From NCBI GenBank assembly GCA_003164095.1, contig PLRX01000043.1, positions 47,618 to 111,617 on the forward strand: a stretch of DNA of 64,000 nt, read 5' to 3'. The translations under genes and the position numbers were made by a program. Under the pieces are notes generated by a model. That model had not been told where the DNA came from and searched no databases. It saw only the letters and a list, made by a program, of their open reading frames with translations. The DNA is from Acidimicrobiaceae bacterium (GTDB lineage: Bacteria; Actinomycetota; Acidimicrobiia; Acidimicrobiales; RAAP-2). Within the stretch, counting starts at the first letter, position 1; the number at the start of each line of letters is the position of its first letter. Of this stretch, positions 1 to 64,000 are shown piece after piece.

Positions 1-708
1 GGGACGTCGCCGGCCAAGCACCCCTACAAGGACACCATCATCGAGCTCGACGACATCGTCGGGCGGCTGGTGGCCGAGCTCGAGGCGACGGGCCAGTTGG
101 AGGACACGCTGGTCTTCATCAGCTCGGACAACGGCCCCGAAATGGAGACCTGGCCCGACGCCGCGTACTCGCCGTTCCGCAGCGCCAAGGGCTCCACGTG
201 GGAGGGTGGACAGCGCGTGCCGGGCATCGTGGCCTGGCCGGGCATGGTCGCCGCCGACCGGGCCTCCGACGGGATCTTCTCGCTGATGGACCTGTTCGCG
301 ACGTGCCTCACCTTGGCCGGCGCGGAGGACGCGGTGCCGACCGACCGGTACATCGACGCCGTCGACCAGACGTCGTTCCTCCTCGACCCCGTGGGGGTGT
401 CGAACCGCAAGTACCTCTACTACTGGCTGACCAACGTGTTCTCGGCGCTGCGGGTGGGCGAGTGGAAGTTCATGGTGGCCTCGTCCTCCGACGACGACCG
501 GGACTGCTTCAACCTCGGCGGGTTCACCGGGGTCACCCAGAAGTACTCCCACGGCCGGCTCTACAACCTCTACCTCGACCCGAAGGAGAGCCACAGCTAC
601 ATGATCCGGAAGCTGGCCTACATCGACAGCTTCACCACCGGGATCGCCCGTCACCTCATGTCCTTCGGCCCCTATCCTCCGAAGCACCCGATCGCCGCCA
701 TGAGCTGA
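1..708 (+). CDS. arylsulfatase family protein, C-terminal part (5' end outside window)
   Basis: Frame 1 is open from base 1. Sulfatase C-terminal motifs FISSDNGPE, KGSTWEGGQRVPGIVAWPG and DLFATCLTLAG. TGA stop at 706-708. Confidence 0.8.
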   Translation, partial: GTSPAKHPYKDTIIELDDIVGRLVAELEATGQLEDTLVFISSDNGPEMETWPDAAYSPFRSAKGSTWEGGQRVPGIVAWPGMVAADRASDGIFSLMDLFATCLTLAGAEDAVPTDRYIDAVDQTSFLLDPVGVSNRKYLYYWLTNVFSALRVGEWKFMVASSSDDDRDCFNLGGFTGVTQKYSHGRLYNLYLDPKESHSYMIRKLAYIDSFTTGIARHLMSFGPYPPKHPIAAMS

Positions 709-806
709 GGAGCCGGGCCGTCGGCCGGGCTCCTGGCCTACGGTGGGCCGGTGCGCAAGGAGCGTCGGCGCGACCATCGCGACCGGCCCGGAGCCAGGGG
801 GGTGCC

Positions 807-1631
807 GTGGACGAATCGACCGTGTCGGTGGAGCCGAGTTGGTTCCGGCCCGACGTGTTGGCCGGGCGGGTGGCCCTCGTCACGGGCGGGGGTACCGGCA
901 TCGGCAAGGAGATCAGCCGGGTGCTCGGCGCCCACGGTGCTGCTGTGGTCCTGGCCAGCCGCAAACAGGAGGTCCTCGAGGCTGCCGTGGCCGAGCTGGC
1001 GGAGGAGGGTCTCGACGTCTCGTTCGGTGTCTGCGACGTGCGGGACGCCGATGCCGTCCGTTCGGTGGTCGACGGTGCGGTGTCCGAGCGGGGCGCCCTG
1101 GACATCGTGGTCAACAACGCGGCCGGCAACTTCCCGGCGCCGATGTCGGCGATCTCGCCCAACGGGTTCAAGGCCGTCGTCGACATCGACCTGCTCGGCA
1201 CCTACAACGTCAGCCGAGCCGCATTCGACGCCTCGTTGCGCGAGCACGGCGGGTCGATCGTAAACATCAGTGCCCCGTTCGAGCAGCGGGGCGTGGTGTA
1301 CCAGGCCCACGTGGCGGCGGCCAAGTCCGGGGTGGACTCGCTCACACGGTCGTGTGCCGTCGAGTGGGGCCCCTACGGCATCCGGGTCAACGCCGTCGCC
1401 CCGGGGTCGATGCTGGGCACCGAGGGACTGAAGCGGTTCAGCGAGGCAGTACCGGGTGGGGCACCGGTCAGGCCGACCAATCCGCTGGGGCGTCACGGCC
1501 ACGGCTCGGACATCGCCTACCTGACGCTGTTCCTGTGTAGTCCACTGGCCCGTTTCGTCTCGGGTCAGGTGATCGCTGTCGACGGGGCAGGGTCGGCGGA
1601 CATGCTCCGCCTGCAGGCCGGCCCCATCTGA
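807..1631 (+). CDS. SDR family oxidoreductase (2,4-dienoyl-CoA reductase-like)
   Basis: GTG 807 is followed by VTGGGTGIGKE, NNAAG and Y-x3-K (YQAHVAAAK). The upstream part of ORF 198-1631 is Arg/Pro-rich and overlaps the sulfatase, so I do not treat it as coding. Confidence 0.85.
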   Translation: MDESTVSVEPSWFRPDVLAGRVALVTGGGTGIGKEISRVLGAHGAAVVLASRKQEVLEAAVAELAEEGLDVSFGVCDVRDADAVRSVVDGAVSERGALDIVVNNAAGNFPAPMSAISPNGFKAVVDIDLLGTYNVSRAAFDASLREHGGSIVNISAPFEQRGVVYQAHVAAAKSGVDSLTRSCAVEWGPYGIRVNAVAPGSMLGTEGLKRFSEAVPGGAPVRPTNPLGRHGHGSDIAYLTLFLCSPLARFVSGQVIAVDGAGSADMLRLQAGPI

Positions 1632-1656
1632 CTCCGATGCGCCGATGGCCGTCCGC

Positions 1657-3165
1657 TCAGGGGAGGATCCCGACGCCGCGCGGACCGGTAGCGGCGGTGG
1701 CGCGCCCTCGGGCGAGGTCGAGGCCGGCCAGGAGGGCGTTGCGCAGTTCGCGGGGGTCGACCACGTCGTCGTAGGACAGGCGGGCGGCGGCCCGAACCGA
1801 TGCCTCGGCCTGCTCGGCGGCGAGACGGGCACGCTGGGCAGGGTCGCCGATCCCGGTGGCCTCCGAGGCGGCGGGCATGGCGCCCAGGGTGACCGAGGGG
1901 AGGGCCAGCGTCAGGGTCTGACCGTCGAACGGATTCATGGCCATCACCGAGGAGCCGAACCCGAACGCCTTTCGCAGCGTGACGTGGAGCTTCGGCACGC
2001 GCATCCGGTGCTGTACCGCGAACAGGCGGGCGGCGTGGCGGAGGATGCCCTGTCCCTCGGCGACCGTGCCGGCAAGCACACCCGGATTGTCGGCCAGGAA
2101 GATGCACGGGAGTCCGAAGGCGTCGGCCACGTCGAGGAAATGGGCGGCCTTGTCGGCGGCGTCACCGTCGATGGTGCCGGCCAGGACGGCCGGGTCGTTG
2201 GCCACGACGGCCACGCTCCGTCCCCCGAGGTGGGCGAGGGCGGTGACGATCGAACCGCCGAAGTCGGGTTGGACGTCGAGCAGCTGCCCGTCGTCGACTA
2301 GCGCCTCGAGTACCGGTCGGACCGGGTAGGGGCGCCGGGGGTCGGGCGGGATCAGGGTCAGGAGGTCGACGGTCCGGGGGCCGGTGTCGGTCCCGATGCG
2401 CCGTGGTGCCGGCTCCCAGGCGTTGGTCGGGAAGTGGGCGAGGTAACGCCTCGCCAGCGCGATAGCGGCCCGGTCGTCGGCCACCACGTTGTGCACGACG
2501 CCGCCAGATCCGGCTGCCACGGGCGGCCCGCCCAGCTCCTCCTTCGTCACGTCCTCCCCCGTGGCGGACCGGACCAGGGGCGGCCCGGCGGCGAAGATCG
2601 ACGCCGTCGAGGTCATGGCCACGAAGTCGCTGAGTGGTGCCGTCAACGCACCGTGGCCGGCGGATGCGCCGCACACCAGGCTGACCAGGGGAACGAGTCC
2701 CGACAGGTCGGCCAGGCCCATGAGGTCGCCCGGCCGGCGCCCCGGCGCGGTCTCGGTCACCCGGTGGCCGGCTCCCTCGAGGAGCATGACCAGGGGAACG
2801 CGCTCCTGGTGGGCCAGCTGGCAGAGCCGGTAGCGCTTGTCGGAGGCGCCGCTACCGATCGATCCGCCGAGCACCGTCACGTCCTCCGCCCCCGCCAGGA
2901 CCGGGCGGCCGTCGATCCGACCCGATCCCGCCACCAGCGCGTCGGCAGGGACGGGCGGGTCGTCGGTGGCACCGACGAGGGCGCCGATCTCGAAGAACGT
3001 ACCCGGGTCGAACAGGGCCTCGAGCCGCTCCCGCGCATCGAGTCGCCCCCGGTCGTGCTGCCGCGCGCGCCGCGCCTCGCCGCCCATGGCCCGCGCCTCG
3101 TCCTTGCGCCGGGTGATCTCGTCGATCGCGGGTGCCCAGCCGTCGAGCTGCTCGTCCATCGCCAT
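1657..3165 (-). CDS. acyl-CoA carboxylase carboxyltransferase (beta) subunit
   Basis: 502 aa with a two-lobed carboxyltransferase layout. Motifs GRPVLAGAEDVTVLGGSIGSGASDK and FAAGPPLVRSATGEDVTKEELGG. Confidence 0.85.
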   Translation of the reverse strand: MAMDEQLDGWAPAIDEITRRKDEARAMGGEARRARQHDRGRLDARERLEALFDPGTFFEIGALVGATDDPPVPADALVAGSGRIDGRPVLAGAEDVTVLGGSIGSGASDKRYRLCQLAHQERVPLVMLLEGAGHRVTETAPGRRPGDLMGLADLSGLVPLVSLVCGASAGHGALTAPLSDFVAMTSTASIFAAGPPLVRSATGEDVTKEELGGPPVAAGSGGVVHNVVADDRAAIALARRYLAHFPTNAWEPAPRRIGTDTGPRTVDLLTLIPPDPRRPYPVRPVLEALVDDGQLLDVQPDFGGSIVTALAHLGGRSVAVVANDPAVLAGTIDGDAADKAAHFLDVADAFGLPCIFLADNPGVLAGTVAEGQGILRHAARLFAVQHRMRVPKLHVTLRKAFGFGSSVMAMNPFDGQTLTLALPSVTLGAMPAASEATGIGDPAQRARLAAEQAEASVRAAARLSYDDVVDPRELRNALLAGLDLARGRATAATGPRGVGILP

Positions 3166-3258
3166 CCCTCCCCGGCCTACCCGCCCCGTGCGGTGCCCAC
3201 GTATGATGGCCCATCGGCGAATTTGCTGCCGTCCCGGGTCCCACGACCCGAGGGAGAT

Positions 3259-3717
3259 ATGCCCATGGGTGAGCTACGGGACATCAAGCGGCGGGTCGGG
3301 GAGTTGCTCGACGGCCTCGGCCACGACCCGGACGAGGTAGCCGACACGCTGGAGGCCGCCGGAGTCCATGGGGTCCCTCGGAGCAACACCTCCTGTGCCA
3401 TCGCCCTCTACACCGCAGCCGTCATGCGGGCGGACCCGCGCATCACGTCAGTGGCCGTCGGCCCGTGCACCCTGCTGTTGACCCTGACACACCCTTCCGG
3501 GCGACCCGGAGGGAAGCTGGTGGTCCAGCTCCCGAAGCCGGTACGGGGTTTCGTCGACGGGTTCGACGCCGGTCGCTACCCGACGGTCCTCCGGCTGCAG
3601 GCGACCGAAGTGGCCGCGGCGGCTGAGCCAGCCGCCACCTCCGACGCTCCCGGCGAACCGGCGCCGACGCCGGACCTGTCGGACCCCGCTCCGCCCGTGG
3701 CGGCCGCCACGCAGTGA
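3259..3717 (+). CDS. hypothetical protein
   Basis: ATG 3259 is preceded by a GAGGGAG RBS. GC3 is high. I recognise no family. Confidence 0.55.
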   Translation: MPMGELRDIKRRVGELLDGLGHDPDEVADTLEAAGVHGVPRSNTSCAIALYTAAVMRADPRITSVAVGPCTLLLTLTHPSGRPGGKLVVQLPKPVRGFVDGFDAGRYPTVLRLQATEVAAAAEPAATSDAPGEPAPTPDLSDPAPPVAAATQ

Positions 3718-3928
3718 GAGGTAGCGGGATGCGGGTGCCACCTGTGCCTCCGCAGCCACCCGGGCGGCCGCGGCGACGGTCACTGCAATCGTCCGTGCGG
3801 TGTGGTTCGCTCGTGGTGGGCGTCCGGTCCTGAGCGGGCGCCCGGAACGCGGGTCGGCGCCGCCGACCCGGATGATCGCTTCGGCACGGTGCGACCGCAC
3901 CCGGCCGATCGGACAAGGAGCGCGTGGC

Positions 3929-4615
3929 ATGGGACTCGACGAGCTGACGGGACCTGCGGGACCGGACGGTGCGACGCGGCACCGTCGCCGGCCCACGGGT
4001 AGGTGGGCGATCTCCACGGCGATGGTCCTGGCCGCCTCCATCGGCCTGGCCGCGTGCGGCAGCTCCTCGTCGTCATCGACCACGACCACGAAGCCCACGA
4101 CCACCACGACCACGAAGCCGTCGACCTCGACCACGTCCACCACCGCCGCACCGGCGTCCACCACCACGACGACACGGGCGGGCAACGGATGTGCCACCTC
4201 GGCCCTGACGATCTCCTTCGGCAGCCCGAACGGCACGGCTGGTGCCATCCACTACACACTCACCTTCCACAACGCCGGCTCGTCGTCGTGCACCCTCTAC
4301 GGCTATCCGGGTGTGTCGTTCCTGACGTCCGGGGGCTCCCAGATCGGAGCGCCGGCCCAGCGACAGAGCGGCGCGTCGCCGACCACGGTCACCCTCGCGG
4401 CCGGTGCTGACGCCTACAGCTCGGTAGCGGTGACCGACCCCGGCATCCCACCCTGCTCGTCGCAGGCGACCGCGGCCCAGGTCCGCATCTACCCCCCGGG
4501 TCAGACGCAGGCCGCACTGGCGACTGCGCCGTCGGGCATGGCCGTGTGCTCGTCCCCCAACACGTCGGCCTACACGTCGGCCTCCGTCACGCCGGTGTCG
4601 AGCACGCAGCTCTGA
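3929..4615 (+). CDS. lipoprotein with DUF4232-like domain
   Basis: ATG 3929 follows AAGGAG. Lipobox GLAAC, then a Thr/Lys/Pro linker, then a Cys-containing domain (GCATSALTISFG, TLTFHNAGSSSCTLYGYPGVSF). Confidence 0.75.
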   Translation: MGLDELTGPAGPDGATRHRRRPTGRWAISTAMVLAASIGLAACGSSSSSSTTTTKPTTTTTTKPSTSTTSTTAAPASTTTTTRAGNGCATSALTISFGSPNGTAGAIHYTLTFHNAGSSSCTLYGYPGVSFLTSGGSQIGAPAQRQSGASPTTVTLAAGADAYSSVAVTDPGIPPCSSQATAAQVRIYPPGQTQAALATAPSGMAVCSSPNTSAYTSASVTPVSSTQL

Positions 4616-4648
4616 CCCGACGTCCGGCGGGAGGTCGACCGGCTCCGT

Positions 4649-5095
4649 TCAGCTGTACATCAGTGAGCCGGGGGTGGTGAGGACGGTGCCTGTCTCGAGC
4701 CACGTCTTCAGCCCGCTCAGGATCATCGGCCAGCCCCCGTAGAGCTGCTCGTTGGCGCCGTCACGCAGCTCGTCGTGGACGAGGTCGAGCCGGCAGGAGT
4801 CGCCCACGGGCTCGATGGTCCACGTCACCCGCGACGACCCCTCGGCCGCTACGTCGTCGTTCCACAGGGCGACCATGGTGTGGACCAGCCGGTGGGGTGG
4901 GTCGGCCTCCACGACCCGGCCCGTGCCGAGCAGTGCCGCACCGTCCGGCGTCCGCTGCTCGATGGGCGCCCCGGGCGTCCACGTCGACGTCGTGCGGGCA
5001 CCGAACTGGTAGCGGGCCCGCACGTCGGGGTCGACGATGGCTTCCCACAGCTGGTCCGGTGTGGCCCGGATGTAGAACTCGTAGCGCTGCTCCAT
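4649..5095 (-). CDS. SRPBCC/Aha1-domain protein
   Basis: MEQRYEFYIRATPDQLWEAIVDP... and a C-terminal LKTWLETG are typical of Aha1-like SRPBCC proteins. The start is ATG 5095. Confidence 0.75.
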   Translation of the reverse strand: MEQRYEFYIRATPDQLWEAIVDPDVRARYQFGARTTSTWTPGAPIEQRTPDGAALLGTGRVVEADPPHRLVHTMVALWNDDVAAEGSSRVTWTIEPVGDSCRLDLVHDELRDGANEQLYGGWPMILSGLKTWLETGTVLTTPGSLMYS

Positions 5096-5120
5096 GGGTC
5101 CCTCCGGTCCGCCGCACTCC

Positions 5121-5360
5121 TCAGCGGGCGCGTACCTCGACGAGCTCCCGGCCGTTGGGGTGCACCTCCCACGTCGACCAGGACTCGTCGAAGGCGTGGA
5201 GGCTGACCCGGCGGCCCTCGACGCCGTCGGCCGCAGTGCGGGCACCGTAGGGCTCGTACCACTCCGGCGTTCCGGTGAAGGGCTCCTGGGGCACGACGGT
5301 CGCCCCGAGCCCGAGGTGGACCGGCACTTCCACGAGTCGGAACACGGGGCGATCGGCCAT
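5121..5360 (-). CDS. short cupin-like protein (possibly truncated)
   Basis: 79 aa ending ...WEVHPNGRELVEVRAR. This reads like only the first half of a cupin barrel. The stop lies 26 nt before the next gene. Confidence 0.4.
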   Translation of the reverse strand: MADRPVFRLVEVPVHLGLGATVVPQEPFTGTPEWYEPYGARTAADGVEGRRVSLHAFDESWSTWEVHPNGRELVEVRAR

Positions 5361-5409
5361 TGGTTCATTGTGCCACCCGACCGTCCCGTACGCCTCGAGG
5401 GAGCGGCCG

Positions 5410-6591
5410 TCAGTACGAGCGGCCCCGGGCCGTCACGGGTACGACGCCCACCACCGCGTCACCGCGCGTCAGCCACATCCGGTCGTACCGGTCGACGGTG
5501 GGGTCGCAGTGGGGCGGCACCAGACGCAGGCGGTCGCCACGGGTCGGCCGGAAGCTGTCGGTTGTGGTGACCATGCCCTGCTCGTCTCCGAAGAAGGCGT
5601 AGGCCGCGCCGGGATGGTCGGGGACACCGGCCGGTCCGGCGTCGGTGGCCATCGACTTGAGGCCGGCGTCCACGGTCACGAACCCCCGTTGGTTGGTCGA
5701 CACCACCGTGGTGGCGAGTGTCAGGCTCTGGCCGAAGCAGGCCTCGGGATCGGACCCGAGCGCGTCGGCGTACTCGCGGTCCATGAAGACGTAGCTCCCG
5801 GCCTGCAGCTCGTCGAGGGACCCGGCTTCGATGTCGAGCAGCGCGGTCCCGGTGCCCCCGCCGGTGCGCACGGGCACCGGGTGCCCGGCGCCCTCCAGCG
5901 CGGCGACCACCTCGCTCAGGCGGTCGGCCGCGGCGGTGACGGCGAGGCGGCGTGCGTCCCGACCGGCCACGTGCTGGGCGTGCCCGGCGTAGCCCTGGAC
6001 ACCGCCGAAGACCAGCGACGGGGCGCGGTCGACGGTGGTGGCGACGGCCAGGGCCGCGTGCGGGCCGACGACCCCCGTACGTCCGAGGCCGACGTCGACA
6101 TCGCAGAGCAGCGTGACGGTGACACCGGTACCCAGGGCGGCCACCAGCTCGGCCACAGCATCGACGTGGTCGAGGGCCAGGGCAAGGTCGCACCTTTCTG
6201 CGAGTGCGGCGACACGGGCCATCGGGCCGGCACCGGCCGGCGGCGACGTGAGGAGGACCGGAACGGGCGCGGCCCGGTCGAGGGAGGTGACCAGCGCCTC
6301 GGCCTCGGCCAGTTTGGCGCAGCACAGGCCAGCCGCCCCGTGGTCGAGCTGGAGGCCCGCCACCCACGCCGACTTGTGGGACTTGGCGTGGGGACGGAGG
6401 CGCACCCCTGCGCTGTCAGCAGCGCGCTGCATGGCCGAGACGTTGGCCATGAGCAGATCGACGTCGCACAGGAGCGCCGGGGTGGGGACGAGACCGACCG
6501 ACCCGGGCTCGCCCAGCGAGCGGAGGACGGGTGAGAAGGCAGGGTCCTCCCGGACGGTGGGGTCGAGCACGTCCTCGTCGGGTCCCCTCAT
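5410..6591 (-). CDS. D-serine deaminase / D-threonine aldolase-like PLP enzyme (alanine racemase N-terminal fold)
   Basis: PLP-lysine motif RPHAKSHK and C-terminal LVPPHCDPTV. ATG 6591 lies 11 nt downstream of the upstream stop. Confidence 0.8.
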   Translation of the reverse strand: MRGPDEDVLDPTVREDPAFSPVLRSLGEPGSVGLVPTPALLCDVDLLMANVSAMQRAADSAGVRLRPHAKSHKSAWVAGLQLDHGAAGLCCAKLAEAEALVTSLDRAAPVPVLLTSPPAGAGPMARVAALAERCDLALALDHVDAVAELVAALGTGVTVTLLCDVDVGLGRTGVVGPHAALAVATTVDRAPSLVFGGVQGYAGHAQHVAGRDARRLAVTAAADRLSEVVAALEGAGHPVPVRTGGGTGTALLDIEAGSLDELQAGSYVFMDREYADALGSDPEACFGQSLTLATTVVSTNQRGFVTVDAGLKSMATDAGPAGVPDHPGAAYAFFGDEQGMVTTTDSFRPTRGDRLRLVPPHCDPTVDRYDRMWLTRGDAVVGVVPVTARGRSY

Positions 6592-6601
6592 CGGCCGACC
6601 G

Positions 6602-8158
6602 TCAGCCCAGTTCGGCCTGGACGACATCGGCCACGTTGAAGGCGGAGTCGAGTGCCTGGTGGGTCCCGGCCCCACGGCCACCGGCGTCGCACCCGACCAG
6701 GAACAGTCCGGGAAGCGGCGTCCTGGCGTCCGGCTTGGAGCGACCGACCTGGCCGACCACCTGGGCGATACCGACCGCCTCGCCCCCACTGCCGGGGACG
6801 GTGGCGTCCCGGGTCATGCGCGAGATCTGCCGTGGACCGTAGGGCTCGGACCACAGGGTGTGGCGCTCGAGACCGGGCCAGAGGTCGGCCACCACCTCCC
6901 GTGCCCGTCGGACGGCCTCATCGGCCATGGGGGAGGCGGGGTCGGGGGAGACGAACACCTGGATGTTGGCCACCTGGTGCCCGGGCACGGCCACCAGCCC
7001 CGGGTCGAACTCACTGGCGACGTCCACGGCGATGAGCGGGACGTCCGGCCAGTCACCCGCCTCCATCGCGGCGAACCGCTGACTGTCGAGCCAACTCTGG
7101 TCGGAGAACACCGGCGTGAGTGCGGCGTCGAACACCCGGTCGTCGAGGACGTAGCGCAGGCCGGCGATGCTCCAGCTCGGCTCGAGGCCCTCGACCACCG
7201 CCACGTAGTCCGCGGGGAAGTGCTGCGCACCGACCAGCTTGAGGACGGTGGGCTGGATGCCGGCATTGGAGACGACGGCCCGGGCCCGGATCGTCCGGCC
7301 CGAGGTCCGTACACCGACGGCCCGCCCGCCCTCCACGACGATCTCCTCCACCCGGGTGGACCGGACGAAGGTCCCGCCCCGCTCGGCCACGACGGCCGCG
7401 CATGCCTCGGCCACCTGCCCGTAGCCGCCCGCATGGAACCGACCGGCACCTCCGGTCACGATCTGACGGAGCACGAGGACGCCCTCGGAGGCGGCCAACA
7501 GGTCGACCGGGACCACGAAGAGCATGTTCATGGTGGCCAGGATCTGGCTCTCCAGGCCGGCCGGCAACCCGAACGGCCGCAGGAAGGCCAGCATCCCGGT
7601 GTCGTCGAGCGCGAACACCTCGTCCTCGCTCATCGACAGGATCGACAGGTAGAAGGTGCCGAGGAGGTCCATGTCCGCGTCGGTGGCCCCGAAGGTGCGC
7701 TGCAGGGTGGCCAGGTCCTCGGGATCCCCAGTCTGGCGCAGCGGACTGTGCTGCACCCGCCATGCCCCGTCGGGCGCGCGGTAGCGGATGGCTGCGGCCG
7801 GCCCGTCCGGCACGAGGAGGCGCACCCTGTCCTGGATGCCCAGGATCTCGACGAGTTCGTCGACTCGGGACCCGACCGCCGGGATCCCCACCGCCCCGAA
7901 CATCTCGTACCGGTAGCCCCGCCGGTCGAGCGTCTGGGTCTTGCCACCTGCGCGCGGGGTCTTCTCGACGAGTGCCACCCGCCGTCCGGCCGAGGCCAGG
8001 AGGGCGGCCAACGGGGCTCCCCCGTACCCGGCACCCACTACCGCCACGTCGTACTCGTCCTCGGCCTGTGACACCGGTTCCCCCGATCGACGGGCACCCG
8101 ACCCCCGGGCGACCCCGCCCGGTGGTGCGGACGGCCGTCGCCGGTCAGTGTCGCACAC
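6602..8158 (-). CDS. FAD-dependent oxidoreductase, phytoene desaturase (CrtI)-like
   Basis: Dinucleotide fold DVAVVGAGYGGAPLAALLASAGRRVALVEK. An alternative GTG start at 8074 has a GGGGGAA RBS and may be the true start. Confidence 0.75.
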   Translation of the reverse strand: MCDTDRRRPSAPPGGVARGSGARRSGEPVSQAEDEYDVAVVGAGYGGAPLAALLASAGRRVALVEKTPRAGGKTQTLDRRGYRYEMFGAVGIPAVGSRVDELVEILGIQDRVRLLVPDGPAAAIRYRAPDGAWRVQHSPLRQTGDPEDLATLQRTFGATDADMDLLGTFYLSILSMSEDEVFALDDTGMLAFLRPFGLPAGLESQILATMNMLFVVPVDLLAASEGVLVLRQIVTGGAGRFHAGGYGQVAEACAAVVAERGGTFVRSTRVEEIVVEGGRAVGVRTSGRTIRARAVVSNAGIQPTVLKLVGAQHFPADYVAVVEGLEPSWSIAGLRYVLDDRVFDAALTPVFSDQSWLDSQRFAAMEAGDWPDVPLIAVDVASEFDPGLVAVPGHQVANIQVFVSPDPASPMADEAVRRAREVVADLWPGLERHTLWSEPYGPRQISRMTRDATVPGSGGEAVGIAQVVGQVGRSKPDARTPLPGLFLVGCDAGGRGAGTHQALDSAFNVADVVQAELG

Positions 8159-8210
8159 GGGCGCCCCGGCGGACTCCGGCCAGACGGGTCACCAGGACGC
8201 ACGCCCTGCG

Positions 8211-8480
8211 TCGCTGTCGGATGTCGAGGTCGCCTCTTGCCTGAGGTCGGCCGTCGACCACCGCCGCTACGTGGTGGCGGACGTCGACCCGGACGGCGGG
8301 CTCCCCACGTCCTGCCTCATCGTCGAGGTGACGGAGTCCGCCGTGACCGATCCGGACCAGGCGTTGGCGGTGCTCGGCCCTCTGCGCACCCATGGCGTAC
8401 GCGTCTCCGTGGACGACTTCGGCACGGGGTTCACCTCGGTCGTCTCGCTCCCCGGCCCACCGCTGGACGAGCGGAAGGCG
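8211..8480 (+). pseudogene. EAL-domain (c-di-GMP phosphodiesterase) gene remnant
   Basis: Only the central EAL block is present: LIVEVTESAV...HGVRVSVDDFGTGFTSVVSLPGPPLDE. There is no N-terminal half and no start. The frame then runs into unrelated sequence. Confidence 0.6.
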
Positions 8481-8550
8481 TGCAGGCAGACGTTGGACCG
8501 GACCGCGGGCGAGTTCTTCCCGCCGCCACGCGGTCGGTCACACTGGGACG

Positions 8551-9156
8551 GTGACCGACGTTCCTCCGACCTCCGCCCCCGTCCCCCGTCCCGACGACGA
8601 CCGGACTCCGCTCCAACGGATGGCGGCGGGTGAGCTCTACGTCGTGGACGACGAGATCGCAGCCATGCACCTCCGGGCCGTCACGCTGACCGAGGCGTTC
8701 AACGCCACACCTGCAGCGGATCCGGCAGCTCGACGCCGCATCCTCGACGACCTCCTCGGGTACCTCGGTCCCGACACCGACATCCGGGCACCGTTCCACT
8801 GCGACTACGGCACGAACATTCGCATCGGCGCCCGGTCGTTCGTGAACTTCGGACTCGTCGCACTCGACGTGGCGGCCGTCACCATCGGCGACGACGTCCA
8901 GATCGGTCCGAATGTGCAGCTCCTGACGCCGACCCACCCGCTCGACGCCGACCTGCGACGCGCCAAGTGGGAGTCCGCTGATCCGATCACCATCGGCGAC
9001 AACGTCTGGCTCGGCGGAGGAGTGGTCGTGCTCCCCGGGGTGACCGTGGGGACCGACGCCGTCATCGGTGCCGGCGCAGTGGTCACGCGCGACGTGTCGG
9101 ACGGGGCGGTGGTCGTGGGCAACCCGGCCCGACCGATCAGGCGCCCCGGCCGTTAG
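8551..9156 (+). CDS. maltose/galactoside O-acetyltransferase-like (hexapeptide repeat)
   Basis: Maa-type N-terminus MAAGELY...TEAFN plus a left-handed beta-helix (IGDNVWLGGGVVVLPGVTVGTDAVIGAGAVV). TAG stop. The start is GTG 8551 or ATG 8620. Confidence 0.8.
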   Translation: MTDVPPTSAPVPRPDDDRTPLQRMAAGELYVVDDEIAAMHLRAVTLTEAFNATPAADPAARRRILDDLLGYLGPDTDIRAPFHCDYGTNIRIGARSFVNFGLVALDVAAVTIGDDVQIGPNVQLLTPTHPLDADLRRAKWESADPITIGDNVWLGGGVVVLPGVTVGTDAVIGAGAVVTRDVSDGAVVVGNPARPIRRPGR

Positions 9157-9204
9157 GCGGCCAGGGGACCGCGGCATGGTCTCCTCCGACCGTGCGGCCA
9201 AGTG

Positions 9205-10023
9205 TCAGCGCGGCCTCGGGATCGGTGGGTGCAGGACGGCTCCGGCGCCGCGGACGTACAGGTCGGCCGGCCGACCGGTGCCGACGATCCTCTTCCCAGC
9301 CGTCTGTGCGACGAACCCCGGGGTGGCGAGCACCTTGCGCCGGAAGTTGGCTGGCTCGAGCTCGATGCCCCAGGCCGCTTCGTAGGCGCGGCGGAGGTCG
9401 CCGAGGGTGAACGGCTCCTCCACCAGGGCGGTGGCGACGTCGGTCTGCTCGAGCCGCGAGCGCAGCCGCTCGACACCGGCCTCGACGATGTCGAGATGGT
9501 CGAAGGCGAGTGTCGGACCGCCGTCCGTCCCGATCGTGTCGACGCGCCACCAGCGTCCACTGGCCAGCGCGCCACCGGCAGGTGGAACCGGCGTGGAGGT
9601 CACGGCCAGGACGGCAGTCGAGACCACCCGCGTCCGGGGGTCGCGGTCGGGTGCGTCGAACACCGCCAACTGCTCCACGCGTGTGAACGGCTCGAGGATG
9701 CCGGCCCGGGCGACGACGGCGCGCGTGGCGGCATCCGTCAGCGCCTCGTCCGGTTCGAGCACCGCTCCGGGTACCGCCCATCGTCCCGGGTCGGGCTCTC
9801 GCCCCCGTTCGACGAGGAGCACCACGAGTGCTCCGCGGTCCACCGCGAAGTACGCGACGTCGACCACGAGGGCCACGTCCGGCCGGTCATCGGTGCCGTA
9901 GCCGCCGGGTCCGTCTGATGCCGCCTCGACTTCGAGGGCCACCTTGGCGCGCTTCTTCGCCGACTTCTGCGTCTTGGTCCGCTCGCCGGCGCGGCGGTCC
10001 GGCTTCTTCCCGTCCTTGGCCAT
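9205..10023 (-). CDS. Nudix-fold / winged-helix protein, NrtR-like regulator
   Basis: Nudix fold with a degenerate box (G-x5-E-x7-RAVVARAG, catalytic glutamates missing). The C-terminal part has FTLGDLRRAYEAAWG...NFRRKV. Confidence 0.7.
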   Translation of the reverse strand: MAKDGKKPDRRAGERTKTQKSAKKRAKVALEVEAASDGPGGYGTDDRPDVALVVDVAYFAVDRGALVVLLVERGREPDPGRWAVPGAVLEPDEALTDAATRAVVARAGILEPFTRVEQLAVFDAPDRDPRTRVVSTAVLAVTSTPVPPAGGALASGRWWRVDTIGTDGGPTLAFDHLDIVEAGVERLRSRLEQTDVATALVEEPFTLGDLRRAYEAAWGIELEPANFRRKVLATPGFVAQTAGKRIVGTGRPADLYVRGAGAVLHPPIPRPR

Positions 10024-10056
10024 GCCGGCACCCTACTGCCGGCGTCCTCCCTCTAC

Positions 10057-10087
10057 TAGTCATTACGACCTTAACTAGTCTGACCAG
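10057..10087. promoter_or_regulatory. candidate operator pair TAGTCA-N3-CGACC / TAGTC-TGACCAG upstream of the NrtR-like gene
   Basis: ACTAGTC occurs twice 19 nt apart in an atypically AT-richer patch 35-65 nt upstream of ATG 10023. Confidence 0.3.
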
Positions 10088-10311
10088 GGATGATATGCCG
10101 TCTCTGCAAGCGCCTCCAGCGAGGTCCGGCCAACTCGCCCACCGCGCGCCGACCGCTCCGTCGCCGGTCCGGTCGCGCCGGTCGATCGGGTGGGCTCCCC
10201 TCCTCGGGACAGCGTCGCTTCTGTGACTTGTTTCACGTGGAACTGCGCGGGTACCGCACGGTTGCTGGGCATTGCCGGTGGCACCCGCCCAACACCCAGT
10301 CACCTACTGAA

Positions 10312-10327
10312 TAGTCAGAATGACCAG
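10312..10327. promoter_or_regulatory. candidate operator TAGTCAGAATGACCAG (GTCA-N3-TGAC inverted repeat)
   Basis: Same half-sites as the 10057 site. It sits at the other end of the 368-nt intergenic region. Confidence 0.3.
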
Positions 10328-10391
10328 AACAACGACTGGCCGAGAGCCATCGAAGTCAGGTCGACCTGTGCCCCGGTGGACGCGTCGTCGG

Positions 10392-11444
10392 TCAGGGCTC
10401 GCGGAGAACAACGGGTGTCGCGGTGGCGGTGGCGGTCGCGGTGGCGGTGGCGGCCAACTGGCCGCACGCGGCGTCGATGTCGGAGCCACGTGTCGACCGG
10501 ATCGTCACGGTCGTGCCGCGCTGTTCGAGGATCGAACGGAACTCCTCGATGCGTGCGCGCGGGGTGCCACGCACCGGATAGCCGGGGGTCGGGTTCAGTG
10601 GGATGAGGTTGACGTGGGCCCGCACGCCGGTAGCCAGACGGGCGAGCTCCTCGGCCTGGCGGTCGTCGTCGTTGATGCCGTCGATCATCGCCCACTCGAA
10701 CGACACGCGGCGGCCGGTCTCGGCCCGGTAGTCGACGCACGCCTCCATCAGCGCCGGAATCGGGTAGCGCTTGTTGATCGGGACGAGCTCGTTGCGCAAC
10801 TCCTCGGTCGCGGCGTGGAGCGAGACGGCGAGGCCGACCGGGAGAGGGGCTGCGGTGAGCCGTCGGATGCCCGGGATGATCCCCACCGTCGACACCGTCA
10901 TGCTGCGCGCGCCGAGGCCGAAGTCGTCGTGGATCCGTTCGATGGCCGGCCACAGGTTGTCGAAGTTGGCGAGTGGCTCCCCCATCCCCATGAACACGAT
11001 GTTGGAGAGCCGGCGCGGGCGGGCCGCCCGCACCGCCACCGCGACCTGCTCGAGGATCTCGCCCGAGGTGAGGTGCCGCCGGAAACCGGACTGGCCCGTG
11101 GCGCAGAAGCTGCACGCCATGGCGCAGCCGGCCTGGCTCGACACGCACACCGTCGACCGGTCCGGGTAGTGCATCAGTACCGTCTCGACGACCGCACCGT
11201 CGTGGAGGCGGAAGGACCACTTCGTCGTCTGGTCGTCGTCGGACGACCGCTCGGCCACCGGCTCGAGCGCAGGAGGTAGGGCCGCATCGAGTAGGTCCCG
11301 GAGCGCCAGCGGCAGATCGGTCATCTCCGACGGACGGAGGACCCGGCGGTAGAGGCCGTCCCAGACCTGGCGGGTGCGGAAGGACGGCGCGTCGCCGAGC
11401 AGCCCGGCAAGGTCCTCCTGACTCTGGTCGTAGGCACCGGGCAT
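10392..11444 (-). CDS. rlmN: 23S rRNA/tRNA adenine-C2 methyltransferase RlmN (radical SAM)
   Basis: Motifs CAMACSFC, MGMGEPLAN and GSDIDAACGQL. ATG 11444. The C-terminal tail is (Ala-Thr)6. Confidence 0.9.
   Translation of the reverse strand: MPGAYDQSQEDLAGLLGDAPSFRTRQVWDGLYRRVLRPSEMTDLPLALRDLLDAALPPALEPVAERSSDDDQTTKWSFRLHDGAVVETVLMHYPDRSTVCVSSQAGCAMACSFCATGQSGFRRHLTSGEILEQVAVAVRAARPRRLSNIVFMGMGEPLANFDNLWPAIERIHDDFGLGARSMTVSTVGIIPGIRRLTAAPLPVGLAVSLHAATEELRNELVPINKRYPIPALMEACVDYRAETGRRVSFEWAMIDGINDDDRQAEELARLATGVRAHVNLIPLNPTPGYPVRGTPRARIEEFRSILEQRGTTVTIRSTRGSDIDAACGQLAATATATATATATPVVLREP
10422..10451. repeat. hexanucleotide microsatellite (GGTGGC)x5 inside the rlmN 3' end
   Basis: Read directly from the sequence. 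It encodes the ATATATATATAT tail. Confidence 0.9.
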
Positions 11445-11611
11445 CACCCCAGGATAGGGACGGCGGGCGGATCGGGCGGCCAGTCGTCCGTGAACCCGTG
11501 CGACGCCGCCCACGGTCGCCGCCGATGGGCGGGTTGGAGGAGACGCGCGCTGACCGGCCGTGCCCTCACGTTCCGGCGGCGGCGCACCCCTCGGCGTGCC
11601 ACGATCGGGGG

Positions 11612-12211
11612 ATGACCGCGGACGGAGCGATCGAGGAGCAGGTCCCTCGGATCTGCCTCGCGCTGCCCGGTGCCACCGAGCGCGCCGGCCACGGTGCCCC
11701 GGCGTTCTTCGCGACGAAGCAGTTCGTGGTGCTGTGGCCGGACGGCCACCACGACGACGGGTACCCACACCCGTGGTGCGCCGCGCCGCCCGGCGCGCAA
11801 GAGGGCTTCGTGGCCTCGGGCCCGGAGCACTTCTTCCGTCCCCCTACGTGGGCGGCCGTGGCTGGCTGGGGATGCGCCTCGACAGCTACGGCCGACTGGG
11901 GCGTGGTCGAGATGCTGTGCGAGGAGGCGTTCGAGACAGTTGCGCCGGCACGTCTGCTCGCTCGGCTCGGCACCGATGGCTTATCCCTCTCCGTCCGTCC
12001 GACCGATCGGAGCGTCCATCGTCGCTGGTACCCTAGGGGGGTATCAAGAGGCAGGGTGAGGGAGCCACCGTGGAAGCACCGGGATACGCAGCCGACAAGG
12101 ACGCCGTGCTCAAGCGCCTCCGACGGATCGAGGGACAGGTGCGGGGGATCGCCGGGATGGTCGAGGACGAGCGCTACTGCATCGACGTGCTCGACCAGGT
12201 CTCGGCGGTGA
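11612..12211 (+). CDS. MmcQ/YjbR-family protein with an internal frame excursion and uncertain 3' end
   Basis: The N-terminus and ...DWGVVEMLCEEAFETVAPARLL are in one frame. The family motif PYVGGRGWLGMRLDS is encoded in another frame between about 11840 and 11895. The open frame runs on over the CsoR operator and into csoR. Confidence 0.45.
   Translation: MTADGAIEEQVPRICLALPGATERAGHGAPAFFATKQFVVLWPDGHHDDGYPHPWCAAPPGAQEGFVASGPEHFFRPPTWAAVAGWGCASTATADWGVVEMLCEEAFETVAPARLLARLGTDGLSLSVRPTDRSVHRRWYPRGVSRGRVREPPWKHRDTQPTRTPCSSASDGSRDRCGGSPGWSRTSATASTCSTRSRR
12029..12044. promoter_or_regulatory. CsoR-type operator TACCCTAGGGGGGTAT
   Basis: GC-rich TACCC...GGGTA pseudo-palindrome 26 nt upstream of the csoR GTG. 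It resembles my recollection of known CsoR operators. Confidence 0.65.
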
Positions 12212-12357
12212 CGCGTGCCATCCAGGGCGTGGCCCTGGTCCTGCTGGACGAGCACCTCGCACACTGCGTGGCCGATGCCGTGCAGGTCGGTGGTGAGGAG
12301 AAGGAGGCCAAGCTGGCCGAGGCGTCAGCGGCCATCGCCCGCCTGGTCCGCTCGTGA
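12070..12357 (+). CDS. csoR: CsoR/RcnR-family metal-sensing repressor (Cu-type C-H-C ligands)
   Basis: 95 aa with RYCIDVL and HLAHC (x-C-H-C pattern). GAGGGAG RBS. Confidence 0.85.
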   Translation: MEAPGYAADKDAVLKRLRRIEGQVRGIAGMVEDERYCIDVLDQVSAVTRAIQGVALVLLDEHLAHCVADAVQVGGEEKEAKLAEASAAIARLVRS

Positions 12358-13922
12358 TCATGGCCCTGGGCGTCGCCACGGTGCTCGTCGACGTCGGCCG
12401 CGGCCTGCGCGAGGGCGTGTACATGTTCTGGGAGACGCTGTGGGCCCTCGTCCTCGGCTTCACCCTGTCCGGCGTGGTGCAGGCCTTCGTGTCGAAGGAG
12501 CGGATGCGGGCCAAGCTCGGCGACCACGGTCCGGCATCCGTGGCGCGGGCCTCGGGCTACGGCATGGTCTCGTCGTCCTGCTCGTACGCCGCCTCGGCCA
12601 TGGCCAAGTCCCTGTTCGTCAAGGGGGCCGACTTCACCACCTCCATGGTGTTCATGATCGCCTCGACCAACCTCGTGGTCGAGCTGGGGATCGTGATGCT
12701 CGTGCTGCTCGGCTGGCAGTTCGCGGTGGCGGAATTCGTCGGCGGACCGATCATGATCGTCCTGCTGGCGCTCTCGGGCAGCATGGTGTTCACGCCGAAG
12801 CTGCTGGCCGTGGCCCGCCGTCGCCTGGGGGGCGGCAACCACGGGGGACATGACCACGCAGCCATGGTCCGGGTGTCCGAGGATCGTCAGGAGGAGCTGG
12901 AGGCGGAGCCGTGGGGCGAGAAGGTGCGTTCCCCTGCCGCATGGTCGGATGCCTCGAGCTACGCGGTGGCCGACGCCACCATGCTGCGCAAGGAGCTGCT
13001 CATCGGATACACGGTGGCGGGCCTGCTCGCCGTCCTCGTCCCCGACCACGTGTGGAACGCACTGTTCCTCCACGGCCACGGGTTCTGGACGACCCTGGAG
13101 AACGCCATGGTCGGCCCACTCATCGCTGTCGCCAGTTGGGTGTGCTCGATCGGCAACGTGCCACTGGCCGCCGCGCTGTGGGGCGGGGGCATCAGCTTCG
13201 GAGGGGTGATCGCCTTCATCTTCGCCGACCTCATCGCCATGCCCCTGATCCTGGTCTACCGGAAGTTCTACGGCTGGCGCCTGACTGTCCGGATCGTCGG
13301 TCTCTTCTACGTGCTCATGGTGGTGGCGGGCCTGGCCACCGAAGGAATCTTCCGGGCCGTCGGCGCCGTGCCGGTCAACCACGACGTCGGAGTGCGACCG
13401 GCGCACGTCGAGTGGGACTACACGACCTTCCTGAACCTTGTCTTCCTGGTGGTGGCCGCCGCTGTGTGGTGGCTGGCCCGGAACCGAGAGCGCTTCGGCG
13501 GCGGAGTCGGCTATGCCGTCGACCCGGTCTGCGGCATGCAGGTGCGCACGGCCGACGCCCCGGCGCGCACCGAGCACGACGGTGCCACCGTGTGGTTCTG
13601 CGCCGACCGTTGCCGTGAGCGGTTCGAGTCCGACCCCGAGCGGTACCTGTCATCGGGCACCGTCCACGAGTCGATGGTCGCACCCGTGGGCGCGGAACCG
13701 GTGGCGGTCACCCTCACCCGGCGGACGCCCGCGCCCACCGGGGGGCACGTGGACGACGCGGCCTCCGACGGCTCCGGGCAGACCGTCGTCGACCCGGTGT
13801 GCGGCATGGTCGTCGACCCGGCCCACGCCGCCGCCCATCGGGTGCGCGACGGAGTCGACCACTGGTTCTGTGGAACGGGATGTGCCGAGCGGTTCGACGC
13901 GGAGGCGACGACGGGGGGCTGA
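12354..13922 (+). CDS. ArsP/DUF318-type permease fused to two YHS/TRASH metal-binding domains (SO_0444-like Cu/Zn efflux permease)
   Basis: Multi-TM permease (SSCSYAASAMA, CSIGNVPLAAALW) followed by two DPVCGM...WFC modules. GTGA overlap with the csoR stop. Confidence 0.8.
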   Translation: MIMALGVATVLVDVGRGLREGVYMFWETLWALVLGFTLSGVVQAFVSKERMRAKLGDHGPASVARASGYGMVSSSCSYAASAMAKSLFVKGADFTTSMVFMIASTNLVVELGIVMLVLLGWQFAVAEFVGGPIMIVLLALSGSMVFTPKLLAVARRRLGGGNHGGHDHAAMVRVSEDRQEELEAEPWGEKVRSPAAWSDASSYAVADATMLRKELLIGYTVAGLLAVLVPDHVWNALFLHGHGFWTTLENAMVGPLIAVASWVCSIGNVPLAAALWGGGISFGGVIAFIFADLIAMPLILVYRKFYGWRLTVRIVGLFYVLMVVAGLATEGIFRAVGAVPVNHDVGVRPAHVEWDYTTFLNLVFLVVAAAVWWLARNRERFGGGVGYAVDPVCGMQVRTADAPARTEHDGATVWFCADRCRERFESDPERYLSSGTVHESMVAPVGAEPVAVTLTRRTPAPTGGHVDDAASDGSGQTVVDPVCGMVVDPAHAAAHRVRDGVDHWFCGTGCAERFDAEATTGG

Positions 13923-13933
13923 CCGCCGGAGCG

Positions 13934-15259
13934 TCAGCCGTTCTTCAACAACTGCGAGAACGGCACGTCCTTGTCGTTGCCCGGCTCCTTCGGCAGCCCG
14001 AGCACCCGCTCGCCGATGATGTTGCGCTGGATCTGGTCGGTCCCGCCGTAGATGGACGGTGCCTGCGCGTAGAGCGCGGAGCCCGTCACGCCGGGCAGGA
14101 ACGGATTGCCGGTCGCCTCGTTGAGCGTGGCCTGGTCTGCCGCGTCGTATGCGTGGAGCATGCCCTGTGCCCCGACGATGCGGAGTCCGAGGTCGCGGGT
14201 GAGGCGCATGACGGCGCTCATCGAGAGCTTGGCGATGTTGGCCATACCCGGGATGTCGCCACCGGCGGACCGGGTGGCCTTGAGGCGCTCGGCGTTCAGC
14301 CGGCCGAGTTCGTTCAGGGTGTACAGGCGGACCAGAGCCTGTCGGATGAGCGGGTCGGTGTTCGAACCGTTGCCGCGCGCCAGCCCGGTCAGCAGGTCGT
14401 CACGGCGGGTGGGACGGGCGCCGGACCCGGCACGCGCCGTGGGCTTGTCGCCTGGAGTGGGGGCGAAGTCGCCCACCCGCTTGCCGAGGTTGCCGGCCAC
14501 TGTCCCCGGCATGATGATGGTCCCCCGGCTCCCTCCGCCGGTCCCGAGGCCGGCCCGCTCATAGCCGAGTGTGGTGTTGGCCACGGCCCAACCCTTGTTG
14601 AGGCCACCGATCAGGAGACGGTCCGGCACGCGTGCGTCGGTCAGGAAGGTCTCGTTGAACATGGCGTGCCCGGTCATCTCGCGGAGCGGGCGCACCTCCA
14701 CCCCGGGCTGGTGCATGTCGATGGCGAAGTAGGAGATCCCCTGGTGCTTCGGCGCCTCGGTCGAGGTCCGGGCGATGAGCATCCCGTAGTCGGCGGTCTG
14801 ACCGAGCGAGGTCCACACCTTCTGGCCGTTCACGATCCACTCGTCCCCGTCGCGCTCCGCCCGGGTGGTCAGGCCGGCCAGGTCCGAGCCGGCCCCGGGC
14901 TCGCTGAACAGCTGGCACCACGCCGCCTGCCCGGTGACGATGTCCCGCACCAAGGTGTCGATCTGCTCGCGGTCGCCGTGATCGGCGATGGTGGGTGCGG
15001 CCAGTAGCAGGCCGAGGCCGTAAGGGGCACCGACGGCACCGAAGGCGGCGATCTCATTGGTGACCTGGACACCGACGCTGCGGGCCACGCCCCTGCCGTA
15101 GGAGCCGGCGGGCAGGGTCGGTGCCGCCCAACCCGAGGTGCCGAGGCGCTCCCACCACTCGGCCACGGTCAGGTCGGGGTCCCAGCTCTCGCTCAGCCAG
15201 CTGCGGAGCTCGTTCAGCAGGTCATCGGTATCAGTGGCCTCGGCCAGCGTGTCGGTCAC
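13934..15259 (-). CDS. acyl-CoA dehydrogenase
   Basis: Motifs WCQLFSEPGAGSDLAG and GGTDQIQRNIIGERVLGLP. GTG 15259 has a GGAGGGA RBS. Confidence 0.85.
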   Translation of the reverse strand: MTDTLAEATDTDDLLNELRSWLSESWDPDLTVAEWWERLGTSGWAAPTLPAGSYGRGVARSVGVQVTNEIAAFGAVGAPYGLGLLLAAPTIADHGDREQIDTLVRDIVTGQAAWCQLFSEPGAGSDLAGLTTRAERDGDEWIVNGQKVWTSLGQTADYGMLIARTSTEAPKHQGISYFAIDMHQPGVEVRPLREMTGHAMFNETFLTDARVPDRLLIGGLNKGWAVANTTLGYERAGLGTGGGSRGTIIMPGTVAGNLGKRVGDFAPTPGDKPTARAGSGARPTRRDDLLTGLARGNGSNTDPLIRQALVRLYTLNELGRLNAERLKATRSAGGDIPGMANIAKLSMSAVMRLTRDLGLRIVGAQGMLHAYDAADQATLNEATGNPFLPGVTGSALYAQAPSIYGGTDQIQRNIIGERVLGLPKEPGNDKDVPFSQLLKNG

Positions 15260-15438
15260 GGGGTGCTCCCTCCGGGCATGGGCGCCGGTGGGGCACCGGG
15301 GGACAACGCTAACGCCACCTCGCGAAGGTGTCAGTTCCCCCGTCCGAAGTGCCGTGCCCACATGTGCCGGTCCCCGGGCGTGGTGACGGCGCGGTCGGTA
15401 GCCTCGCGCGGGAGCGACTGAGACGAGGGGAGGGCACC

Positions 15439-16224
15439 ATGCCCGCTGTCGAACATTTTCCCGTGGGGGCCCCGTGCTGGGCGGACCTCTGGACGTCGGA
15501 CATCGAGGGCAGCCGAGCCTTCTACTCCGCACTCTTCGGATGGGCGGCCCAGGAGCCGAGTGAGGAGTTCGGTGGCTACTTCATGTTCCACCGCGAAGGT
15601 GCGCCCATCGCCGGCGGCATGGGCGACATGGGGCCGGACATGCCGGCCGACGACACCTGGAAGATCTACCTGTCGACGGACGACATCGCCGGGGTGCACG
15701 ACGTACTCGCCTCCCACGGCGCCGTGGCCGTGACGCCGACCATCCCGGTGGCCGACCTCGGCCAGAACATGGTCTTCACCGACCCGAACGGAGCCGTCCT
15801 CGGCGCGTGGCAGCCGGAGACCTTCCCGGGGTTCGCCACCGTGGAGGAGCACGGGGCGCCGAGCTGGTTCGAGCTGTTCACCCGGGACTACGCCAGAGCG
15901 CTCGACTTCTATCGTGAGGTGTTCTCGTGGCACACCGAGGTGGAGGGGGACTCCGACGAGTTCCGCTACTCGACACTCCGGCACCCGGAGGACTCGGAGC
16001 AGCAGCTGGCCGGCGTGATGGACGCGTCGGCGTTCCTGCCGGAGGGCGTTCCCGACTACTGGTCCATCTACTGGGACGTCGACGACGTCGACGTCACCGT
16101 GGCGCTGGCCCGTCAGCTGGGCGGGTCACTGGTCGACGGACCGATGGACACCCCGTACGGGCGGATGGCCACGGTCACCGACCCGACCGGTGCGCAGTTC
16201 AAGCTGCGGACGCCCCCGGCCTGA
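15439..16224 (+). CDS. VOC (glyoxalase/bleomycin-resistance) family protein, two repeats
   Basis: FYSALFGW and FYREVFSW repeat starts. ATG 15439 follows GAGGGGAGGG. Confidence 0.8.
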   Translation: MPAVEHFPVGAPCWADLWTSDIEGSRAFYSALFGWAAQEPSEEFGGYFMFHREGAPIAGGMGDMGPDMPADDTWKIYLSTDDIAGVHDVLASHGAVAVTPTIPVADLGQNMVFTDPNGAVLGAWQPETFPGFATVEEHGAPSWFELFTRDYARALDFYREVFSWHTEVEGDSDEFRYSTLRHPEDSEQQLAGVMDASAFLPEGVPDYWSIYWDVDDVDVTVALARQLGGSLVDGPMDTPYGRMATVTDPTGAQFKLRTPPA

Positions 16225-16340
16225 CGCCGCCAGCTGTCGTCCCGTAGCCACGACGGCCCGTCGCGCGCGCCGCCCGGCGCCCGGCGCGTGCCACGCTGGT
16301 AGCCCCGTACCCGTACCCGTACCAGCAGCTGAGGTGACCC

Positions 16341-17717
16341 ATGCCCATCGCCACCACCAACCCCGCCACCGGAAAGGTCGAGCAGACCTTCGACGAGATC
16401 TCCGACCTGGAGGTCGAGCGCATCCTGGCCCTCGCCGCGTCCACCTTCCGCACGTACCGGACCACGACGTTCGCCCAGCGCGGTGCCTGGATGGTCCGTG
16501 CCGCCGAGATCCTCGAGACCGAGGTCGACCGGATCGGCACGACGATGACCACGGAGATGGGCAAGACCCTGGCCGCGGCCAAGGTCGAGGTACTCAAGTG
16601 CGCCAAGGCCTGCCGGTACTTCGCCGAGCACGCCGAGTCCTTCCTGGTCGACGAGCCGGCCGACGCGGCGGCTGTCGGCGCGGCCGACGCCTACGCCGCG
16701 TGGCAGCCCCTCGGGCCGGTGCTCGCCGTGATGCCCTGGAACTTCCCCCTCTGGCAGGCCATGCGGTTCGCCGCCCCGGCGCTCATGGCCGGCAACGTCG
16801 GCCTCCTCAAGCACGCCTCGAACGTGCCGCAGTGCGCCCTCTTCATGCAGGAGCTGTTCGAGCGGGCCGGCTTCCCCGAGGGATGCTTCCAGACGCTGCT
16901 GATCGGTTCCTCCCGGGTCGAGGCCGTCATCCGGGACGACCGGGTCGTGGCGGTCACCCTCACCGGATCGGGTCCGGCCGGTCAGGCCGTCGCCGCTGCT
17001 GCCGGTGACGTCATCAAGAAGTCGGTGCTCGAGCTGGGCGGGAGCGACCCGTTCATCGTGATGCCCTCGGCCGACCTGGCCAGGGCCGCTGCGGTCGCCA
17101 CCACTGCCAGGACCCTCAACAACGGGCAGTCGTGCATCGCCGCCAAGCGGTTCATCGCCCACACCGACGTGGCCGACGGGTTCGAGCGCCTGTTCGTCGA
17201 CGAGATGTCGGCGCTGGTCGTCGGCGACCCCATGGACGACGCGACGACGATCGGCCCGCTCGCCAGCGCCCAGCAGCAAGCGGACATGGTCGAACTGGTG
17301 GCCGATGCCGTCGCCAAGGGCGCCACGGTCCTCTGCGGGGGAGCCGTGCCGGAGGGGCCGGGCTACTACTACCCGCCGACGGTCCTCACGGGCATCACCC
17401 CCGAGATGCGCATCCACACGGAGGAGGCCTTCGGCCCGGTGGCGACCCTCTACCGCGTGGCGGACATCGACGAGGCCATCGAGCTGGGCAATGCCACCGA
17501 GTTCGGCCTCGGCGCCAATGCCTGGACGGAGGACGACGCCGAGCGGGCCCGGTTCATCCGCGACCTGGAGGCCGGGATGGTCTTCATCAACGGCAACACG
17601 ACCTCCTACAACGAGCTGCCGTTCGGTGGGATCAAGACGTCGGGCTACGGGCGCGAGCTGACGGCCCACGGCATCCGCGAGTTCTGCAACCTCAAGTCGG
17701 TGTGGGTCGGCGCATGA
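16341..17717 (+). CDS. NAD(P)-dependent aldehyde dehydrogenase (succinate-semialdehyde dehydrogenase-like)
   Basis: Motifs VLELGGSDP, NNGQSCIAAKR and EEAFGPV. 458 aa. Confidence 0.88.
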   Translation: MPIATTNPATGKVEQTFDEISDLEVERILALAASTFRTYRTTTFAQRGAWMVRAAEILETEVDRIGTTMTTEMGKTLAAAKVEVLKCAKACRYFAEHAESFLVDEPADAAAVGAADAYAAWQPLGPVLAVMPWNFPLWQAMRFAAPALMAGNVGLLKHASNVPQCALFMQELFERAGFPEGCFQTLLIGSSRVEAVIRDDRVVAVTLTGSGPAGQAVAAAAGDVIKKSVLELGGSDPFIVMPSADLARAAAVATTARTLNNGQSCIAAKRFIAHTDVADGFERLFVDEMSALVVGDPMDDATTIGPLASAQQQADMVELVADAVAKGATVLCGGAVPEGPGYYYPPTVLTGITPEMRIHTEEAFGPVATLYRVADIDEAIELGNATEFGLGANAWTEDDAERARFIRDLEAGMVFINGNTTSYNELPFGGIKTSGYGRELTAHGIREFCNLKSVWVGA

Positions 17718-17824
17718 CGCGCGGGTCCCGTCGTACGGCATGCGGCGGGACCCTCGGAGCTGACCGGCGGCCGGAGAACCACTGTGCCGCCAGCCCACGG
17801 CGGTCCATCGTGCCGGTGGGGCTG

Positions 17825-19042
17825 TCAGCCAGGGCTCCCGGCACCGGCCGCACGCGGCTCCGGCAGCCCGGCGCGCTGGTCCCGCGCCGACCAGAACTGA
17901 CGTGCCCGGCGCGTGCGCCGGTCGGGCCCGTGAGCGGCCCGGACCGCGTCGAGCCAACGTGACGCAGCGGCGTCCCCCTCGACGACGGCCGCGGCCGGGT
18001 CGGGTCGTTCGGCGAGCCATCGGGCCTCGAGCGCGTCCCGCTCGTCGGCATAGACGGCGAGCAGCCGTTCCGGATCTGACAGGACGGCGCGGTGGAGCAG
18101 TTCGTGGCGCCACCAACGGGTGGCCGGATCGAACCGGTCGGTGGGCTCCGGCCCGAGGTCGAGGGGCTCGTCGACCCGGACCGGTAGGAAGAGGCTGGTG
18201 CACGGTGCCGCTGTGCCGGTGGCCCAATGCCGGTGGTCGCCGTCGGGCCGCAACTCGGCCACCCAGGACGCGGTGGTCTGCGACGTGGCCCGGACCCCGG
18301 TTCCGGCGTGCATGCACGGCGCAGCCTTCGCTCCCACCGGGGAGAACCGGGGGCTGGGGCCCCGGGGACCGTGGGTGCGGAGCACGGCCAGGAGGTCGCC
18401 GACCGAGTCCGCAGGGCACGCCTCGGTGATCGAGCGCCGTCTCCGGGCCTGGGCCACCCACGTGGGGAGGCGAGCTGCGTGGTCGGCGAAGCCGGGAATC
18501 GTCAGCCCGTTGCTGATCGAGCGGACCCCGGAGGTGACCCGTTCGACGGCCCACAGGGCCCCGGCCGTCTCGAGCACGTAGGCGACGGTCGCGTCGGCGA
18601 CCAGGAAGCTGTTGTGATAGGTGAATCCCGGGTCCTCGTGGCCGCATCCGCCACCCTGGCCGTACCGGTCGAGCAGGCCGATGATGACGTCGACCGCTCC
18701 TTGCGCGGTCTCGGAGCGCTCGAGGGCGAGCCGCACGAGGTCCATCCCGAGCAGCCCGGTCGGAGCGTACGGCTGGTCGGTGAACACGGCCTCGTTGCCG
18801 ATCACCACGCCGTGCTCGTTGGCGCCCATCTCGGCCCCCCAGATCCAGAAGGGCCGTGACAGGAGTACCGCATATGTCGTCTCCACCTGGTCGATGGTGA
18901 TCCACGTGCAGCGCAGCCGGGCCTGCGACGGGTGGTCCTGTCGCGGCTGCCAGTCGAGGAACTGGGCCTCGTTCGGGTTCCGGTCGCTGTTCTTGGCGAA
19001 GAGGACCCGCCCCGGCCGGACGGCGACGAGCGTGTCGCACAT
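17825..19042 (-). CDS. Ntn-hydrolase peptidase, C69/secernin-like
   Basis: Starts MC (Cys2 nucleophile). Motifs LFAKNSDRNPNE and GANEHGVVIGNEAV. Confidence 0.7.
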   Translation of the reverse strand: MCDTLVAVRPGRVLFAKNSDRNPNEAQFLDWQPRQDHPSQARLRCTWITIDQVETTYAVLLSRPFWIWGAEMGANEHGVVIGNEAVFTDQPYAPTGLLGMDLVRLALERSETAQGAVDVIIGLLDRYGQGGGCGHEDPGFTYHNSFLVADATVAYVLETAGALWAVERVTSGVRSISNGLTIPGFADHAARLPTWVAQARRRRSITEACPADSVGDLLAVLRTHGPRGPSPRFSPVGAKAAPCMHAGTGVRATSQTTASWVAELRPDGDHRHWATGTAAPCTSLFLPVRVDEPLDLGPEPTDRFDPATRWWRHELLHRAVLSDPERLLAVYADERDALEARWLAERPDPAAAVVEGDAAASRWLDAVRAAHGPDRRTRRARQFWSARDQRAGLPEPRAAGAGSPG

Positions 19043-19210
19043 GCGACGACCCTATCCAGCGCGGCGGTCGACCGGTTGTCCGGCAGACGGATCCCCCGGG
19101 GGCCGGGGGAAGAACCCCGGCGGAACAGTGGCACCGCAGTAGCGTCGGGTCGGCCGGTCGACGTTCCGCCGATGAGCGGCGGACCCGGCATGACTCCGAG
19201 GAGAGATGCC

Positions 19211-19987
19211 ATGGGTGGCGGTCACGGTCGTACAGGTAGCTGGAGGCGGATGGCGACCGCCGGCGCGGTGGTCCTCGCGGGTGCGGCACTGCTCGCCGGT
19301 TGCGGGGGCTCGTCGTCCTCCTCGCCGACCACCAGCGATGGATCGGCCGGCACGACCACCGGTGGGAGCGACGCCTCGTCCAAGCTGGACACTCTGGCGG
19401 GCTCCGTGGCATCCGCACAGAAGTCGACCTTCCAGGTCGTCTACACCTCGACCAGTGGCGGCAGCACGTCGACGATCACATTGGCCCAGTCGCCTCCCAG
19501 GCAGCTGTTCAGTACGACCGACTCCTCGGGCTCGACCACCTCGCTGGTCGACACCGGGACCGTTACCTACTCCTGTTCCGGTGGCGGCAGTTCGACCGTC
19601 ACCTGCACCTCCATCGGCGGCAAGTTGGCCGGGGCGGCGCTCTCCAGCCTGATCGACGTCTACAACGGCTCGGCCGCGTTGACGGTCTTCAACGGATGGC
19701 GCTCGGCGATCGCTGCGCGGGTGGCGGGTGTCTCGCTCACCTTCACGGACGAGACGATCGGCGGACAGCCGTCCACCTGCGCCAACTGGAACCGGAGTGG
19801 CGACACCGCCACCTACTGCGTGACATCGACCGGGGTGCTCGCCAAGGTCGAGACCTCGGGGGGCTCGTCGGGCTCCGGCACCAGGTTCGAGCTCACGAGC
19901 TACTCCGACTCGCCGCCGGCCTCGGCCTTCGTCGTGCCCCAGGGCGCAACCGTGGTGACCCTGCCGGCCGGCGCGTCGACCCCCTGA
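19211..19987 (+). CDS. lipoprotein, unknown function
   Basis: ATG 19211 follows GGAGAG. Lipobox LLAGC with a Ser/Thr/Gly-rich mature part. Confidence 0.65.
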   Translation: MGGGHGRTGSWRRMATAGAVVLAGAALLAGCGGSSSSSPTTSDGSAGTTTGGSDASSKLDTLAGSVASAQKSTFQVVYTSTSGGSTSTITLAQSPPRQLFSTTDSSGSTTSLVDTGTVTYSCSGGGSSTVTCTSIGGKLAGAALSSLIDVYNGSAALTVFNGWRSAIAARVAGVSLTFTDETIGGQPSTCANWNRSGDTATYCVTSTGVLAKVETSGGSSGSGTRFELTSYSDSPPASAFVVPQGATVVTLPAGASTP

Positions 19988-20072
19988 CGGTGTTCGACCG
20001 TCGCCCTCCCGACGCTGCTGAACGGGCATCGCACGGCGACCGATCTCCCGGGCCCATGGGCCGGCGGCGTGC

Positions 20073-20798
20073 TCAGATCAGCGGCGCGGCCTGCACCGTC
20101 AGGCGGTCGTCGAGATGGGTGGTGTCGTTGAAGCGGCGGACCACCCACCGCCGCCCGGTCACCACGACCTGGGAGATCGATGCGTTGTCGGCCCCGATGA
20201 AGGCCCAGGGCCGCGATCCCGACGCCTGGGCCAGGACGTCGCCGATCACGCCCCCATGGACCACGACCATCACGCGCTGGTCGGGGTGGGCGGTTGCGAT
20301 CCGCTCGATACCGGCCCGGACCCGGGCTGCGAATCCGTCGATCGGCTCGCACCCCGGGATGAGGTCCCACCGCTGCTCCTCGACCAGTCGGAGGGCCAGC
20401 GGGTCGCGGTCCACGAACTTCTGCTCGAAGACCCAGCCCTCCCACTCGCCCAGGTAGATCTCCCGCAGGTCGTGCTCGACCCCGGGTACGAGACCCGTGG
20501 CCGCCGCCACTGGCGCCGCCGTCTCGGCGGTGCGTCGCAGTGACGTGACGTAGATGGCATCGATGTGGCCGGTCACCAACCGGTCGGCCAGCCGCTCGGC
20601 CTGCTGACGGCCGAGCGGCGAGAGCGGTGGGTCGGCATGGCCCTCGAAGCGGTCGAACTCCTGGCCCTCCACGGCGTCAGCCGATTGTCCGTGGCGCACG
20701 AGCAGCAGGTCGCACGCTCCGTCGGGCGCCCGGAAGCGCCCTTGTGGGAAGCGGCGAGGACCTCCGTCCTCTGGTGGCACGTCGGACACGATCGTCAC
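20073..20798 (-). CDS. histidine phosphatase (phosphoglycerate mutase) family protein
   Basis: LLLVRHGQS catalytic motif and VVVHGGVIG. Confidence 0.85.
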   Translation of the reverse strand: MTIVSDVPPEDGGPRRFPQGRFRAPDGACDLLLVRHGQSADAVEGQEFDRFEGHADPPLSPLGRQQAERLADRLVTGHIDAIYVTSLRRTAETAAPVAAATGLVPGVEHDLREIYLGEWEGWVFEQKFVDRDPLALRLVEEQRWDLIPGCEPIDGFAARVRAGIERIATAHPDQRVMVVVHGGVIGDVLAQASGSRPWAFIGADNASISQVVVTGRRWVVRRFNDTTHLDDRLTVQAAPLI

Positions 20799-20806
20799 TG
20801 CGGTGC

Positions 20807-21604
20807 TCAGACGCCGAGGCTCGAGGCGGAGGCGGCCTCGAACAGCCGATTGGGGAGGAGACGCTTGGCGATGACCCCGACCCGCTCGCCGGCCGGGCCC
20901 ACCGACAGGCGCCGCGGCGGACGGGAGGCCGTCAGTACCTTGGCGACCACTGCGGCGACGCCGGCCGGCTCCGCGCCGGCGGCCTCGTCGCGTTCCATGG
21001 TGGCGATCGCCTTCGCCGCGGCCGTTGCGTACGGGTCGTCAGCGTCCGCGGGGACCGTCCTCCGGGCACCGGTGAACCCCGTGTGGAAGTTGCCCGGCTC
21101 GACCAGGGTGACGTGCACGCCGTGGGGCTTGAGCTCCCAGGCCAGCGCCTCGGCCCACCCCTCGAGGGCGAACTTGCTGGCCGAGTAGTAGGCCTGGAAG
21201 GGCAGGCCGATGACTCCACCGATCGAGCTCATGAGGACGATGCGGCCCTTCCGCTCGCGAAGGCTCGGGAGGGCCGACGTCACCACCCGCACCGTGCCGA
21301 AGAAGTTGGTGTCGAGTTGGGCCCGTGCCTCGGCGAGGGGTGTGGTCTCCACCGGTCCGGCCAGACCCCAGCCAGCGCACGTCACCACGGCGTCGATGCC
21401 GCCATGGTCCCGGACGACCTGCCCGACGGCCTCGGCCACTGAAGCGTCGTCGTCGACGTCCATCACGACCGACGTCCACGCCTCGTCCGGGGTGGTCCGG
21501 CGACTGGCACCGACCACCTCGTAGTCCTGTGCTGCCAAGTGCACGGCGCAGGCCAGGCCGATACCCGACGACGCCCCCGTGATGAGAACGACCTTCTTGT
21601 CCAT
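20807..21604 (-). CDS. SDR family oxidoreductase
   Basis: Motifs VVLITGASSGIGLA and YSASKFALEG. Confidence 0.88.
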   Translation of the reverse strand: MDKKVVLITGASSGIGLACAVHLAAQDYEVVGASRRTTPDEAWTSVVMDVDDDASVAEAVGQVVRDHGGIDAVVTCAGWGLAGPVETTPLAEARAQLDTNFFGTVRVVTSALPSLRERKGRIVLMSSIGGVIGLPFQAYYSASKFALEGWAEALAWELKPHGVHVTLVEPGNFHTGFTGARRTVPADADDPYATAAAKAIATMERDEAAGAEPAGVAAVVAKVLTASRPPRRLSVGPAGERVGVIAKRLLPNRLFEAASASSLGV

Positions 21605-21666
21605 CTTCGAGAACCTCGACTTCGTCGTGGGGGCGGGTTCGCCCCCGGGGGTGCCGACCCTGGTGC

Positions 21667-21771
21667 TCAGGCCCTGTCGGCCGTCGTCGCGTCAGCCTCG
21701 ATGGCCGTCTGGTCGGCCGTGAGTTGCTTGGCCTCGACGCCGGAGAACGCGAAGAAGGTGTCAAGGGCCAT
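21667..21771 (-). CDS. candidate 34-aa small ORF (MALDTFFAFSGVEAKQLTADQTAIEADATTADRA)
   Basis: ATG with GGAG 7 nt upstream. 30 of 33 sense codons end in G/C. It lies 62 nt upstream of the SDR gene. Confidence 0.35.
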   Translation of the reverse strand: MALDTFFAFSGVEAKQLTADQTAIEADATTADRA

Positions 21772-22288
21772 GGTGGCTCCAGTTGGCGGGGCCGACGGCA
21801 GCTCCGCCGGTGCGGGTGGCCCAGGCTACCGATGCGCCGCGGTGATCACCATCGGCGGCCCGATCCCATGCGGGCCGCGGCGTCCGGGCCAGGCGCCGGT
21901 CGGGGATGAACCAGAGGACGGCCACCGCGGCGTAGACGGCATAGGACAACCAGGAGGAGACGAAGGCCAGGCCCATGCCCGCCCCCAGGCCGACGAGACC
22001 GTAGCTCGCCGCTGGCAGGGCATGGCGGGGGAAGCGGCCGACCCACGCCGTCACGATGGGGAACAGGGACAGCCAGAACAGCAGGAACAGGTTCGACCAC
22101 ATGACGGAGCCGCTGATCCGCTCGGCCGATCGGAGCAGATGGTGGTGGTTGACCCAGTAGATCCCCACCATCACGAAGCTGAGGACGTAGACCAGCAGAT
22201 GGGGAGCCAGGCCGCGTAGCGCGCCCGGAGTCGACCCGTCCGGCGTGGGGATCGAGAACGCCATGATCGTGATGATCACGGCCATCAC
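21761..22288 (-). CDS. TMEM175/DUF1211-family K+ channel-like membrane protein (N-terminus apparently frame-shifted)
   Basis: FSDGVMAVIITIMAF and YWVNHHHLL. The conserved R-x-x-AFSDG lies upstream of the first usable start. A GTG at 22332 opens VRLNETDRLE in another frame. Confidence 0.65.
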   Translation of the reverse strand: MMAVIITIMAFSIPTPDGSTPGALRGLAPHLLVYVLSFVMVGIYWVNHHHLLRSAERISGSVMWSNLFLLFWLSLFPIVTAWVGRFPRHALPAASYGLVGLGAGMGLAFVSSWLSYAVYAAVAVLWFIPDRRLARTPRPAWDRAADGDHRGASVAWATRTGGAAVGPANWSHHGP

Positions 22289-22491
22289 GCCGTCGCTGAA
22301 CGCTCGAGGCGGTCGGTCTCGTTCAACCGCACCTGAGGGAGCGCTCCGGGGTCGTCACGGCATCAGCATCGCGCCACCATCGGGCGGCCGGCGGGACCAC
22401 ACCCGGGTCCCGGCAGGCCGTGGGTCGGGCCGCTTCTGCACCCCACGGCATGGGCGGTGCGCAGTGGAAGCGCCGGTCGTACGCTCTCGAC

Positions 22492-23760
22492 ATGCCCCAG
22501 CGTCCCAGGTCCCGGACCTCCGTTCCGCCCCCTGCCCGCCCCCTGGTGGTGGCGGCGGCGGCCCTCTGCCTGGTGGTCCTCATTGCGGCCGCCTGCGGCT
22601 CCTCGTCCGCCTCGACGACCACCTCCATGACGGCCGCCCCGGACGCCGCTGTCCGGGCGGCCGTGGCGGAAGGTGCCGCAGCGGCCCGGACCGATGCCGC
22701 CGGGGTCGAGTGGCTGTGCCGGCCCGGTCACCTGCCTGACCCGTGTGTCACCGACCTGACCGCCACGGTCCTGCCCGTCTCTGGCCCGACGACACAGCAG
22801 CACGCCTCGATCGCCACCGATCCGCCCATCGACTGCTTCTACGTCTACCCGACGGTCAGCATGCAGGCGGGTGTCATCGCCGACCTCCACGTGGACCCGG
22901 CCGAGACCTCGGTGGCCAGGAGCCAGGCGTCCCGCTTCTCGCAGACCTGCCGGGTGTGGGCGCCGATGTACCGGCAGATCACGGTGAAGGGCCTGACCGC
23001 CGGCGCCCGCGCGTTGGCGGCCGAGGTCACCGCCTACGCCGGCGTGCAGGCGGCCTGGCAGGACTACCTGGCCCATGACAACGACGGGCGCGGCGTGATC
23101 CTGATCGGGCACTCGCAGGGAGCCGGCATGCTGATCGGGCTGATCAGGCGCCAGATCGACGACGTCCCGGCGGAGCGGAAGCTGCTCGTGTCGGCCATGA
23201 TCCTCGGCGGGAACGTCACCGTCCTGGTCGGTCGGACAGTGGGTGGCAGCTTCCAGCACGTGCCGGCGTGCACCTCGGATACCCAGACGGACTGTGTCGT
23301 CGCCTACTCGAGCTTCGACCAGCCGCCGCCGGCCGACTCGTTGTTCGGACGGCCCGGCCAGGGCGTCAGCAACCTGTCGGACGGGACGGCCACCGCCGGG
23401 CTCCAGGTGCTGTGCACGAACCCGGCCGACCTGTCGGGCAACGCGGCCACGCCGCTCACTCCGTACTTCCCCTCCAAGGCATTGTTGAGCGGCCTGGGTG
23501 GCCTCGGCGGACTGACGCCGCCTGCCGTCGGGACCCCGTGGGTGACCGAGCCGCAGCTCTACTCGGGGCAGTGCCTGTCGCAGGGAGGCGCCACCTGGCT
23601 CCAGGTCAGTGCGCCGATCACGCCGGGCGACACCCGGCAGGTCGTCGGCCAGACACTGGGGCCGACCTGGGGACTCCATCTGGTGGACGTCAACATCGCG
23701 CTCGGCAACCTGGTCGACCTGGCACGGTCGGAGTCCGCGGCCTACGCCGCCCAGACGTGA
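22492..23760 (+). CDS. secreted alpha/beta-hydrolase-like lipoprotein (DUF3089-like)
   Basis: Lipobox IAAACG and GHSQG nucleophile elbow. ATG 22492. Confidence 0.7.
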   Translation: MPQRPRSRTSVPPPARPLVVAAAALCLVVLIAAACGSSSASTTTSMTAAPDAAVRAAVAEGAAAARTDAAGVEWLCRPGHLPDPCVTDLTATVLPVSGPTTQQHASIATDPPIDCFYVYPTVSMQAGVIADLHVDPAETSVARSQASRFSQTCRVWAPMYRQITVKGLTAGARALAAEVTAYAGVQAAWQDYLAHDNDGRGVILIGHSQGAGMLIGLIRRQIDDVPAERKLLVSAMILGGNVTVLVGRTVGGSFQHVPACTSDTQTDCVVAYSSFDQPPPADSLFGRPGQGVSNLSDGTATAGLQVLCTNPADLSGNAATPLTPYFPSKALLSGLGGLGGLTPPAVGTPWVTEPQLYSGQCLSQGGATWLQVSAPITPGDTRQVVGQTLGPTWGLHLVDVNIALGNLVDLARSESAAYAAQT

Positions 23761-24160
23761 GCCGTGCTCAGCCGCTGAAGCTGGGCAGGCCCGGTACCGG
23801 TTGGTACGGGAAGGTCGGCAGCATGGGGGCCGCCCGCTCGTCGATGGCCGGGAAGTCGAGGTCCTCGACGAGCGGGCGGTGAACATGCGGTCGATCTTCA
23901 GTTCGCCCACGGCCAGGTCGCTCGAGGCGGCCTACCTCGACGACGCAGCCACCCACGGGGTCGACGCGTCGACGACGCCGGCCAAGCTCCAGCAGACAGT
24001 CACGGTGCCCCCGGGGACCTTCGACGGGTCGATCGACCTGACGACCGGTGGACTCGAGGGACACCTCACGCTGCCGCCTGCGACGACGACCGTGCGCCTG
24101 GCGGGGATCGGGCTGGCGACCGTACCCGCCTGCGGACCGGGTGCGCCCGCCCCGTTCCAG

Positions 24161-24185
24161 GGTTGGACGACTGACGCCGGGGTAG
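24161..24185 (+). promoter_or_regulatory. weak SigB/F-like promoter motif GGTTG-N14-GGGTAG
   Basis: Lies 75 nt upstream of the PfpI-like GTG. Confidence 0.3.
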
Positions 24186-24260
24186 GGAAGTGCGCTACGG
24201 CTACCTGGTCGACTTCCTCGCGCCGCGGCGCGAGGGCACGCGACGGAAGCGGAGTGCAGA

Positions 24261-24923
24261 GTGTCACAGGGACCGAAGCGGGAGCAGGGGTGGGAAGGGC
24301 GGCGCGGTGCCCTCGACGGGGCGCGAGTGGCGTTCGTCGTGGCCAATGGAGGTGCCGAGCGCCGCGAGCTGGTGGAGCCCTGGCGTGCGGTGGTCGCCGC
24401 AGCCGGCATCCCACTGCTCGTGGCACCGGAGGCAGACGACGTGCTCCTGCTGGACCACCTCGACTCCCGCACGTGTTGGAAGGCTGATCTCACCACGGAC
24501 GAGCTCCAGGTCGAGGACATCGATGCCCTGGTGCTCTGCGGTGGGCTTGCCGGCGCGGACCGGTTGCGGGCCGATGGTCCGGCGGTCGAGCTCCTGCGGG
24601 ACGCCTTCGACGGTGGTCGGCCAGTGGCTGCCATGAGCGATGCCCCATGGGCGTTGGTCGAGGCGGACGTGCTCGAAGACCGGACACTGACGTCGTCGGC
24701 GAGCCTGCGCACGGAACTCGAGAACGCAGGGGCCGAGTGGGCCGACGAGCCGGTGCACGCCTGTAGACACGGACCGAACACGTTGGTCACCAGCCGGGGG
24801 CAAGATGACCTCGAGGCGTTCTGTGACGCATTCGTCCGGGTGGTGTCCGCAGCCCAGCGACAGGAGGGTCTCCGACCCGGAGGAGGAGTCCGTGTCCGAG
24901 CCGATCCCGGAGGCAGACAGTGA
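24261..24923 (+). CDS. DJ-1/PfpI-family protein with non-canonical active site; true 3' end probably 24984 after a frame shift
   Basis: Collinear with PfpI, but AAICHGP is replaced by AAMSDAP. After about 24870 the high-GC3 frame switches to one encoding an acidic tail that ends at TGA 24982-24984. Confidence 0.7.
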   Translation: MSQGPKREQGWEGRRGALDGARVAFVVANGGAERRELVEPWRAVVAAAGIPLLVAPEADDVLLLDHLDSRTCWKADLTTDELQVEDIDALVLCGGLAGADRLRADGPAVELLRDAFDGGRPVAAMSDAPWALVEADVLEDRTLTSSASLRTELENAGAEWADEPVHACRHGPNTLVTSRGQDDLEAFCDAFVRVVSAAQRQEGLRPGGGVRVRADPGGRQ

Positions 24924-25012
24924 CGCGACCTCGGAGGCCTGGGAGACGACGGAGCCGATGGACGGCGAGGCCCCGACGGGCTGACTCGGGAGGCCGACGC
25001 AGCGGCTCCTGA

Positions 25013-25591
25013 TCAGACGCTCACCAGTCCGTCCTCGGCTCCCAGCTTGATCAGACACCACACCTGCTTGCCGCCCGGCAGGAAGTCGACGCCCCAGCGG
25101 TCGGCCAAGCGGTCGATGATGAGGGTGCCGCGACCCGTCGGGTCGTCCGCATCGGCGGTTCGTGGTCGGGGTGGCTCCCTGCTGCCGTCCGCCACTGCGA
25201 TCACGACGTCCTCGGACCCTCGCACCACGGAGAGTACGATCGGTGGCATGCCGTGGCGAACGGCGTTGGCCATCAGTTCGGATCCGCACACGGCGGCCCG
25301 TTCGGCCCGCTCATGGCTGACGGATCCCAGGGTCTGACGGATCATGACCCTGGCGTCACGGACCGACGTCGGCAGGGACGCCATCCACACGTCCTCCCGG
25401 TACAGCGGCTCGACGTGTGCGGGAGTCACCGACTCACCGTCCGAGCGGCGCACGGTGAGTCGCACGAGCGGTTCGTCCTCGGGTGCCTCCACTGTCGGTA
25501 CATTCGGCTCCATCCTCGTCGTTGCGCCCCTACCCGTCGGCATCTCGGTGAAACCTTGTGACGGTTCCGGCCGGACCGGATCGGCGGACAC
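25013..25591 (-). CDS. RsbW/SpoIIAB-type anti-sigma factor serine kinase (HATPase_c_2), orphan copy
   Basis: N-box SELMANAVRHG, G1-like VADGS and G2 GRGTLIIDRLADRWG. The start is uncertain (25591, 25543 or 25513). Confidence 0.75.
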   Translation of the reverse strand: MSADPVRPEPSQGFTEMPTGRGATTRMEPNVPTVEAPEDEPLVRLTVRRSDGESVTPAHVEPLYREDVWMASLPTSVRDARVMIRQTLGSVSHERAERAAVCGSELMANAVRHGMPPIVLSVVRGSEDVVIAVADGSREPPRPRTADADDPTGRGTLIIDRLADRWGVDFLPGGKQVWCLIKLGAEDGLVSV

Positions 25592-25868
25592 CGTCGATCG
25601 CCATGGGCGGCTCGGGGACGGGGTCGGGCAGCGGGGACGGTCCGGGTGACGGCGGGACAGGTTCCGGGGGTACAGGCGCCGGCTCGGGGTCGACCGGCGG
25701 GATCACCGCGGTGAACGGGGTCTCTGCGGTCAGGACATGTGTCGGCCCCGTGGGCCGGAGCAGGTTCGCAAGAACGTCGTACACGTGTGGCTCCACCTCC
25801 GTCAGGCCCGGATCTCTGTCCGGGCCGTCGTTTCCTTCCTCCTTCGAGCACCCTGAAACCGGAGCCGT

Positions 25869-25895
25869 CGTTTCCCACGGCGCCCCGCCGGGTAG
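25869..25895 (+). promoter_or_regulatory. SigB/F-like promoter CGTTT-N16-GGGTAG; ATG 9 nt after the -10 (leaderless geometry)
   Basis: Read directly upstream of the hemerythrin ATG 25905. Confidence 0.5.
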
Positions 25896-25904
25896 TACCA
25901 CGGC

Positions 25905-26477
25905 ATGAGGAGATCGACTACCGCACCCAACCGTGCCCTGGACATCGTGGACCTGCTGACCGAGGAGCACGCCGCGCTGCGGACGTTGGCCGAGCCGGTG
26001 GGCGGGCGGGACGACGCCGACGGTTCGGCCTATCTCGCCTGGAGCGATCGGGTGGTCCGGCACGAGATCGCCGAAGAGCTGGTCGTCTATCCGGCCCTCC
26101 TGTCGTTCGACGGCGGGATGGCCGTCGCCGACTCGAGGCTCGAGGACCAGTCGGACATCGAGTGCCAGCTCGTCGCCCTCGGCCAGGAGGCCGCCGGGAC
26201 ACCCCGCTTCCGCGCGGGCACTGCGCGGCTCGTGCTCGGCCACCTCGCGCACCTCGAGCGTGAGGACTCGCAGGTGCTGCCGATCCTGGCCACCCGGGTG
26301 AGCCGTCGCCGCCGGCTGGATCTGGGACGCCGGTACCGGAAGGTCCAGCAGGTGGCCCCAATGCGCCAGTTGCCGGACGGGACCAGGGTCCCAGTCGGGC
26401 GGACAGTGGTGGACCGCACAGCGGCGCTGTCGGTGTGGATGCGGGACGTGGCAGCCGCCTCGGGACTTGCGGGCTGA
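25905..26477 (+). CDS. hemerythrin HHE cation-binding domain protein
   Basis: Motifs IVDLLTEEHAALR, HEIAEELVVYP and HLAHLERED. Confidence 0.8.
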   Translation: MRRSTTAPNRALDIVDLLTEEHAALRTLAEPVGGRDDADGSAYLAWSDRVVRHEIAEELVVYPALLSFDGGMAVADSRLEDQSDIECQLVALGQEAAGTPRFRAGTARLVLGHLAHLEREDSQVLPILATRVSRRRRLDLGRRYRKVQQVAPMRQLPDGTRVPVGRTVVDRTAALSVWMRDVAAASGLAG

Positions 26478-26524
26478 CCACACCGGGGCCGACTTCATGG
26501 CACCGGTCCGTGCTCCACACCTGA

Positions 26525-26567
26525 ACGACGCCGGCCCCGTCCTCGAGGGGAAGGGGGCCGGCGTCGT
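26525..26567. terminator. bidirectional hairpin (14-bp perfect stem ACGACGCCGGCCCC / GGGGCCGGCGTCGT, 15-nt loop)
   Basis: Lies between the convergent hemerythrin and STAS genes. There is no U-tract. Confidence 0.55.
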
Positions 26568-26687
26568 CTGTGTGAGGTGGAGAGCGTTGCTCGGCGAGGA
26601 TGCCCATGTCGAGGCTGCGCCAAACCTGACCCGGAGGGCAGGCCGCTCCCATGGGCGCCCAGGCGCCCCCTGGCCGACGCGACGGCG

Positions 26688-27110
26688 TCAGCTGGGCCGT
26701 GGCGCCCGGCGAGGCAGCCCGGTGAGTGCCTGCGCCCCGGAGGAGCGGAGGAACAGCAGCAGTTCGAGCGGACTGTCCGCGTGCATCGGATGTAGTCCCC
26801 GTACCCGACAGATGACACCACTGCTGCGGAGGCGGGCCCAGAGTTGAGCCAGGGCGACACCACCGGACTCGTCGATGCTGCGCAGGTCGGCACAGTCGAG
26901 TACGACATCGTCGAAGCCGGCCCGGAGGAGCTGGTCGTGCTGATCGTCGACCGCCACCGAGGAGGTGGCATCCAGCGTGCCGGACATGTTGAGGACACAG
27001 TGGTGGTCGCGTGACGTGAGGTTCATCACGAGGCGGGTGCCCGGCGTCTGGCCATGTCGGTGGTGACGGACCCGGGTGGAGGGGGTGGCTGGGGTGCGTG
27101 CGGCGGTCAT
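26688..27110 (-). CDS. STAS-domain anti-sigma-factor antagonist paralogue
   Basis: VLNMSGTLDATS...VVLDCADLRSIDESGGVALAQL. ATG 27110 sits 9 nt after a GGGTAG -10 motif. An alternative start is ATG 27026. Confidence 0.7.
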   Translation of the reverse strand: MTAARTPATPSTRVRHHRHGQTPGTRLVMNLTSRDHHCVLNMSGTLDATSSVAVDDQHDQLLRAGFDDVVLDCADLRSIDESGGVALAQLWARLRSSGVICRVRGLHPMHADSPLELLLFLRSSGAQALTGLPRRAPRPS

Positions 27111-27119
27111 GCAGCGGCC

Positions 27120-27145
27120 CTACCCGCTGGTGCCGGGGTCAATCC
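27120..27145 (-). promoter_or_regulatory. SigB/F-like promoter GGATT-N15-GGGTAG (minus strand), leaderless geometry
   Basis: The reverse complement of 27120-27145 gives the motif. ATG 27110 follows after 9 nt. Confidence 0.45.
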
Positions 27146-27205
27146 GGCCCATCCTGCGGTACCGTCTGACCAGGCCGGACGGGCCGGACCGAGGCCCACA
27201 CGGTC

Positions 27206-27241
27206 GTTTCCGCGCCATGTGGTTTCCGCGCCATGTGGTTT
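27206..27241. repeat. exact tandem repeat GTTTCCGCGCCATGTG x2.25
   Basis: Units 27206-27221 and 27222-27237 are identical, then GTTT follows. Each junction recreates GGTTT. Confidence 0.95.
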
Positions 27242-27262
27242 AGGCACTCGGTGGCCGGGTAG
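27237..27262 (+). promoter_or_regulatory. SigB/F-like promoter GGTTT-N15-GGGTAG of the STAS/RsbW-like/sigma operon
   Basis: Matches the GGTTT / GGGTA type consensus I recall for SigB/SigF-class sigma factors. It lies 17 nt upstream of ATG 27279. Confidence 0.55.
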
Positions 27263-27278
27263 GTGGGGTCGACGGCAT

Positions 27279-27647
27279 ATGTCCGCCGGACGGAAGGGAC
27301 CCAGGGTGGAACAGGACATCGAGATCGATGTGGAGCGCAGGGGCGGATCGACGATCGTGTCGGCGCGCGGCGAGGTGGACGTCGCCACCGCACCGGCGCT
27401 GCGCGAGGGCCTCGACGAGGCCGTCGCGGCCGACGCCGGAGCAGTCGTGGTCGACCTGACGGGTGTGACGTTCATCGACTCGACGGGGCTGGGCGTGCTC
27501 ATCGGCGCCCGGAAGCGCTGCCTCGACGCCGACCTGGAACTTCGGGTGGTGGTGACCGAGCCCCGCATCCTGAAGGTCTTCGAGATCACCGGGCTCACGG
27601 AGCTGTTCGCCATTCATGAGTCCCTCGAGCCGGCGCTCGAGGCCTGA
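27279..27647 (+). CDS. STAS-domain anti-sigma-factor antagonist (RsbV/SpoIIAA-like)
   Basis: ARGEVDVATAP...VVVDLTGVTFIDSTGLGVLIGA carries the canonical DSTG phosphoserine motif. GTG 27306 with a GGAAGGGA RBS is an alternative start. Confidence 0.85.
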   Translation: MSAGRKGPRVEQDIEIDVERRGGSTIVSARGEVDVATAPALREGLDEAVAADAGAVVVDLTGVTFIDSTGLGVLIGARKRCLDADLELRVVVTEPRILKVFEITGLTELFAIHESLEPALEA

Positions 27648-27648
27648 G

Positions 27649-28098
27649 ATGTCCGTGCACGTCTCTCCCGACACCTCCGACTCCGATGCCACCGATCGGG
27701 GAACCCAGGTTCCCGTCCCTCATGTGGAACTGGTGCTGTCCGTCGAGGATGACCTTCTGGTGCTCGCCCGCCTCACGGTGTCGGCCGTGGCGTCCCGCGC
27801 CGGATTCGACGTCGAGGAGATCGAGGACCTGAGGTTGGCCGTCGACGAACTGTGCCTCCTGGTCCTGCGGGGCCGCCGCACGGGCCGGCTGGTACTCGCC
27901 ATGGCGATCGAGCCGGGTCGCATCGACATCTGGTGTCGGTACGACGGCACCGAGGACCCGCGTGATGCCGGAGCCGAGGACGAGAGCGACCTGTCGCAAC
28001 GGATCCTGGATGCGCTGGTCGATGAGCATGGCCCGGCAATGCTCGACGGTCGGACCGGAGCGCACCTGTGCAAGCAGCGCGCGCTTGCCGATGACTGA
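27649..28098 (+). CDS. RsbW-like anti-sigma factor with degenerate ATP-binding motifs
   Basis: LVLARLTVSAVASRAGFDVEEIEDLRLAVDELCLLVL has no N-box Asn-x3-His, and I see no GxG boxes. ATG lies 1 nt after the STAS stop, and the stop overlaps the sigma ATG. Confidence 0.7.
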   Translation: MSVHVSPDTSDSDATDRGTQVPVPHVELVLSVEDDLLVLARLTVSAVASRAGFDVEEIEDLRLAVDELCLLVLRGRRTGRLVLAMAIEPGRIDIWCRYDGTEDPRDAGAEDESDLSQRILDALVDEHGPAMLDGRTGAHLCKQRALADD

Positions 28099-28838
28099 TG
28101 CCGGCACCCAAGCGGACCGTCACGACGGAACCGAGCTTCGCCGAGTTCGCCGCCACACGTGATCCCCGGCTGCGCGAGTCCCTGGTGGAGGCCCATCTCG
28201 GGCTCGCCCACCAGCTGGCTCGTCGCTTCGCCAACCGGGGTGAATCCCACGAGGATCTCGTCCAGGTGGCGTCCGTCGCCCTGATCCACGCGGTCGACCG
28301 CTTCGACCCGGACCGCGGCTTCGAGTTCAGCACGTTCGCCACCCGGACGATCCTGGGTGAGTTGAAGCGCCATTTCCGCGACAAGGGGTGGGCGGTGCGT
28401 GCTCCGCGGCGGATCCAGGAGCTCTACCTCGAATTGGGAGCCGCCACCGACGCGCTCGCCCAGGAGCTCGGGCACCCACCGACCGTCCCGGAACTCGCGG
28501 CCCGCACGGGTGCCTCAGAGGAGGCCGTACTCGAGGCCATGGAGGCCGGGCAGGCCTACCGGGCGACGTCGATCGACGCACCGGACCGTCGCGAGGGCAC
28601 GATCGCCTCCCGCCTCGGCCAGATCGATGCCGGCTTCGACAGGGCCGATAACCACCAGATGCTGGGTGCAGCACTCGCGCAGCTTCCCGAGCGGGAGCAG
28701 CAGATCCTGCGGCTCCGCTATGTCGACGGCCTCACGCAGTCGCAGATCGCCGAGCGGATCGGGGTGAGCCAGATGCACGTCTCGCGTCTGTTGACGGCCA
28801 GCATCGCCCGGTTACGCGAGTCGTTCGCCGAGACGTAG
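28098..28838 (+). CDS. SigB/SigF-family (group 3) RNA polymerase sigma factor
   Basis: Region 2 (DLVQVASVALIHAVDRFDP, FSTFATRTILGELKRHFRD), region 3, and region 4 (LTQSQIAERIGVSQMHVSRLL). TAG stop. Confidence 0.9.
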   Translation: MPAPKRTVTTEPSFAEFAATRDPRLRESLVEAHLGLAHQLARRFANRGESHEDLVQVASVALIHAVDRFDPDRGFEFSTFATRTILGELKRHFRDKGWAVRAPRRIQELYLELGAATDALAQELGHPPTVPELAARTGASEEAVLEAMEAGQAYRATSIDAPDRREGTIASRLGQIDAGFDRADNHQMLGAALAQLPEREQQILRLRYVDGLTQSQIAERIGVSQMHVSRLLTASIARLRESFAET

Positions 28839-28858
28839 ACCGCAGTGCGGTCCCGGCG

Positions 28859-29308
28859 TCAGGCCCGGTTCGGCAGCCGGACGACGTTCAGGAAGAATTC
28901 GCCGACCTGGCGGACCACGGACAGGAACCGGTCCAGCTCGGCCGGCTTGGTGACGAATGCGTTGGCATGGAGCTCGTAGCTCCTACGGACGTCCTCGACC
29001 GCCTTGGACGTGGTCAGGACGACGACTGGGATGGACCGGAGGCCGGGGTCAGACTTGATGCGGGCCAGTACCTCCCGACCGTCGAGCCGGGGCAGGTTGA
29101 GGTCGAGGAGGACCAGGTCGGGACGGGGGGCGCCGCTGTGCCCGCCCTCGCGCCGCAGGAAGTCCACTGCCTCCTCGCCGTCCTCTACCACGTGCACGGC
29201 GAGCGGGCCGGTGGCGCCGGCGAGTGCCTCCCTGGTCAGCAGGACGTCGCCGGGGTCGTCCTCGACGACGAGCAGGTGCTTCGTGCCGGCCACGGTCGCC
29301 TCGGTCAT
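28859..29308 (-). CDS. single-domain response regulator (CheY/Rcp1-like)
   Basis: LLVVEDDPGDVLL, DLVLLDLNLPRLDG and VVVLTTS. ATGA overlap with the kinase stop. Confidence 0.85.
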   Translation of the reverse strand: MTEATVAGTKHLLVVEDDPGDVLLTREALAGATGPLAVHVVEDGEEAVDFLRREGGHSGAPRPDLVLLDLNLPRLDGREVLARIKSDPGLRSIPVVVLTTSKAVEDVRRSYELHANAFVTKPAELDRFLSVVRQVGEFFLNVVRLPNRA

Positions 29309-30888
29309 TGCACTGTCTCCCCCTGGGTCGCCGGCAGGGTGAAGCATAGGCGGGCGCCCCCGCTGTACTCGCGGTCGACCCAGATGGACCCGCCGTGGAA
29401 TTCGACGATCTTGCGACACAGCGCCAACCCGATACCGGTGCCGCCGTAGGCGTCGCGCGCATGGAGGCGCTGGAAGATGACGAAGACGCGGTCAGCATGG
29501 CGGGGCTCGATCCCGATCCCGTCGTCGGTCACCTCGAACCTCCACAAGGTCCCGTCCCGGTGCGCGTCGACTTCGACCACCGGCGGTGTGCCGTCGGCGA
29601 ACTTGACGGCGTTGCCGATCAGGTTCTGCCAGAGCGACGTGAGCAGGACACGGTCGCCGCGGACGCTCGGCAGTGGGCCCACCCTCACCGTGGCACCGAC
29701 GTCCTCCACGAGTCCCGACAGACCGGCCAGCGCTCCGTCCACGCACTCGCCCATGCCCACGGTGACGAACGCGTCGGTCGTCCGCCCGACACGAGAGAAC
29801 GTCAGCAGGTCGTCGATCAGGGCCTGCATGCGGCGGGCGCCGTCGACGGCGAACCCGATGTACTCGTCCCCTCTCGGGTCGAGCTGGTGCTCGTACCGCT
29901 GCTGGAGGAGCTGCACGAAGCTCGTCACCTTCCTGAGCGGCTCCTGGAGGTCGTGTGAGGCGACGTAGGCGAACTGCTCGAGCTCCTCGTTCGACCGTTG
30001 GAGGTCCCGGTTCCGCTCGGCCAGATCGGCACGTGCCGTCGCCACCCGGTCGAGTTCGCTGACGATGCGCAGGCGCATCGCCTCCACGTCCGTCCCCACG
30101 CTCCGGATCTCGGGCGGTCCGGTGACGACCACGGACTGCCCGAGGTCACCGTCGGCGACCCGGCAGACCGTGGTGCCGAGCCCGGCGAGCGGTTCGATCA
30201 CCCATGACCGGAGCGACCGTTCAAGGGCGATCCCGGCGGCCACCACGAGGAGGAGGCCGACCACCAGTGCGACGATCAGTTCGATCGTGGCATCGGAGAA
30301 CGCCGCGGCGCTGGAGGCCCGTTCGTTCGCCAACGCGGCCTCCAGCGTCGCGAACCGCTGACGAATGACGTCGAAGCGTGCCTTGCCCGGCCCGAGCAGC
30401 TCCTGTTGGACCTGGAGCGGGTCTCCGGCCTGCGTCGACAGGACGGCCGGCAGGGCGGACGACGTGTTCCACGCCTGGCCGGCCGACTCGGCCCGGTGCA
30501 CCAGGGCGAGCAGCTGGGGGTGGCCGAGGAGGTCGTCCGCGAGCCGGGCTGCGGCAGCCTGCCGATCGTGATCACCCGAGAGGTACGGTGCCAGGAAGGC
30601 GGGGTTGCGGCTGAGGATGTACCCGCGGATTCCCGTCTCCTCGTCGAGGTAGGCCACGAAGAGCTGGTCGGCGTCGAGGCTCGCCGGGTCGATCTGCGAC
30701 AGCAGGACGCGCCGGGTGTCGGTCAGGTGGACGATGCCGATGGTAGCCACGGTGGCGACCGCGGCTACCAGGACGGTGCCCAGGACGAACAGGAGCCTGA
30801 GGCGACGTCGCAGGCTCATGGTGTGCAGACGGCCGGTGCCGACCGCGACCTGACGTGTCGCGTCGACCGCTCGGGTGGTGGCGGTCAC
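29305..30888 (-). CDS. sensor histidine kinase, CHASE3-TM-HAMP-HisKA-HATPase
   Basis: CHASE3-like EETGIRGYILSRNPAFLAPY between two TM segments, H-box FAYVASHDLQEPLRKV, N/G boxes NLIGNAVKF and GTGIGLALCRKIVEFHGG. The start is GTG 30888 (GTGA overlap with the upstream stop) or ATG 30819. Confidence 0.85.
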   Translation of the reverse strand: MTATTRAVDATRQVAVGTGRLHTMSLRRRLRLLFVLGTVLVAAVATVATIGIVHLTDTRRVLLSQIDPASLDADQLFVAYLDEETGIRGYILSRNPAFLAPYLSGDHDRQAAAARLADDLLGHPQLLALVHRAESAGQAWNTSSALPAVLSTQAGDPLQVQQELLGPGKARFDVIRQRFATLEAALANERASSAAAFSDATIELIVALVVGLLLVVAAGIALERSLRSWVIEPLAGLGTTVCRVADGDLGQSVVVTGPPEIRSVGTDVEAMRLRIVSELDRVATARADLAERNRDLQRSNEELEQFAYVASHDLQEPLRKVTSFVQLLQQRYEHQLDPRGDEYIGFAVDGARRMQALIDDLLTFSRVGRTTDAFVTVGMGECVDGALAGLSGLVEDVGATVRVGPLPSVRGDRVLLTSLWQNLIGNAVKFADGTPPVVEVDAHRDGTLWRFEVTDDGIGIEPRHADRVFVIFQRLHARDAYGGTGIGLALCRKIVEFHGGSIWVDREYSGGARLCFTLPATQGETVQ

Positions 30889-32135
30889 GGTGCGTGCGCG
30901 GCACGGTTCGACAGGATGACGACGGCGACGTCGTCGGCCAGGGGCTCGCCGTTGGCGGCCTCGGCCGCGTCGACGAGCGCATCCGCCAGGCGCCGGAGCG
31001 AGCTCGTGGGCCCGGCGACCGCGGCCGCACGGGCGAGCCGGACCGTGTCGAAGCGCTCCGTGCCGTCGCTGTCGTGGCCCTCCACTACGCCGTCCGTGTA
31101 GACGACGAGCGTCCAGTCCTGGCCGAGGTCGATCTCGGTGGGAGGCCACGTCGGGTCATCGAAGACACCGAGCAGGGGCCCTCGGCGGTCGGGTGGTATC
31201 TCGAGGACGTCGTCGTGGCCGACGACCAGTGGACTCGGGTGTCCGGCCAGCCGCATCCGGAGGAACCGTGCAGTCGGGTCGAACTCGAGGTCGCACATCG
31301 TGGCGAAGGTCTCGTCGGACTCCCGCTCCGAGCGGAGGACGCGTTCCACGCCGTGGAGCGTCCGCTCGGGATCGGCACCGGAGAGGACGAGGGCACGCCA
31401 CGCCACTCGTAGTGCCACGCCGAGTGCAGCCTCGTCGGCCCCATGGCCGCAGATGTCTCCGACCGTCACCCGCACCGTCCCGTCCTCGAGCTCGATGGCG
31501 TCGAAGAAGTCTCCTCCGAGCAGTGCGCGCCGACCGCCTGCCTCGTAGCGCACGGCCCAGTGGAAGTGGGGATTGCCGATGATGGGACGGGCGACCAGGC
31601 CCCGCTCCATGCGTGCGCTCTCGGCCCGGAGCAGCAGCGCCTCGCCCATCTGACGGGAGGACTCCTGGCTCTGCCGCCGGGCGATGGCATAGCGGATCGA
31701 CCGGGCGAGCGTCTCGTGGTCGACCCTGCCCTTGATGAGGTAGTCCTGCGCCCCCAGGTACACGGCGTCCGCCCCGACGGCCCGGTCCATGAACCCGGTG
31801 AGCACGACCACCGCGGCAGCGGTCGGATGGGCAACGACGGCGCGAACGGTCTCGAGGCCGGACGCGTCGGGCAGCCCGAGGTCCACGAGCACGCAGTCGG
31901 CCCCGAGATCCAGCTCTGCCAGTCCGTCCGTCAGGTTCCGGCACCACGCCAGGTCGTAGCCGCCGCCTGCCAGCTCGAGGAGCTCACGCACCAGGAACGC
32001 ATCGCCCGGATCGTCCTCGACGAGGATGATCCGCAGCGGGGCCACCGTTGGCACGCCGGGTGGGTCACCTATCCCCTCCGGCTCGTCCGGGTACTCTGAC
32101 GAGCCGTCCCTGTGGGGATCGATGAGATCACTCAT
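30885..32135 (-). CDS. response-regulator receiver fused to PP2C/SpoIIE phosphatase (RsbY/RsbU-like)
   Basis: REC (ILVEDDPGDAFL, VLVDLGLPDASG) followed by PP2C (LLGGDFFDAI, VGDICGHGADEAALG, LVVYTDGVVE). Confidence 0.85.
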   Translation of the reverse strand: MSDLIDPHRDGSSEYPDEPEGIGDPPGVPTVAPLRIILVEDDPGDAFLVRELLELAGGGYDLAWCRNLTDGLAELDLGADCVLVDLGLPDASGLETVRAVVAHPTAAAVVVLTGFMDRAVGADAVYLGAQDYLIKGRVDHETLARSIRYAIARRQSQESSRQMGEALLLRAESARMERGLVARPIIGNPHFHWAVRYEAGGRRALLGGDFFDAIELEDGTVRVTVGDICGHGADEAALGVALRVAWRALVLSGADPERTLHGVERVLRSERESDETFATMCDLEFDPTARFLRMRLAGHPSPLVVGHDDVLEIPPDRRGPLLGVFDDPTWPPTEIDLGQDWTLVVYTDGVVEGHDSDGTERFDTVRLARAAAVAGPTSSLRRLADALVDAAEAANGEPLADDVAVVILSNRAAHAP

Positions 32136-32261
32136 CGCCACCTCGCGCTGGCGATGCGCGGACTTCCACTCCTGGCCGCACTGGGCTCTCCCGGCCGGAC
32201 GACGGGGCGCACCATGCACTGATGGTCGCACCCTCTGTGCCGCCGGACAAGTGCGCCTGGA

Positions 32262-32296
32262 CCCTCGCCGACGCCGGAATCCGGCACCGGCGAGGG
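32262..32296 (-). terminator. hairpin CCCTCGCCG...CGGCGAGGG with an inner GCCGGAATCCGGC stem, downstream of the CsbD gene
   Basis: Read from the sequence. It begins 5 nt after the CsbD stop. Confidence 0.5.
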
Positions 32297-32300
32297 GTTA

Positions 32301-32537
32301 TCACCTCTGATGGGCTCGCTGCTCGGCCTCGTGTGCCGATGCCTCGGCGCGTGATGGGTCGGCTTCTGCCTCCTTCTCGGCCACGTCCCGCTCGGCGGCG
32401 GCCTTCTCCTGCTGGGCCCGGCCCTCGTGGCGCAGGTCGTCATCGCAACGCAGGGCACCCGCCGCCTCTCCTGCCTTACCCTTCAGCTCCTCGACGACCC
32501 CCGATGCGGCGGCGCCTGGCCCGGTCTCCTTGTCCAT
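32301..32537 (-). CDS. CsbD-family general stress protein
   Basis: LKGKAGEAAGALRCDDDLRHEGRAQQ matches the CsbD repeat. GAAGGGAG RBS. Confidence 0.75.
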   Translation of the reverse strand: MDKETGPGAAASGVVEELKGKAGEAAGALRCDDDLRHEGRAQQEKAAAERDVAEKEAEADPSRAEASAHEAEQRAHQR

Positions 32538-32618
32538 GATGATGCTCCCTTCGTAGGACGGAATATGGCGTCGATCGACGCGTGTGATCCAGGGCTCGCT
32601 GATCGGAGGGATCCCCTG

Positions 32619-32783
32619 TCACCAGCGGTAGAAGCGCCTGCTCCCCGCGTTCTCGCCTCTGCCTATGGCGAACCCGATGATCCACAGCACCAGGAGCACG
32701 GCTGCCAGGACCCACAGGACGTGGAGTGTGAAGCCGAGGCCGGCGACGATGAGGACGACCAGCAGCGCGACGAGGAGGATCAT
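32619..32783 (-). CDS. 54-aa hydrophobic membrane protein (two TM helices)
   Basis: MILLVALLVVLIVAGLGFTLHVLWVLAAVLLVLWIIGFAIGRG... with a GGAAGGA RBS. Confidence 0.6.
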   Translation of the reverse strand: MILLVALLVVLIVAGLGFTLHVLWVLAAVLLVLWIIGFAIGRGENAGSRRFYRW

Positions 32784-32836
32784 GGGGATTCCTTCCGTTC
32801 GTGGTACGGGACCCGGGTGGGACTGACGTGACGACA

Positions 32837-32862
32837 CTTCCCGCACCGGGCACTGACAAACC
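32837..32862 (-). promoter_or_regulatory. SigB/F-like promoter GGTTT-N15-GGGAAG upstream of the small-membrane-protein/CsbD pair
   Basis: The reverse complement of 32837-32862 gives the motif. It lies 53 nt upstream of ATG 32783. Confidence 0.4.
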
Positions 32863-32886
32863 TCTGTGGAGCGACCGATCCGCACG

Positions 32887-33360
32887 TCAGCGGGCCGGGT
32901 GACCGGGGTCGAACGACGGAGCGCTGCCGTACGTCAGTAGACGCTGATCCGGGCCCGGTGCCGCGTCGATGGGTGACGTGTACAGCGTCTGGTGGTCGCC
33001 GACGTCGAAGCGGTCGAGGATGTGCACGGCCATCCACGCCGCACGGTCGTCGAGTACCGGGACGCCGCCGGGTCCCGGGCGCCACGCCGTGTCGGCGAAC
33101 TTGTCGACGGTGTCCCTGCTGAGTTCACCGAACAACGACGCGGTGTCGACCTGATCCTCGCCCAACAGGTGGAGGCAGAGCACCGAGGCTCGCCGGGCGA
33201 CATCGAACGTGTGATTGACACGGGACAGGCAGACGAGGAACCGCAGGGGATCGATGCTGCACTAAGTCGTGAAGCCGACTAGGCAACCGCTGCGATCGCC
33301 GTCCGGTGTCGCGGTCGTCACCACGACCAACGGGCAATCGGTGCGACCACTGAAGTGGGC
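32887..33360 (-). pseudogene. flavin reductase-domain gene interrupted by an in-frame TAG (33262-33264); no usable start codon
   Basis: Continuous homology ...CPLVVVTTATPDGDRSGCLVGFTT*CSIDPLRFLVCLSRVNHTFDVARRASVLCLHLLGEDQVD... is broken only by the TAG. Confidence 0.65.
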
Positions 33361-33569
33361 CGTGGCATCGGAGTCAGGACGTGTGGGCAGAGGTGGGGGT
33401 GGCCCACACGACGGGACAGTGCCATGTCCTGGTCCTACCCTCAGCAGGCGTGAACCATGCGCGGTGGTCCGCCGTGTGTGGTGGTCCGTGTGGTGCCGGA
33501 GTGTGTGCGACGCCGAACGGGGTAGAACCGGACAGCTGCGGCATCGCGCCGCAACGACGGGAGGCTCCG

Positions 33570-34937
33570 GTGGAAGAAGAGGTCGATGTGGTGGTGATCG
33601 GGATGGGCCCGGCCGGTGAGGAGGTTGCGGGCCGACTTGCCGCAGCCGGACTCGACGTGGTCGGCGTCGAGCAGGAACTGCTCGGCGGGGAGTGTCCGTA
33701 CTGGGGCTGCGTGCCCACCAAATTGATGGTGCGTGCGTCCGACGCGCTGGCCGAGGCGGGCCGTTCGGTCGCACTGGCCGGCACCATTACCACGGGTTCC
33801 CGATGGGATCCGGTGGTCGAGCGGATCGTCGACGCCACGGACGGATGGGACGACGCCCAGGCCGTGAAGCGCTTCGGGCTCCAGGGCGGGAGGCTCCGGC
33901 GGGGTCGTGGCCGGTTGGTCGGACCATCCGGTGTCGATGTCGACGGTGTCGTCCTCCGTGCCCGGCGCGCCGTGGTCGTGGCCACCGGCGCACGGCCGGT
34001 CATCCCTGACGTGCCCGGCCTGGAGGGCACACCGTTCTGGACCAATCGGGACGCGGTTGCGGCCCGGCGAGTGCCCGACTCCCTGGTAGTGCTCGGAGGG
34101 GGTGCCGTCGGGGTCGAGCTGGCCCAGGTCTTCCGGCGGTTCGGCGCCATCGTCTCGGTAGTGGACCCGGCGCCCCGGCTGCTCGGAGGTGAGGAGCCGG
34201 AGGCGGGCGACCTGTTGGCTCAGACCTTCGCCGACGAGGGCATCGACGTGCGGACGTCCACCGAGGTCACTTCCGCCTACCACGACGGCGACCGGTTCAC
34301 CCTCCTCGTGTCCGGTGCGGAGGCGATCTCTGCCGACCACCTGCTCGTTGCCACCGGGCGCCGACCGGACCTGCGCTCGCTCGGAGTCGCGTCCCTCGGC
34401 TTGGACGACTCGGCTGCCCAGGTCACGGTCGACCACCGCCAGCGCGTGCAGGGAGCCGATGGCGTGTGGGCGGTCGGCGACGTGACCGGTCGCGGTGCGT
34501 ACACCCATGTCGCCATGGCTCAGGCCGATGTCGCGGTGCGGGACATCCTGGGCGAGGACGTCGGAACCGGTGTCACCCGCACCGTGCCACGGGTGACGTT
34601 CACCGACCCCGAGATCGGCGCGGTCGGGATGACCGAACGGGAGGCGCGCGCCGAGTTCGGACACGTGCGTGTGGGTTCGACGGACCTGGCGGACGAAGCG
34701 CGTGGCTGGATCCACGGACCTGGTGGCCGTGGTCTCGTCAAGGTGGTGGAGGATACCGGGCGAGGGGTGCTGGTCGGAGCGACGTCGATCGGCCCCAGTG
34801 GTGGAGAGGTGCTGGGTCTCCTCACCCTCGCCGTCCACGCCGAGGTGCCGGTCGACCGGCTCCGCGACATGGTCTACGCCTACCCGACCTTCCATCGCGC
34901 CGTAGGAGCCGCCGTACGTGACCTGGCGAGCGCGTGA
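33570..34937 (+). CDS. class I pyridine nucleotide-disulfide oxidoreductase (dihydrolipoyl dehydrogenase / mycothione reductase-like)
   Basis: DVVVIGMGPAGEE, redox CxxxxC (GGECPYWGCVPTK), second Rossmann fold VVLGGGAVGVE, and C-terminal dimerisation domain AYPTFH. GTG 33570 has a GGGAGG RBS. Confidence 0.85.
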   Translation: MEEEVDVVVIGMGPAGEEVAGRLAAAGLDVVGVEQELLGGECPYWGCVPTKLMVRASDALAEAGRSVALAGTITTGSRWDPVVERIVDATDGWDDAQAVKRFGLQGGRLRRGRGRLVGPSGVDVDGVVLRARRAVVVATGARPVIPDVPGLEGTPFWTNRDAVAARRVPDSLVVLGGGAVGVELAQVFRRFGAIVSVVDPAPRLLGGEEPEAGDLLAQTFADEGIDVRTSTEVTSAYHDGDRFTLLVSGAEAISADHLLVATGRRPDLRSLGVASLGLDDSAAQVTVDHRQRVQGADGVWAVGDVTGRGAYTHVAMAQADVAVRDILGEDVGTGVTRTVPRVTFTDPEIGAVGMTEREARAEFGHVRVGSTDLADEARGWIHGPGGRGLVKVVEDTGRGVLVGATSIGPSGGEVLGLLTLAVHAEVPVDRLRDMVYAYPTFHRAVGAAVRDLASA

Positions 34938-35045
34938 GGCCGGTGCTCGGGTCGCCGGGGCCGCTGCTGCGATGTTTCGCCCACTCGCTCGCGGGCAGTG
35001 ACGCGGAGCGACCATCAGCCAGAGCCGAGCGAAAGGAGCGGTCCC

Positions 35046-35300
35046 ATGGGGACAGGACTCGTAGCGAGCATCCTCGCCTTTGCGGTGGGAGCCGACCTCG
35101 ACTTCGCTCTGACCGCCAACAGTGACCAGCACGGGTTCGACCTCCGGACGGTCGGCGTCATCCTGATGGTCGTCGGCGCAGTGGGTGCCGTCCTGTCGAT
35201 CATCGGGTTCATCGCCGGCGGAGGTGTCTTCCGGCGGCACCGCACCGTCGTGGATGACGGGCAGGGCACCGTCGTGCGTCGCGGCGACACCTACCTCTGA
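35046..35300 (+). CDS. small membrane protein (DUF6458-like)
   Basis: MGTGLVASILAFAVGADLDFAL... with two TM helices. AAAGGAG RBS. Confidence 0.65.
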   Translation: MGTGLVASILAFAVGADLDFALTANSDQHGFDLRTVGVILMVVGAVGAVLSIIGFIAGGGVFRRHRTVVDDGQGTVVRRGDTYL

Positions 35301-35347
35301 CCGGCCCCTCCCCCTCACCCCTCCGCCACCCAGCGCGGGAGGGGCCG
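35300..35347 (+). terminator. hairpin CCGGCCCCTCCC-N24-GGGAGGGGCCGG
   Basis: 12-bp perfect stem that starts at the stop codon. Confidence 0.4.
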
Positions 35348-35478
35348 GTCGCTACACCGGCCGGCGGCGCCCAGTGCGCCGTCGGCCGGGCCCGGTATGG
35401 GCACCTCTCCGGAGAACGATCCGGCTGTCCGGGCACGACCGGAGCATTCCGACCGCCACCGAACGAGCGAACGTATGA

Positions 35479-35739
35479 CACCAGTCGACCGTGGTCACGT
35501 TCGTCATGGTGTTCATCATCCAGTCCACCCAGAACCGGGAGAGCCGTGCCATGTAGACCAAGCTGGATGCCCTGCTCATCGCCAACGAGCACCTCGACGA
35601 GAAGCATCTCCTCGGGCTCGAGCAGCACCCGAACTCCACGATCAAGGCCGTGCAGACCGAAGTGCACGGCACCGGACCGGCCGATGTCGAGGTCGACGCG
35701 TACGGCGCTATGGCACCGACCGATCGGTCCCGGACCTGA
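35479..35739 (+). pseudogene. low-affinity iron permease (Fet4-like, PF04120-type) C-terminal remnant with in-frame TAG (35554-35556)
   Basis: STVVTFVMVFIIQSTQNRESRAM*TKLDALLIANEHLDEK... An in-frame TGA lies immediately upstream at 35476-35478, and there is no N-terminal half. Confidence 0.6.
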
Positions 35740-36073
35740 GCTCGGCCAGCACCTGGCCCGCCAGCTCGGCCGGCACGCCCAGGTTCGCCACGAGCTGCTC
35801 CTCGGAAAGCCCTTCGGCGAGCGCCAGGGCGATGAGCGAGCTCCGCAGGCGGAAGCGCGCCATGTCGAACGATTCCAGCGCCGAGTTCATCTTCAGGAAC
35901 CGTGCTGCCGTGCTGATCGTGGCAATGGTGTCGACGAGGCTGGCGCCGTCCTCGAGGGCGGCCCTGCCCTCGGCCACCGCCTCGGCGTTGGCCGCCAGGA
36001 CCGCGCCGAGTCCCTCGGCGGCGGCCGACCAGCTGTCGATGTCCGCCAGGAGCTCCGCTCGTCGCCGATCCAT
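35708..36073 (-). CDS. hypothetical protein (Ala-rich helical, HTH-like C-terminus)
   Basis: ATG 36073, high GC3. LSEEQLVANLGVPAELAGQVL resembles an HTH. Confidence 0.5.
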   Translation of the reverse strand: MDRRRAELLADIDSWSAAAEGLGAVLAANAEAVAEGRAALEDGASLVDTIATISTAARFLKMNSALESFDMARFRLRSSLIALALAEGLSEEQLVANLGVPAELAGQVLAELRSGTDRSVP

Positions 36074-36177
36074 CGTCCGAGCATATGGGCAGGTTCCGCC
36101 GTGTCGACGAGGAGCCACCGACGAGGCGGTGGCACGGCCGGCTCCGGCACGGCCGCGTGCCGTCAGTCGACGGGACC

Positions 36178-36528
36178 TCAGCCGACGAGGGTCTCGACGT
36201 TCTTGTCGTCCACGTGGACCACGCGCGGTCGGTGGTCCGCCAGTTCGTCCGCCTCGAGGTCGGCATAGGTGAGAATGATGACGATGTCCCCGACGTGCAC
36301 CAGGCGGGCGGCGGCCCCGTTCAGGCAGATCTCACCGGGGGCGCCGACGATGGCGTAGGTCTCGAACCGGGCACCGTTGTTGACGTCCAGCACCGTGACC
36401 TGCTCGTGCTCGAGGATGTCGGCGGCGGCCAAGAGCACCGGGTCGATGCTGACCGAACCGATGTAATTGAGGTCGGCCGCCGTCACGGTGGCCCGGTGGA
36501 TCTTTGACTTGAGCATCCTGCGCCGCAT
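36178..36528 (-). CDS. panD: aspartate 1-decarboxylase
   Basis: [12 protein letters not shown], self-cleavage site NYIGS|VSID, and [10 protein letters not shown]. Confidence 0.92.
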
Positions 36529-36720
36529 GCGCTCAAGGCTACCGGTCCCTCCGACGCAGCTGTGCCGGCACGTCGTCCTGTCTCCCGAATGGCTGCTCAA
36601 TCGGTTGGTAACTGTGCAAGTCGCGCATGCACGTTCGTTCGGTACCTGGCGCGCCGGCCAGTTGCTGGATGTTGTCGAACGGACGGCATCCATCGCCACA
36701 CCTGCACCGAAGACAGGTTG

Positions 36721-37023
36721 ATGACACACGCCACCGGCAGCCCGATGGACCACCGCACGCCACCGGCAGCCACCGATCGTCGGTCGATCCGACGCCGACC
36801 AGTCGTGGCCGGTGCGGTGGTGAACACGGTCGTGTCGTCGACGGGTGGATTCCTCGACTTCGTGCTCGGTCAGTGCCTGGTGCCCAACGCGTTCAACCCG
36901 CTCGCCGGTGCCCGACCGGTGTCCGGCACCACCGGGCCCGCCGGAGGAGCGCCCCCAAAGGACATTCGCCCCTACCCGCTTCCGTCGGAGTGCCGCACCA
37001 TGGGAGTCACGGACGAGGAGTGA
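36721..37023 (+). CDS. hypothetical small protein (possible twin-arginine-like N-terminus)
   Basis: About 80 percent of codons end in G/C from ATG 36721, whereas the upstream part of ORF 36562 has low GC3. The stop lies 13 nt before the next ATG. Confidence 0.45.
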
Positions 37024-37036
37024 GGGGAGAGGTGAC

Positions 37037-37354
37037 ATGGGTGACCGCGGCAGTGTCCCAATCACCGTCGTGGGCCGCACGACGGCCCGTGAGATCGGCG
37101 ATCGGGCCGAGGTGGAGTGGGAGTTGGACGCGACGCCCGACCTCGAGTGGACCGAGGTGTTCCAGTTCGCCGAGGTCAAGCGGCGCGAGGGTCCCGTGGA
37201 CTGGACCGAGGGCGGTGGCCCCGATGTGGTGGGCCGCTCCGTGCGGTGGTTCGTACCCTCGGCGAGCCTGGACGACGCAGACACCGAGGTGTCCCGACGC
37301 CTCGAGATCGCCAATGAGCGGTGTACGGGCCCGGATGGGACCGGCGCCCGATGA
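37037..37354 (+). CDS. hypothetical protein (105 aa)
   Basis: GAGGGGAGAGG RBS. ATGA overlap with the downstream gene. Confidence 0.55.
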
Positions 37355-38679
37355 CGGCGCCGCAGCGGTTCGCGGACAGGGCCGATGCCGGCTGGCGGCT
37401 GGCCGAGGTGCTCGAGTCCTACCGTGGCCGGGACCCGGTGGTCCTCGGTCTGCCACGCGGCGGCGTGCCCGTGGCCTACCAGGTCGCTTCTGCGCTCAAC
37501 GCCCCACTGGACGTCATCGTGGTCCGCAAGCTCGGCGTCCCCTTCCAACCCGAGGTGGCGATGGGCGCCATCGGCGAAGACGGCGTGCGCATCGTCGATC
37601 AGGGCATGCTGACCAGGGCAGGTGTGTCGGAGTCCGAACTGGCCGAGGTCGAACGGCGCGAGCAGGAGGTACTCGCCGCCCGGGTGAGCCGGTACCGGCG
37701 AGGCCGGGCGCGGGTGGACCTCCATGGGCGCACGGCCATCGTGGTGGACGACGGGGTCGCCACCGGGTCGACGGCCCGGGTGGCCTGCCGGATCGCCCGC
37801 CTGCTCGGCGCTGCAGAGGTGGTGCTGGCCGTACCGGTGGGCCCGCCCGGGACGCTCCGCCAGGTGCCTGAGGCCGATGCCGTGGTGGCTGTGGAGGAGC
37901 CGGTCGACTTTCGGGCCGTGGGCTCCCACTATGTCGACTTCTCGCCCACGAGCGACGACGACGTGGTGGTGCTGCTGGACAGGGCGTCGCGGCAGCTCCT
38001 GGGCGACAATCGACAGGCGGAGTCCGTCGATTGTGACATTGACGTCGAGTTCGGCGTCGACGGGGTGGAGCTGCAGGGTCACCTGCACCTCCCGGAACCG
38101 TCCCCTGCCGTGGTCGTGTTCGCCCATGGCAGCGGCAGCAGCAGGCACAGCCCCCGCAATCGGCTCGTGGCCGACGTGCTGTACGACGCCGGCATCGGCA
38201 CGTTCCTCCTCGACCTCCTCACCCCGGCGGAGGAGCACGACCGGCGCTTCGTGTTCGACGTCGATCTCCTGGCCCAGCGCCTGTCGGCAGCCACCGACTG
38301 GGTCCTCGAGCGTCACGAGGTGCGGGAGGCACGGGTGGGCTATTTCGGTGCCAGCACGGGGGCCGCCGCCGCACTCGTCGCTGCAGCCGAGCGACCCGGA
38401 GTGGTGTCCGCCTTGGTCGCACGGGGTGGCCGGCCCGACCTGGCCTTGGCGCGACTCCACCTGGTCACCGCGCCGACCCTGCTCATCGTGGGGAGTGAGG
38501 ACGTGGCCGTGCTGGGCCTCAACCGCACGGCGCTCGACGCCCTCGGGGGCCCGGCCCGCCTGGTCGTCGTCGACGGTGCCAGCCACCTCTTCGAGGAGCC
38601 GGGGACACTGGGTGAAGCGGCTCTGCTCGCCCGCGACTGGTTCTCGCAGTACCTGCTCGGCGATAGCGTCCCGGCGTGA
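37351..38679 (+). CDS. phosphoribosyltransferase domain fused to dienelactone hydrolase-like alpha/beta hydrolase
   Basis: PRTase part: [13 protein letters not shown] and PRPP loop [13 protein letters not shown]. Hydrolase part: [29 protein letters not shown] and LLIVGSEDV. Confidence 0.8.
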
Positions 38680-40001
38680 CGATCGCCTCGGCGCGGGGGC
38701 CGGCGCCCGAGGAGGTCCTCACCGAGATCCGCTCCCGCGCCCGCCCGTTGCGGACGGCGGCCGACCTCGACAGCCTGGTGGCGCGTGTGGCAGGTGATCG
38801 CTTCGTCTGCATCGGCGAGGCGTCGCACGGCACCCACGAGTTCTACGAGTGGCGGTGCGTCCTGAGTCGGCGTCTGATCGAGGAGCACGGGTTCACCTGG
38901 ATCGGCGTCGAAGGTGACTGGCCGGACTGCTGGCGTCTCAATCGCTGGGTCCGGGGACTCGACGACACCGAGACCGCGGCGCGGCGCGTCCTCGGCGGAT
39001 TCGAACGGTGGCCGACGTGGATGTGGGCCAACGAGGAAGTCGCCGAGTTCCTCACCTGGCTGCGGGAGTGGAACCTGTCCCGTCCCGAGGCCGAACGGGT
39101 GGGCTTCTACGGACTGGACGTCTATTCGCTGTGGGACTCGTTGCGCGAGATCATCGGCTGGCTCGAACAGCACGCCCCCGGATCGGTGGAGGCCGCTCGC
39201 CAGGCATGGCAGTGCTTCGTCCCCTACCAGGAGGATCCCCACCGCTACGCCCGGAGCACCCGGCTGGTCCCGCAGTCGTGCGAACCGGACGTCGTGGCCC
39301 TGTTGACTGAGGTCCGACGGCGTGCGGGCACCCGATCCGCCGATGACGAGGGAGCCTTCGACGCCTGGCAGAACGCCGAGGTGGCGGTCGATGCGGAGCG
39401 GTACTACCGGATCATGGTGCAGGGTGACCGCGAGTCGTGGAACGTGCGGGACCACCACATGGTCGACACGGTGGAACGCCTCGCCCATCATCTGGGCACC
39501 GGCTCGAAGGGGTTGGTGTGGGCCCACAACACCCACGTGGGCGATGCCCGGGCCACCGACATGGCCCGCGCCGGCCTGGTGAACGTCGGACAGCTCCTGC
39601 GCGAACGGTTCGGCCACGACGTGGTCTCGCTGATCGGGATCGCCTGCCACCGGGGCTCGGTGATCGCCGCGCCCGCCTGGGGTGAGCCCGAGGCCGTCCT
39701 CGAGGTGCCCGTCGCCCGGGTGGGGAGCCACGAGGACCTGCTGCATGCCGCGCTGGGTGGGCCGGCCGTCCTGGAGTTCGGCGGCGACGCGAGCGGGCCG
39801 TGGTCGTCGTCCTGGCTCGGGCACCGGGCGATCGGTGTCGTCTACGACCCGCGCCGCGAGGCGGGCAACTACGTGCCGACCCGCATCGGAGAGCGGTACG
39901 ACGCCCTGCTGTGGCTGGAGGCGACTAGTGCGCTGCGCCCGCTCCACCACGAGGGACCGCCGACCGAGTCCGAATTCGAGACCGAGCCCACCGGATTCTG
40001 A
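38676..40001 (+). CDS. erythromycin esterase (Ere/ChaN-like) family protein
   Basis: [22 protein letters not shown] and [18 protein letters not shown] overlap with the upstream stop. Confidence 0.8.
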
Positions 40002-40040
40002 CGGGCGCAGAGCCGGGGGGTCTGCGGTCCCGATCGACGG

Positions 40041-42998
40041 TCAGTGGACGACGGCGAGGACTGCGTGTGTCGGCTGCGACGCCGAGCTGTCTCCCACGGC
40101 GATCGAGTAGGAGCCGGGAACGGTGGTCCAGCCGGTCGACTGGAAACTCTCCAGTTGAGAGTGCGGCACCGTGAGTGTGACGGTCTGGGCGGTGCCCGGA
40201 GCGAGCGTGACCGGGGCGAATGCCGCCAGCTGGCCGGGAGGCTCGTCGGCCGGCTTGGGGAAGGTCAGGTAGGCCTGGGCGACATCGGTCCCTGCACGGT
40301 GGCCCGTGTTGGCCACGCGCACGGTCAACGCGTAGCCGTCGGCCACTGGTGCCACCCGCAGATGGCTGAACGAGAACGTCGTGTAGGACAACCCGAAGCC
40401 GAAGGGGAACAGCGGCTTCGTGCCGGTCGCATGGTCGTACCGGTACCCGACGTCAAGGCCCTCGGACAGCGTGGAGGTCAGCCCGATGCCGGGCCACTGG
40501 CTCACCTTCGACACGGCGGACTTCGCCAGTGAGGTCGGAAAGGTGACGGGCAGGTGCCCGGAGGGATCGACCGCCCCGGTCAGCACGGCGGCGATGGCCG
40601 TGCCGTCCTCCTCCCCCGGGTACCAGTCCTCGACCACGGCCTGGACCTTGTCGAGCCATGGCATGACCACCGGCCCGTCGGTGTTGAGGACGACGACGGT
40701 GTGCGGGTTGGCCGCCGCCACGGCGGAGATCAACGCGTTCTGGTCACCCGGCAGCAGCAGGTTGGGCCGGTCGAATGTCTCAGCGGTGTAGTCGGCGGCG
40801 AAGACGACGGCCACCGACGACCGCTTGGCCAGTGCGACGGCCCGGTCGACGGCGCCGCCGACATACGCCATGCCGAGGTCGATGATGCTCGGGACGGCGA
40901 GGGTGGTGGCGTCCGGCACCGGCGTCCACCGCAGCGCCAGCTGGTAGGGGTGCCCGGCACGAAGGCGGATCGATCCCGACCACGTTCCGGTGTCGTGGAT
41001 CACCAGGTCCGTGACCGCCGGGTGTCCGTCCAGCGTGAGCGCTGCCGCCCCCGTTCCGGCCACCGAGAACGTGTACAGCCCGGAGCGCGGCACCGTCAGG
41101 TGGCCGGTCCAGGACGCCGTCGTGGCCGTCCATCCCGATGGCAGCTGGATCCTCGTCGCGCCGCCCGCCGTCGGGTCGAGGTCGGCCAGTGCGCCTCGGG
41201 CGTCCCGGTCGGACGGGAGTCGTCTCGGGCGCTCGGCCGGAGGGTTGGTGCGCACCTTGTCGCGGTCGGAGCCCGGGACGATCGGCTGCGGCAGGACGGT
41301 GGCTGCGGCGACCGGATCGACCGTGCTGATCGACTGTCCGGGACCTGCGGCCGGGCCCACGGTCAGGAGGAGTCCGTGACCCGTACCCGAGGGGGGGGTC
41401 AGGTAGGAGGTGGGCACCGATGGGAGATGACGGGTGGTGGAGCCACCTTCTGCGTAGGCCACCGTTGCCTTGCCGGCCAGGGCGGTGGTCAGGCCCTCCA
41501 GGGGAGTCGAGGTGAACGGTGGCACCACGTGCGACGAGCCGAAACCCTGGGTGACCGGGCGGGTGGAAGCGTCCGCGCCGATGACCGCCACCGAGTTCAG
41601 GCGCTTGCCCGACAGTGGCAGCGCGTTCGAGGCGTTCTTCAGGAGCACGGCCGATCGCTCCGCCGTGGTCAGCGCGAACTCGGTGTGCACGGCCGAGTCG
41701 ACCGGGGTCCCGGGGGCGCCCGTCGCCGGTCGGCCGATCACGCCGAAGGCGAACATCTCTGTCAGGACCCGCGTCAGGTCGTCGTCGATCGAGTCCATCG
41801 TGAGCTTCCCGGTCGCCACGGCGTCGGACAGCACGTCGGACACCCCCGGCTTCAGCAGCTGCACGCCGGATCCCATGGCCACCGGCTCGTCATGGACGGC
41901 ACCGAGGTCGGACCGCACGAATCCGGCGAATCCCCACTCCTGGAGGACGAGTCCGAGCGCAGGGTCCTGGCACTGGAACGTGCCGTCGAGGCGGGGGTAG
42001 GCGCACATGAGCGTGGCCACGTGGGCACCGGTCACCGCCGCCTTGAAGGGAGGGAGGTAGATCTCCTGCAGTGCACGGTCGGGCACCTGTTCGTCGAGCG
42101 CACCGCGGTTGGTCTCCTGGGTGTAGACGGCAAGGTGCTTGGCGTCGGCCATCACGCCTCGGGCCTGCAGCCCCTCGATGTCGGCCGAGCCCAGCACCGA
42201 GGTGAGGAGCGGGTCCTCACCGTAAGACTCGTCGGCCCGGCCGCTCGTCGGCACCAGGTCGATGTTGAGGTTGGGCCCCTGGCTGACGTCGATTCCCTGC
42301 CCGGCGGCTTCGGAGCCGATCAGGTCGCCGTACTGGAGGGCGACCGACGGGTCGAATGTGGCGCCGACGGCCAACGGTACCGGTAGCTGGGTCACGCCGG
42401 TGTCGCCGAAGGCCAGGCCCCAGGGGCCGTCGGACAGGGTGAGGGACGGGATGCAGAGGCGGGCCACCCCGTGGTTCACGTTCTCGTAGTCGCCCGACGT
42501 GGTGAGGATGAGCTCACCCAGCTTCTCGGCCAGGGTCATCCTGGAGATGACCAGGGTGGCCAGCGTGGCGGGCGGGTCGCCCGCGGCCATGGCCTGGGCC
42601 AGCCACGGGCAGTCCGTCACGGGCATCGGTGGAGTCGGCAGGCCGGTGGCGGCGCCGGCCGCGGGCCGCGTCGACGGCGGGACCGGGACGGTGGCCGTGG
42701 CGGCACCGGCAGCCGTCGGCACGGTGGCGCAGGCGAGGGCCCCGATCACCGCGGCGGCCGTCACCAGGGTGGCGAGCCCGGTCCCGGCCGTCCCCCGCAG
42801 CCCGGGTCGCCCTGACCTCCACCGGTCACGGCGCGCGGGACCGTGGTCCGGCCCACGATGGGCCGCCCGGAGGCGCGCTGCACGACCGGCAGGAGGGCTC
42901 GACACGGCACGATCGTACGGGGCGGTCGCACCGCAGCGTGGGCACCTGCCGCCCGCGGCCCGAACGGCGCCCCCGGGTGCCATCATGGAGCTACGCAC
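40041..42998 (-). CDS. secreted glycoside hydrolase family 3 (beta-glucosidase-like) with an inserted PA14-like domain and C-terminal Fn3-like domain
   Basis: GH3 motifs (GPWGLAF, KHLAVYTQE, GFVRSDLGA, VVLNTDGPVVMPW). Arg-rich signal-like N-terminus. Confidence 0.85.
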   Translation of the reverse strand: MRSSMMAPGGAVRAAGGRCPRCGATAPYDRAVSSPPAGRAARLRAAHRGPDHGPARRDRWRSGRPGLRGTAGTGLATLVTAAAVIGALACATVPTAAGAATATVPVPPSTRPAAGAATGLPTPPMPVTDCPWLAQAMAAGDPPATLATLVISRMTLAEKLGELILTTSGDYENVNHGVARLCIPSLTLSDGPWGLAFGDTGVTQLPVPLAVGATFDPSVALQYGDLIGSEAAGQGIDVSQGPNLNIDLVPTSGRADESYGEDPLLTSVLGSADIEGLQARGVMADAKHLAVYTQETNRGALDEQVPDRALQEIYLPPFKAAVTGAHVATLMCAYPRLDGTFQCQDPALGLVLQEWGFAGFVRSDLGAVHDEPVAMGSGVQLLKPGVSDVLSDAVATGKLTMDSIDDDLTRVLTEMFAFGVIGRPATGAPGTPVDSAVHTEFALTTAERSAVLLKNASNALPLSGKRLNSVAVIGADASTRPVTQGFGSSHVVPPFTSTPLEGLTTALAGKATVAYAEGGSTTRHLPSVPTSYLTPPSGTGHGLLLTVGPAAGPGQSISTVDPVAAATVLPQPIVPGSDRDKVRTNPPAERPRRLPSDRDARGALADLDPTAGGATRIQLPSGWTATTASWTGHLTVPRSGLYTFSVAGTGAAALTLDGHPAVTDLVIHDTGTWSGSIRLRAGHPYQLALRWTPVPDATTLAVPSIIDLGMAYVGGAVDRAVALAKRSSVAVVFAADYTAETFDRPNLLLPGDQNALISAVAAANPHTVVVLNTDGPVVMPWLDKVQAVVEDWYPGEEDGTAIAAVLTGAVDPSGHLPVTFPTSLAKSAVSKVSQWPGIGLTSTLSEGLDVGYRYDHATGTKPLFPFGFGLSYTTFSFSHLRVAPVADGYALTVRVANTGHRAGTDVAQAYLTFPKPADEPPGQLAAFAPVTLAPGTAQTVTLTVPHSQLESFQSTGWTTVPGSYSIAVGDSSASQPTHAVLAVVH

Positions 42999-43124
42999 GT
43001 CGGGGTCCGTGCTTCACGGATTCCTCATCCGGCCCCCACGGTTCCCTCACTTCCGACTGGCACGGTGCAGGTGACAGGAACGGCAGGCCGTACCGCTGCC
43101 CCGACCAGAATTCAAGGAGTACCA

Positions 43125-43553
43125 ATGCTCAAGAAGCTCATCGCCCCCGTCGCCATCGGTGGGGCGCTGCTCGGCAGCCTCGCCATGGGCGGTGTCGCCA
43201 CCGCTGCCACACCGGCCACCCCCACGTCCGCCCACGTCCGCGAACACAGGGCCCACCAATGGCTGAGGGCGTACCGCAAGGGCCTCCGGGCCGAGGGGCT
43301 CGCCATCAGCGCCTCCACCATCGGCATCACCCCGCAGACGCTCAAGGCAGACCTCAAGTCGGGCAAGTCGATCGCCCAGGTGGCGGCAGTCAACGGCTCC
43401 GGTGCCGCCGCCGTCGAGTCGGCCCTGACGACTGCGGCCGACAACGCAGTCAACCAGGCCGAGACGGCCGGCACGCTGACTGCGCCGCAGGCCTCCAAGG
43501 TCGAGGCAAGGCTGCCGACACGTATCGACAAGCTCGTCAATCACGTCTTCTGA
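43125..43553 (+). CDS. secreted hypothetical protein
   Basis: AAGGAG RBS. Signal peptide MLKKLIAPVAIGGALLGSLAMGGVATA. Confidence 0.6.
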   Translation: MLKKLIAPVAIGGALLGSLAMGGVATAATPATPTSAHVREHRAHQWLRAYRKGLRAEGLAISASTIGITPQTLKADLKSGKSIAQVAAVNGSGAAAVESALTTAADNAVNQAETAGTLTAPQASKVEARLPTRIDKLVNHVF

Positions 43554-43559
43554 TCGTCG

Positions 43560-43584
43560 ATCTGCCGGCGGCCCGCCGGCAGAT
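43560..43584. terminator. perfect hairpin ATCTGCCGGCG-GCC-CGCCGGCAGAT
   Basis: Lies between convergent genes, 7 nt after the stop. Confidence 0.55.
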
Positions 43585-43690
43585 GCTCACGAGTGACCGG
43601 CCGCAGGCCGTGGGTGGGACCTCCCGCCCGCGGCCTGTCGTCGTTCCCGGGTCCGCAACGGGTCGGTGGGCGCGTTTCGCGTGGGAGGCC

Positions 43691-44149
43691 CTAGCCGGTG
43701 CCGTCGCCGACGAGGCACCAGCCGTGGACGTGGCGACGGGCGTCCGTGCAGGACACCACCTCCCACGCCTCCGGCGTCCACACGAAGACGGCGGCCTGCC
43801 CGAATCTCCGGCCGAGGGCGATGCCCTCCGCCTCCGTCATCCCGGTGACGGCCACGCCGTCCTCGTGGTGGAGTACCTCGGGATCGCGACCCGTGGCGGG
43901 CCAGTGCCGGAGCCCGCGCCGGTCGAGGTCGGCCACCAGTGCCTCGTTGGCTGCCCGGTTGATCTCCTCGGGACGCACTTCGCTGTCGGGGTTCCACGCC
44001 GTCACGACGACCACCGGGGCATCCAGGCCGTCGGGCCAGATCCCGGCGGTCCCGGGCCGGTCGGGCACCAGGCGCATCAGCGGGTGCCCCGGCGGCGCGA
44101 GGTCGACGACGGCCCGGTCGTAGGACGACCACTGCTCGTCAGTGGCCAC
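43691..44149 (-). CDS. DUF3293-like protein
   Basis: VVVVTAWNPDSE...NEALVADL...GQAAVFVW pattern. Confidence 0.55.
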   Translation of the reverse strand: MATDEQWSSYDRAVVDLAPPGHPLMRLVPDRPGTAGIWPDGLDAPVVVVTAWNPDSEVRPEEINRAANEALVADLDRRGLRHWPATGRDPEVLHHEDGVAVTGMTEAEGIALGRRFGQAAVFVWTPEAWEVVSCTDARRHVHGWCLVGDGTG

Positions 44150-44200
44150 GACGGACCTCCGGCACCGTGCCCGCCGATCGTCCGGTGTGGGCCGTGCGCC

Positions 44201-45445
44201 TCAGCGGAAGGTGGCGGACACCGGCAGGTGCTTGACCCCACCCACGAAGTTGGCCTGCGCCCACTCCGGCAGGCCGGCGACCTCGACGGTGTCCACTGCT
44301 GCGAGCAGCTTCGGGAGGATCGTGCGCAGCTCCCGTCGGGCGAACGTCGAGCCCAGGCAGAAGTGCTCACCGCCGCCGAACGCGATCATGCGGTTGGCGT
44401 TGGGTCGTGCCACGTCGAAGGTCATCGGGTCGTCGAACATCCGCTCGTCCCGGTTGGCCGACGGGTAGGAGAGCAGCAGCCGGTCGCCCTCGGGCACCTC
44501 GACTCCGGACAGCGTCGCCGGCCGGGTCAGGTAGCGCAGGAAGTGACGCACCGGAGAGGTCCACCGGATCATCTCGTCGACGGCGTTGTTGACGAGTTCG
44601 GGCCGTGCCTGCAGGAGGGCGACCTGGTCGGGGTGTCGCAGCAGGGCTTCGAGCCCGCCGGACAGGGCGAACGACGTGGTGTCGTGGCCGGCGGTGGCGA
44701 CGATCGTGTAGTACCAGAGGCGCGCATTACTGTCCATGGGGCAGCCGTTGACCTCGCTGGTGGCGATCACCGTCGCCAGGTCGTCAGTGGGGTGGGCCCT
44801 GCGGTCCTCGGTCAGCTCGTCGAAGTACGCATCGAACTGGGCGATGGTGTCGGTCAGTAGCGCCATCGGGTCGCTCAGGTCGCCCAGATACTCGGGGTCG
44901 GCCGCCCCGAAGATGCCCTGGGTCAGTTTGAGCATCGTCGGCTCGTCCTCCTGGGGGATGCCGAAGATGCCCATGATCACCCGCAGCGTGTACGGCACGG
45001 CGATGTCCTGGGCGAAGTCGCAGGTGCCGTCCATCTGGCGGAACTGCTCGACGAATTCGTCGGCGATCGCGTCGATGGCCACCTGCCGCTTGGCCACCGC
45101 GCGGGGGCGGAACCAGTCGTTGGCGACGTTGCGGTGGTCGCGGTGCTCGTCGCCGTCCATGTGGATGAGGGTCTCGCCCTCGATCCCGATCGACTTCAGG
45201 AACTCGAACTGGGCATCGGGGCCGAGTACCGAGTTCCGAGTGTTGAGGAAGTGCTCGTTGTCGCGCGACACCGCGAACACGTCTTCGTGACGGGTCACGG
45301 CCCAGAACGGGGTGTAGCCGTCGATCTCGACCCGCAGCACGGGCGCGTCGTCCCGCAGTTCGGCGGCGGCCGCGTGCCAGGCCTCCTGGTCGGCGTAGAG
45401 GATGGGGTCGATGAAGATCGTGCCCCGGGTGTCCGGCTCGCTCAT
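44201..45445 (-). CDS. cytochrome P450
   Basis: Haem loop FGGGEHFCLG, I-helix ATAGHDTTS, EMIRW (ExxR). ATG 45445. Confidence 0.9.
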   Translation of the reverse strand: MSEPDTRGTIFIDPILYADQEAWHAAAAELRDDAPVLRVEIDGYTPFWAVTRHEDVFAVSRDNEHFLNTRNSVLGPDAQFEFLKSIGIEGETLIHMDGDEHRDHRNVANDWFRPRAVAKRQVAIDAIADEFVEQFRQMDGTCDFAQDIAVPYTLRVIMGIFGIPQEDEPTMLKLTQGIFGAADPEYLGDLSDPMALLTDTIAQFDAYFDELTEDRRAHPTDDLATVIATSEVNGCPMDSNARLWYYTIVATAGHDTTSFALSGGLEALLRHPDQVALLQARPELVNNAVDEMIRWTSPVRHFLRYLTRPATLSGVEVPEGDRLLLSYPSANRDERMFDDPMTFDVARPNANRMIAFGGGEHFCLGSTFARRELRTILPKLLAAVDTVEVAGLPEWAQANFVGGVKHLPVSATFR

Positions 45446-45604
45446 TGGTGCTCCCGACTGGTGTGCTGGTGGTCTGTCGTCGACGCCGGGCGTCCGGCGT
45501 GCAGGCACGATGCTAGCCAGCGGCCGGAGGCATCAGGTGGGCCGGAGCCGTCATCGTGGGTGATCTCCGCCGCGCCGGTCCGACAGGACTGCAATCATGA
45601 GCCG

Positions 45605-46075
45605 ATGAAGCTCGTCCCCACCCGTCGGACGGACTATGCCATCCGGGCCCTGGTGTTCATCGAGAACGCCGACACCTCGCCGGTGAAGGCCAACACCATC
45701 GGCGATGCCATGGGAATCCCTACCGGCTTCCTGCAACAGGTCCTCCGCGAGCTCCTCGGTGCGGGCCTCGTCACCTCGCGGCCGGGACCGGCCGGTGGCT
45801 TCACCCTGGCCCGGCCCGCCGACCAGATCACCGTGCTCCAGATCGTCGAGGCCATGGAGGGGCCGCTGCGGACGTCGGAGTGCGCGCTGCGGGGCGGACC
45901 GTGCCACTGGGACGACGTCTGCGCGCTCCACCGTGTGTGGTCGGCGGCCAGGAACGCTCTCTGCGAACAGCTCGACGACGCCACACTGGCCCAGGTGGCG
46001 TCGGACGACCGGGCACTCGCAGCCGGCGAACTCGCCATCCCGGTCGACTCCCACCGCCGGCCGGCCAGCGGCTGA
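45605..46075 (+). CDS. Rrf2-family transcriptional regulator with three clustered Cys
   Basis: MKLVPTRRTDYAIRAL HTH, plus C-x6-C-x5-C (SECALRGGPCHWDDVC). Confidence 0.85.
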   Translation: MKLVPTRRTDYAIRALVFIENADTSPVKANTIGDAMGIPTGFLQQVLRELLGAGLVTSRPGPAGGFTLARPADQITVLQIVEAMEGPLRTSECALRGGPCHWDDVCALHRVWSAARNALCEQLDDATLAQVASDDRALAAGELAIPVDSHRRPASG

Positions 46076-46083
46076 CCCGGCGG

Positions 46084-47316
46084 TTACACCTGCTCCGGGG
46101 TGTACTCCACCGGCATGGTCTCGATGGCATGGACGAGAGCGTGCTCGACATAGGTGGGCACCAAGCCGGGTGCCACGTGCATGTCCGGGAACCGACGGAC
46201 GAGCTCTTCGAACAGCACCCGGATCTCGAGACGGGCCAGGTTGATCCCCATGCAGACGTGGGGCCCGACACCGAAGGCGATCTGGGGGTTGGGGCTCCGG
46301 GTGACGTCGAACTCGTCGGGGCGGTCGAAGACGTCCTCGTCCCGGTTGGCCGACTGGTACAGGAGAAGGAGCTTGTCCCCCTCGGCGATGTGCTGACCGT
46401 GCAGCTCCGTGTCCTGGGTGGCGGTGCGCACGAAGCTGATGACGGGGCTGACGAAGCGTGCGACCTCGTCAGCCATGGTGGCGAAGTGCTCGGGGTGTGT
46501 CCGGAGCAGCTCCCACTGGTCGGGAAACTGCTCGAAGGCCCACATCCCGCCGCCGATGGCGTTCCGGGTCGTCTCGTTGCCCGCCACTAGCAGCACGACC
46601 AGGAACATGGTCAGCTCGTCCTCGGTCAACTCCTCGCTCGACTCGAGCACGCCGTCCTCGTCGGCTCCGACCAGGATCTTGATGATGTCGTCGGGGGAGT
46701 CGCGACCTGATCGCCGAGCCGCCCGGCGGTCCTCCACCATGTCCGCCACGTAGGTCACGTACTCGGTGAACGCGGCCGTGGCGTCGAGGATCATCGGGTC
46801 GTCGGGGTCGGTGCGGCCCTCACCGGCCATCATCCGGTCCGACCACTCGCCGAGTCGGAAGCGGTCATCGACGGGCAGTCCCATCAACTCGGCGATCACC
46901 ACCAGCGGGATGGGCACGGCGATGTCCGTGATGAAGTCGCACGAGCCGGCGGCCGCGACCTGGTCGAGCACCTCGGTCACCACCTGGCGGACCCGCGTCT
47001 CCATGGCGCGGATCATCCGGGGGGAGAAGCCCTGGTTGAGCAGGCGACGCTGGCGGATGTGGCGGTCGCCGTCGAGCCCGATGATCGACAGGTCGATCGA
47101 CTGCGTCGGTCGGACGCCCTGGCCAGAGCAGAACAGGTCGGCGTGGGTGGAGACGTAGGAGATGTCCTCGTGTTTGGTGAGCACCCACAGTCCGTGTGCC
47201 TCGTCCCACGACAGCGGTGCCGAGGCACGGAGCTGTGCGTAGCCCGGGTGCGGGTCGAGGTAGAAGCTGCGGTCCAGGACGTCGATCTCGCAGGCGGGCC
47301 GGGTCTGTGTCGGCAT
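46084..47316 (-). CDS. cytochrome P450
   Basis: Haem loop FGVGPHVCMG, I-helix LLVAGNETT, ExxR (DEVARF). Confidence 0.9.
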   Translation of the reverse strand: MPTQTRPACEIDVLDRSFYLDPHPGYAQLRASAPLSWDEAHGLWVLTKHEDISYVSTHADLFCSGQGVRPTQSIDLSIIGLDGDRHIRQRRLLNQGFSPRMIRAMETRVRQVVTEVLDQVAAAGSCDFITDIAVPIPLVVIAELMGLPVDDRFRLGEWSDRMMAGEGRTDPDDPMILDATAAFTEYVTYVADMVEDRRAARRSGRDSPDDIIKILVGADEDGVLESSEELTEDELTMFLVVLLVAGNETTRNAIGGGMWAFEQFPDQWELLRTHPEHFATMADEVARFVSPVISFVRTATQDTELHGQHIAEGDKLLLLYQSANRDEDVFDRPDEFDVTRSPNPQIAFGVGPHVCMGINLARLEIRVLFEELVRRFPDMHVAPGLVPTYVEHALVHAIETMPVEYTPEQV

Positions 47317-47373
47317 CGTCGTTCCCTCCAGTCGTGCGCGGCGCCTCCGGGGCGCCCGCTCCGGTACGGACAG

Positions 47374-47387
47374 TAGAACGTGTTCTC
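47374..47387. promoter_or_regulatory. KstR-like TetR operator TAGAACGTGTTCTC
   Basis: 13 of 14 match to TnnAACnnGTTnnA. It lies 58 nt upstream of the P450 start. Confidence 0.5.
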
Positions 47388-47461
47388 CTGAACGTCCAGT
47401 GCATTACGACACAATTGTCGCCCCATGAGGCTTCGTCCCAGCCTGGAGGGCTATTGCCCTA

Positions 47462-47475
47462 CAAGAACACGTTCC
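47462..47475. promoter_or_regulatory. KstR-like TetR operator AAGAACACGTTCCA
   Basis: 13 of 14 match to TnnAACnnGTTnnA. It lies 81 nt upstream of the amidohydrolase ATG. Confidence 0.5.
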
Positions 47476-47555
47476 AGTTTGTGACGTTCGGCCCTGTCAT
47501 CGCGGGGTCCGGGTCCGTACCGTCGAACCAGCGACGAGTAACCCCAGGAGGACGC

Positions 47556-48788
47556 ATGACGGACGACTTCCCCCGCATCATCTCGGTCGACGACCACGTG
47601 ATCGAGCCACCCCACGTGTGGCAGACCTACCTACCGGAGCGCTTCCGCTCCGAGGGCCCCCGGGTGGTACGGTCGGGTGTCTCCCGGATGGGGAGTGTGG
47701 GCGGTGTGTACTCATGGGACGAGGACCCCGGTGGCACACCGTGCGACTTCTGGCTGTTCGAGGACCTCCGCTACCCGATGACCCGGGTCATGGCGGCCGC
47801 CGGCCTACCCCGCGAGGACGTCACGGTGTCGCCGGTCACGTTCGAGGAGATGCGCCCCGGTTGCTACGACCCTGCGGCCCGGCTGACGGACATGGACGCG
47901 GCGGGCATCGAGGCCTCGCTCAACTTCCCGACGTTCCCGCGATTTGCCGGTCAGGCGTTCTCCGAAGCGCACGACAAGGACCTGGGCCTCGCCTGCGTGC
48001 GGGCCTACAACGACTGGATGGTCGACGAGTGGTGTGCCGACCCCCGATTGGTGCCCATCACGCTGGTGCCCTTCTGGGACCCGCCCGCCGCCGCCACCGA
48101 GGTGCGGCGCAACGCGGCACGCGGCGTCCGGGCCATCGCCTTCAGCGAGATCCCGGCCTACCTGGGCTGGCCCTCGATCCACGACAAGGACCGCTACTGG
48201 GACCCCCTGTTCGCGGCGTGCGCCGAAACGGGGGTCGTCATCTGCATGCACATCGGCTCGGGGTCGCGGATGCCGTCCACGTCCGCCGACGCACCACCAG
48301 CGGTCCAGTCGACCGCGACGTTCACCAATTGCATGCTGTCGATGTGCGACTGGCTGTTCAGCGGCCTGCTCGAGCGTTACCCGACGCTCAAGATCGCCTA
48401 CTCGGAGGGCCAGATCGGGTGGATCCCCTACATCCTCGAGCGGGCCGACCACGTGTGGGAGACCAACAGGGCGTGGGGCGGCGTGGCCGACCTGCTGCCG
48501 GACGCGCCGTCCACCTACTTCTCCCGTCAGATCTTCGGCTGCTTCTTCTCCGACCGGTTCGGCCTCGAGAACCTGGCCGACATCGGTGAGGACAACGTGA
48601 TGTTCGAGTGCGACTACCCCCACTCCGACAGCACGTGGCCCGACACCCTCGACGTGGCGAAGGAGATGACCTTCGGACTCGACCCCGTCGTGGTGGAGAA
48701 GGTGATGCGGGGCAACGCGATCGAGCTCTTCGGTCTGCGCGACCGGCTGCCGGGGCTGGCGTCGGCCGCCGAGCCGGCGGGCGTCTGA
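47556..48788 (+). CDS. amidohydrolase family 2 (ACMSD-like metal-dependent hydrolase)
   Basis: ISVDDHVIEPP, HIGSGS and ECDYPHSDSTWP. AGGAGG RBS. Confidence 0.85.
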   Translation: MTDDFPRIISVDDHVIEPPHVWQTYLPERFRSEGPRVVRSGVSRMGSVGGVYSWDEDPGGTPCDFWLFEDLRYPMTRVMAAAGLPREDVTVSPVTFEEMRPGCYDPAARLTDMDAAGIEASLNFPTFPRFAGQAFSEAHDKDLGLACVRAYNDWMVDEWCADPRLVPITLVPFWDPPAAATEVRRNAARGVRAIAFSEIPAYLGWPSIHDKDRYWDPLFAACAETGVVICMHIGSGSRMPSTSADAPPAVQSTATFTNCMLSMCDWLFSGLLERYPTLKIAYSEGQIGWIPYILERADHVWETNRAWGGVADLLPDAPSTYFSRQIFGCFFSDRFGLENLADIGEDNVMFECDYPHSDSTWPDTLDVAKEMTFGLDPVVVEKVMRGNAIELFGLRDRLPGLASAAEPAGV

Positions 48789-48798
48789 GGGCCGGGCC

Positions 48799-50523
48799 GT
48801 GGGCGACCACTACCAGCTGCTGATCCGCAACGGGACGCTGATCGACGGGTCCGGCAATCCCCGCCGACGTGCCGACGTCGCGGCCCGTGACGGGAGGATC
48901 GCCGCAATCGGGCGCCTGGACGGGGCGACCGCTGATGTCGAGATCGACGCCGAGGGGCGCATCGTGGCTCCCGGCATCATCGACCCCCATACCCACTACG
49001 ACCCCCAGATCACCTGGGACCCGTACGCCACGGCGTCCTGCTTCCACGGGGTGACGACCGTCCTGGCCGGCAACTGCGGGTTCTCGGTGGCCCCGACACT
49101 CCCGAGCGACCGGTCCTTCTTCGCCGGTCTGTTCGCCAAGGTCGAGGGCATGGCGCCCGCCGCGCTGGACGGCATCGCCTGGGAGTTCGAGACGTTCCCC
49201 GAGTACCTGGACAGCCGGGCCGGGCGCCTCGGCGTCAACCTCGCCTGCTACGTGGGTCACTGCAACCTCCGGCGGTGGGTGATGGGGCCCGAGGGCTCGG
49301 CGCGGGCCGCGACCCCGTCCGAAGTGGTGGAGATGGGACGACTCCTGGCGGAGGCCATGGCAGCCGGTGCAGCCGGGTTCTCGTCCACCCACGCCTCGAC
49401 GCACAACGACGGCGACAACCACCCGGTGCCGAGCCGGTTCGCCGAGCCCGACGAACTCCTGGCCCTGGCCGACGAGCTGGGCCGTGTGAACCGCGGCACC
49501 ATCACCTACCTGCCCCGCAGCGCCGTGGGCGGGCTCGACCGGGTCGACATGGACCTCCTGATCGAGCTCGGTCGGGTGAGCCGGCTGCCGGTCATCATCC
49601 AGGGCCTGGGCGGGCGCAACAAGGTCGATGCGCCGGGCGCCGGATGGGACGTGGCGCTCGAGTTCCTCGAGCGGGCCCGGTCGGCCGGCTCGGCGGTGTA
49701 CTCGCTCCTGCTGGCCCGACCCTTCGACCGGCCCTTCTCCCTCGATGTCGGCACGACGCTCTACGAGGGCGTCCCGGCATGGGACAAGGTCGTCGCCCCC
49801 GGCGTCCACGACCGGCGGGCGAAGCTCGATGAACCGGAGGTCCGGGACGCCATGCGGGACGCCGTGGAGCAGCCCAACCGGGACCCCGACCGGGGCTCCA
49901 CGCTGCCCCCTCCCCACTGGGACGTCCTCTTCGTCGGCTCGGTGACCGTCCCCGAGCTGGACAGCTTCGTCGGTCGCTCCATCGCCGACATAGCCGCCGA
50001 GCTCGGCGTCGCCCCGGCCGACGCCATGATCGACCTCGCCCTGGCCGACGACCTGGCCACCCAGTTCCGCTGGGTCACGGAGACACCTGAGTGGATGGAC
50101 GCCGTGCGCGAGGCGCAGCACAACCCGCACATGATCACCGGGACGTCCGACGGTGGGGCTCACCTGTCGCGGGACGACGGATCGGACTACAGCACGTACT
50201 TCCTGCGCCGATGGGTCCTGGACCTCGGGGAATGGACACTCGAGCAGGGGATCCGCCAGCTCACCTCCGTGCCGGCCGCGCTGCTCGGCTTCCGCGACCG
50301 GGGCCTCGTCCAGGACGGGCACTTCGCCGACCTGATGGTCTTCGATCCCGAGGAGCTGCGTCGCCCGGGACGCAAGGAGCTGGTGCACGACCTGCCCGGC
50401 GACTCCGCCCGCTTCCAGGCGTACCCGAACGGCATCCACGCCACCATCGTCAACGGCGTGCCCATCGTCCTCGACGGGAAGCTCACCGGCAACCTGCCCG
50501 GCCAGGTGGTGTCACCCGTATGA
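48799..50523 (+). CDS. N-acyl-D-amino-acid deacylase (D-aminoacylase) family amidohydrolase
   Basis: APGIIDPHTHYD, GTSDGGAH and VNGVPIV. Confidence 0.85.
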   Translation: MGDHYQLLIRNGTLIDGSGNPRRRADVAARDGRIAAIGRLDGATADVEIDAEGRIVAPGIIDPHTHYDPQITWDPYATASCFHGVTTVLAGNCGFSVAPTLPSDRSFFAGLFAKVEGMAPAALDGIAWEFETFPEYLDSRAGRLGVNLACYVGHCNLRRWVMGPEGSARAATPSEVVEMGRLLAEAMAAGAAGFSSTHASTHNDGDNHPVPSRFAEPDELLALADELGRVNRGTITYLPRSAVGGLDRVDMDLLIELGRVSRLPVIIQGLGGRNKVDAPGAGWDVALEFLERARSAGSAVYSLLLARPFDRPFSLDVGTTLYEGVPAWDKVVAPGVHDRRAKLDEPEVRDAMRDAVEQPNRDPDRGSTLPPPHWDVLFVGSVTVPELDSFVGRSIADIAAELGVAPADAMIDLALADDLATQFRWVTETPEWMDAVREAQHNPHMITGTSDGGAHLSRDDGSDYSTYFLRRWVLDLGEWTLEQGIRQLTSVPAALLGFRDRGLVQDGHFADLMVFDPEELRRPGRKELVHDLPGDSARFQAYPNGIHATIVNGVPIVLDGKLTGNLPGQVVSPV

Positions 50524-50653
50524 GGTGCACCGGGCAGCCCGGGTGGGGTGGGCCGAACGCAACCGACTGATCCGGACCGAACCGCACCGACGGACCGAGA
50601 CCGCAGCACGAACCATCAGCACGAACGGACAGCACAATAGACAAGGAGCAACC

Positions 50654-51835
50654 ATGGAATTCGGCATCTTCCTCCAGGGCTACCTGCCGGGGCCGAAAGC
50701 CCACGACACCGACGCCGAGCACATCGCCCTGACCCGGGAGATGGAACTCGCCCAGGCGGCCGACAGGCACGGCTTCAAATTCGTGTGGCTCACCGAGCAC
50801 CACGGCCTGACCGAGTACTCCCACCTGTCGTGTAACGAGATCGACGCCGGCTACCTGGCGGCCTCCACCCGGCGCATCCACATCGGCGCCGGAATCTTCA
50901 ACATCTCGCCCCGCGTGAACCATCCGGTCCGCACCGCCGAGAAGGTCGCGACCCTCGACCACCTGACCAACCGTCGGTTCGAGTTCGGGACCGGCCGGGG
51001 CGCGGGGAGCCACGAGATCGGCACCCTCAACATCCACGACAAGGAGTCGACCCGGGCCGACTACGACGACGTCATCTACGAGATCGTCCGCATGTGGGAG
51101 CAGAAGGACTACACGTACCACGGCACCCACTGGGACATGGACGTGCCCCACAACGTGCTGCCGAAGCCGTGGGGCCCGGGCCACCCGCCGTTCTGGCTCG
51201 CCGTCGGCTCACCTGCCACCTGGGAGAAGGCCGGCCGTCTCGGTCAGGGCGCACTGGGGTTCACCTTCTCGTCGGTCCACGACGTGGCCCCGTGGATCGA
51301 GGCCTACAAGAAGGGGATCTCGGAGTGCACCGATCCCGTCGGCGAGTTCGTCAACGACAACGTCATGATCACCACGGCGGTGCGCTGCTCGACCGATCGT
51401 GCGGTGGCACGCGAGCAGGCCACCCGGCCGGGCAATGGCTACCTTCCGTCCATGGTGTCGCTCTACCACGACACGATGCCGGGACCCGGGGGCTCCCGGT
51501 GGCCCAAGCCGCCCCGGCCGCCCCGTGAGGACCAGCTCGACGCACTCATCGACGGGGGCTACCTCCTGTGCGGCAGCCCCGAGGAGGTGTGCGAGCAGCT
51601 GCAGCCCTTCGTCGACTACGGGGCCAGCCAGGTCTGCTTCGGACTCCCCGGTGACGCCACGTCCTACGAGGAGGCACTGGCGACGATCGAGACGTTCGGG
51701 ACCAAGGTGATCCCCGAGTTCGACAAGGACCCGGTGGTGTCGACGGACCACTACCGGGCGCTGGCGAAGCCGAAGTTCCCGACGTTCAACCGCGAGCCGC
51801 TGCACATCCCGACCCTCTACGACACCGTCGACTGA
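50654..51835 (+). CDS. LLM-class (luciferase-like) flavin-dependent oxidoreductase
   Basis: MEFGIFLQG, WLTEHH and FEFGTGRG. AAGGAG RBS. Confidence 0.85.
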   Translation: MEFGIFLQGYLPGPKAHDTDAEHIALTREMELAQAADRHGFKFVWLTEHHGLTEYSHLSCNEIDAGYLAASTRRIHIGAGIFNISPRVNHPVRTAEKVATLDHLTNRRFEFGTGRGAGSHEIGTLNIHDKESTRADYDDVIYEIVRMWEQKDYTYHGTHWDMDVPHNVLPKPWGPGHPPFWLAVGSPATWEKAGRLGQGALGFTFSSVHDVAPWIEAYKKGISECTDPVGEFVNDNVMITTAVRCSTDRAVAREQATRPGNGYLPSMVSLYHDTMPGPGGSRWPKPPRPPREDQLDALIDGGYLLCGSPEEVCEQLQPFVDYGASQVCFGLPGDATSYEEALATIETFGTKVIPEFDKDPVVSTDHYRALAKPKFPTFNREPLHIPTLYDTVD

Positions 51836-51863
51836 CCGGGGGACCGTCCCGTGACGGGCCCGG

Positions 51864-52160
51864 TCAGTCGGTCACGAACACCGCGTGGAGCCCGTAGGGC
51901 ACGGCCTCCGCCGTCCCGCCGGGCGCCCCTGAGGCGCAGCGACGCCGCCTCCGTGGTCGTGCAGACCGGTGCGCACCCAGCGGTTGCGGTACCACGAGGC
52001 CGTCCCCGCCCCGAGGCGCTCGCCGTGGACCATGCCGTCGCCCAGGAACCAGTAGGCGACACGCTCTACAGCGGGTTCGACCGTTGCGGACGTAGAGGCC
52101 GGCTCGTGCCGGCTGCTCAAGCTCGGCCCGCGGTGTGCCGATGACGTAGTTGAGGAACTT
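51864..52160 (-). pseudogene. carotenoid cleavage oxygenase (RPE65-family) remnant: N-terminal ~70 aa joined to the last ~15 aa, with frame changes
   Basis: [10 protein letters not shown] / [29 protein letters not shown] / [12 protein letters not shown] are found in alternating frames within 300 nt. Confidence 0.55.
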
Positions 52161-52182
52161 TGGACGAGGACACGGAGACACG

Positions 52183-53655
52183 ATGGAGCAGCACCCCGAG
52201 GGCAGGCGGGGAGGACGGAGGACCCGGAGGACCCTGGCAGCTGCCACACTCCTGGTCGTCACACTCTCAGCGGGCCTGGTGGGGGCGTTCCCTTCCGTGG
52301 CGTCGGCGAGCGTGCCCGTCCCGGTGTTCACGGTCACGACCGCCAGCCCCACCGTCGCCGTCCCGGTCTCCTTCGACGGGTCGGCGTCGTACGACCCGAA
52401 GGCGCCCGACCACATCACGCTGTACGTCTGGTCCTTCGGCGACGGTTCCCACACCGCCACCGGGCCCACCCCGACCCACACCTACACGTCCGCCGGGACG
52501 TACTCGGTGACCCTCACGGTGACCGACGACGAGAACATCAGCGCCTCGGCCATCCGGGTGGTGACCGTCGCCCCGCTGTCGACGCCGACGGCACCCGGCT
52601 TCTTCCGATCGACCCCCCCGTTGTCGGCCTCGCCGGGCAAGGCCTACTCCTACGGGTTCGCGGCCACCGGCTTTCCGGACCCGACCTATGCGCTCATGGG
52701 CGCTCCCGCCTGGCTGACGGCGGTTGCTGACACCGGCATGGTCAGCGGCATCCCCACATCGGGCACGACCTCGTTCTCCTACTCGGTGGTGGCGACCGAC
52801 GGTGTGAGCCCGTCAGCCACCGCCGGTCCCTTCCACGTGACGGTCAGCACCGTCTCGGGCGGCGGAGGGAGTGGTCACGGGTACTGGCTGGTCGGATCCG
52901 ACGGCGGCATCTTCTCCTTCGGGTCCGCCGGCTTCTACGGCTCGACGGGCAGCTTCGTCCTGCAGCGGCCGGTGGTCGGGATCTCCCCCACGGGCAACCG
53001 CAAGGGCTACTGGCTGGTGGCCTCCGACGGGGGCATCTTCGCCTTCGGCGACGCCGGCTACTACGGCTCGCTGCCTGGACTCGGGTTCTCGCCCGCCGGG
53101 TCGTCGGGCCGGTACCCCCTGGACGCGCCGATCGTGGCCATGGTGCCGTCATCCGACGGCGCCGGCTACTTCATGATCGCCTCCGACGGTGGCATCTTCG
53201 CCTTCGGCGACGCCCGCTTCGCCGGGTCGTGCCCCGGCATCGGCGGCTGCGCCGGACCGGCGGTGGCCGTCATGCCCGACGCCACCGGCAACGGCTACTG
53301 GCTCGTCACGGCGACGGGCAACGTCTACGCCTTCGGTGACGCCCCCTACCTCGGTGCGCCACCACGCCAGTCGGCAAGCGTGACATCGGCGGTCCGCACC
53401 CCGGACGGCGGCGGCTACTGGGTCCTCTTCGCCGACGGCACTGTCGTCCCCTTCGGTGACGCCAGCGCCCACGGCGACCGCGCCGGCACTCTGGGCAGCG
53501 ACACGGCGACGGCGATCGTCGCCACGTCGGACGGCGGCGGCTACTGGGTGGCCACGGCGTCGGGTGCGGTCGACCCGTTCGGCGACGCCCCGGAGGACGG
53601 CAGCATGGCCGGTTCCCACCTCAACGCACCGATCGTGGCCGCCTCGGGCTGGTAG
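52183..53655 (+). CDS. secreted PKD-domain / Ig-like / six-repeat ([15 protein letters not shown]) protein
   Basis: Arg-rich signal, PKD ([34 protein letters not shown]), Ig-like segment, then six repeats of about 40 aa. Confidence 0.8.
52873..53652 (+). repeat. six tandem coding repeats GYW[LV]x(2-3)DGx[IV]xxFGDAxxxG
   Basis: Read from the translation. The spacing suggests a beta-propeller. Confidence 0.7.
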
Positions 53656-53676
53656 TCCGGCCGTCCGGCCACTCCG

Positions 53677-54585
53677 TCAGTCGCGGCGGCGGGGCTCGGA
53701 GTGGTCCCAGTCGGCCAGCAGCGTGCGCAGCGCGGTCAGCAGGATGAGCGGTTGGTCGAGCATGGCATGGTGCCCCGCCTCGGGCAGCTCGATGACCGGG
53801 GTCACCCGGCCGAGCTCGTCGTACATGAACCGGCCGATGTCCCGGGTGACGAGGCCGTGCTCGGACCGCAGCAGGGCGAACCGGCACTGGACCTGTGACA
53901 GGTAGGGCAGCGCCACGCTGCGCATGCCTCCGCCGAACTGGGCGAAGACGTCACGGTCGAACTTCCACTGGTAGCCGCCCTCGGTGGGTCGCACCGAGTG
54001 GTGAGCGACATGGTCCATGACGTAGTCGAGGTAGTGGTCCTGGGCAGGAACGGTCCGGAAGTGGGCGAAGGCATCTTCGAGTGTCGGGTAGACCCGTGGG
54101 CGCCCGAAGGCCTCCTTCAGCCGGTAGGAGGCGATCTCGGGGTCGGGCTCGGTCACGGGCGAATCGCAGACGATGGCTCCGCTGACCCCGCTGCCGTGCC
54201 GGGCGGCGGTGCCGATGGTCACGAATCCGCCCATCGAGTGCCCGACCACGACCGGTGGCCCGGCGATGTCGCCCGCCCCGGACACGGCCATCACCTCGTC
54301 GGTCCACTGCTCGAGGGAGTACGACGCCCGGTGACCGCTGTCGCCGTGCCCGGACAGGTCGACGCAGACCACCCGGAACTCGTCGGCGAAGGTGGCGGCC
54401 ACATGTGTCCACCAGTGCGCGTGCGCACCGCCGCCGTGGACGAAGACCAGGCCCCGGGTACCCGGTGTGCCGAAGGTGAGGGCATGGATCGTGCAGCCGT
54501 CGACGTCGACGGCCAGGTCCCCACGAGGGACGGCGAGCGCACGGGTGAACCACCCCGGCGCGTCGGGCAGGGCTCGGTAGGTCAT
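53677..54585 (-). CDS. alpha/beta hydrolase
   Basis: LVFVHGGGAHAHWW and GHSMGG. ATGA overlap with the upstream stop. Confidence 0.85.
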   Translation of the reverse strand: MTYRALPDAPGWFTRALAVPRGDLAVDVDGCTIHALTFGTPGTRGLVFVHGGGAHAHWWTHVAATFADEFRVVCVDLSGHGDSGHRASYSLEQWTDEVMAVSGAGDIAGPPVVVGHSMGGFVTIGTAARHGSGVSGAIVCDSPVTEPDPEIASYRLKEAFGRPRVYPTLEDAFAHFRTVPAQDHYLDYVMDHVAHHSVRPTEGGYQWKFDRDVFAQFGGGMRSVALPYLSQVQCRFALLRSEHGLVTRDIGRFMYDELGRVTPVIELPEAGHHAMLDQPLILLTALRTLLADWDHSEPRRRD

Positions 54586-55574
54586 CGGTCGTGCTCCTTG
54601 ATGGCGTCGGTCACGTCGTGCTCGAGTGGGCGACCGGCGAGCCAGCGGTCGAGATTGGCGTCGAAGAGGTCCGCCTGGCGCCGGAGCCGGCCGAAGCCGC
54701 CCGCCGCGTTGTGGGGCGTGACACGGACCCGCGGGTGCGTCCAGAACGGATGGTCCGGGGGGAGTGGCTCGTGTTCGAACACGTCGAGCACGGCGACAGC
54801 GGGCGTGCCGGTGTCGAGGGCGACGAGCAGTGCGGCCTCGTCGACGAGGGATCCCCGGCCGACGTTGACCAGTACGCTGTCCGGCTTCATCGCGGCCAGG
54901 AACCCGGCGTCGACGAGCCGTCGGGACCCCGCGGTGGCGGGCGCGCTCAGCACCACGACGTCCGCGTCGCCGATCACCTCGCCGAGGCGGTCCGGGGTGA
55001 CCATCAGATCGGCCGGGTCGTCGGGGGCCGGTGTGCGGCGGCACCCGACGACCCGTGCGCCCAGCGCACGCGCACGAACGGCCACCGCACCGCCGATGTG
55101 GCCGAGTCCCACCACCAGCCAGGTCGTGCCCGCCACCTCGCGCCAGTCGTGGATGTGCCACTCGAAGACGTCGGCCTGGCGACGCCACTCGGCAGCCCCC
55201 TGGAACTCGTCGAGCACGGCCCGCAGTACGAACTCGGCGATCGGCAGGCTGTTGACGTGGGCGTTGCAGACCCGGACGCCGTGGTCGACCATGAGGCGGA
55301 ACGGCGCACTGTCGTAGCCGGCGGCCGGCGACTGGAACCACCGGAGCGACGGGCAGTCGACCAGGAAGCGGAAGAAGGCGAGGACCGGGGCGCCCTCGCG
55401 GAACAGGTCGGACGTGCCCCAGGCCACCTCGGGCCGTGCCTCGGGCCAGGGCACGCCGGACCCGTCCGGTCCGGTCAGGCTGCCGTCGTCCTCCATGACG
55501 AGCCACTCGACGCCGGGCCGTGCCAGTTCGTCGGCGTAGGAGTCGTGAGCGGTCCGGGTGAGGAGTGCGAGCAC
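54582..55574 (-). CDS. D-isomer-specific 2-hydroxyacid dehydrogenase family protein
   Basis: VVGLGHIGGAVAVRARALGARV, NVGRGSLVDE and TPHNAA. Confidence 0.85.
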   Translation of the reverse strand: MLALLTRTAHDSYADELARPGVEWLVMEDDGSLTGPDGSGVPWPEARPEVAWGTSDLFREGAPVLAFFRFLVDCPSLRWFQSPAAGYDSAPFRLMVDHGVRVCNAHVNSLPIAEFVLRAVLDEFQGAAEWRRQADVFEWHIHDWREVAGTTWLVVGLGHIGGAVAVRARALGARVVGCRRTPAPDDPADLMVTPDRLGEVIGDADVVVLSAPATAGSRRLVDAGFLAAMKPDSVLVNVGRGSLVDEAALLVALDTGTPAVAVLDVFEHEPLPPDHPFWTHPRVRVTPHNAAGGFGRLRRQADLFDANLDRWLAGRPLEHDVTDAIKEHDR

Positions 55575-55578
55575 GCGG

Positions 55579-56598
55579 TCAGGCCCTTGCGAGCGCGTCG
55601 TCTACCAGGGCCTGGACCTGGGCCACCCCTGCCTCGTGGCGCGGGCTGAGGATTCCCGGTCGGGCGAGCCCGGAGGCCAGGTTGCGCTGCACGGACTCGC
55701 AGATGGCCCGGTCTTCGTCGAGGATGGCCACCGAGCTGGTCACCGAGCCCTCGGCTTCGTCGGCCGGCGTGCCCGGGGCGAAGCAGAACGTGTACTCGAC
55801 CCGGGTCGAGGTGGGGCCGGTCGGCCAGTAGCTCTCGAGGCACAACCCGGAGGGGTAGAGGTTGAGTGCGAGTCCCGGGAACCGCCACAGCCAGGCGCCG
55901 TCGGTCACCGCACCGTCCCTGGTCGGTGCCCGGTGCACGGTCGCCGGCCCGTTGACCACGACCTCGTAGCGCGAGCTGTCGATCTGCCGGTTGAGCCCGG
56001 GGTGGACGAGGGGGATGTGGTAGCCCTCCTGGTAGTTCTCGGCGTAGACCTTCCAGTTGGCGGCCAGGTCGTGGCTCGAGCGGTGGGTGACCTCGAACGA
56101 CTCCATGGGGAAGTTCGCGCTGTGTCGTGCGACCGGGCCCAGCCACTCCTCGAAGTCGGGCACGGTGGGATCGCCGGCCACGAACAGGAGACCCCGCCAG
56201 GTGGCCACCGACGCGGACGTCAGCGAGAAGTCCGCTGGGTCCACCTCCTCGCCGAAGTCACGTGCCGAGGTGAGGGTGCCGTCGAGTGCGTAGGCCCAGC
56301 CGTGGTAGCGGCAGACGAAGCGGCCGCACGACCCCGAGCCGTCGTCGACCAGCGGCCCGGAACGGTGGCGGCAGATATTCTGGTGGGCCCGCAGGGTGCC
56401 CCCGTCGTTGACCACGACCAGCGGGAAGCCGGCCACCCAGACGGACAGGTAGGTGCCGGGGGCCGCAACCCGGGACGCGGCCCCGACCGATGTCCACTCC
56501 CGGGCGAAGACGGCCCGGCGCTCGTCCTCGTAGCGCGCCGGGTCGACGTAGGCGGTGGCATCGGTGACCGTGCGCCGTCGAATGGTGTCGGAGGACAC
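55579..56598 (-). CDS. Rieske (2Fe-2S) non-haem iron oxygenase alpha subunit
   Basis: CRHRSGPL...CRYHGW Rieske motif and YQEGYHIPLVH iron site. GTG 56598 has a GGAAGGGAGG RBS, and the ORF start at 56643 is also possible. Confidence 0.85.
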   Translation of the reverse strand: MSSDTIRRRTVTDATAYVDPARYEDERRAVFAREWTSVGAASRVAAPGTYLSVWVAGFPLVVVNDGGTLRAHQNICRHRSGPLVDDGSGSCGRFVCRYHGWAYALDGTLTSARDFGEEVDPADFSLTSASVATWRGLLFVAGDPTVPDFEEWLGPVARHSANFPMESFEVTHRSSHDLAANWKVYAENYQEGYHIPLVHPGLNRQIDSSRYEVVVNGPATVHRAPTRDGAVTDGAWLWRFPGLALNLYPSGLCLESYWPTGPTSTRVEYTFCFAPGTPADEAEGSVTSSVAILDEDRAICESVQRNLASGLARPGILSPRHEAGVAQVQALVDDALARA

Positions 56599-56681
56599 GG
56601 GGGCCTCCCTTCCTGTCGCTCGTCCGATACCCCGCCTCATCATGCCAGCGCATCGGTCGCTGGGGTCCCGGTGGTAGAGAG

Positions 56682-57476
56682 GTGGGTGTGATCACCACGG
56701 AACGCCACGGCCCCGTCGTCCTCGTCGTCCTCGACCGGCCCGAGGCCCGCAACGCCCTGACCGGGGAGATGATCGCCTCGCTCGGATCCGCCCTGGCCGA
56801 TGCCGATGCCGACCCGGACGTCGCCGCGGTGGTCCTCACGGGCCGGGACCCCGCATTCTGTGCCGGTCTCGACCTGACGGACCTGGTCCGCACCTATGAC
56901 GACGTGGCTGCGGCCCCGCGGGGTGGCGGGGCGTCCGGCGACGCGCCGGTGGTCAACCGGGGTCTGACCCCCGATACCTCGACACCGGTCATCGGGGCCG
57001 TGAACGGCCCGGCCGTGACCGGTGGCCTGGAACTGGCCCTCGGGTGTGACTTCCTGATCGCCTCGGAGCGGGCGACCTTCGCCGATACCCATGCCCGGGT
57101 GGGGGTGCTGCCGGCCGGCGGCATGACCATCCGTCTGCCCCAGCTGATCGGGGTCAACCGGGCCCGCCAGATGTCGCTGACCGGTGACTTCGTCGACGCC
57201 GCGACGGCGTGTGCCTGGGGACTGGTCAACGAGGTGGTGGCCCACGACGACCTGTTGCCCCGGGCGCTGGAGCTCGCCCGCTCGGTGGCCGAGTCCGACC
57301 CGGCCACGGTGGCCGAGCTGCGCGCCATGTACGTGGCGCTCGCCCACCGGGGCGACGACGAGTCCTACCGGGACGAGGCCCGATGGTCGCGCCGGTGGAT
57401 GAAGGAACGGTTCGACCCGGCGGCCTTCCGCGCCCGGCGTGACGGGATCATCGCCCGAGGGTCGTCCCAGCAGTAG
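56682..57476 (+). CDS. enoyl-CoA hydratase/isomerase (crotonase) family protein
   Basis: LDRPEARNAL, AFCAGLDL and GAVNGPAVTGGLELAL. Confidence 0.85.
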   Translation: MGVITTERHGPVVLVVLDRPEARNALTGEMIASLGSALADADADPDVAAVVLTGRDPAFCAGLDLTDLVRTYDDVAAAPRGGGASGDAPVVNRGLTPDTSTPVIGAVNGPAVTGGLELALGCDFLIASERATFADTHARVGVLPAGGMTIRLPQLIGVNRARQMSLTGDFVDAATACAWGLVNEVVAHDDLLPRALELARSVAESDPATVAELRAMYVALAHRGDDESYRDEARWSRRWMKERFDPAAFRARRDGIIARGSSQQ

Positions 57477-57484
57477 CCGGCACC

Positions 57485-57754
57485 CTACGCCGGCGCCAGG
57501 CCCGCGTTCGTCAGCATCCGGCGGAGGTCGACGACCTGCTGGGTGTCGAGGTCGTTGCTCTTCGGGGCGTCGAACGTCTGGGTCTCGGCTCCGAGGGTCA
57601 CCTTGAACCTGCCGTCGTGGACCTCCTCGGCCTCGCCGGCCGCCTGCAGTAGCGACAGGACGTCGTGCCACTGGATGTTGTGACTGGTCGGGTGGGCGAA
57701 GAGCTTCTCGACCGTCTTGCGGTGGTGCGAGTCCAGCTTGGGTCCGTCGGTCAT
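57485..57754 (-). CDS. hypothetical 89-aa protein
   Basis: GGAGGA RBS and high GC3. The C-terminal ...DLDTQQVVDLRRMLTNAGL is faintly HicA-like. Confidence 0.5.
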   Translation of the reverse strand: MTDGPKLDSHHRKTVEKLFAHPTSHNIQWHDVLSLLQAAGEAEEVHDGRFKVTLGAETQTFDAPKSNDLDTQQVVDLRRMLTNAGLAPA

Positions 57755-57816
57755 CCCGTTCCTCCATGGTGTCGGGGGGTGCCGCCACATCGTAGGGGAG
57801 GTGGGGAGGGGGTCCG

Positions 57817-57836
57817 GAAGGGCCGATCGGCCCTTC
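57817..57836. promoter_or_regulatory. perfect 20-bp palindrome GAAGGGCCGATCGGCCCTTC in a divergent promoter region
   Basis: Read from the sequence. Confidence 0.4.
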
Positions 57837-57872
57837 TCCGGGTCCGCCCGCCCCTTCTCCGGGTCCGCCCGC
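57831..57872. repeat. exact 21-bp tandem repeat CCCTTCTCCGGGTCCGCCCGC x2
   Basis: Units 57831-57851 and 57852-57872 are identical. The first unit overlaps the right arm of the palindrome. Confidence 0.95.
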
Positions 57873-57904
57873 CCCGCCACGTCGTCCCGTGCCACGATGG
57901 CCCC

Positions 57905-58330
57905 ATGTCCGACGCCGCCGCCAACAAGGAGCGGGTCCAGCAGTTCTGGGCCGCGCTGTACACCCGCGACTGGGACGCGATCGGCTCCTTCTTCGACGAG
58001 GACAGTGAGTACACCGACGTGCCATCGCCTCCCGACGACATCGCCCACGGCCCCGCCCAGGTGGTGGCCCGGCTCCGGCTCGGTCTCGGCAAGATCTCGA
58101 GCTACGAGCACGATCTCCGCCTGATGGTGGCCGAGGGCGACACGGTGGTGACCGAGCACGCCGAGACGTGGCACTGGCACACCGGCGAGCAGGTCACGCT
58201 CCCCTTCGTCTCGGTCCAGCAATTACGGGCCGGGCAGATCGTCCGCTGGTGGGACTACTGGGACCTGTCCACGCTCATGAACGCCGCACCCGCCTGGTGG
58301 ATCGAGGACATCGCCTCGGGCTACCTCTGA
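57905..58330 (+). CDS. SnoaL/limonene-1,2-epoxide hydrolase-like NTF2-fold protein
   Basis: NKERVQQFWAALYTRDWDAI... and WWDYWD. Confidence 0.7.
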   Translation: MSDAAANKERVQQFWAALYTRDWDAIGSFFDEDSEYTDVPSPPDDIAHGPAQVVARLRLGLGKISSYEHDLRLMVAEGDTVVTEHAETWHWHTGEQVTLPFVSVQQLRAGQIVRWWDYWDLSTLMNAAPAWWIEDIASGYL

Positions 58331-58950
58331 GCGGAGCGGGCGGCTTCCCAGGCCGGGAGGGCGGGGGCCTCGGCGCCGATGGTCGTCTCGTCGCCGTGTC
58401 CGGTGAGCACCCGCGTCCCGGCCGGCAGCACCAGCAGGCGGTCACGGATCGAGTCCACGATGGTCGGGTAGTCCGAGAAGCTCCGGCCGGTCGCCCCCGG
58501 TCCGCCGTTGAAGAGCGTGTCGCCGGAGAACACCACGCCGTCGGGCTCGTCGTAGAGGCAGACGCCCCCGGGCGAGTGGCCCGGGGTGGCCAGGACCCGC
58601 AGGGTGGTCCCGCCGACCTCGATCACCTGGCCGTCGACGAGATCGGCGTCGGGCGCACGGTCCGGGTACACCACGTCCCACAGCATCCGGTCGGCGGGAT
58701 GGAGCCAGATCGGTGCCCCGAGAGCGTCGGCCAGGACGGCGGCGGCGTTGATGTGGTCGTTGTGGCCGTGGGTGGCGATGATCGCCACGGTCCGTCGGCC
58801 ACCGACCGCCGCCACGACGGGCCGGTGGTCGTGGGCGGCGTCGATGACGACCACCTCGGTGTCGTCGCCCACCACCCAGATGTTGTTGTCGACGGCGAAG
58901 TCCTCACCGTCGAGGGAGAACGTGCCGGAGGTGACGACCCGCTCGATCAC
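58321..58950 (-). CDS. MBL-fold metallo-hydrolase (glyoxalase II-like; candidate S-formylmycothiol hydrolase)
   Basis: THGHNDH and TPGHSPGG. 4-nt overlap with the upstream dehydrogenase stop. Confidence 0.85.
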
Positions 58951-60035
58951 CGGACCACGACCACCGAGCGCAGAACCTCGCCGCGCTCCATGCGGTGGAA
59001 GGCCCCTTCGACGTCATCCAGGGAGATCGTCTCGGACACGAACCGGTCGAGGTCCAGGCGACCCTGCAGGTAGAGGTCGATCAGCATCGGGAAGTCGCGG
59101 CTCGGCAGGCAGTCGCCGTACCAGGACGGCTTGAGTCGGCCGCCCCGGCCGAAGAACTCGATCATCGGCAGGTCGATCCGCATGTCCGGGGTGGGGACAC
59201 CCACCTGGACCACGGTGCCGGCCAGATCGCGGGCGTAGAACGCCTGCTCGAGGACCGTGGGGTTGCCCACGGCCTCGATGCACACGTCGGCGCCGTTGCC
59301 GTCGGTCAGGGCCCGGACGGCCTCGACGACGTCCCCCGACGAGGGGTCGACGGTGTGGGTGGCGCCGAACTCCCGGGCGAGGGACAGCTTCCGGGGGTCG
59401 AGGTCGACGGCGATGATCGTGGAGGCACCTGCCAGGAGCGCCCCGGCGATGGCCGCGCACCCCACGCCGCCGCATCCGAAGACGGCCACCGAGTCGCCCG
59501 GGCCGACCTCGCCGGTCAGCATCGATGCCCCGATGCCGGCCATCACGCCGCAGCCCAGCAGGCCGGCCGCCTCGGGGCGGGCCGCCGGGTCGACCTTGGT
59601 GCACTGGCCGGCGGCCACGAGGGTCTTCTCGGCGAAGGCTCCGATGCCGAGCGCAGGGGAGAGCGGCGTCCCGTCGGTCAGCGTCATCTTCTGGGTGGCA
59701 TTGTGCGTGGCGAAGCAGTACTGCGGGCGTCCCCGTCGACACGACCGGCACTCACCGCACACGGCGCGCCAGTTGAGGACGACGAAGTCGCCGGGCGCCA
59801 CCCCCGTGACGTCGGGGCCCACGGCCTCCACGATGCCTGCCGCCTCGTGACCCAGCAGGAACGGGAATTCGTCGTTGATGCCGCCCTCCCGGTAGTGGAG
59901 GTCGGTGTGGCAGACCCCACAGGCCTGCACCTTGACCACTGCCTCGCCCGGCCCCGGGTCGGGGACCACGACGGTCACCACCTGGACCGGCTCCCCCTTG
60001 GCCATCGCCACCACTCCACGGACCTCTGCTGCCAT
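58947..60035 (-). CDS. mscR: class III Zn alcohol dehydrogenase, S-(hydroxymethyl)mycothiol dehydrogenase-like
   Basis: [27 protein letters not shown] and [17 protein letters not shown]. Confidence 0.85.
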
Positions 60036-60082
60036 CGTGCGCTCCTTGTCGGCGTGCGGACTGCGTTCGGGCACAGTGTGGC

Positions 60083-60530
60083 ATGTCACCGCCGGGTCAT
60101 CCCTGGTGGCGGGCACGGGTGCCGGTGCTCGCACGGCGGGTGACACAGGGTGGGGTCCACCGAGGAGGCGTCGTGGCCGCAGAGCGCGGCTACACCGACA
60201 CGCGTATCGCCGACGTGGCCGCGCTGGCCGGTACCAGCCCGGCCCTTGTCATCTACTACTCCACGACCAAGGACTATCTGCTGACCGAGGCCGTGCGGCT
60301 CGCCGGAGACCAGTGGTACGACCTGGGGTCCGCCCGGTTGGCGGCCATCGGGAGTGCGGCGGGCCGGCTGGAGTGGCTCGTCGCCGCCATGTGCCTCTCC
60401 CAGGGTGACGACGGGGTCCCGAGCTGTGGGCCCTGTGGCTCGACCTGTGGGCCCCTGACGTGGACGGCGCCGGCAGGGGGCGGCGGCGAGGCAACTTCCT
60501 GGCCGGTTGCCGGCGGCGCCGTCCGCTCAG
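60083..60530 (+). pseudogene. TetR-family regulator, frame-shifted and lacking most of the ligand domain
   Basis: [37 protein letters not shown] is in one frame. The following PELWALWLDLWAP is in another frame (shift near 60412-60418). The sequence then runs into the convergent decarboxylase gene. Confidence 0.6.
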
Positions 60531-61891
60531 GCGGTCGAGGCCAGGAGCTCGGCAATCAGCTCGATGCTGGTGTCCGGGTGCAGCAGAGCCAGGCGCCCGA
60601 CGGCCTCGCCCTCCCACGTGGTGTGCATGACGAATCCGGCCTGCTCCTCGAGGAGGTGGTCGGACCAGGCCTCATAGTCGGCCTTGCCCCAGCCGGAGCG
60701 ACGGAACAGCACCACCGACAGCTCGGGCCGGCGCACCAGTTCCAGGTGGGGCAGGGACTCGATGAGGTCGGCTGTCGCCTGGGTGGTGGCCAACACGGTC
60801 TCGATGGCGTCGCGATAGGCATCGGTGCCGTTGACGGCCAGCGAGAACCAGAGGGGCATGCCGCGGGCCCGCCGGGTCAGGTGGTAGGCGTAGTCACTCG
60901 GGTTCCACTCCTCGGGCGTGTCCCTGTGCAGCACCTCGAGGTAGGAGGCGTCCTGGGAGTGCACCGCCTTGGCCAGCCGTGGCTCGCGGTAGAGCAGGGC
61001 CGCGCAGTCGAACGGGGCGAACAGCCACTTGTGGGGGTCCACCACGAACGAGTCGACCCGTTCGATGCCCCGGAACCGGTCCCTGACGGACGGGGCGAAC
61101 AGCGCGGCACAACCATAGGCACCGTCGACGTGGAACCAGAGCTTGCGCTCCTCGGCGACGTCGGCCACCCCGTCGAGATCGTCGATGATCCCGGCGTTGG
61201 TGGTACCACCCGTCGCCACCACCGCGATCACGTCGTCGCCCCGGGGGTGGGTGGCCAGGGCGTCACGCAGGGCCCAGCCGGTCAGGCGGTGGTCGTCGCA
61301 CGGCACCAGGAGCGGCTCGATGCCCAGCACGTGGAGCGCCTTGCCCACCGAGGAGTGGGCCTCCTCGCTGATGGCCACCACGGGGCGCTCCGGAGCGTCG
61401 TCACCCATCCGGTGCCGGGCCGTGTCACGTCCGACCATGAGGCCCGACAGGTTGCCGGCCGAGCCCCCGGCAACGAAGCAGCCGCCGGCGCCCTCGGGCA
61501 GGCCCGCCAGGTCGGTCAGTACGCCGAGCGCCTGGTTCTCGGCCGCCACCGGGCCGGCCGCCTCGATCCACGACGTCCCCTGCAGCGAGGAGCAGGCCAC
61601 GACCATGTCGAACAGGAGGGCCGCCTTGGTGGGGGCGGCCGGGATGAAGGCCAGGAACCTCGGGCTGTCCACGGAGACGGCTGCGGTCGCCAGGGTCTTG
61701 TCGAACAGCTCCATGACGGCGACCGGGTCGGTGCCTGCGGCGTTGATCAGGCCGTCGAGCCGGGCGGCCAGTGACTCGTCGACGGCGCCCCCGTAGTCGA
61801 GCGGGACCGGGTCGAGGGAGAGCCGCCACCTGCAGTAGTCGAAGATCAGGTCAGTGAGCTTCTCGTCATAGACGAACATGGGGTTGCGCAT
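60527..61891 (-). CDS. group II pyridoxal-dependent (aromatic amino acid / DABA-type) decarboxylase
   Basis: SGGTxxN-like GGSAGNL, VATGGTTNAG, HVDGAYG and PLP-lysine VVDPHKWL. AGGAGA RBS before ATG 61891. Confidence 0.85.
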   Translation of the reverse strand: MRNPMFVYDEKLTDLIFDYCRWRLSLDPVPLDYGGAVDESLAARLDGLINAAGTDPVAVMELFDKTLATAAVSVDSPRFLAFIPAAPTKAALLFDMVVACSSLQGTSWIEAAGPVAAENQALGVLTDLAGLPEGAGGCFVAGGSAGNLSGLMVGRDTARHRMGDDAPERPVVAISEEAHSSVGKALHVLGIEPLLVPCDDHRLTGWALRDALATHPRGDDVIAVVATGGTTNAGIIDDLDGVADVAEERKLWFHVDGAYGCAALFAPSVRDRFRGIERVDSFVVDPHKWLFAPFDCAALLYREPRLAKAVHSQDASYLEVLHRDTPEEWNPSDYAYHLTRRARGMPLWFSLAVNGTDAYRDAIETVLATTQATADLIESLPHLELVRRPELSVVLFRRSGWGKADYEAWSDHLLEEQAGFVMHTTWEGEAVGRLALLHPDTSIELIAELLASTA

Positions 61892-61981
61892 GGTGTTCCG
61901 TTCTCCTGGTGTCGCCGGTTCATGATCGCAGACCCCACAGCGACCCGGTTCCGGCCGGGCCACCGGGCCAGCGCGGCCGGT

Positions 61982-62575
61982 TCAGGGCGCGCGGTGGACC
62001 GAGACGGCATAGCCGGCGCCCACGACGAACTCGTCGCGTTCCCACGTCGACCAGCGGACCTCCGGGACGAGGCCGGCCGCGGTGCAGGCTGCGTCGTAGT
62101 CCTCCAGGGCGTACCCGCGCCCCAGCTGGAACCCGGTCACCAGCCGCCCGCCCGTGTGCAGGTGACGCGCGCACCCCGTCACCAGCGCGGGCTGGGTGCC
62201 CTCGGGCGTGAACAGGGGCACGTTTCCCGCCATGACGACCACGTCGAACGTCTCGCCGAGATCGGCCGTCGCGACGTCCAGCACCTCGAATCGGACGCCG
62301 GGGGCCAGTCGGCGGGCAGTGGAGATCATGGACGGGTCACGGTCGATCCCCACTGCTGCGACCCCCCGACTGCTCAGCTCGGCGGCCACCCGCCCCGTGC
62401 CGCACCCGGCGTCGAGGACCGAGTGGGGGGCGAACGTCATGAGGCAGTCCACCTCGCCGTGGACGTCGACTCCTTCGGCGGCCAGCGCGTCGAACCGCTG
62501 CTGGTAGGCCTCGCCGTCCCAGGCGGTGGCACCCGGTGGACGCGTCCCCGGGGGGATCCCGTCCGCTCCGGTCAC
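61982..62575 (-). CDS. class I SAM-dependent methyltransferase
   Basis: Motif I VLDAGCGTGRV, and DVVVMAGNV. GTGA overlap with the upstream stop. Confidence 0.8.
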   Translation of the reverse strand: MTGADGIPPGTRPPGATAWDGEAYQQRFDALAAEGVDVHGEVDCLMTFAPHSVLDAGCGTGRVAAELSSRGVAAVGIDRDPSMISTARRLAPGVRFEVLDVATADLGETFDVVVMAGNVPLFTPEGTQPALVTGCARHLHTGGRLVTGFQLGRGYALEDYDAACTAAGLVPEVRWSTWERDEFVVGAGYAVSVHRAP

Positions 62576-63159
62576 CGTCCGGTGCCGGACCCGAGGGCGG
62601 CCAGCCGGCCACCGGACGTCGGGTCGAGCGGGACCAGGGGACCGAGGTCTGACCGTCCCGGATCGGTGAACCCGGCGTCGACCAGCGCCTGTTCGGCGAC
62701 GTCCCGCAGCACCGGGTTGCCCGGCCGCTGGCACGTGCCCAAGGCGCAGGATCCACCGGCGGCGTGGCTCTCTTGCCAGACGATCTCCCACCGCAGGAGG
62801 TACCCGAGGCCCTCCAGCAGGCCGATGACGTCGGCAGTCAGCGACCGGTGGGGCTTGCGGCCGAGGCCGGCCACGTTCACGGCGATCCGGCCGCCGGGCT
62901 CGAACTTGGTGAAGCACTGGGCGAACACGTCGTGGAGCATGTCCAGGTCCCGGGCGTCACCGACCCAGACGGTGTCGAAGGCGGTGGCCCGGCCCACCGC
63001 GGCGGCGTCGGAGAGGTTCGGCGCGGTGAACCGGTCGTAGAACCCGGAGGCGTCACGCCCCTCCCGGCGACCCACCCCGAACGACGTGGTGGTCGCCCGC
63101 CGCCGGGGCGCCGACCGGTCGGCCAGGTCGGCAGGCGCGGTGGCGGGGCGTGCTGCCAT
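62572..63159 (-). CDS. N4/N6 DNA methyltransferase-like protein lacking the (D/S)PPY catalytic block
   Basis: FGVGRREGRDASGFYDRF, GDARDLD then directly MLHDVFAQC...PGGRIAVNVAGLGRKPHRSL...GNPVLRD. The segment that carries TSPPY in my recollection of homologues is absent. Confidence 0.6.
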   Translation of the reverse strand: MAARPATAPADLADRSAPRRRATTTSFGVGRREGRDASGFYDRFTAPNLSDAAAVGRATAFDTVWVGDARDLDMLHDVFAQCFTKFEPGGRIAVNVAGLGRKPHRSLTADVIGLLEGLGYLLRWEIVWQESHAAGGSCALGTCQRPGNPVLRDVAEQALVDAGFTDPGRSDLGPLVPLDPTSGGRLAALGSGTGR

Positions 63160-63249
63160 CTGGCCGAGGTTACCGGCGCGCCCGCGCGGGCCAGCGGATG
63201 GGGCCGTCCGCCTCCGGTCGGTCCGGGGGACGACCCCGGGACGTGCCCG

Positions 63250-64000
63250 TCAGGCTGCGGCGAGGTGGGCGCTCACCGACTCGCCCACGACCGCGCAGGC
63301 GGCCAGCGACACACAGGACACGCCTGTCAGCGGCAGGGCCACGGCGACGGAGGCGGTCCGGCGCCAGATCGTCGCCGACCGCCCGGTTGCCGGGGCGAGG
63401 AGTACGGTGCCGGCCTGGACGTCGGTGGCCACCGTCGCGCCGACGGCCACGCACGGCCCGGCACCGCACGAGACGTCGAGGAGGTCCGCCACGGAGGCGG
63501 GCACCGGCTCGGACGACCAGGTGCCACTGCCGTTCAAGGTCAGGACCACGGCCTGCCCCGTGCGGGCGCTGTCCAGCACGGTGGAGGTCGTGCCCACCGC
63601 CGTGCAGGCGACCGTGACGGTGGCCGGCCGGGCGGCGAGGGGTGTGCAGTCGACGGCATTGATGGCGCCGGTCCCCGCGGGCACCGTCTGGGGGACCCAG
63701 GTGGTCCCGCCGTCGGCGCTGGCGTCGATCGACCCGACCGCGTGCGACGGGTCGACGGCGTCCGACGCGGTCGCCCAGCAGCTGAGGCTGTCGGTGCAGG
63801 CCAGAGACGTCGCGACCGATGCAGCCACCGGGAGGAGGCCGCTGGCGGTCCAGGCTCCGCCGGCGCCAGTGGGCGTGAGCGTCGTCACCCTGCCGGACAC
63901 GGTGCCCAGTGCGATGCACCGGCCCCCGTGCGGGCAGGCGACCGCGGTCACGTCGGTCGTGCCGGGCGGCACGGGCTGCGATGACCAGGTAGTCCCGGAG
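63250..64000 (-). CDS. Asp-box (BNR-like) repeat protein, C-terminal part (5' end outside window)
   Basis: The frame is open to the window edge. SADGGTTW, plus degenerate GSGTWSS and SGTTWSS repeats, with many paired Cys. Confidence 0.6.
   Translation of the reverse strand, partial: SGTTWSSQPVPPGTTDVTAVACPHGGRCIALGTVSGRVTTLTPTGAGGAWTASGLLPVAASVATSLACTDSLSCWATASDAVDPSHAVGSIDASADGGTTWVPQTVPAGTGAINAVDCTPLAARPATVTVACTAVGTTSTVLDSARTGQAVVLTLNGSGTWSSEPVPASVADLLDVSCGAGPCVAVGATVATDVQAGTVLLAPATGRSATIWRRTASVAVALPLTGVSCVSLAACAVVGESVSAHLAAA

Follow-up and report, generated by a model that had tools for sequence, protein, structure and literature searches.

A compact stress-response gene island in an uncultured Acidimicrobiia-like actinobacterium, most likely connecting a sensor kinase through a phosphatase to an alternative sigma factor

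The window analysed here, a 64,000-nucleotide stretch of DNA, carries a compact gene island of an uncultured Acidimicrobiia-like actinobacterium. It is a stress-response island in which a membrane sensor kinase most likely acts through a phosphatase to free an alternative sigma factor. All twelve genes proposed in the initial annotation were found at the same coordinates with matching Pfam domains, the CsbD-like protein and the operon anti-sigma factor scoring below the curated thresholds. The same genes were called independently on identical metagenome contigs. Among named relatives, Acidimicrobiales MAGs are the closest. The genes are as follows.

24261-24923, plus strand: DJ-1/PfpI family protein (Pfam PF01965, E 1e-30)
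25013-25513, minus strand: single-domain RsbW-like HATPase_c_2 protein, 166 aa (Pfam PF13581, E 1.6e-10)
25905-26477, plus strand: hemerythrin HHE-domain protein, 190 aa (Pfam PF01814, E 2e-8)
26688-27110, minus strand: divergent STAS protein, 140 aa, or 112 aa from ATG 27026 (Pfam STAS, E 2e-10)
27279-27647, plus strand: STAS anti-sigma-factor antagonist, 122 aa (Pfam STAS, E 3e-22)
27649-28098, plus strand: UsfX/RsbW1-like anti-sigma factor, 149 aa (PDB 8ih8_C; weak Pfam HATPase_c_2)
28098-28838, plus strand: SigB/SigF/SigG-family group 3 sigma factor, 246 aa (TIGR02980; Pfam r2/r3/r4)
28859-29308, minus strand: stand-alone Rcp1/RcpA-type receiver, 149 aa (Pfam Response_reg)
29305-30888, minus strand: non-hybrid sensor histidine kinase, 527 aa (Pfam CHASE3, HAMP, HisKA and HATPase_c)
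30885-32135, minus strand: REC-PP2C (SpoIIE-type) phosphatase, 416 aa (Pfam SpoIIE, E 2e-41, and Response_reg)
32301-32537, minus strand: CsbD-like small protein, 78 aa (weak Pfam CsbD, E 1e-4)
32619-32783, minus strand: 54-aa hydrophobic protein, an open reading frame with a good Shine-Dalgarno sequence, GGAAGGAA

Within the plus-strand sigma operon, a 1-nt gap separates the STAS stop from the anti-sigma ATG, and one base is common to the anti-sigma TGA and the sigma ATG. The antagonist reading frame spans 27054-27647, with a likely start at 27279 or a GTG at 27306 (113 aa). Its product scores 96 bits against TIGR00377, above the NCBIfam cut-off, has B. subtilis RsbV and M. tuberculosis RsfB among its PDB matches, and keeps the phosphorylatable Ser in DSTGLG (alignment A3). 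The sigma factor reaches 257.7 bits against the SigB/F/G subfamily model TIGR02980 (cut-off 234.35); its top NCBIfam model is NF005514, actinobacterial SigF, and Pfam Sigma70 regions r2, r3 and r4 are present together with PDB matches to SigB/F-type sigmas. The anti-sigma factor gives a HATPase_c_2 match of 25.2 bits, below the curated Pfam threshold of 27.4 bits and confined to profile positions 6-83 of 127, and among solved structures it is closest to that of the M. tuberculosis anti-SigF RsbW/UsfX (8ih8_C, E 1e-7). Since Leu replaces the Asn of the N-box and the glycines of G2 are absent, this protein is probably kinase-dead.

The sensor cassette is equally compact, the phosphatase and kinase genes being joined by a GTGA overlap and the kinase and receiver genes by an ATGA overlap indicative of translational coupling; all the junctions initially described are thus present in the sequence. 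In the REC-PP2C protein, the receiver residues and the PP2C signature and metal-binding residues are all kept relative to 16 homologues, across which E40, D41, D42, D85, T113, K135, D209, D212, D227, G230-H231-G232, D348, D401 and D402 are invariant. Its PDB relatives are the P. aeruginosa REC-PP2C 3eq2 and Rv1364c. The kinase is organized as TM1, CHASE3, TM2, HAMP, HisKA and HATPase_c, with CHASE3 lying between two hydrophobic segments (residues 29-58 and 192-227) and with an H-box reading SHDLQEPL; an alternative ATG at 30819 would give 504 aa. Pfam detected no receiver domain in it, in agreement with its description as non-hybrid. The free receiver matches RcpA (1k68, E 1e-40) and Rcp1 (E 3e-33).

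A closely similar arrangement was worked out in Mycobacterium smegmatis between 2020 and 2024 (PMC7693655, PMC10950880). In that organism, the non-hybrid CHASE3 kinase RsfS and the REC-PP2C protein RsfR control SigF (PMC10950880, PMC7693655), RsfS phosphorylating RsfR on Asp74 and RsfR dephosphorylating the phosphorylated STAS protein RsfB-P (PMC10950880). The rsfR-rsfS-response-regulator operon is convergent with a STAS-RsbW operon (PMC10950880). Compared by architecture, the island resembles this RsfSR/SigF system with its genes MSMEG_6127-6131, but has all its parts in a single place. The initial proposal of a CHASE3 kinase/REC-PP2C relay feeding a SigB/F-type partner-switching module is well supported by domain content, intact catalytic residues, conserved synteny and the experimental precedent from M. 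smegmatis. The accompanying suggestion that the combination was undescribed does not hold, because essentially the same architecture already controls SigF there.

Across 80 surveyed Actinomycetota genome loci, the cassette of REC-PP2C, CHASE3 kinase and receiver, in that order, was complete in 64, and 63 of these complete cassettes had a stand-alone receiver at the same position. The free receiver, singled out initially as an additional component, is indeed present but is a regular part of such cassettes throughout Actinomycetota. Only four of the 80 loci had STAS or RsbW genes within 10 kb, leaving 76 without one, and a SigB/F-type sigma factor was nearby in a single locus. In four relatives (REC-PP2C identity 61-79%) the cassette is convergent with the sigma/anti-sigma/STAS operon, and their flanking genes differ; Acidimicrobiia relatives at 52-54% identity have the cassette without the sigma operon. 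Given how rarely STAS or RsbW genes occur nearby, the linkage is confined to this clade, and the phosphatase may act on further substrates or on different ones.

Taken further, these counts and the self-contained nature of the cassette would allow the adjacency to be incidental, with the phosphatase acting on a substrate elsewhere and the sigma operon ruled by its own STAS and RsbW-like proteins. This appears unlikely, as the linkage persists in four independent relatives despite their different flanks and the homologous M. smegmatis architecture adjoins rsfB, the gene of its proven substrate (PMC10950880). Furthermore, a STAS phospho-protein is the substrate shown for RsfR, the closest characterised case (PMC10950880), and, as cited in that paper, is reported for RsbY as well.

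In M. smegmatis, RsfB is phosphorylated by RsbW2 alone, and RsbW1 is an anti-SigF factor without kinase activity (PMC7693655). The orphan RsbW-like gene (reading frame 25013-25591, minus strand, likely start ATG 25513) is a candidate for the Ser kinase of the STAS antagonist, analogous to RsbW2: N-box (ELMANAVRHG) and G2 (GRG) motifs are both present in its product, which matches the kinase portion at the C-terminus of the RsbA family (NF041045), and the gene is kept in relatives L087 (78% identity) and L090. This role is uncertain because sequence inspection found no canonical DxGxG G1 box and because the gene stands apart from the antagonist STAS gene, whereas rsfB and rsbW2 share one operon in M. 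smegmatis. Two RsbW-like genes are present as first noted, but instead of two anti-sigma paralogues they are more aptly interpreted as an anti-sigma factor that is probably kinase-dead and a candidate STAS kinase. Similarly, of the two STAS genes taken for antagonists, the divergent one carries Glu (IDESGG) in the phospho-Ser column when aligned with RsbV and SpoIIAA (alignment A3), in which this position holds the phosphorylated Ser. The protein is thus no evident substrate for a kinase; its L087 orthologue keeps the Glu as well as two Cys.

Six SigF-type promoter-like motifs, all correctly oriented, precede transcription units of the island.

24162-24185, plus strand: GTTG-N14-GGGTAG, upstream of the DJ-1/PfpI gene (relaxed scan)
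25531-25554, minus strand: GTTT-N15-GGGTA, upstream of the orphan RsbW-like gene (strict scan)
25870-25894, plus strand: GTTT-N16-GGGTA, upstream of hemerythrin (strict scan)
27120-27144, minus strand: GATT-N15-GGGTAG, upstream of the divergent STAS gene (relaxed scan)
27238-27262, plus strand: GTTT-N15-GGGTAG, upstream of the STAS/anti-sigma/sigma operon (strict scan)
32837-32861, minus strand: GTTT-N15-GGGAAG (SigF/SigB-type), upstream of the membrane-protein/CsbD unit (relaxed scan)

These are matches to consensus: the strict motif, GTTT-N15-16-GGGTA, occurs four times in the window against 0.20 expected (three inside the island), and the relaxed scan, which accepts near variants, gives six matches against 1.9 expected, five of them inside the island (binomial p = 2.5e-4). 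The motifs recur ahead of orthologous genes in L087, where equivalents precede the DJ-1 operon and the STAS operon and the same GGGAAG variant precedes the membrane-protein unit. For the divergent STAS gene, GGGTA ends 10 nt before the ATG at 27110, and in L087 GTTG-N14-GGGTAG stands 10 nt ahead of the ATG of the orthologue. The hemerythrin motif likewise ends 10 nt before the ATG, a leaderless-type spacing shared by the L087 hemerythrin. In M. smegmatis, the distance between SigF promoters and the start codon is often 8-11 nt, and the island motif equals the published consensus of that species, including this leaderless spacing (PMC4694148). No SigF-type motif was found ahead of the sensor operon in the scans of the window. 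This distribution implies autoregulation, marks the hemerythrin, DJ-1 and membrane/CsbD genes as likely outputs, and, with the same motif on the anti-sigma operon, orphan RsbW and divergent STAS genes, suggests a single regulon.

The shared motif also bears on a classical Bacillus-type loop, in which the operon RsbW would be both anti-sigma factor and STAS kinase and the orphan RsbW and divergent STAS would serve another sigma factor. The gene order matches rsbV-rsbW-sigB, there are weak partial NCBIfam matches to low-GC RsbW models, and the orphan RsbW and divergent STAS genes are transcribed separately. We nevertheless give this scheme little credence, in view of the N-box substitution and missing G2 motif, a sub-threshold match that leaves the C-terminal third of the profile uncovered, a nearest solved relative whose M. 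smegmatis counterpart lacks kinase activity, the Glu at the divergent STAS phospho-site, and the common promoter motif.

Among the accessory genes, the DJ-1/PfpI protein (198 aa from the alternative start 24327) is a probable regulon member; its match to TIGR01382 (E 9e-29) is under that model's cut-off. The CsbD-like match (22.6 bits against a 40-bit Pfam cut-off) has an orthologue in L090, and orthologues of the 54-aa protein lie next to the cassette in L087, L090, L091 and L092. The hemerythrin, initially viewed as a possible O2/NO/iron sensor, is more likely a SigF-dependent output or feedback element, given its SigF-type promoter, and a link to SigF is already published, since the hemerythrin-like protein MsmHr modulates sigF expression in M. 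smegmatis (PMC4295536). Although it is embedded in the island and has orthologues in L087 and L090, a primary sensory role with the CHASE3 kinase secondary is very improbable for a single-domain protein without a signalling domain, with the leaderless promoter of a regulon member, and absent from the linked loci of L088 and L091.

Each step of the proposed mechanism is drawn from homology. The sigma factor would be held inactive by the UsfX/RsbW1-like anti-sigma factor, which, its ATP-binding motifs lost, would be unable to phosphorylate its antagonist. The STAS antagonist, with the Ser of DSTGLG unphosphorylated, would bind the anti-sigma factor and free the sigma factor, and a separate RsbW-like kinase, for which the orphan is the best candidate, would phosphorylate and inactivate the antagonist. 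The REC-PP2C protein would strip this phosphate, its activity being set by phosphorylation of Asp85 by the CHASE3-HAMP kinase. The sign of this control is not readable from sequence, because RsfR of M. smegmatis is inhibited when phosphorylated, whereas for RsbY of B. cereus activation by phosphorylation has been proposed. The free receiver may be a second phospho-acceptor, most likely a competitor or phosphate sink. In the hybrid kinase RsbK, an inhibitory C-terminal receiver acts in cis (PMC4574943), whereas the island pairs a non-hybrid kinase with a free receiver that would do the same in trans. This role is speculative, as RsfS did not phosphorylate the REC-HTH product of the third gene in the M. 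smegmatis operon, and SigF control did not require it (PMC10950880). Once freed, the sigma factor would transcribe from GTTT-N15-16-GGGTA-type promoters, with positive feedback through its own operon, negative feedback through the candidate kinase gene, and expression of the STAS paralogue that carries Glu and of the hemerythrin, DJ-1/PfpI and small membrane/CsbD-like genes.

Altogether, the island can with good confidence be read as encoding a SigF-type partner switch that is complete, has a dedicated two-component input and is built like RsfSR/SigF. As essentially the same circuit has been worked out in M. smegmatis, it is a new example of a known circuit rather than a new system.

The most likely reading of the island at 24161-32900 is an RsfSR-type system of SigF partner switching. 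This reading draws on the domain set, the catalytic residues, the operon structure, the loss of kinase motifs from the anti-sigma factor, the contrast between a phosphorylatable Ser in one STAS protein and Glu in the other, the enrichment and conservation of promoter motifs, and synteny at the level of the clade. By ORF listing, start-codon inspection, Pfam and NCBIfam, every element that the initial annotation had named was located in its place, and the gene junctions it had described (a 1-nt gap and overlaps of 1 nt, GTGA and ATGA) were all seen. The genes of the island and its neighbours are as follows.

21761-22288, minus strand: TMEM175-like potassium-channel gene, upstream neighbour of the island
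22420-23760, plus strand: gene for a DUF3089 protein, upstream neighbour of the island
24261-24923, plus strand: DJ-1/PfpI gene
25013-25513, minus strand: single-domain HATPase_c_2 (RsbW-like) gene, the orphan RsbW
25905-26477, plus strand: hemerythrin gene
26688-27110, minus strand: divergent STAS gene, the Glu-STAS
27279-27647, plus strand: operon STAS gene
27649-28098, plus strand: operon RsbW-like gene, predicted anti-sigma factor
28098-28838, plus strand: sigma factor gene
29308-28859, minus strand: stand-alone REC gene
30888-29305, minus strand: CHASE3-HAMP-HisKA-HATPase_c kinase gene
32135-30885, minus strand: REC-SpoIIE (PP2C) gene
32301-32537, minus strand: CsbD-like gene (weak match)
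32619-32783, minus strand: ORF for a 54-aa hydrophobic protein
~33570-34937, plus strand: pyridine-nucleotide-disulphide oxidoreductase gene

The same genes were obtained from independent gene calls on identical metagenome contigs, and contigs bearing the identical sigma protein are spread over 52 blocks of the collection. Furthermore, the same island was found at all six places compared, three of which are >99.98% identical in DNA; as these derive from samples in JGI, ENA and Logan, the sequence does not go back to a single assembly. One metagenome contig (L006) that seemingly lacks the REC-PP2C gene was rejected as a natural variant, since a run of N and about 125 nt of unrelated filler mark it as a scaffolding artefact; the scaffold gap lies at 6078-6212 of that contig, equivalent to window positions 30944-30953. 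The G+C content of the window is about 70%, at which scans for sigma-70 promoters and intrinsic terminators, which gave no match in the island, are uninformative. The closest named relatives of the window proteins belong to Acidimicrobiales and Acidimicrobiaceae MAGs. Next to the island, a flavin-reductase-like gene (32887-33774, minus strand) is split into separate ORFs of 98 aa and 170 aa by an in-frame TAG at 33264-33262, where relatives have Gln. The same interrupted sequence occurs on the metagenome contigs checked (L001, L002 and L006), so the TAG is either a fixed nonsense mutation in a pseudogene or a read-through site.

The sensor cassette, a minus-strand operon of three genes, contains the parts expected of a two-component input. 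Its kinase carries CHASE3, HAMP, HisKA and HATPase_c domains and no Response_reg, GAF or PAS domain in Pfam, and is thus non-hybrid; the CHASE3 domain is flanked by hydrophobic segments (residues 29-58 and 192-227), and the H-box is phytochrome-kinase-like. The REC-PP2C protein combines Response_reg and SpoIIE domains in Pfam, and its receiver signature is complete (E40 D41 D42, D85, T113 and K135). All of these residues, like the PP2C aspartates, are unchanged in 16 homologues (49-100% identity), and the nearest solved full-length relative, a distant one, is PA2798 of Pseudomonas aeruginosa (PDB 3eq2, E 5e-17). The third protein, of 149 aa, is a stand-alone receiver of the Rcp1/RcpA type (1k68 at E 1e-40 and 1i3c at E 3e-33).

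The output side of the island points to SigF. The sigma factor scores 257.7 bits against a cut-off of 234.35 for the SigB/SigF/SigG subfamily (TIGR02980, NCBIfam), and its best NCBIfam model is that of actinobacterial SigF (NF005514), at 267 bits, below the model's cut-off of 372. Regions 2, 3 and 4 were all found by Pfam, and the solved relatives in the PDB are SigB/F-type sigma factors, including region 4 of Mycobacterium tuberculosis SigF. The RsbW-like protein encoded in the same operon has M. tuberculosis anti-SigF RsbW/UsfX (8ih8_C) as its closest solved relative. In alignments with PDB and RsbW-family sequences, the Mg-binding Asn of its N-box is replaced by Leu (Arg in UsfX) and the G2 glycines are missing; in addition, its Pfam match is below threshold and covers only profile positions 6-83 of 127. 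From these losses, it is predicted to be an anti-sigma factor without kinase activity. The orphan RsbW, which is encoded on its own as a monocistronic gene some 2 kb away from the STAS gene, retains the N-box (ELMANAVRHG) and the G2 motif (GRG), with an atypical G1, and in NCBIfam is similar to the kinase portion at the C-terminus of the Streptomyces RsbA family. It is therefore a candidate kinase that would phosphorylate the STAS protein. A PDB search with it returned marginal matches to the ATP-binding domain of DevS only, and its motifs were assigned from that marginal alignment together with the RsbW-family alignment, in which the SpoIIAB reference sequence is provisional.

The two STAS proteins differ at the site of phosphorylation. 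The operon STAS protein matches RsbV, SpoIIAA and M. tuberculosis RsfB (8ih8_A) and keeps a phosphorylatable Ser in the motif DSTGLG, in the alignment column of the Ser that is phosphorylated in RsbV and SpoIIAA. The Glu-STAS has Glu at that position (IDESGG); a PDB search with it gave a weak MlaB-like match only. This Glu and two Cys residues are conserved in the orthologue of the 78%-identity relative L087, and an RsfA-like redox role for the two Cys is a matter of speculation.

Promoter motifs suggest a link between several of these genes. The mycobacterial SigF consensus is GTTT-N14-19-GGGTA, often located merely 8-11 nt before the start codon (PMC4694148). A strict search for GTTT-N13-18-GGGTA gave four matches in the window against 0.20 expected, three of them within the island. 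A relaxed pattern gave six matches against 1.9 expected, with five of the six inside the island of 8.7 kb (binomial p = 2.5e-4). The strict and near-consensus motifs of the island are located as follows.

Upstream of the orphan RsbW gene: strict SigF-type motif
Upstream of the hemerythrin gene: strict SigF-type motif, with 10 nt between the end of GGGTA and the ATG
Upstream of the STAS/anti-sigma/sigma operon: strict SigF-type motif
Upstream of the DJ-1 gene: near-consensus GTTG-N14-GGGTAG
Upstream of the Glu-STAS gene: near-consensus GATT-N15-GGGTAG, likewise at 10 nt from the start codon
Upstream of the 54-aa membrane protein gene: near-consensus GTTT-N15-GGGAAG

The same motifs precede the orthologous genes in L087. 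These consensus matches and their conservation argue that the sigma factor, which presumably uses the motifs, would autoregulate its own operon, and that the neighbouring genes, hemerythrin included, are putative members of its regulon. No SigF-type motif was found before the sensor operon in the motif scans of the window. The fourth strict motif (GTTT-N15-GGGTA, 10230-10254, plus strand) was rejected as part of the system for want of a plausible downstream gene; it is a perfect match lying antisense to an RlmN-like radical-SAM gene (10392-11768, minus strand), and either arose by chance or marks the promoter of an antisense transcript or small RNA.

A closely similar circuit has been characterised in Mycobacterium smegmatis. 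Oh and Oh (J Biol Chem 2024) described an operon of rsfR (REC-PP2C), rsfS and MSMEG_6128 (REC-HTH) that is convergent to rsfB-rsbW2. Herein, RsfS is a CHASE3 kinase with two transmembrane helices, explicitly non-hybrid, that phosphorylates Asp74 of RsfR but not MSMEG_6128; RsfR dephosphorylates phospho-RsfB, its activity is lowered by phosphorylation, and RsfSR induces the SigF regulon upon respiration inhibition (PMC10950880). Previously, RsbW1 had been identified as an anti-SigF factor without kinase activity, RsbW2 as the sole kinase of RsfB Ser63, RsbW3 as an antagonist and RsfA as a redox-sensitive STAS protein (Oh et al., 2020; PMC7693655). Furthermore, the hemerythrin-like protein MsmHr of M. 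smegmatis represses sigF expression (PMC4295536).

Compared by architecture with the published description of RsfS (MSMEG_6130) and RsfR (MSMEG_6131), the island belongs to the same phylum, Actinomycetota, and shares a SigF-family sigma factor, a REC-PP2C phosphatase and a non-hybrid kinase with CHASE3 as sole sensor domain between two transmembrane helices. It also shares the gene order (REC-PP2C, kinase, then a third gene with a receiver), which runs convergently to an operon of the STAS-RsbW type; an anti-sigma factor without kinase motifs beside a separate RsbW paralogue that keeps them; one phosphorylatable and one non-canonical STAS antagonist; and GTTT-N-GGGTA promoters. The initial annotation did not know the combination as a described system, but at the level of the phylum essentially the same architecture has already been characterised, in RsfSR of M. 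smegmatis.

The differences from the mycobacterial case are real but incremental. In the island, the sigma, anti-sigma and STAS genes form one operon immediately next to the sensor cassette, whereas rsbW1-sigF of M. smegmatis (MSMEG_1803/1804) lies far from rsfB-rsbW2 (MSMEG_6127/6129). The RsbW beside the STAS gene is of the anti-sigma type in the island and of the kinase type in M. smegmatis, where RsbW2 is co-transcribed with the STAS gene, unlike the separate, monocistronic candidate kinase of the island. Likewise, the third cassette gene encodes a stand-alone Rcp-type receiver rather than the REC-HTH protein MSMEG_6128, no equivalent of RsbW3 was identified in the island, and the host is Acidimicrobiia-like rather than a member of Mycobacteriales. 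New with respect to M. smegmatis are thus the co-location of sigma, anti-sigma, STAS and cassette genes, the stand-alone receiver, the monocistronic candidate kinase, the Glu-STAS and the host.

Other known systems resemble the island less closely. As in the RsbK-RsbY-RsbV-RsbW-SigB system of the Bacillus cereus group, which the initial annotation had proposed as its logic, a CHASE3-containing kinase is predicted to control a REC-PP2C phosphatase whose substrate would be the STAS antagonist of a sigma factor in the SigB/F family; these genes lie in a cluster with the sigma operon, and a receiver exists beyond that of the phosphatase. However, RsbK is a hybrid kinase with extra sensor domains of the GAF/PAS type and a C-terminal receiver, which is inhibitory (PMC4574943), whereas the island kinase is non-hybrid and the extra receiver is a separate protein. 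RsbK is tuned by the methyltransferase RsbM, while a search of the island genes and of those directly beside them gave no methyltransferase domain, and phosphorylation has been proposed to activate RsbY. In addition, kinase activity is expected of B. cereus RsbW, as in the RsbW homologues of Bacillus (PMC7693655), unlike the island anti-sigma factor without kinase motifs. A literature search for an RsbK/RsbY-type system in actinobacteria gave no match. The REC-PP2C proteins of P. aeruginosa (RssB-like PA2798; HsbR-HsbA) are likewise receiver-PP2C fusions that control a STAS antagonist in a partner switch, but they receive input through Hpt phosphorelays from hybrid kinases, HsbR has an extra kinase domain, and the targets are FlgM and RpoS pathways. 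Cyanobacterial Rcp1/RcpA are sequence relatives of the free receiver and are also encoded directly downstream of the presumed kinase; the partner kinase in the island, by contrast, senses through CHASE3, not a phytochrome module, and is shared with the REC-PP2C protein.

The distribution of the cassette bears on whether it belongs to the sigma operon at all. More than 5,000 REC-PP2C homologues were found at E <= 1e-20, and in a scan of one genome per species the 80 best loci (L007-L086) span Acidimicrobiia, Solirubrobacterales, Lentzea, Actinomadura, Actinoplanes, Frankia, Streptosporangium, Streptomyces and others; none is from Mycobacteriaceae. Among these loci, the cassette order is conserved across Acidimicrobiia, Thermoleophilia and many Actinomycetes: 64 of the 80 have the full cassette in the same order, and 63 of these 64 encode a lone receiver as the third protein. 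A STAS or RsbW-like gene lies within 10 kb at four of the 80 (six-seed STAS HMM and single-seed phmmer), and a SigB/F-type sigma gene at one. Iterative HMMs built from the two STAS and two RsbW proteins were dropped as too weak or too mixed. In four relatives (L087, L090, L091 and L088, with 79, 74, 62 and 61% identity in REC-PP2C), the sigma/anti-sigma/STAS operon stays convergent beside the cassette, and two of the four, L087 and L090, have the Glu-STAS, hemerythrin and orphan RsbW genes as well; in relatives at 52-54% identity, the cassette alone is left. As the cassette is widespread yet rarely linked, and linkage is seen at 61-79% identity, the cassette is an old, widespread actinobacterial module, and its fusion with the sigma operon is a trait of the clade of the island.

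Several further observations were made at these loci. The orthologues of the orphan RsbW and the Glu-STAS in L087 had been overlooked by the gene caller, and between the orphan RsbW and DJ-1 genes L087 has an extra MEDS and HATPase_c_2 gene (16371-17414, plus strand; RsbA-family anti-sigma/kinase) that is missing from the window. The 54-aa hydrophobic protein adjoins the cassette in L087, L090 and L091, all with the sigma operon, and also in an Acidimicrobiales MAG of 54% identity (L092, 11692-12470) in which the sigma operon is missing and an unrelated hemerythrin gene lies beside that for the 54-aa protein.

The main rival explanation is that the cassette serves another target and its adjacency to the sigma operon is incidental. 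That it is generally unlinked across the surveyed loci fits such a reading, but the retention of the linkage within the clade and the mycobacterial precedent speak for the RsfSR-type system. Within that system, we infer which protein phosphorylates the STAS protein, what the phosphatase acts on, with which sign the receiver controls it, what the free receiver does and that the sigma factor uses the motifs. One CHASE3 kinase may serve two receivers, with the free receiver as a tunable sink that would set at what threshold, or even with which sign, the REC-PP2C protein is controlled; this feature would have been missed in M. smegmatis, where the third gene encodes a REC-HTH protein outside the reach of RsfS. 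In addition, the Glu-STAS, with Glu at the phospho-site, two conserved Cys and its own putative SigF-type leaderless promoter, may act as a "phosphomimetic" feedback regulator, perhaps gated by redox state, whose target would be the orphan kinase or the anti-sigma factor. That both hold together, as a branched system with the free receiver as phosphate sink and the Glu-STAS as phosphorylation-independent feedback regulator, is a tentative and rather unlikely proposal. No experimental study of the free receiver of the cassette was found in the literature.

Altogether, the island opens no new class of system; points of modest interest are the almost universally conserved free receiver and the Glu-STAS. 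Up to now, M. smegmatis is the only organism in which the RsfSR-type circuit has been demonstrated, and the island would extend it to uncultured Acidimicrobiia-like actinobacteria. By placing the parts and several predicted regulon genes side by side, it lends guilt-by-association support to annotating the very widespread cassette of Actinomycetota as a sigma-factor input module.
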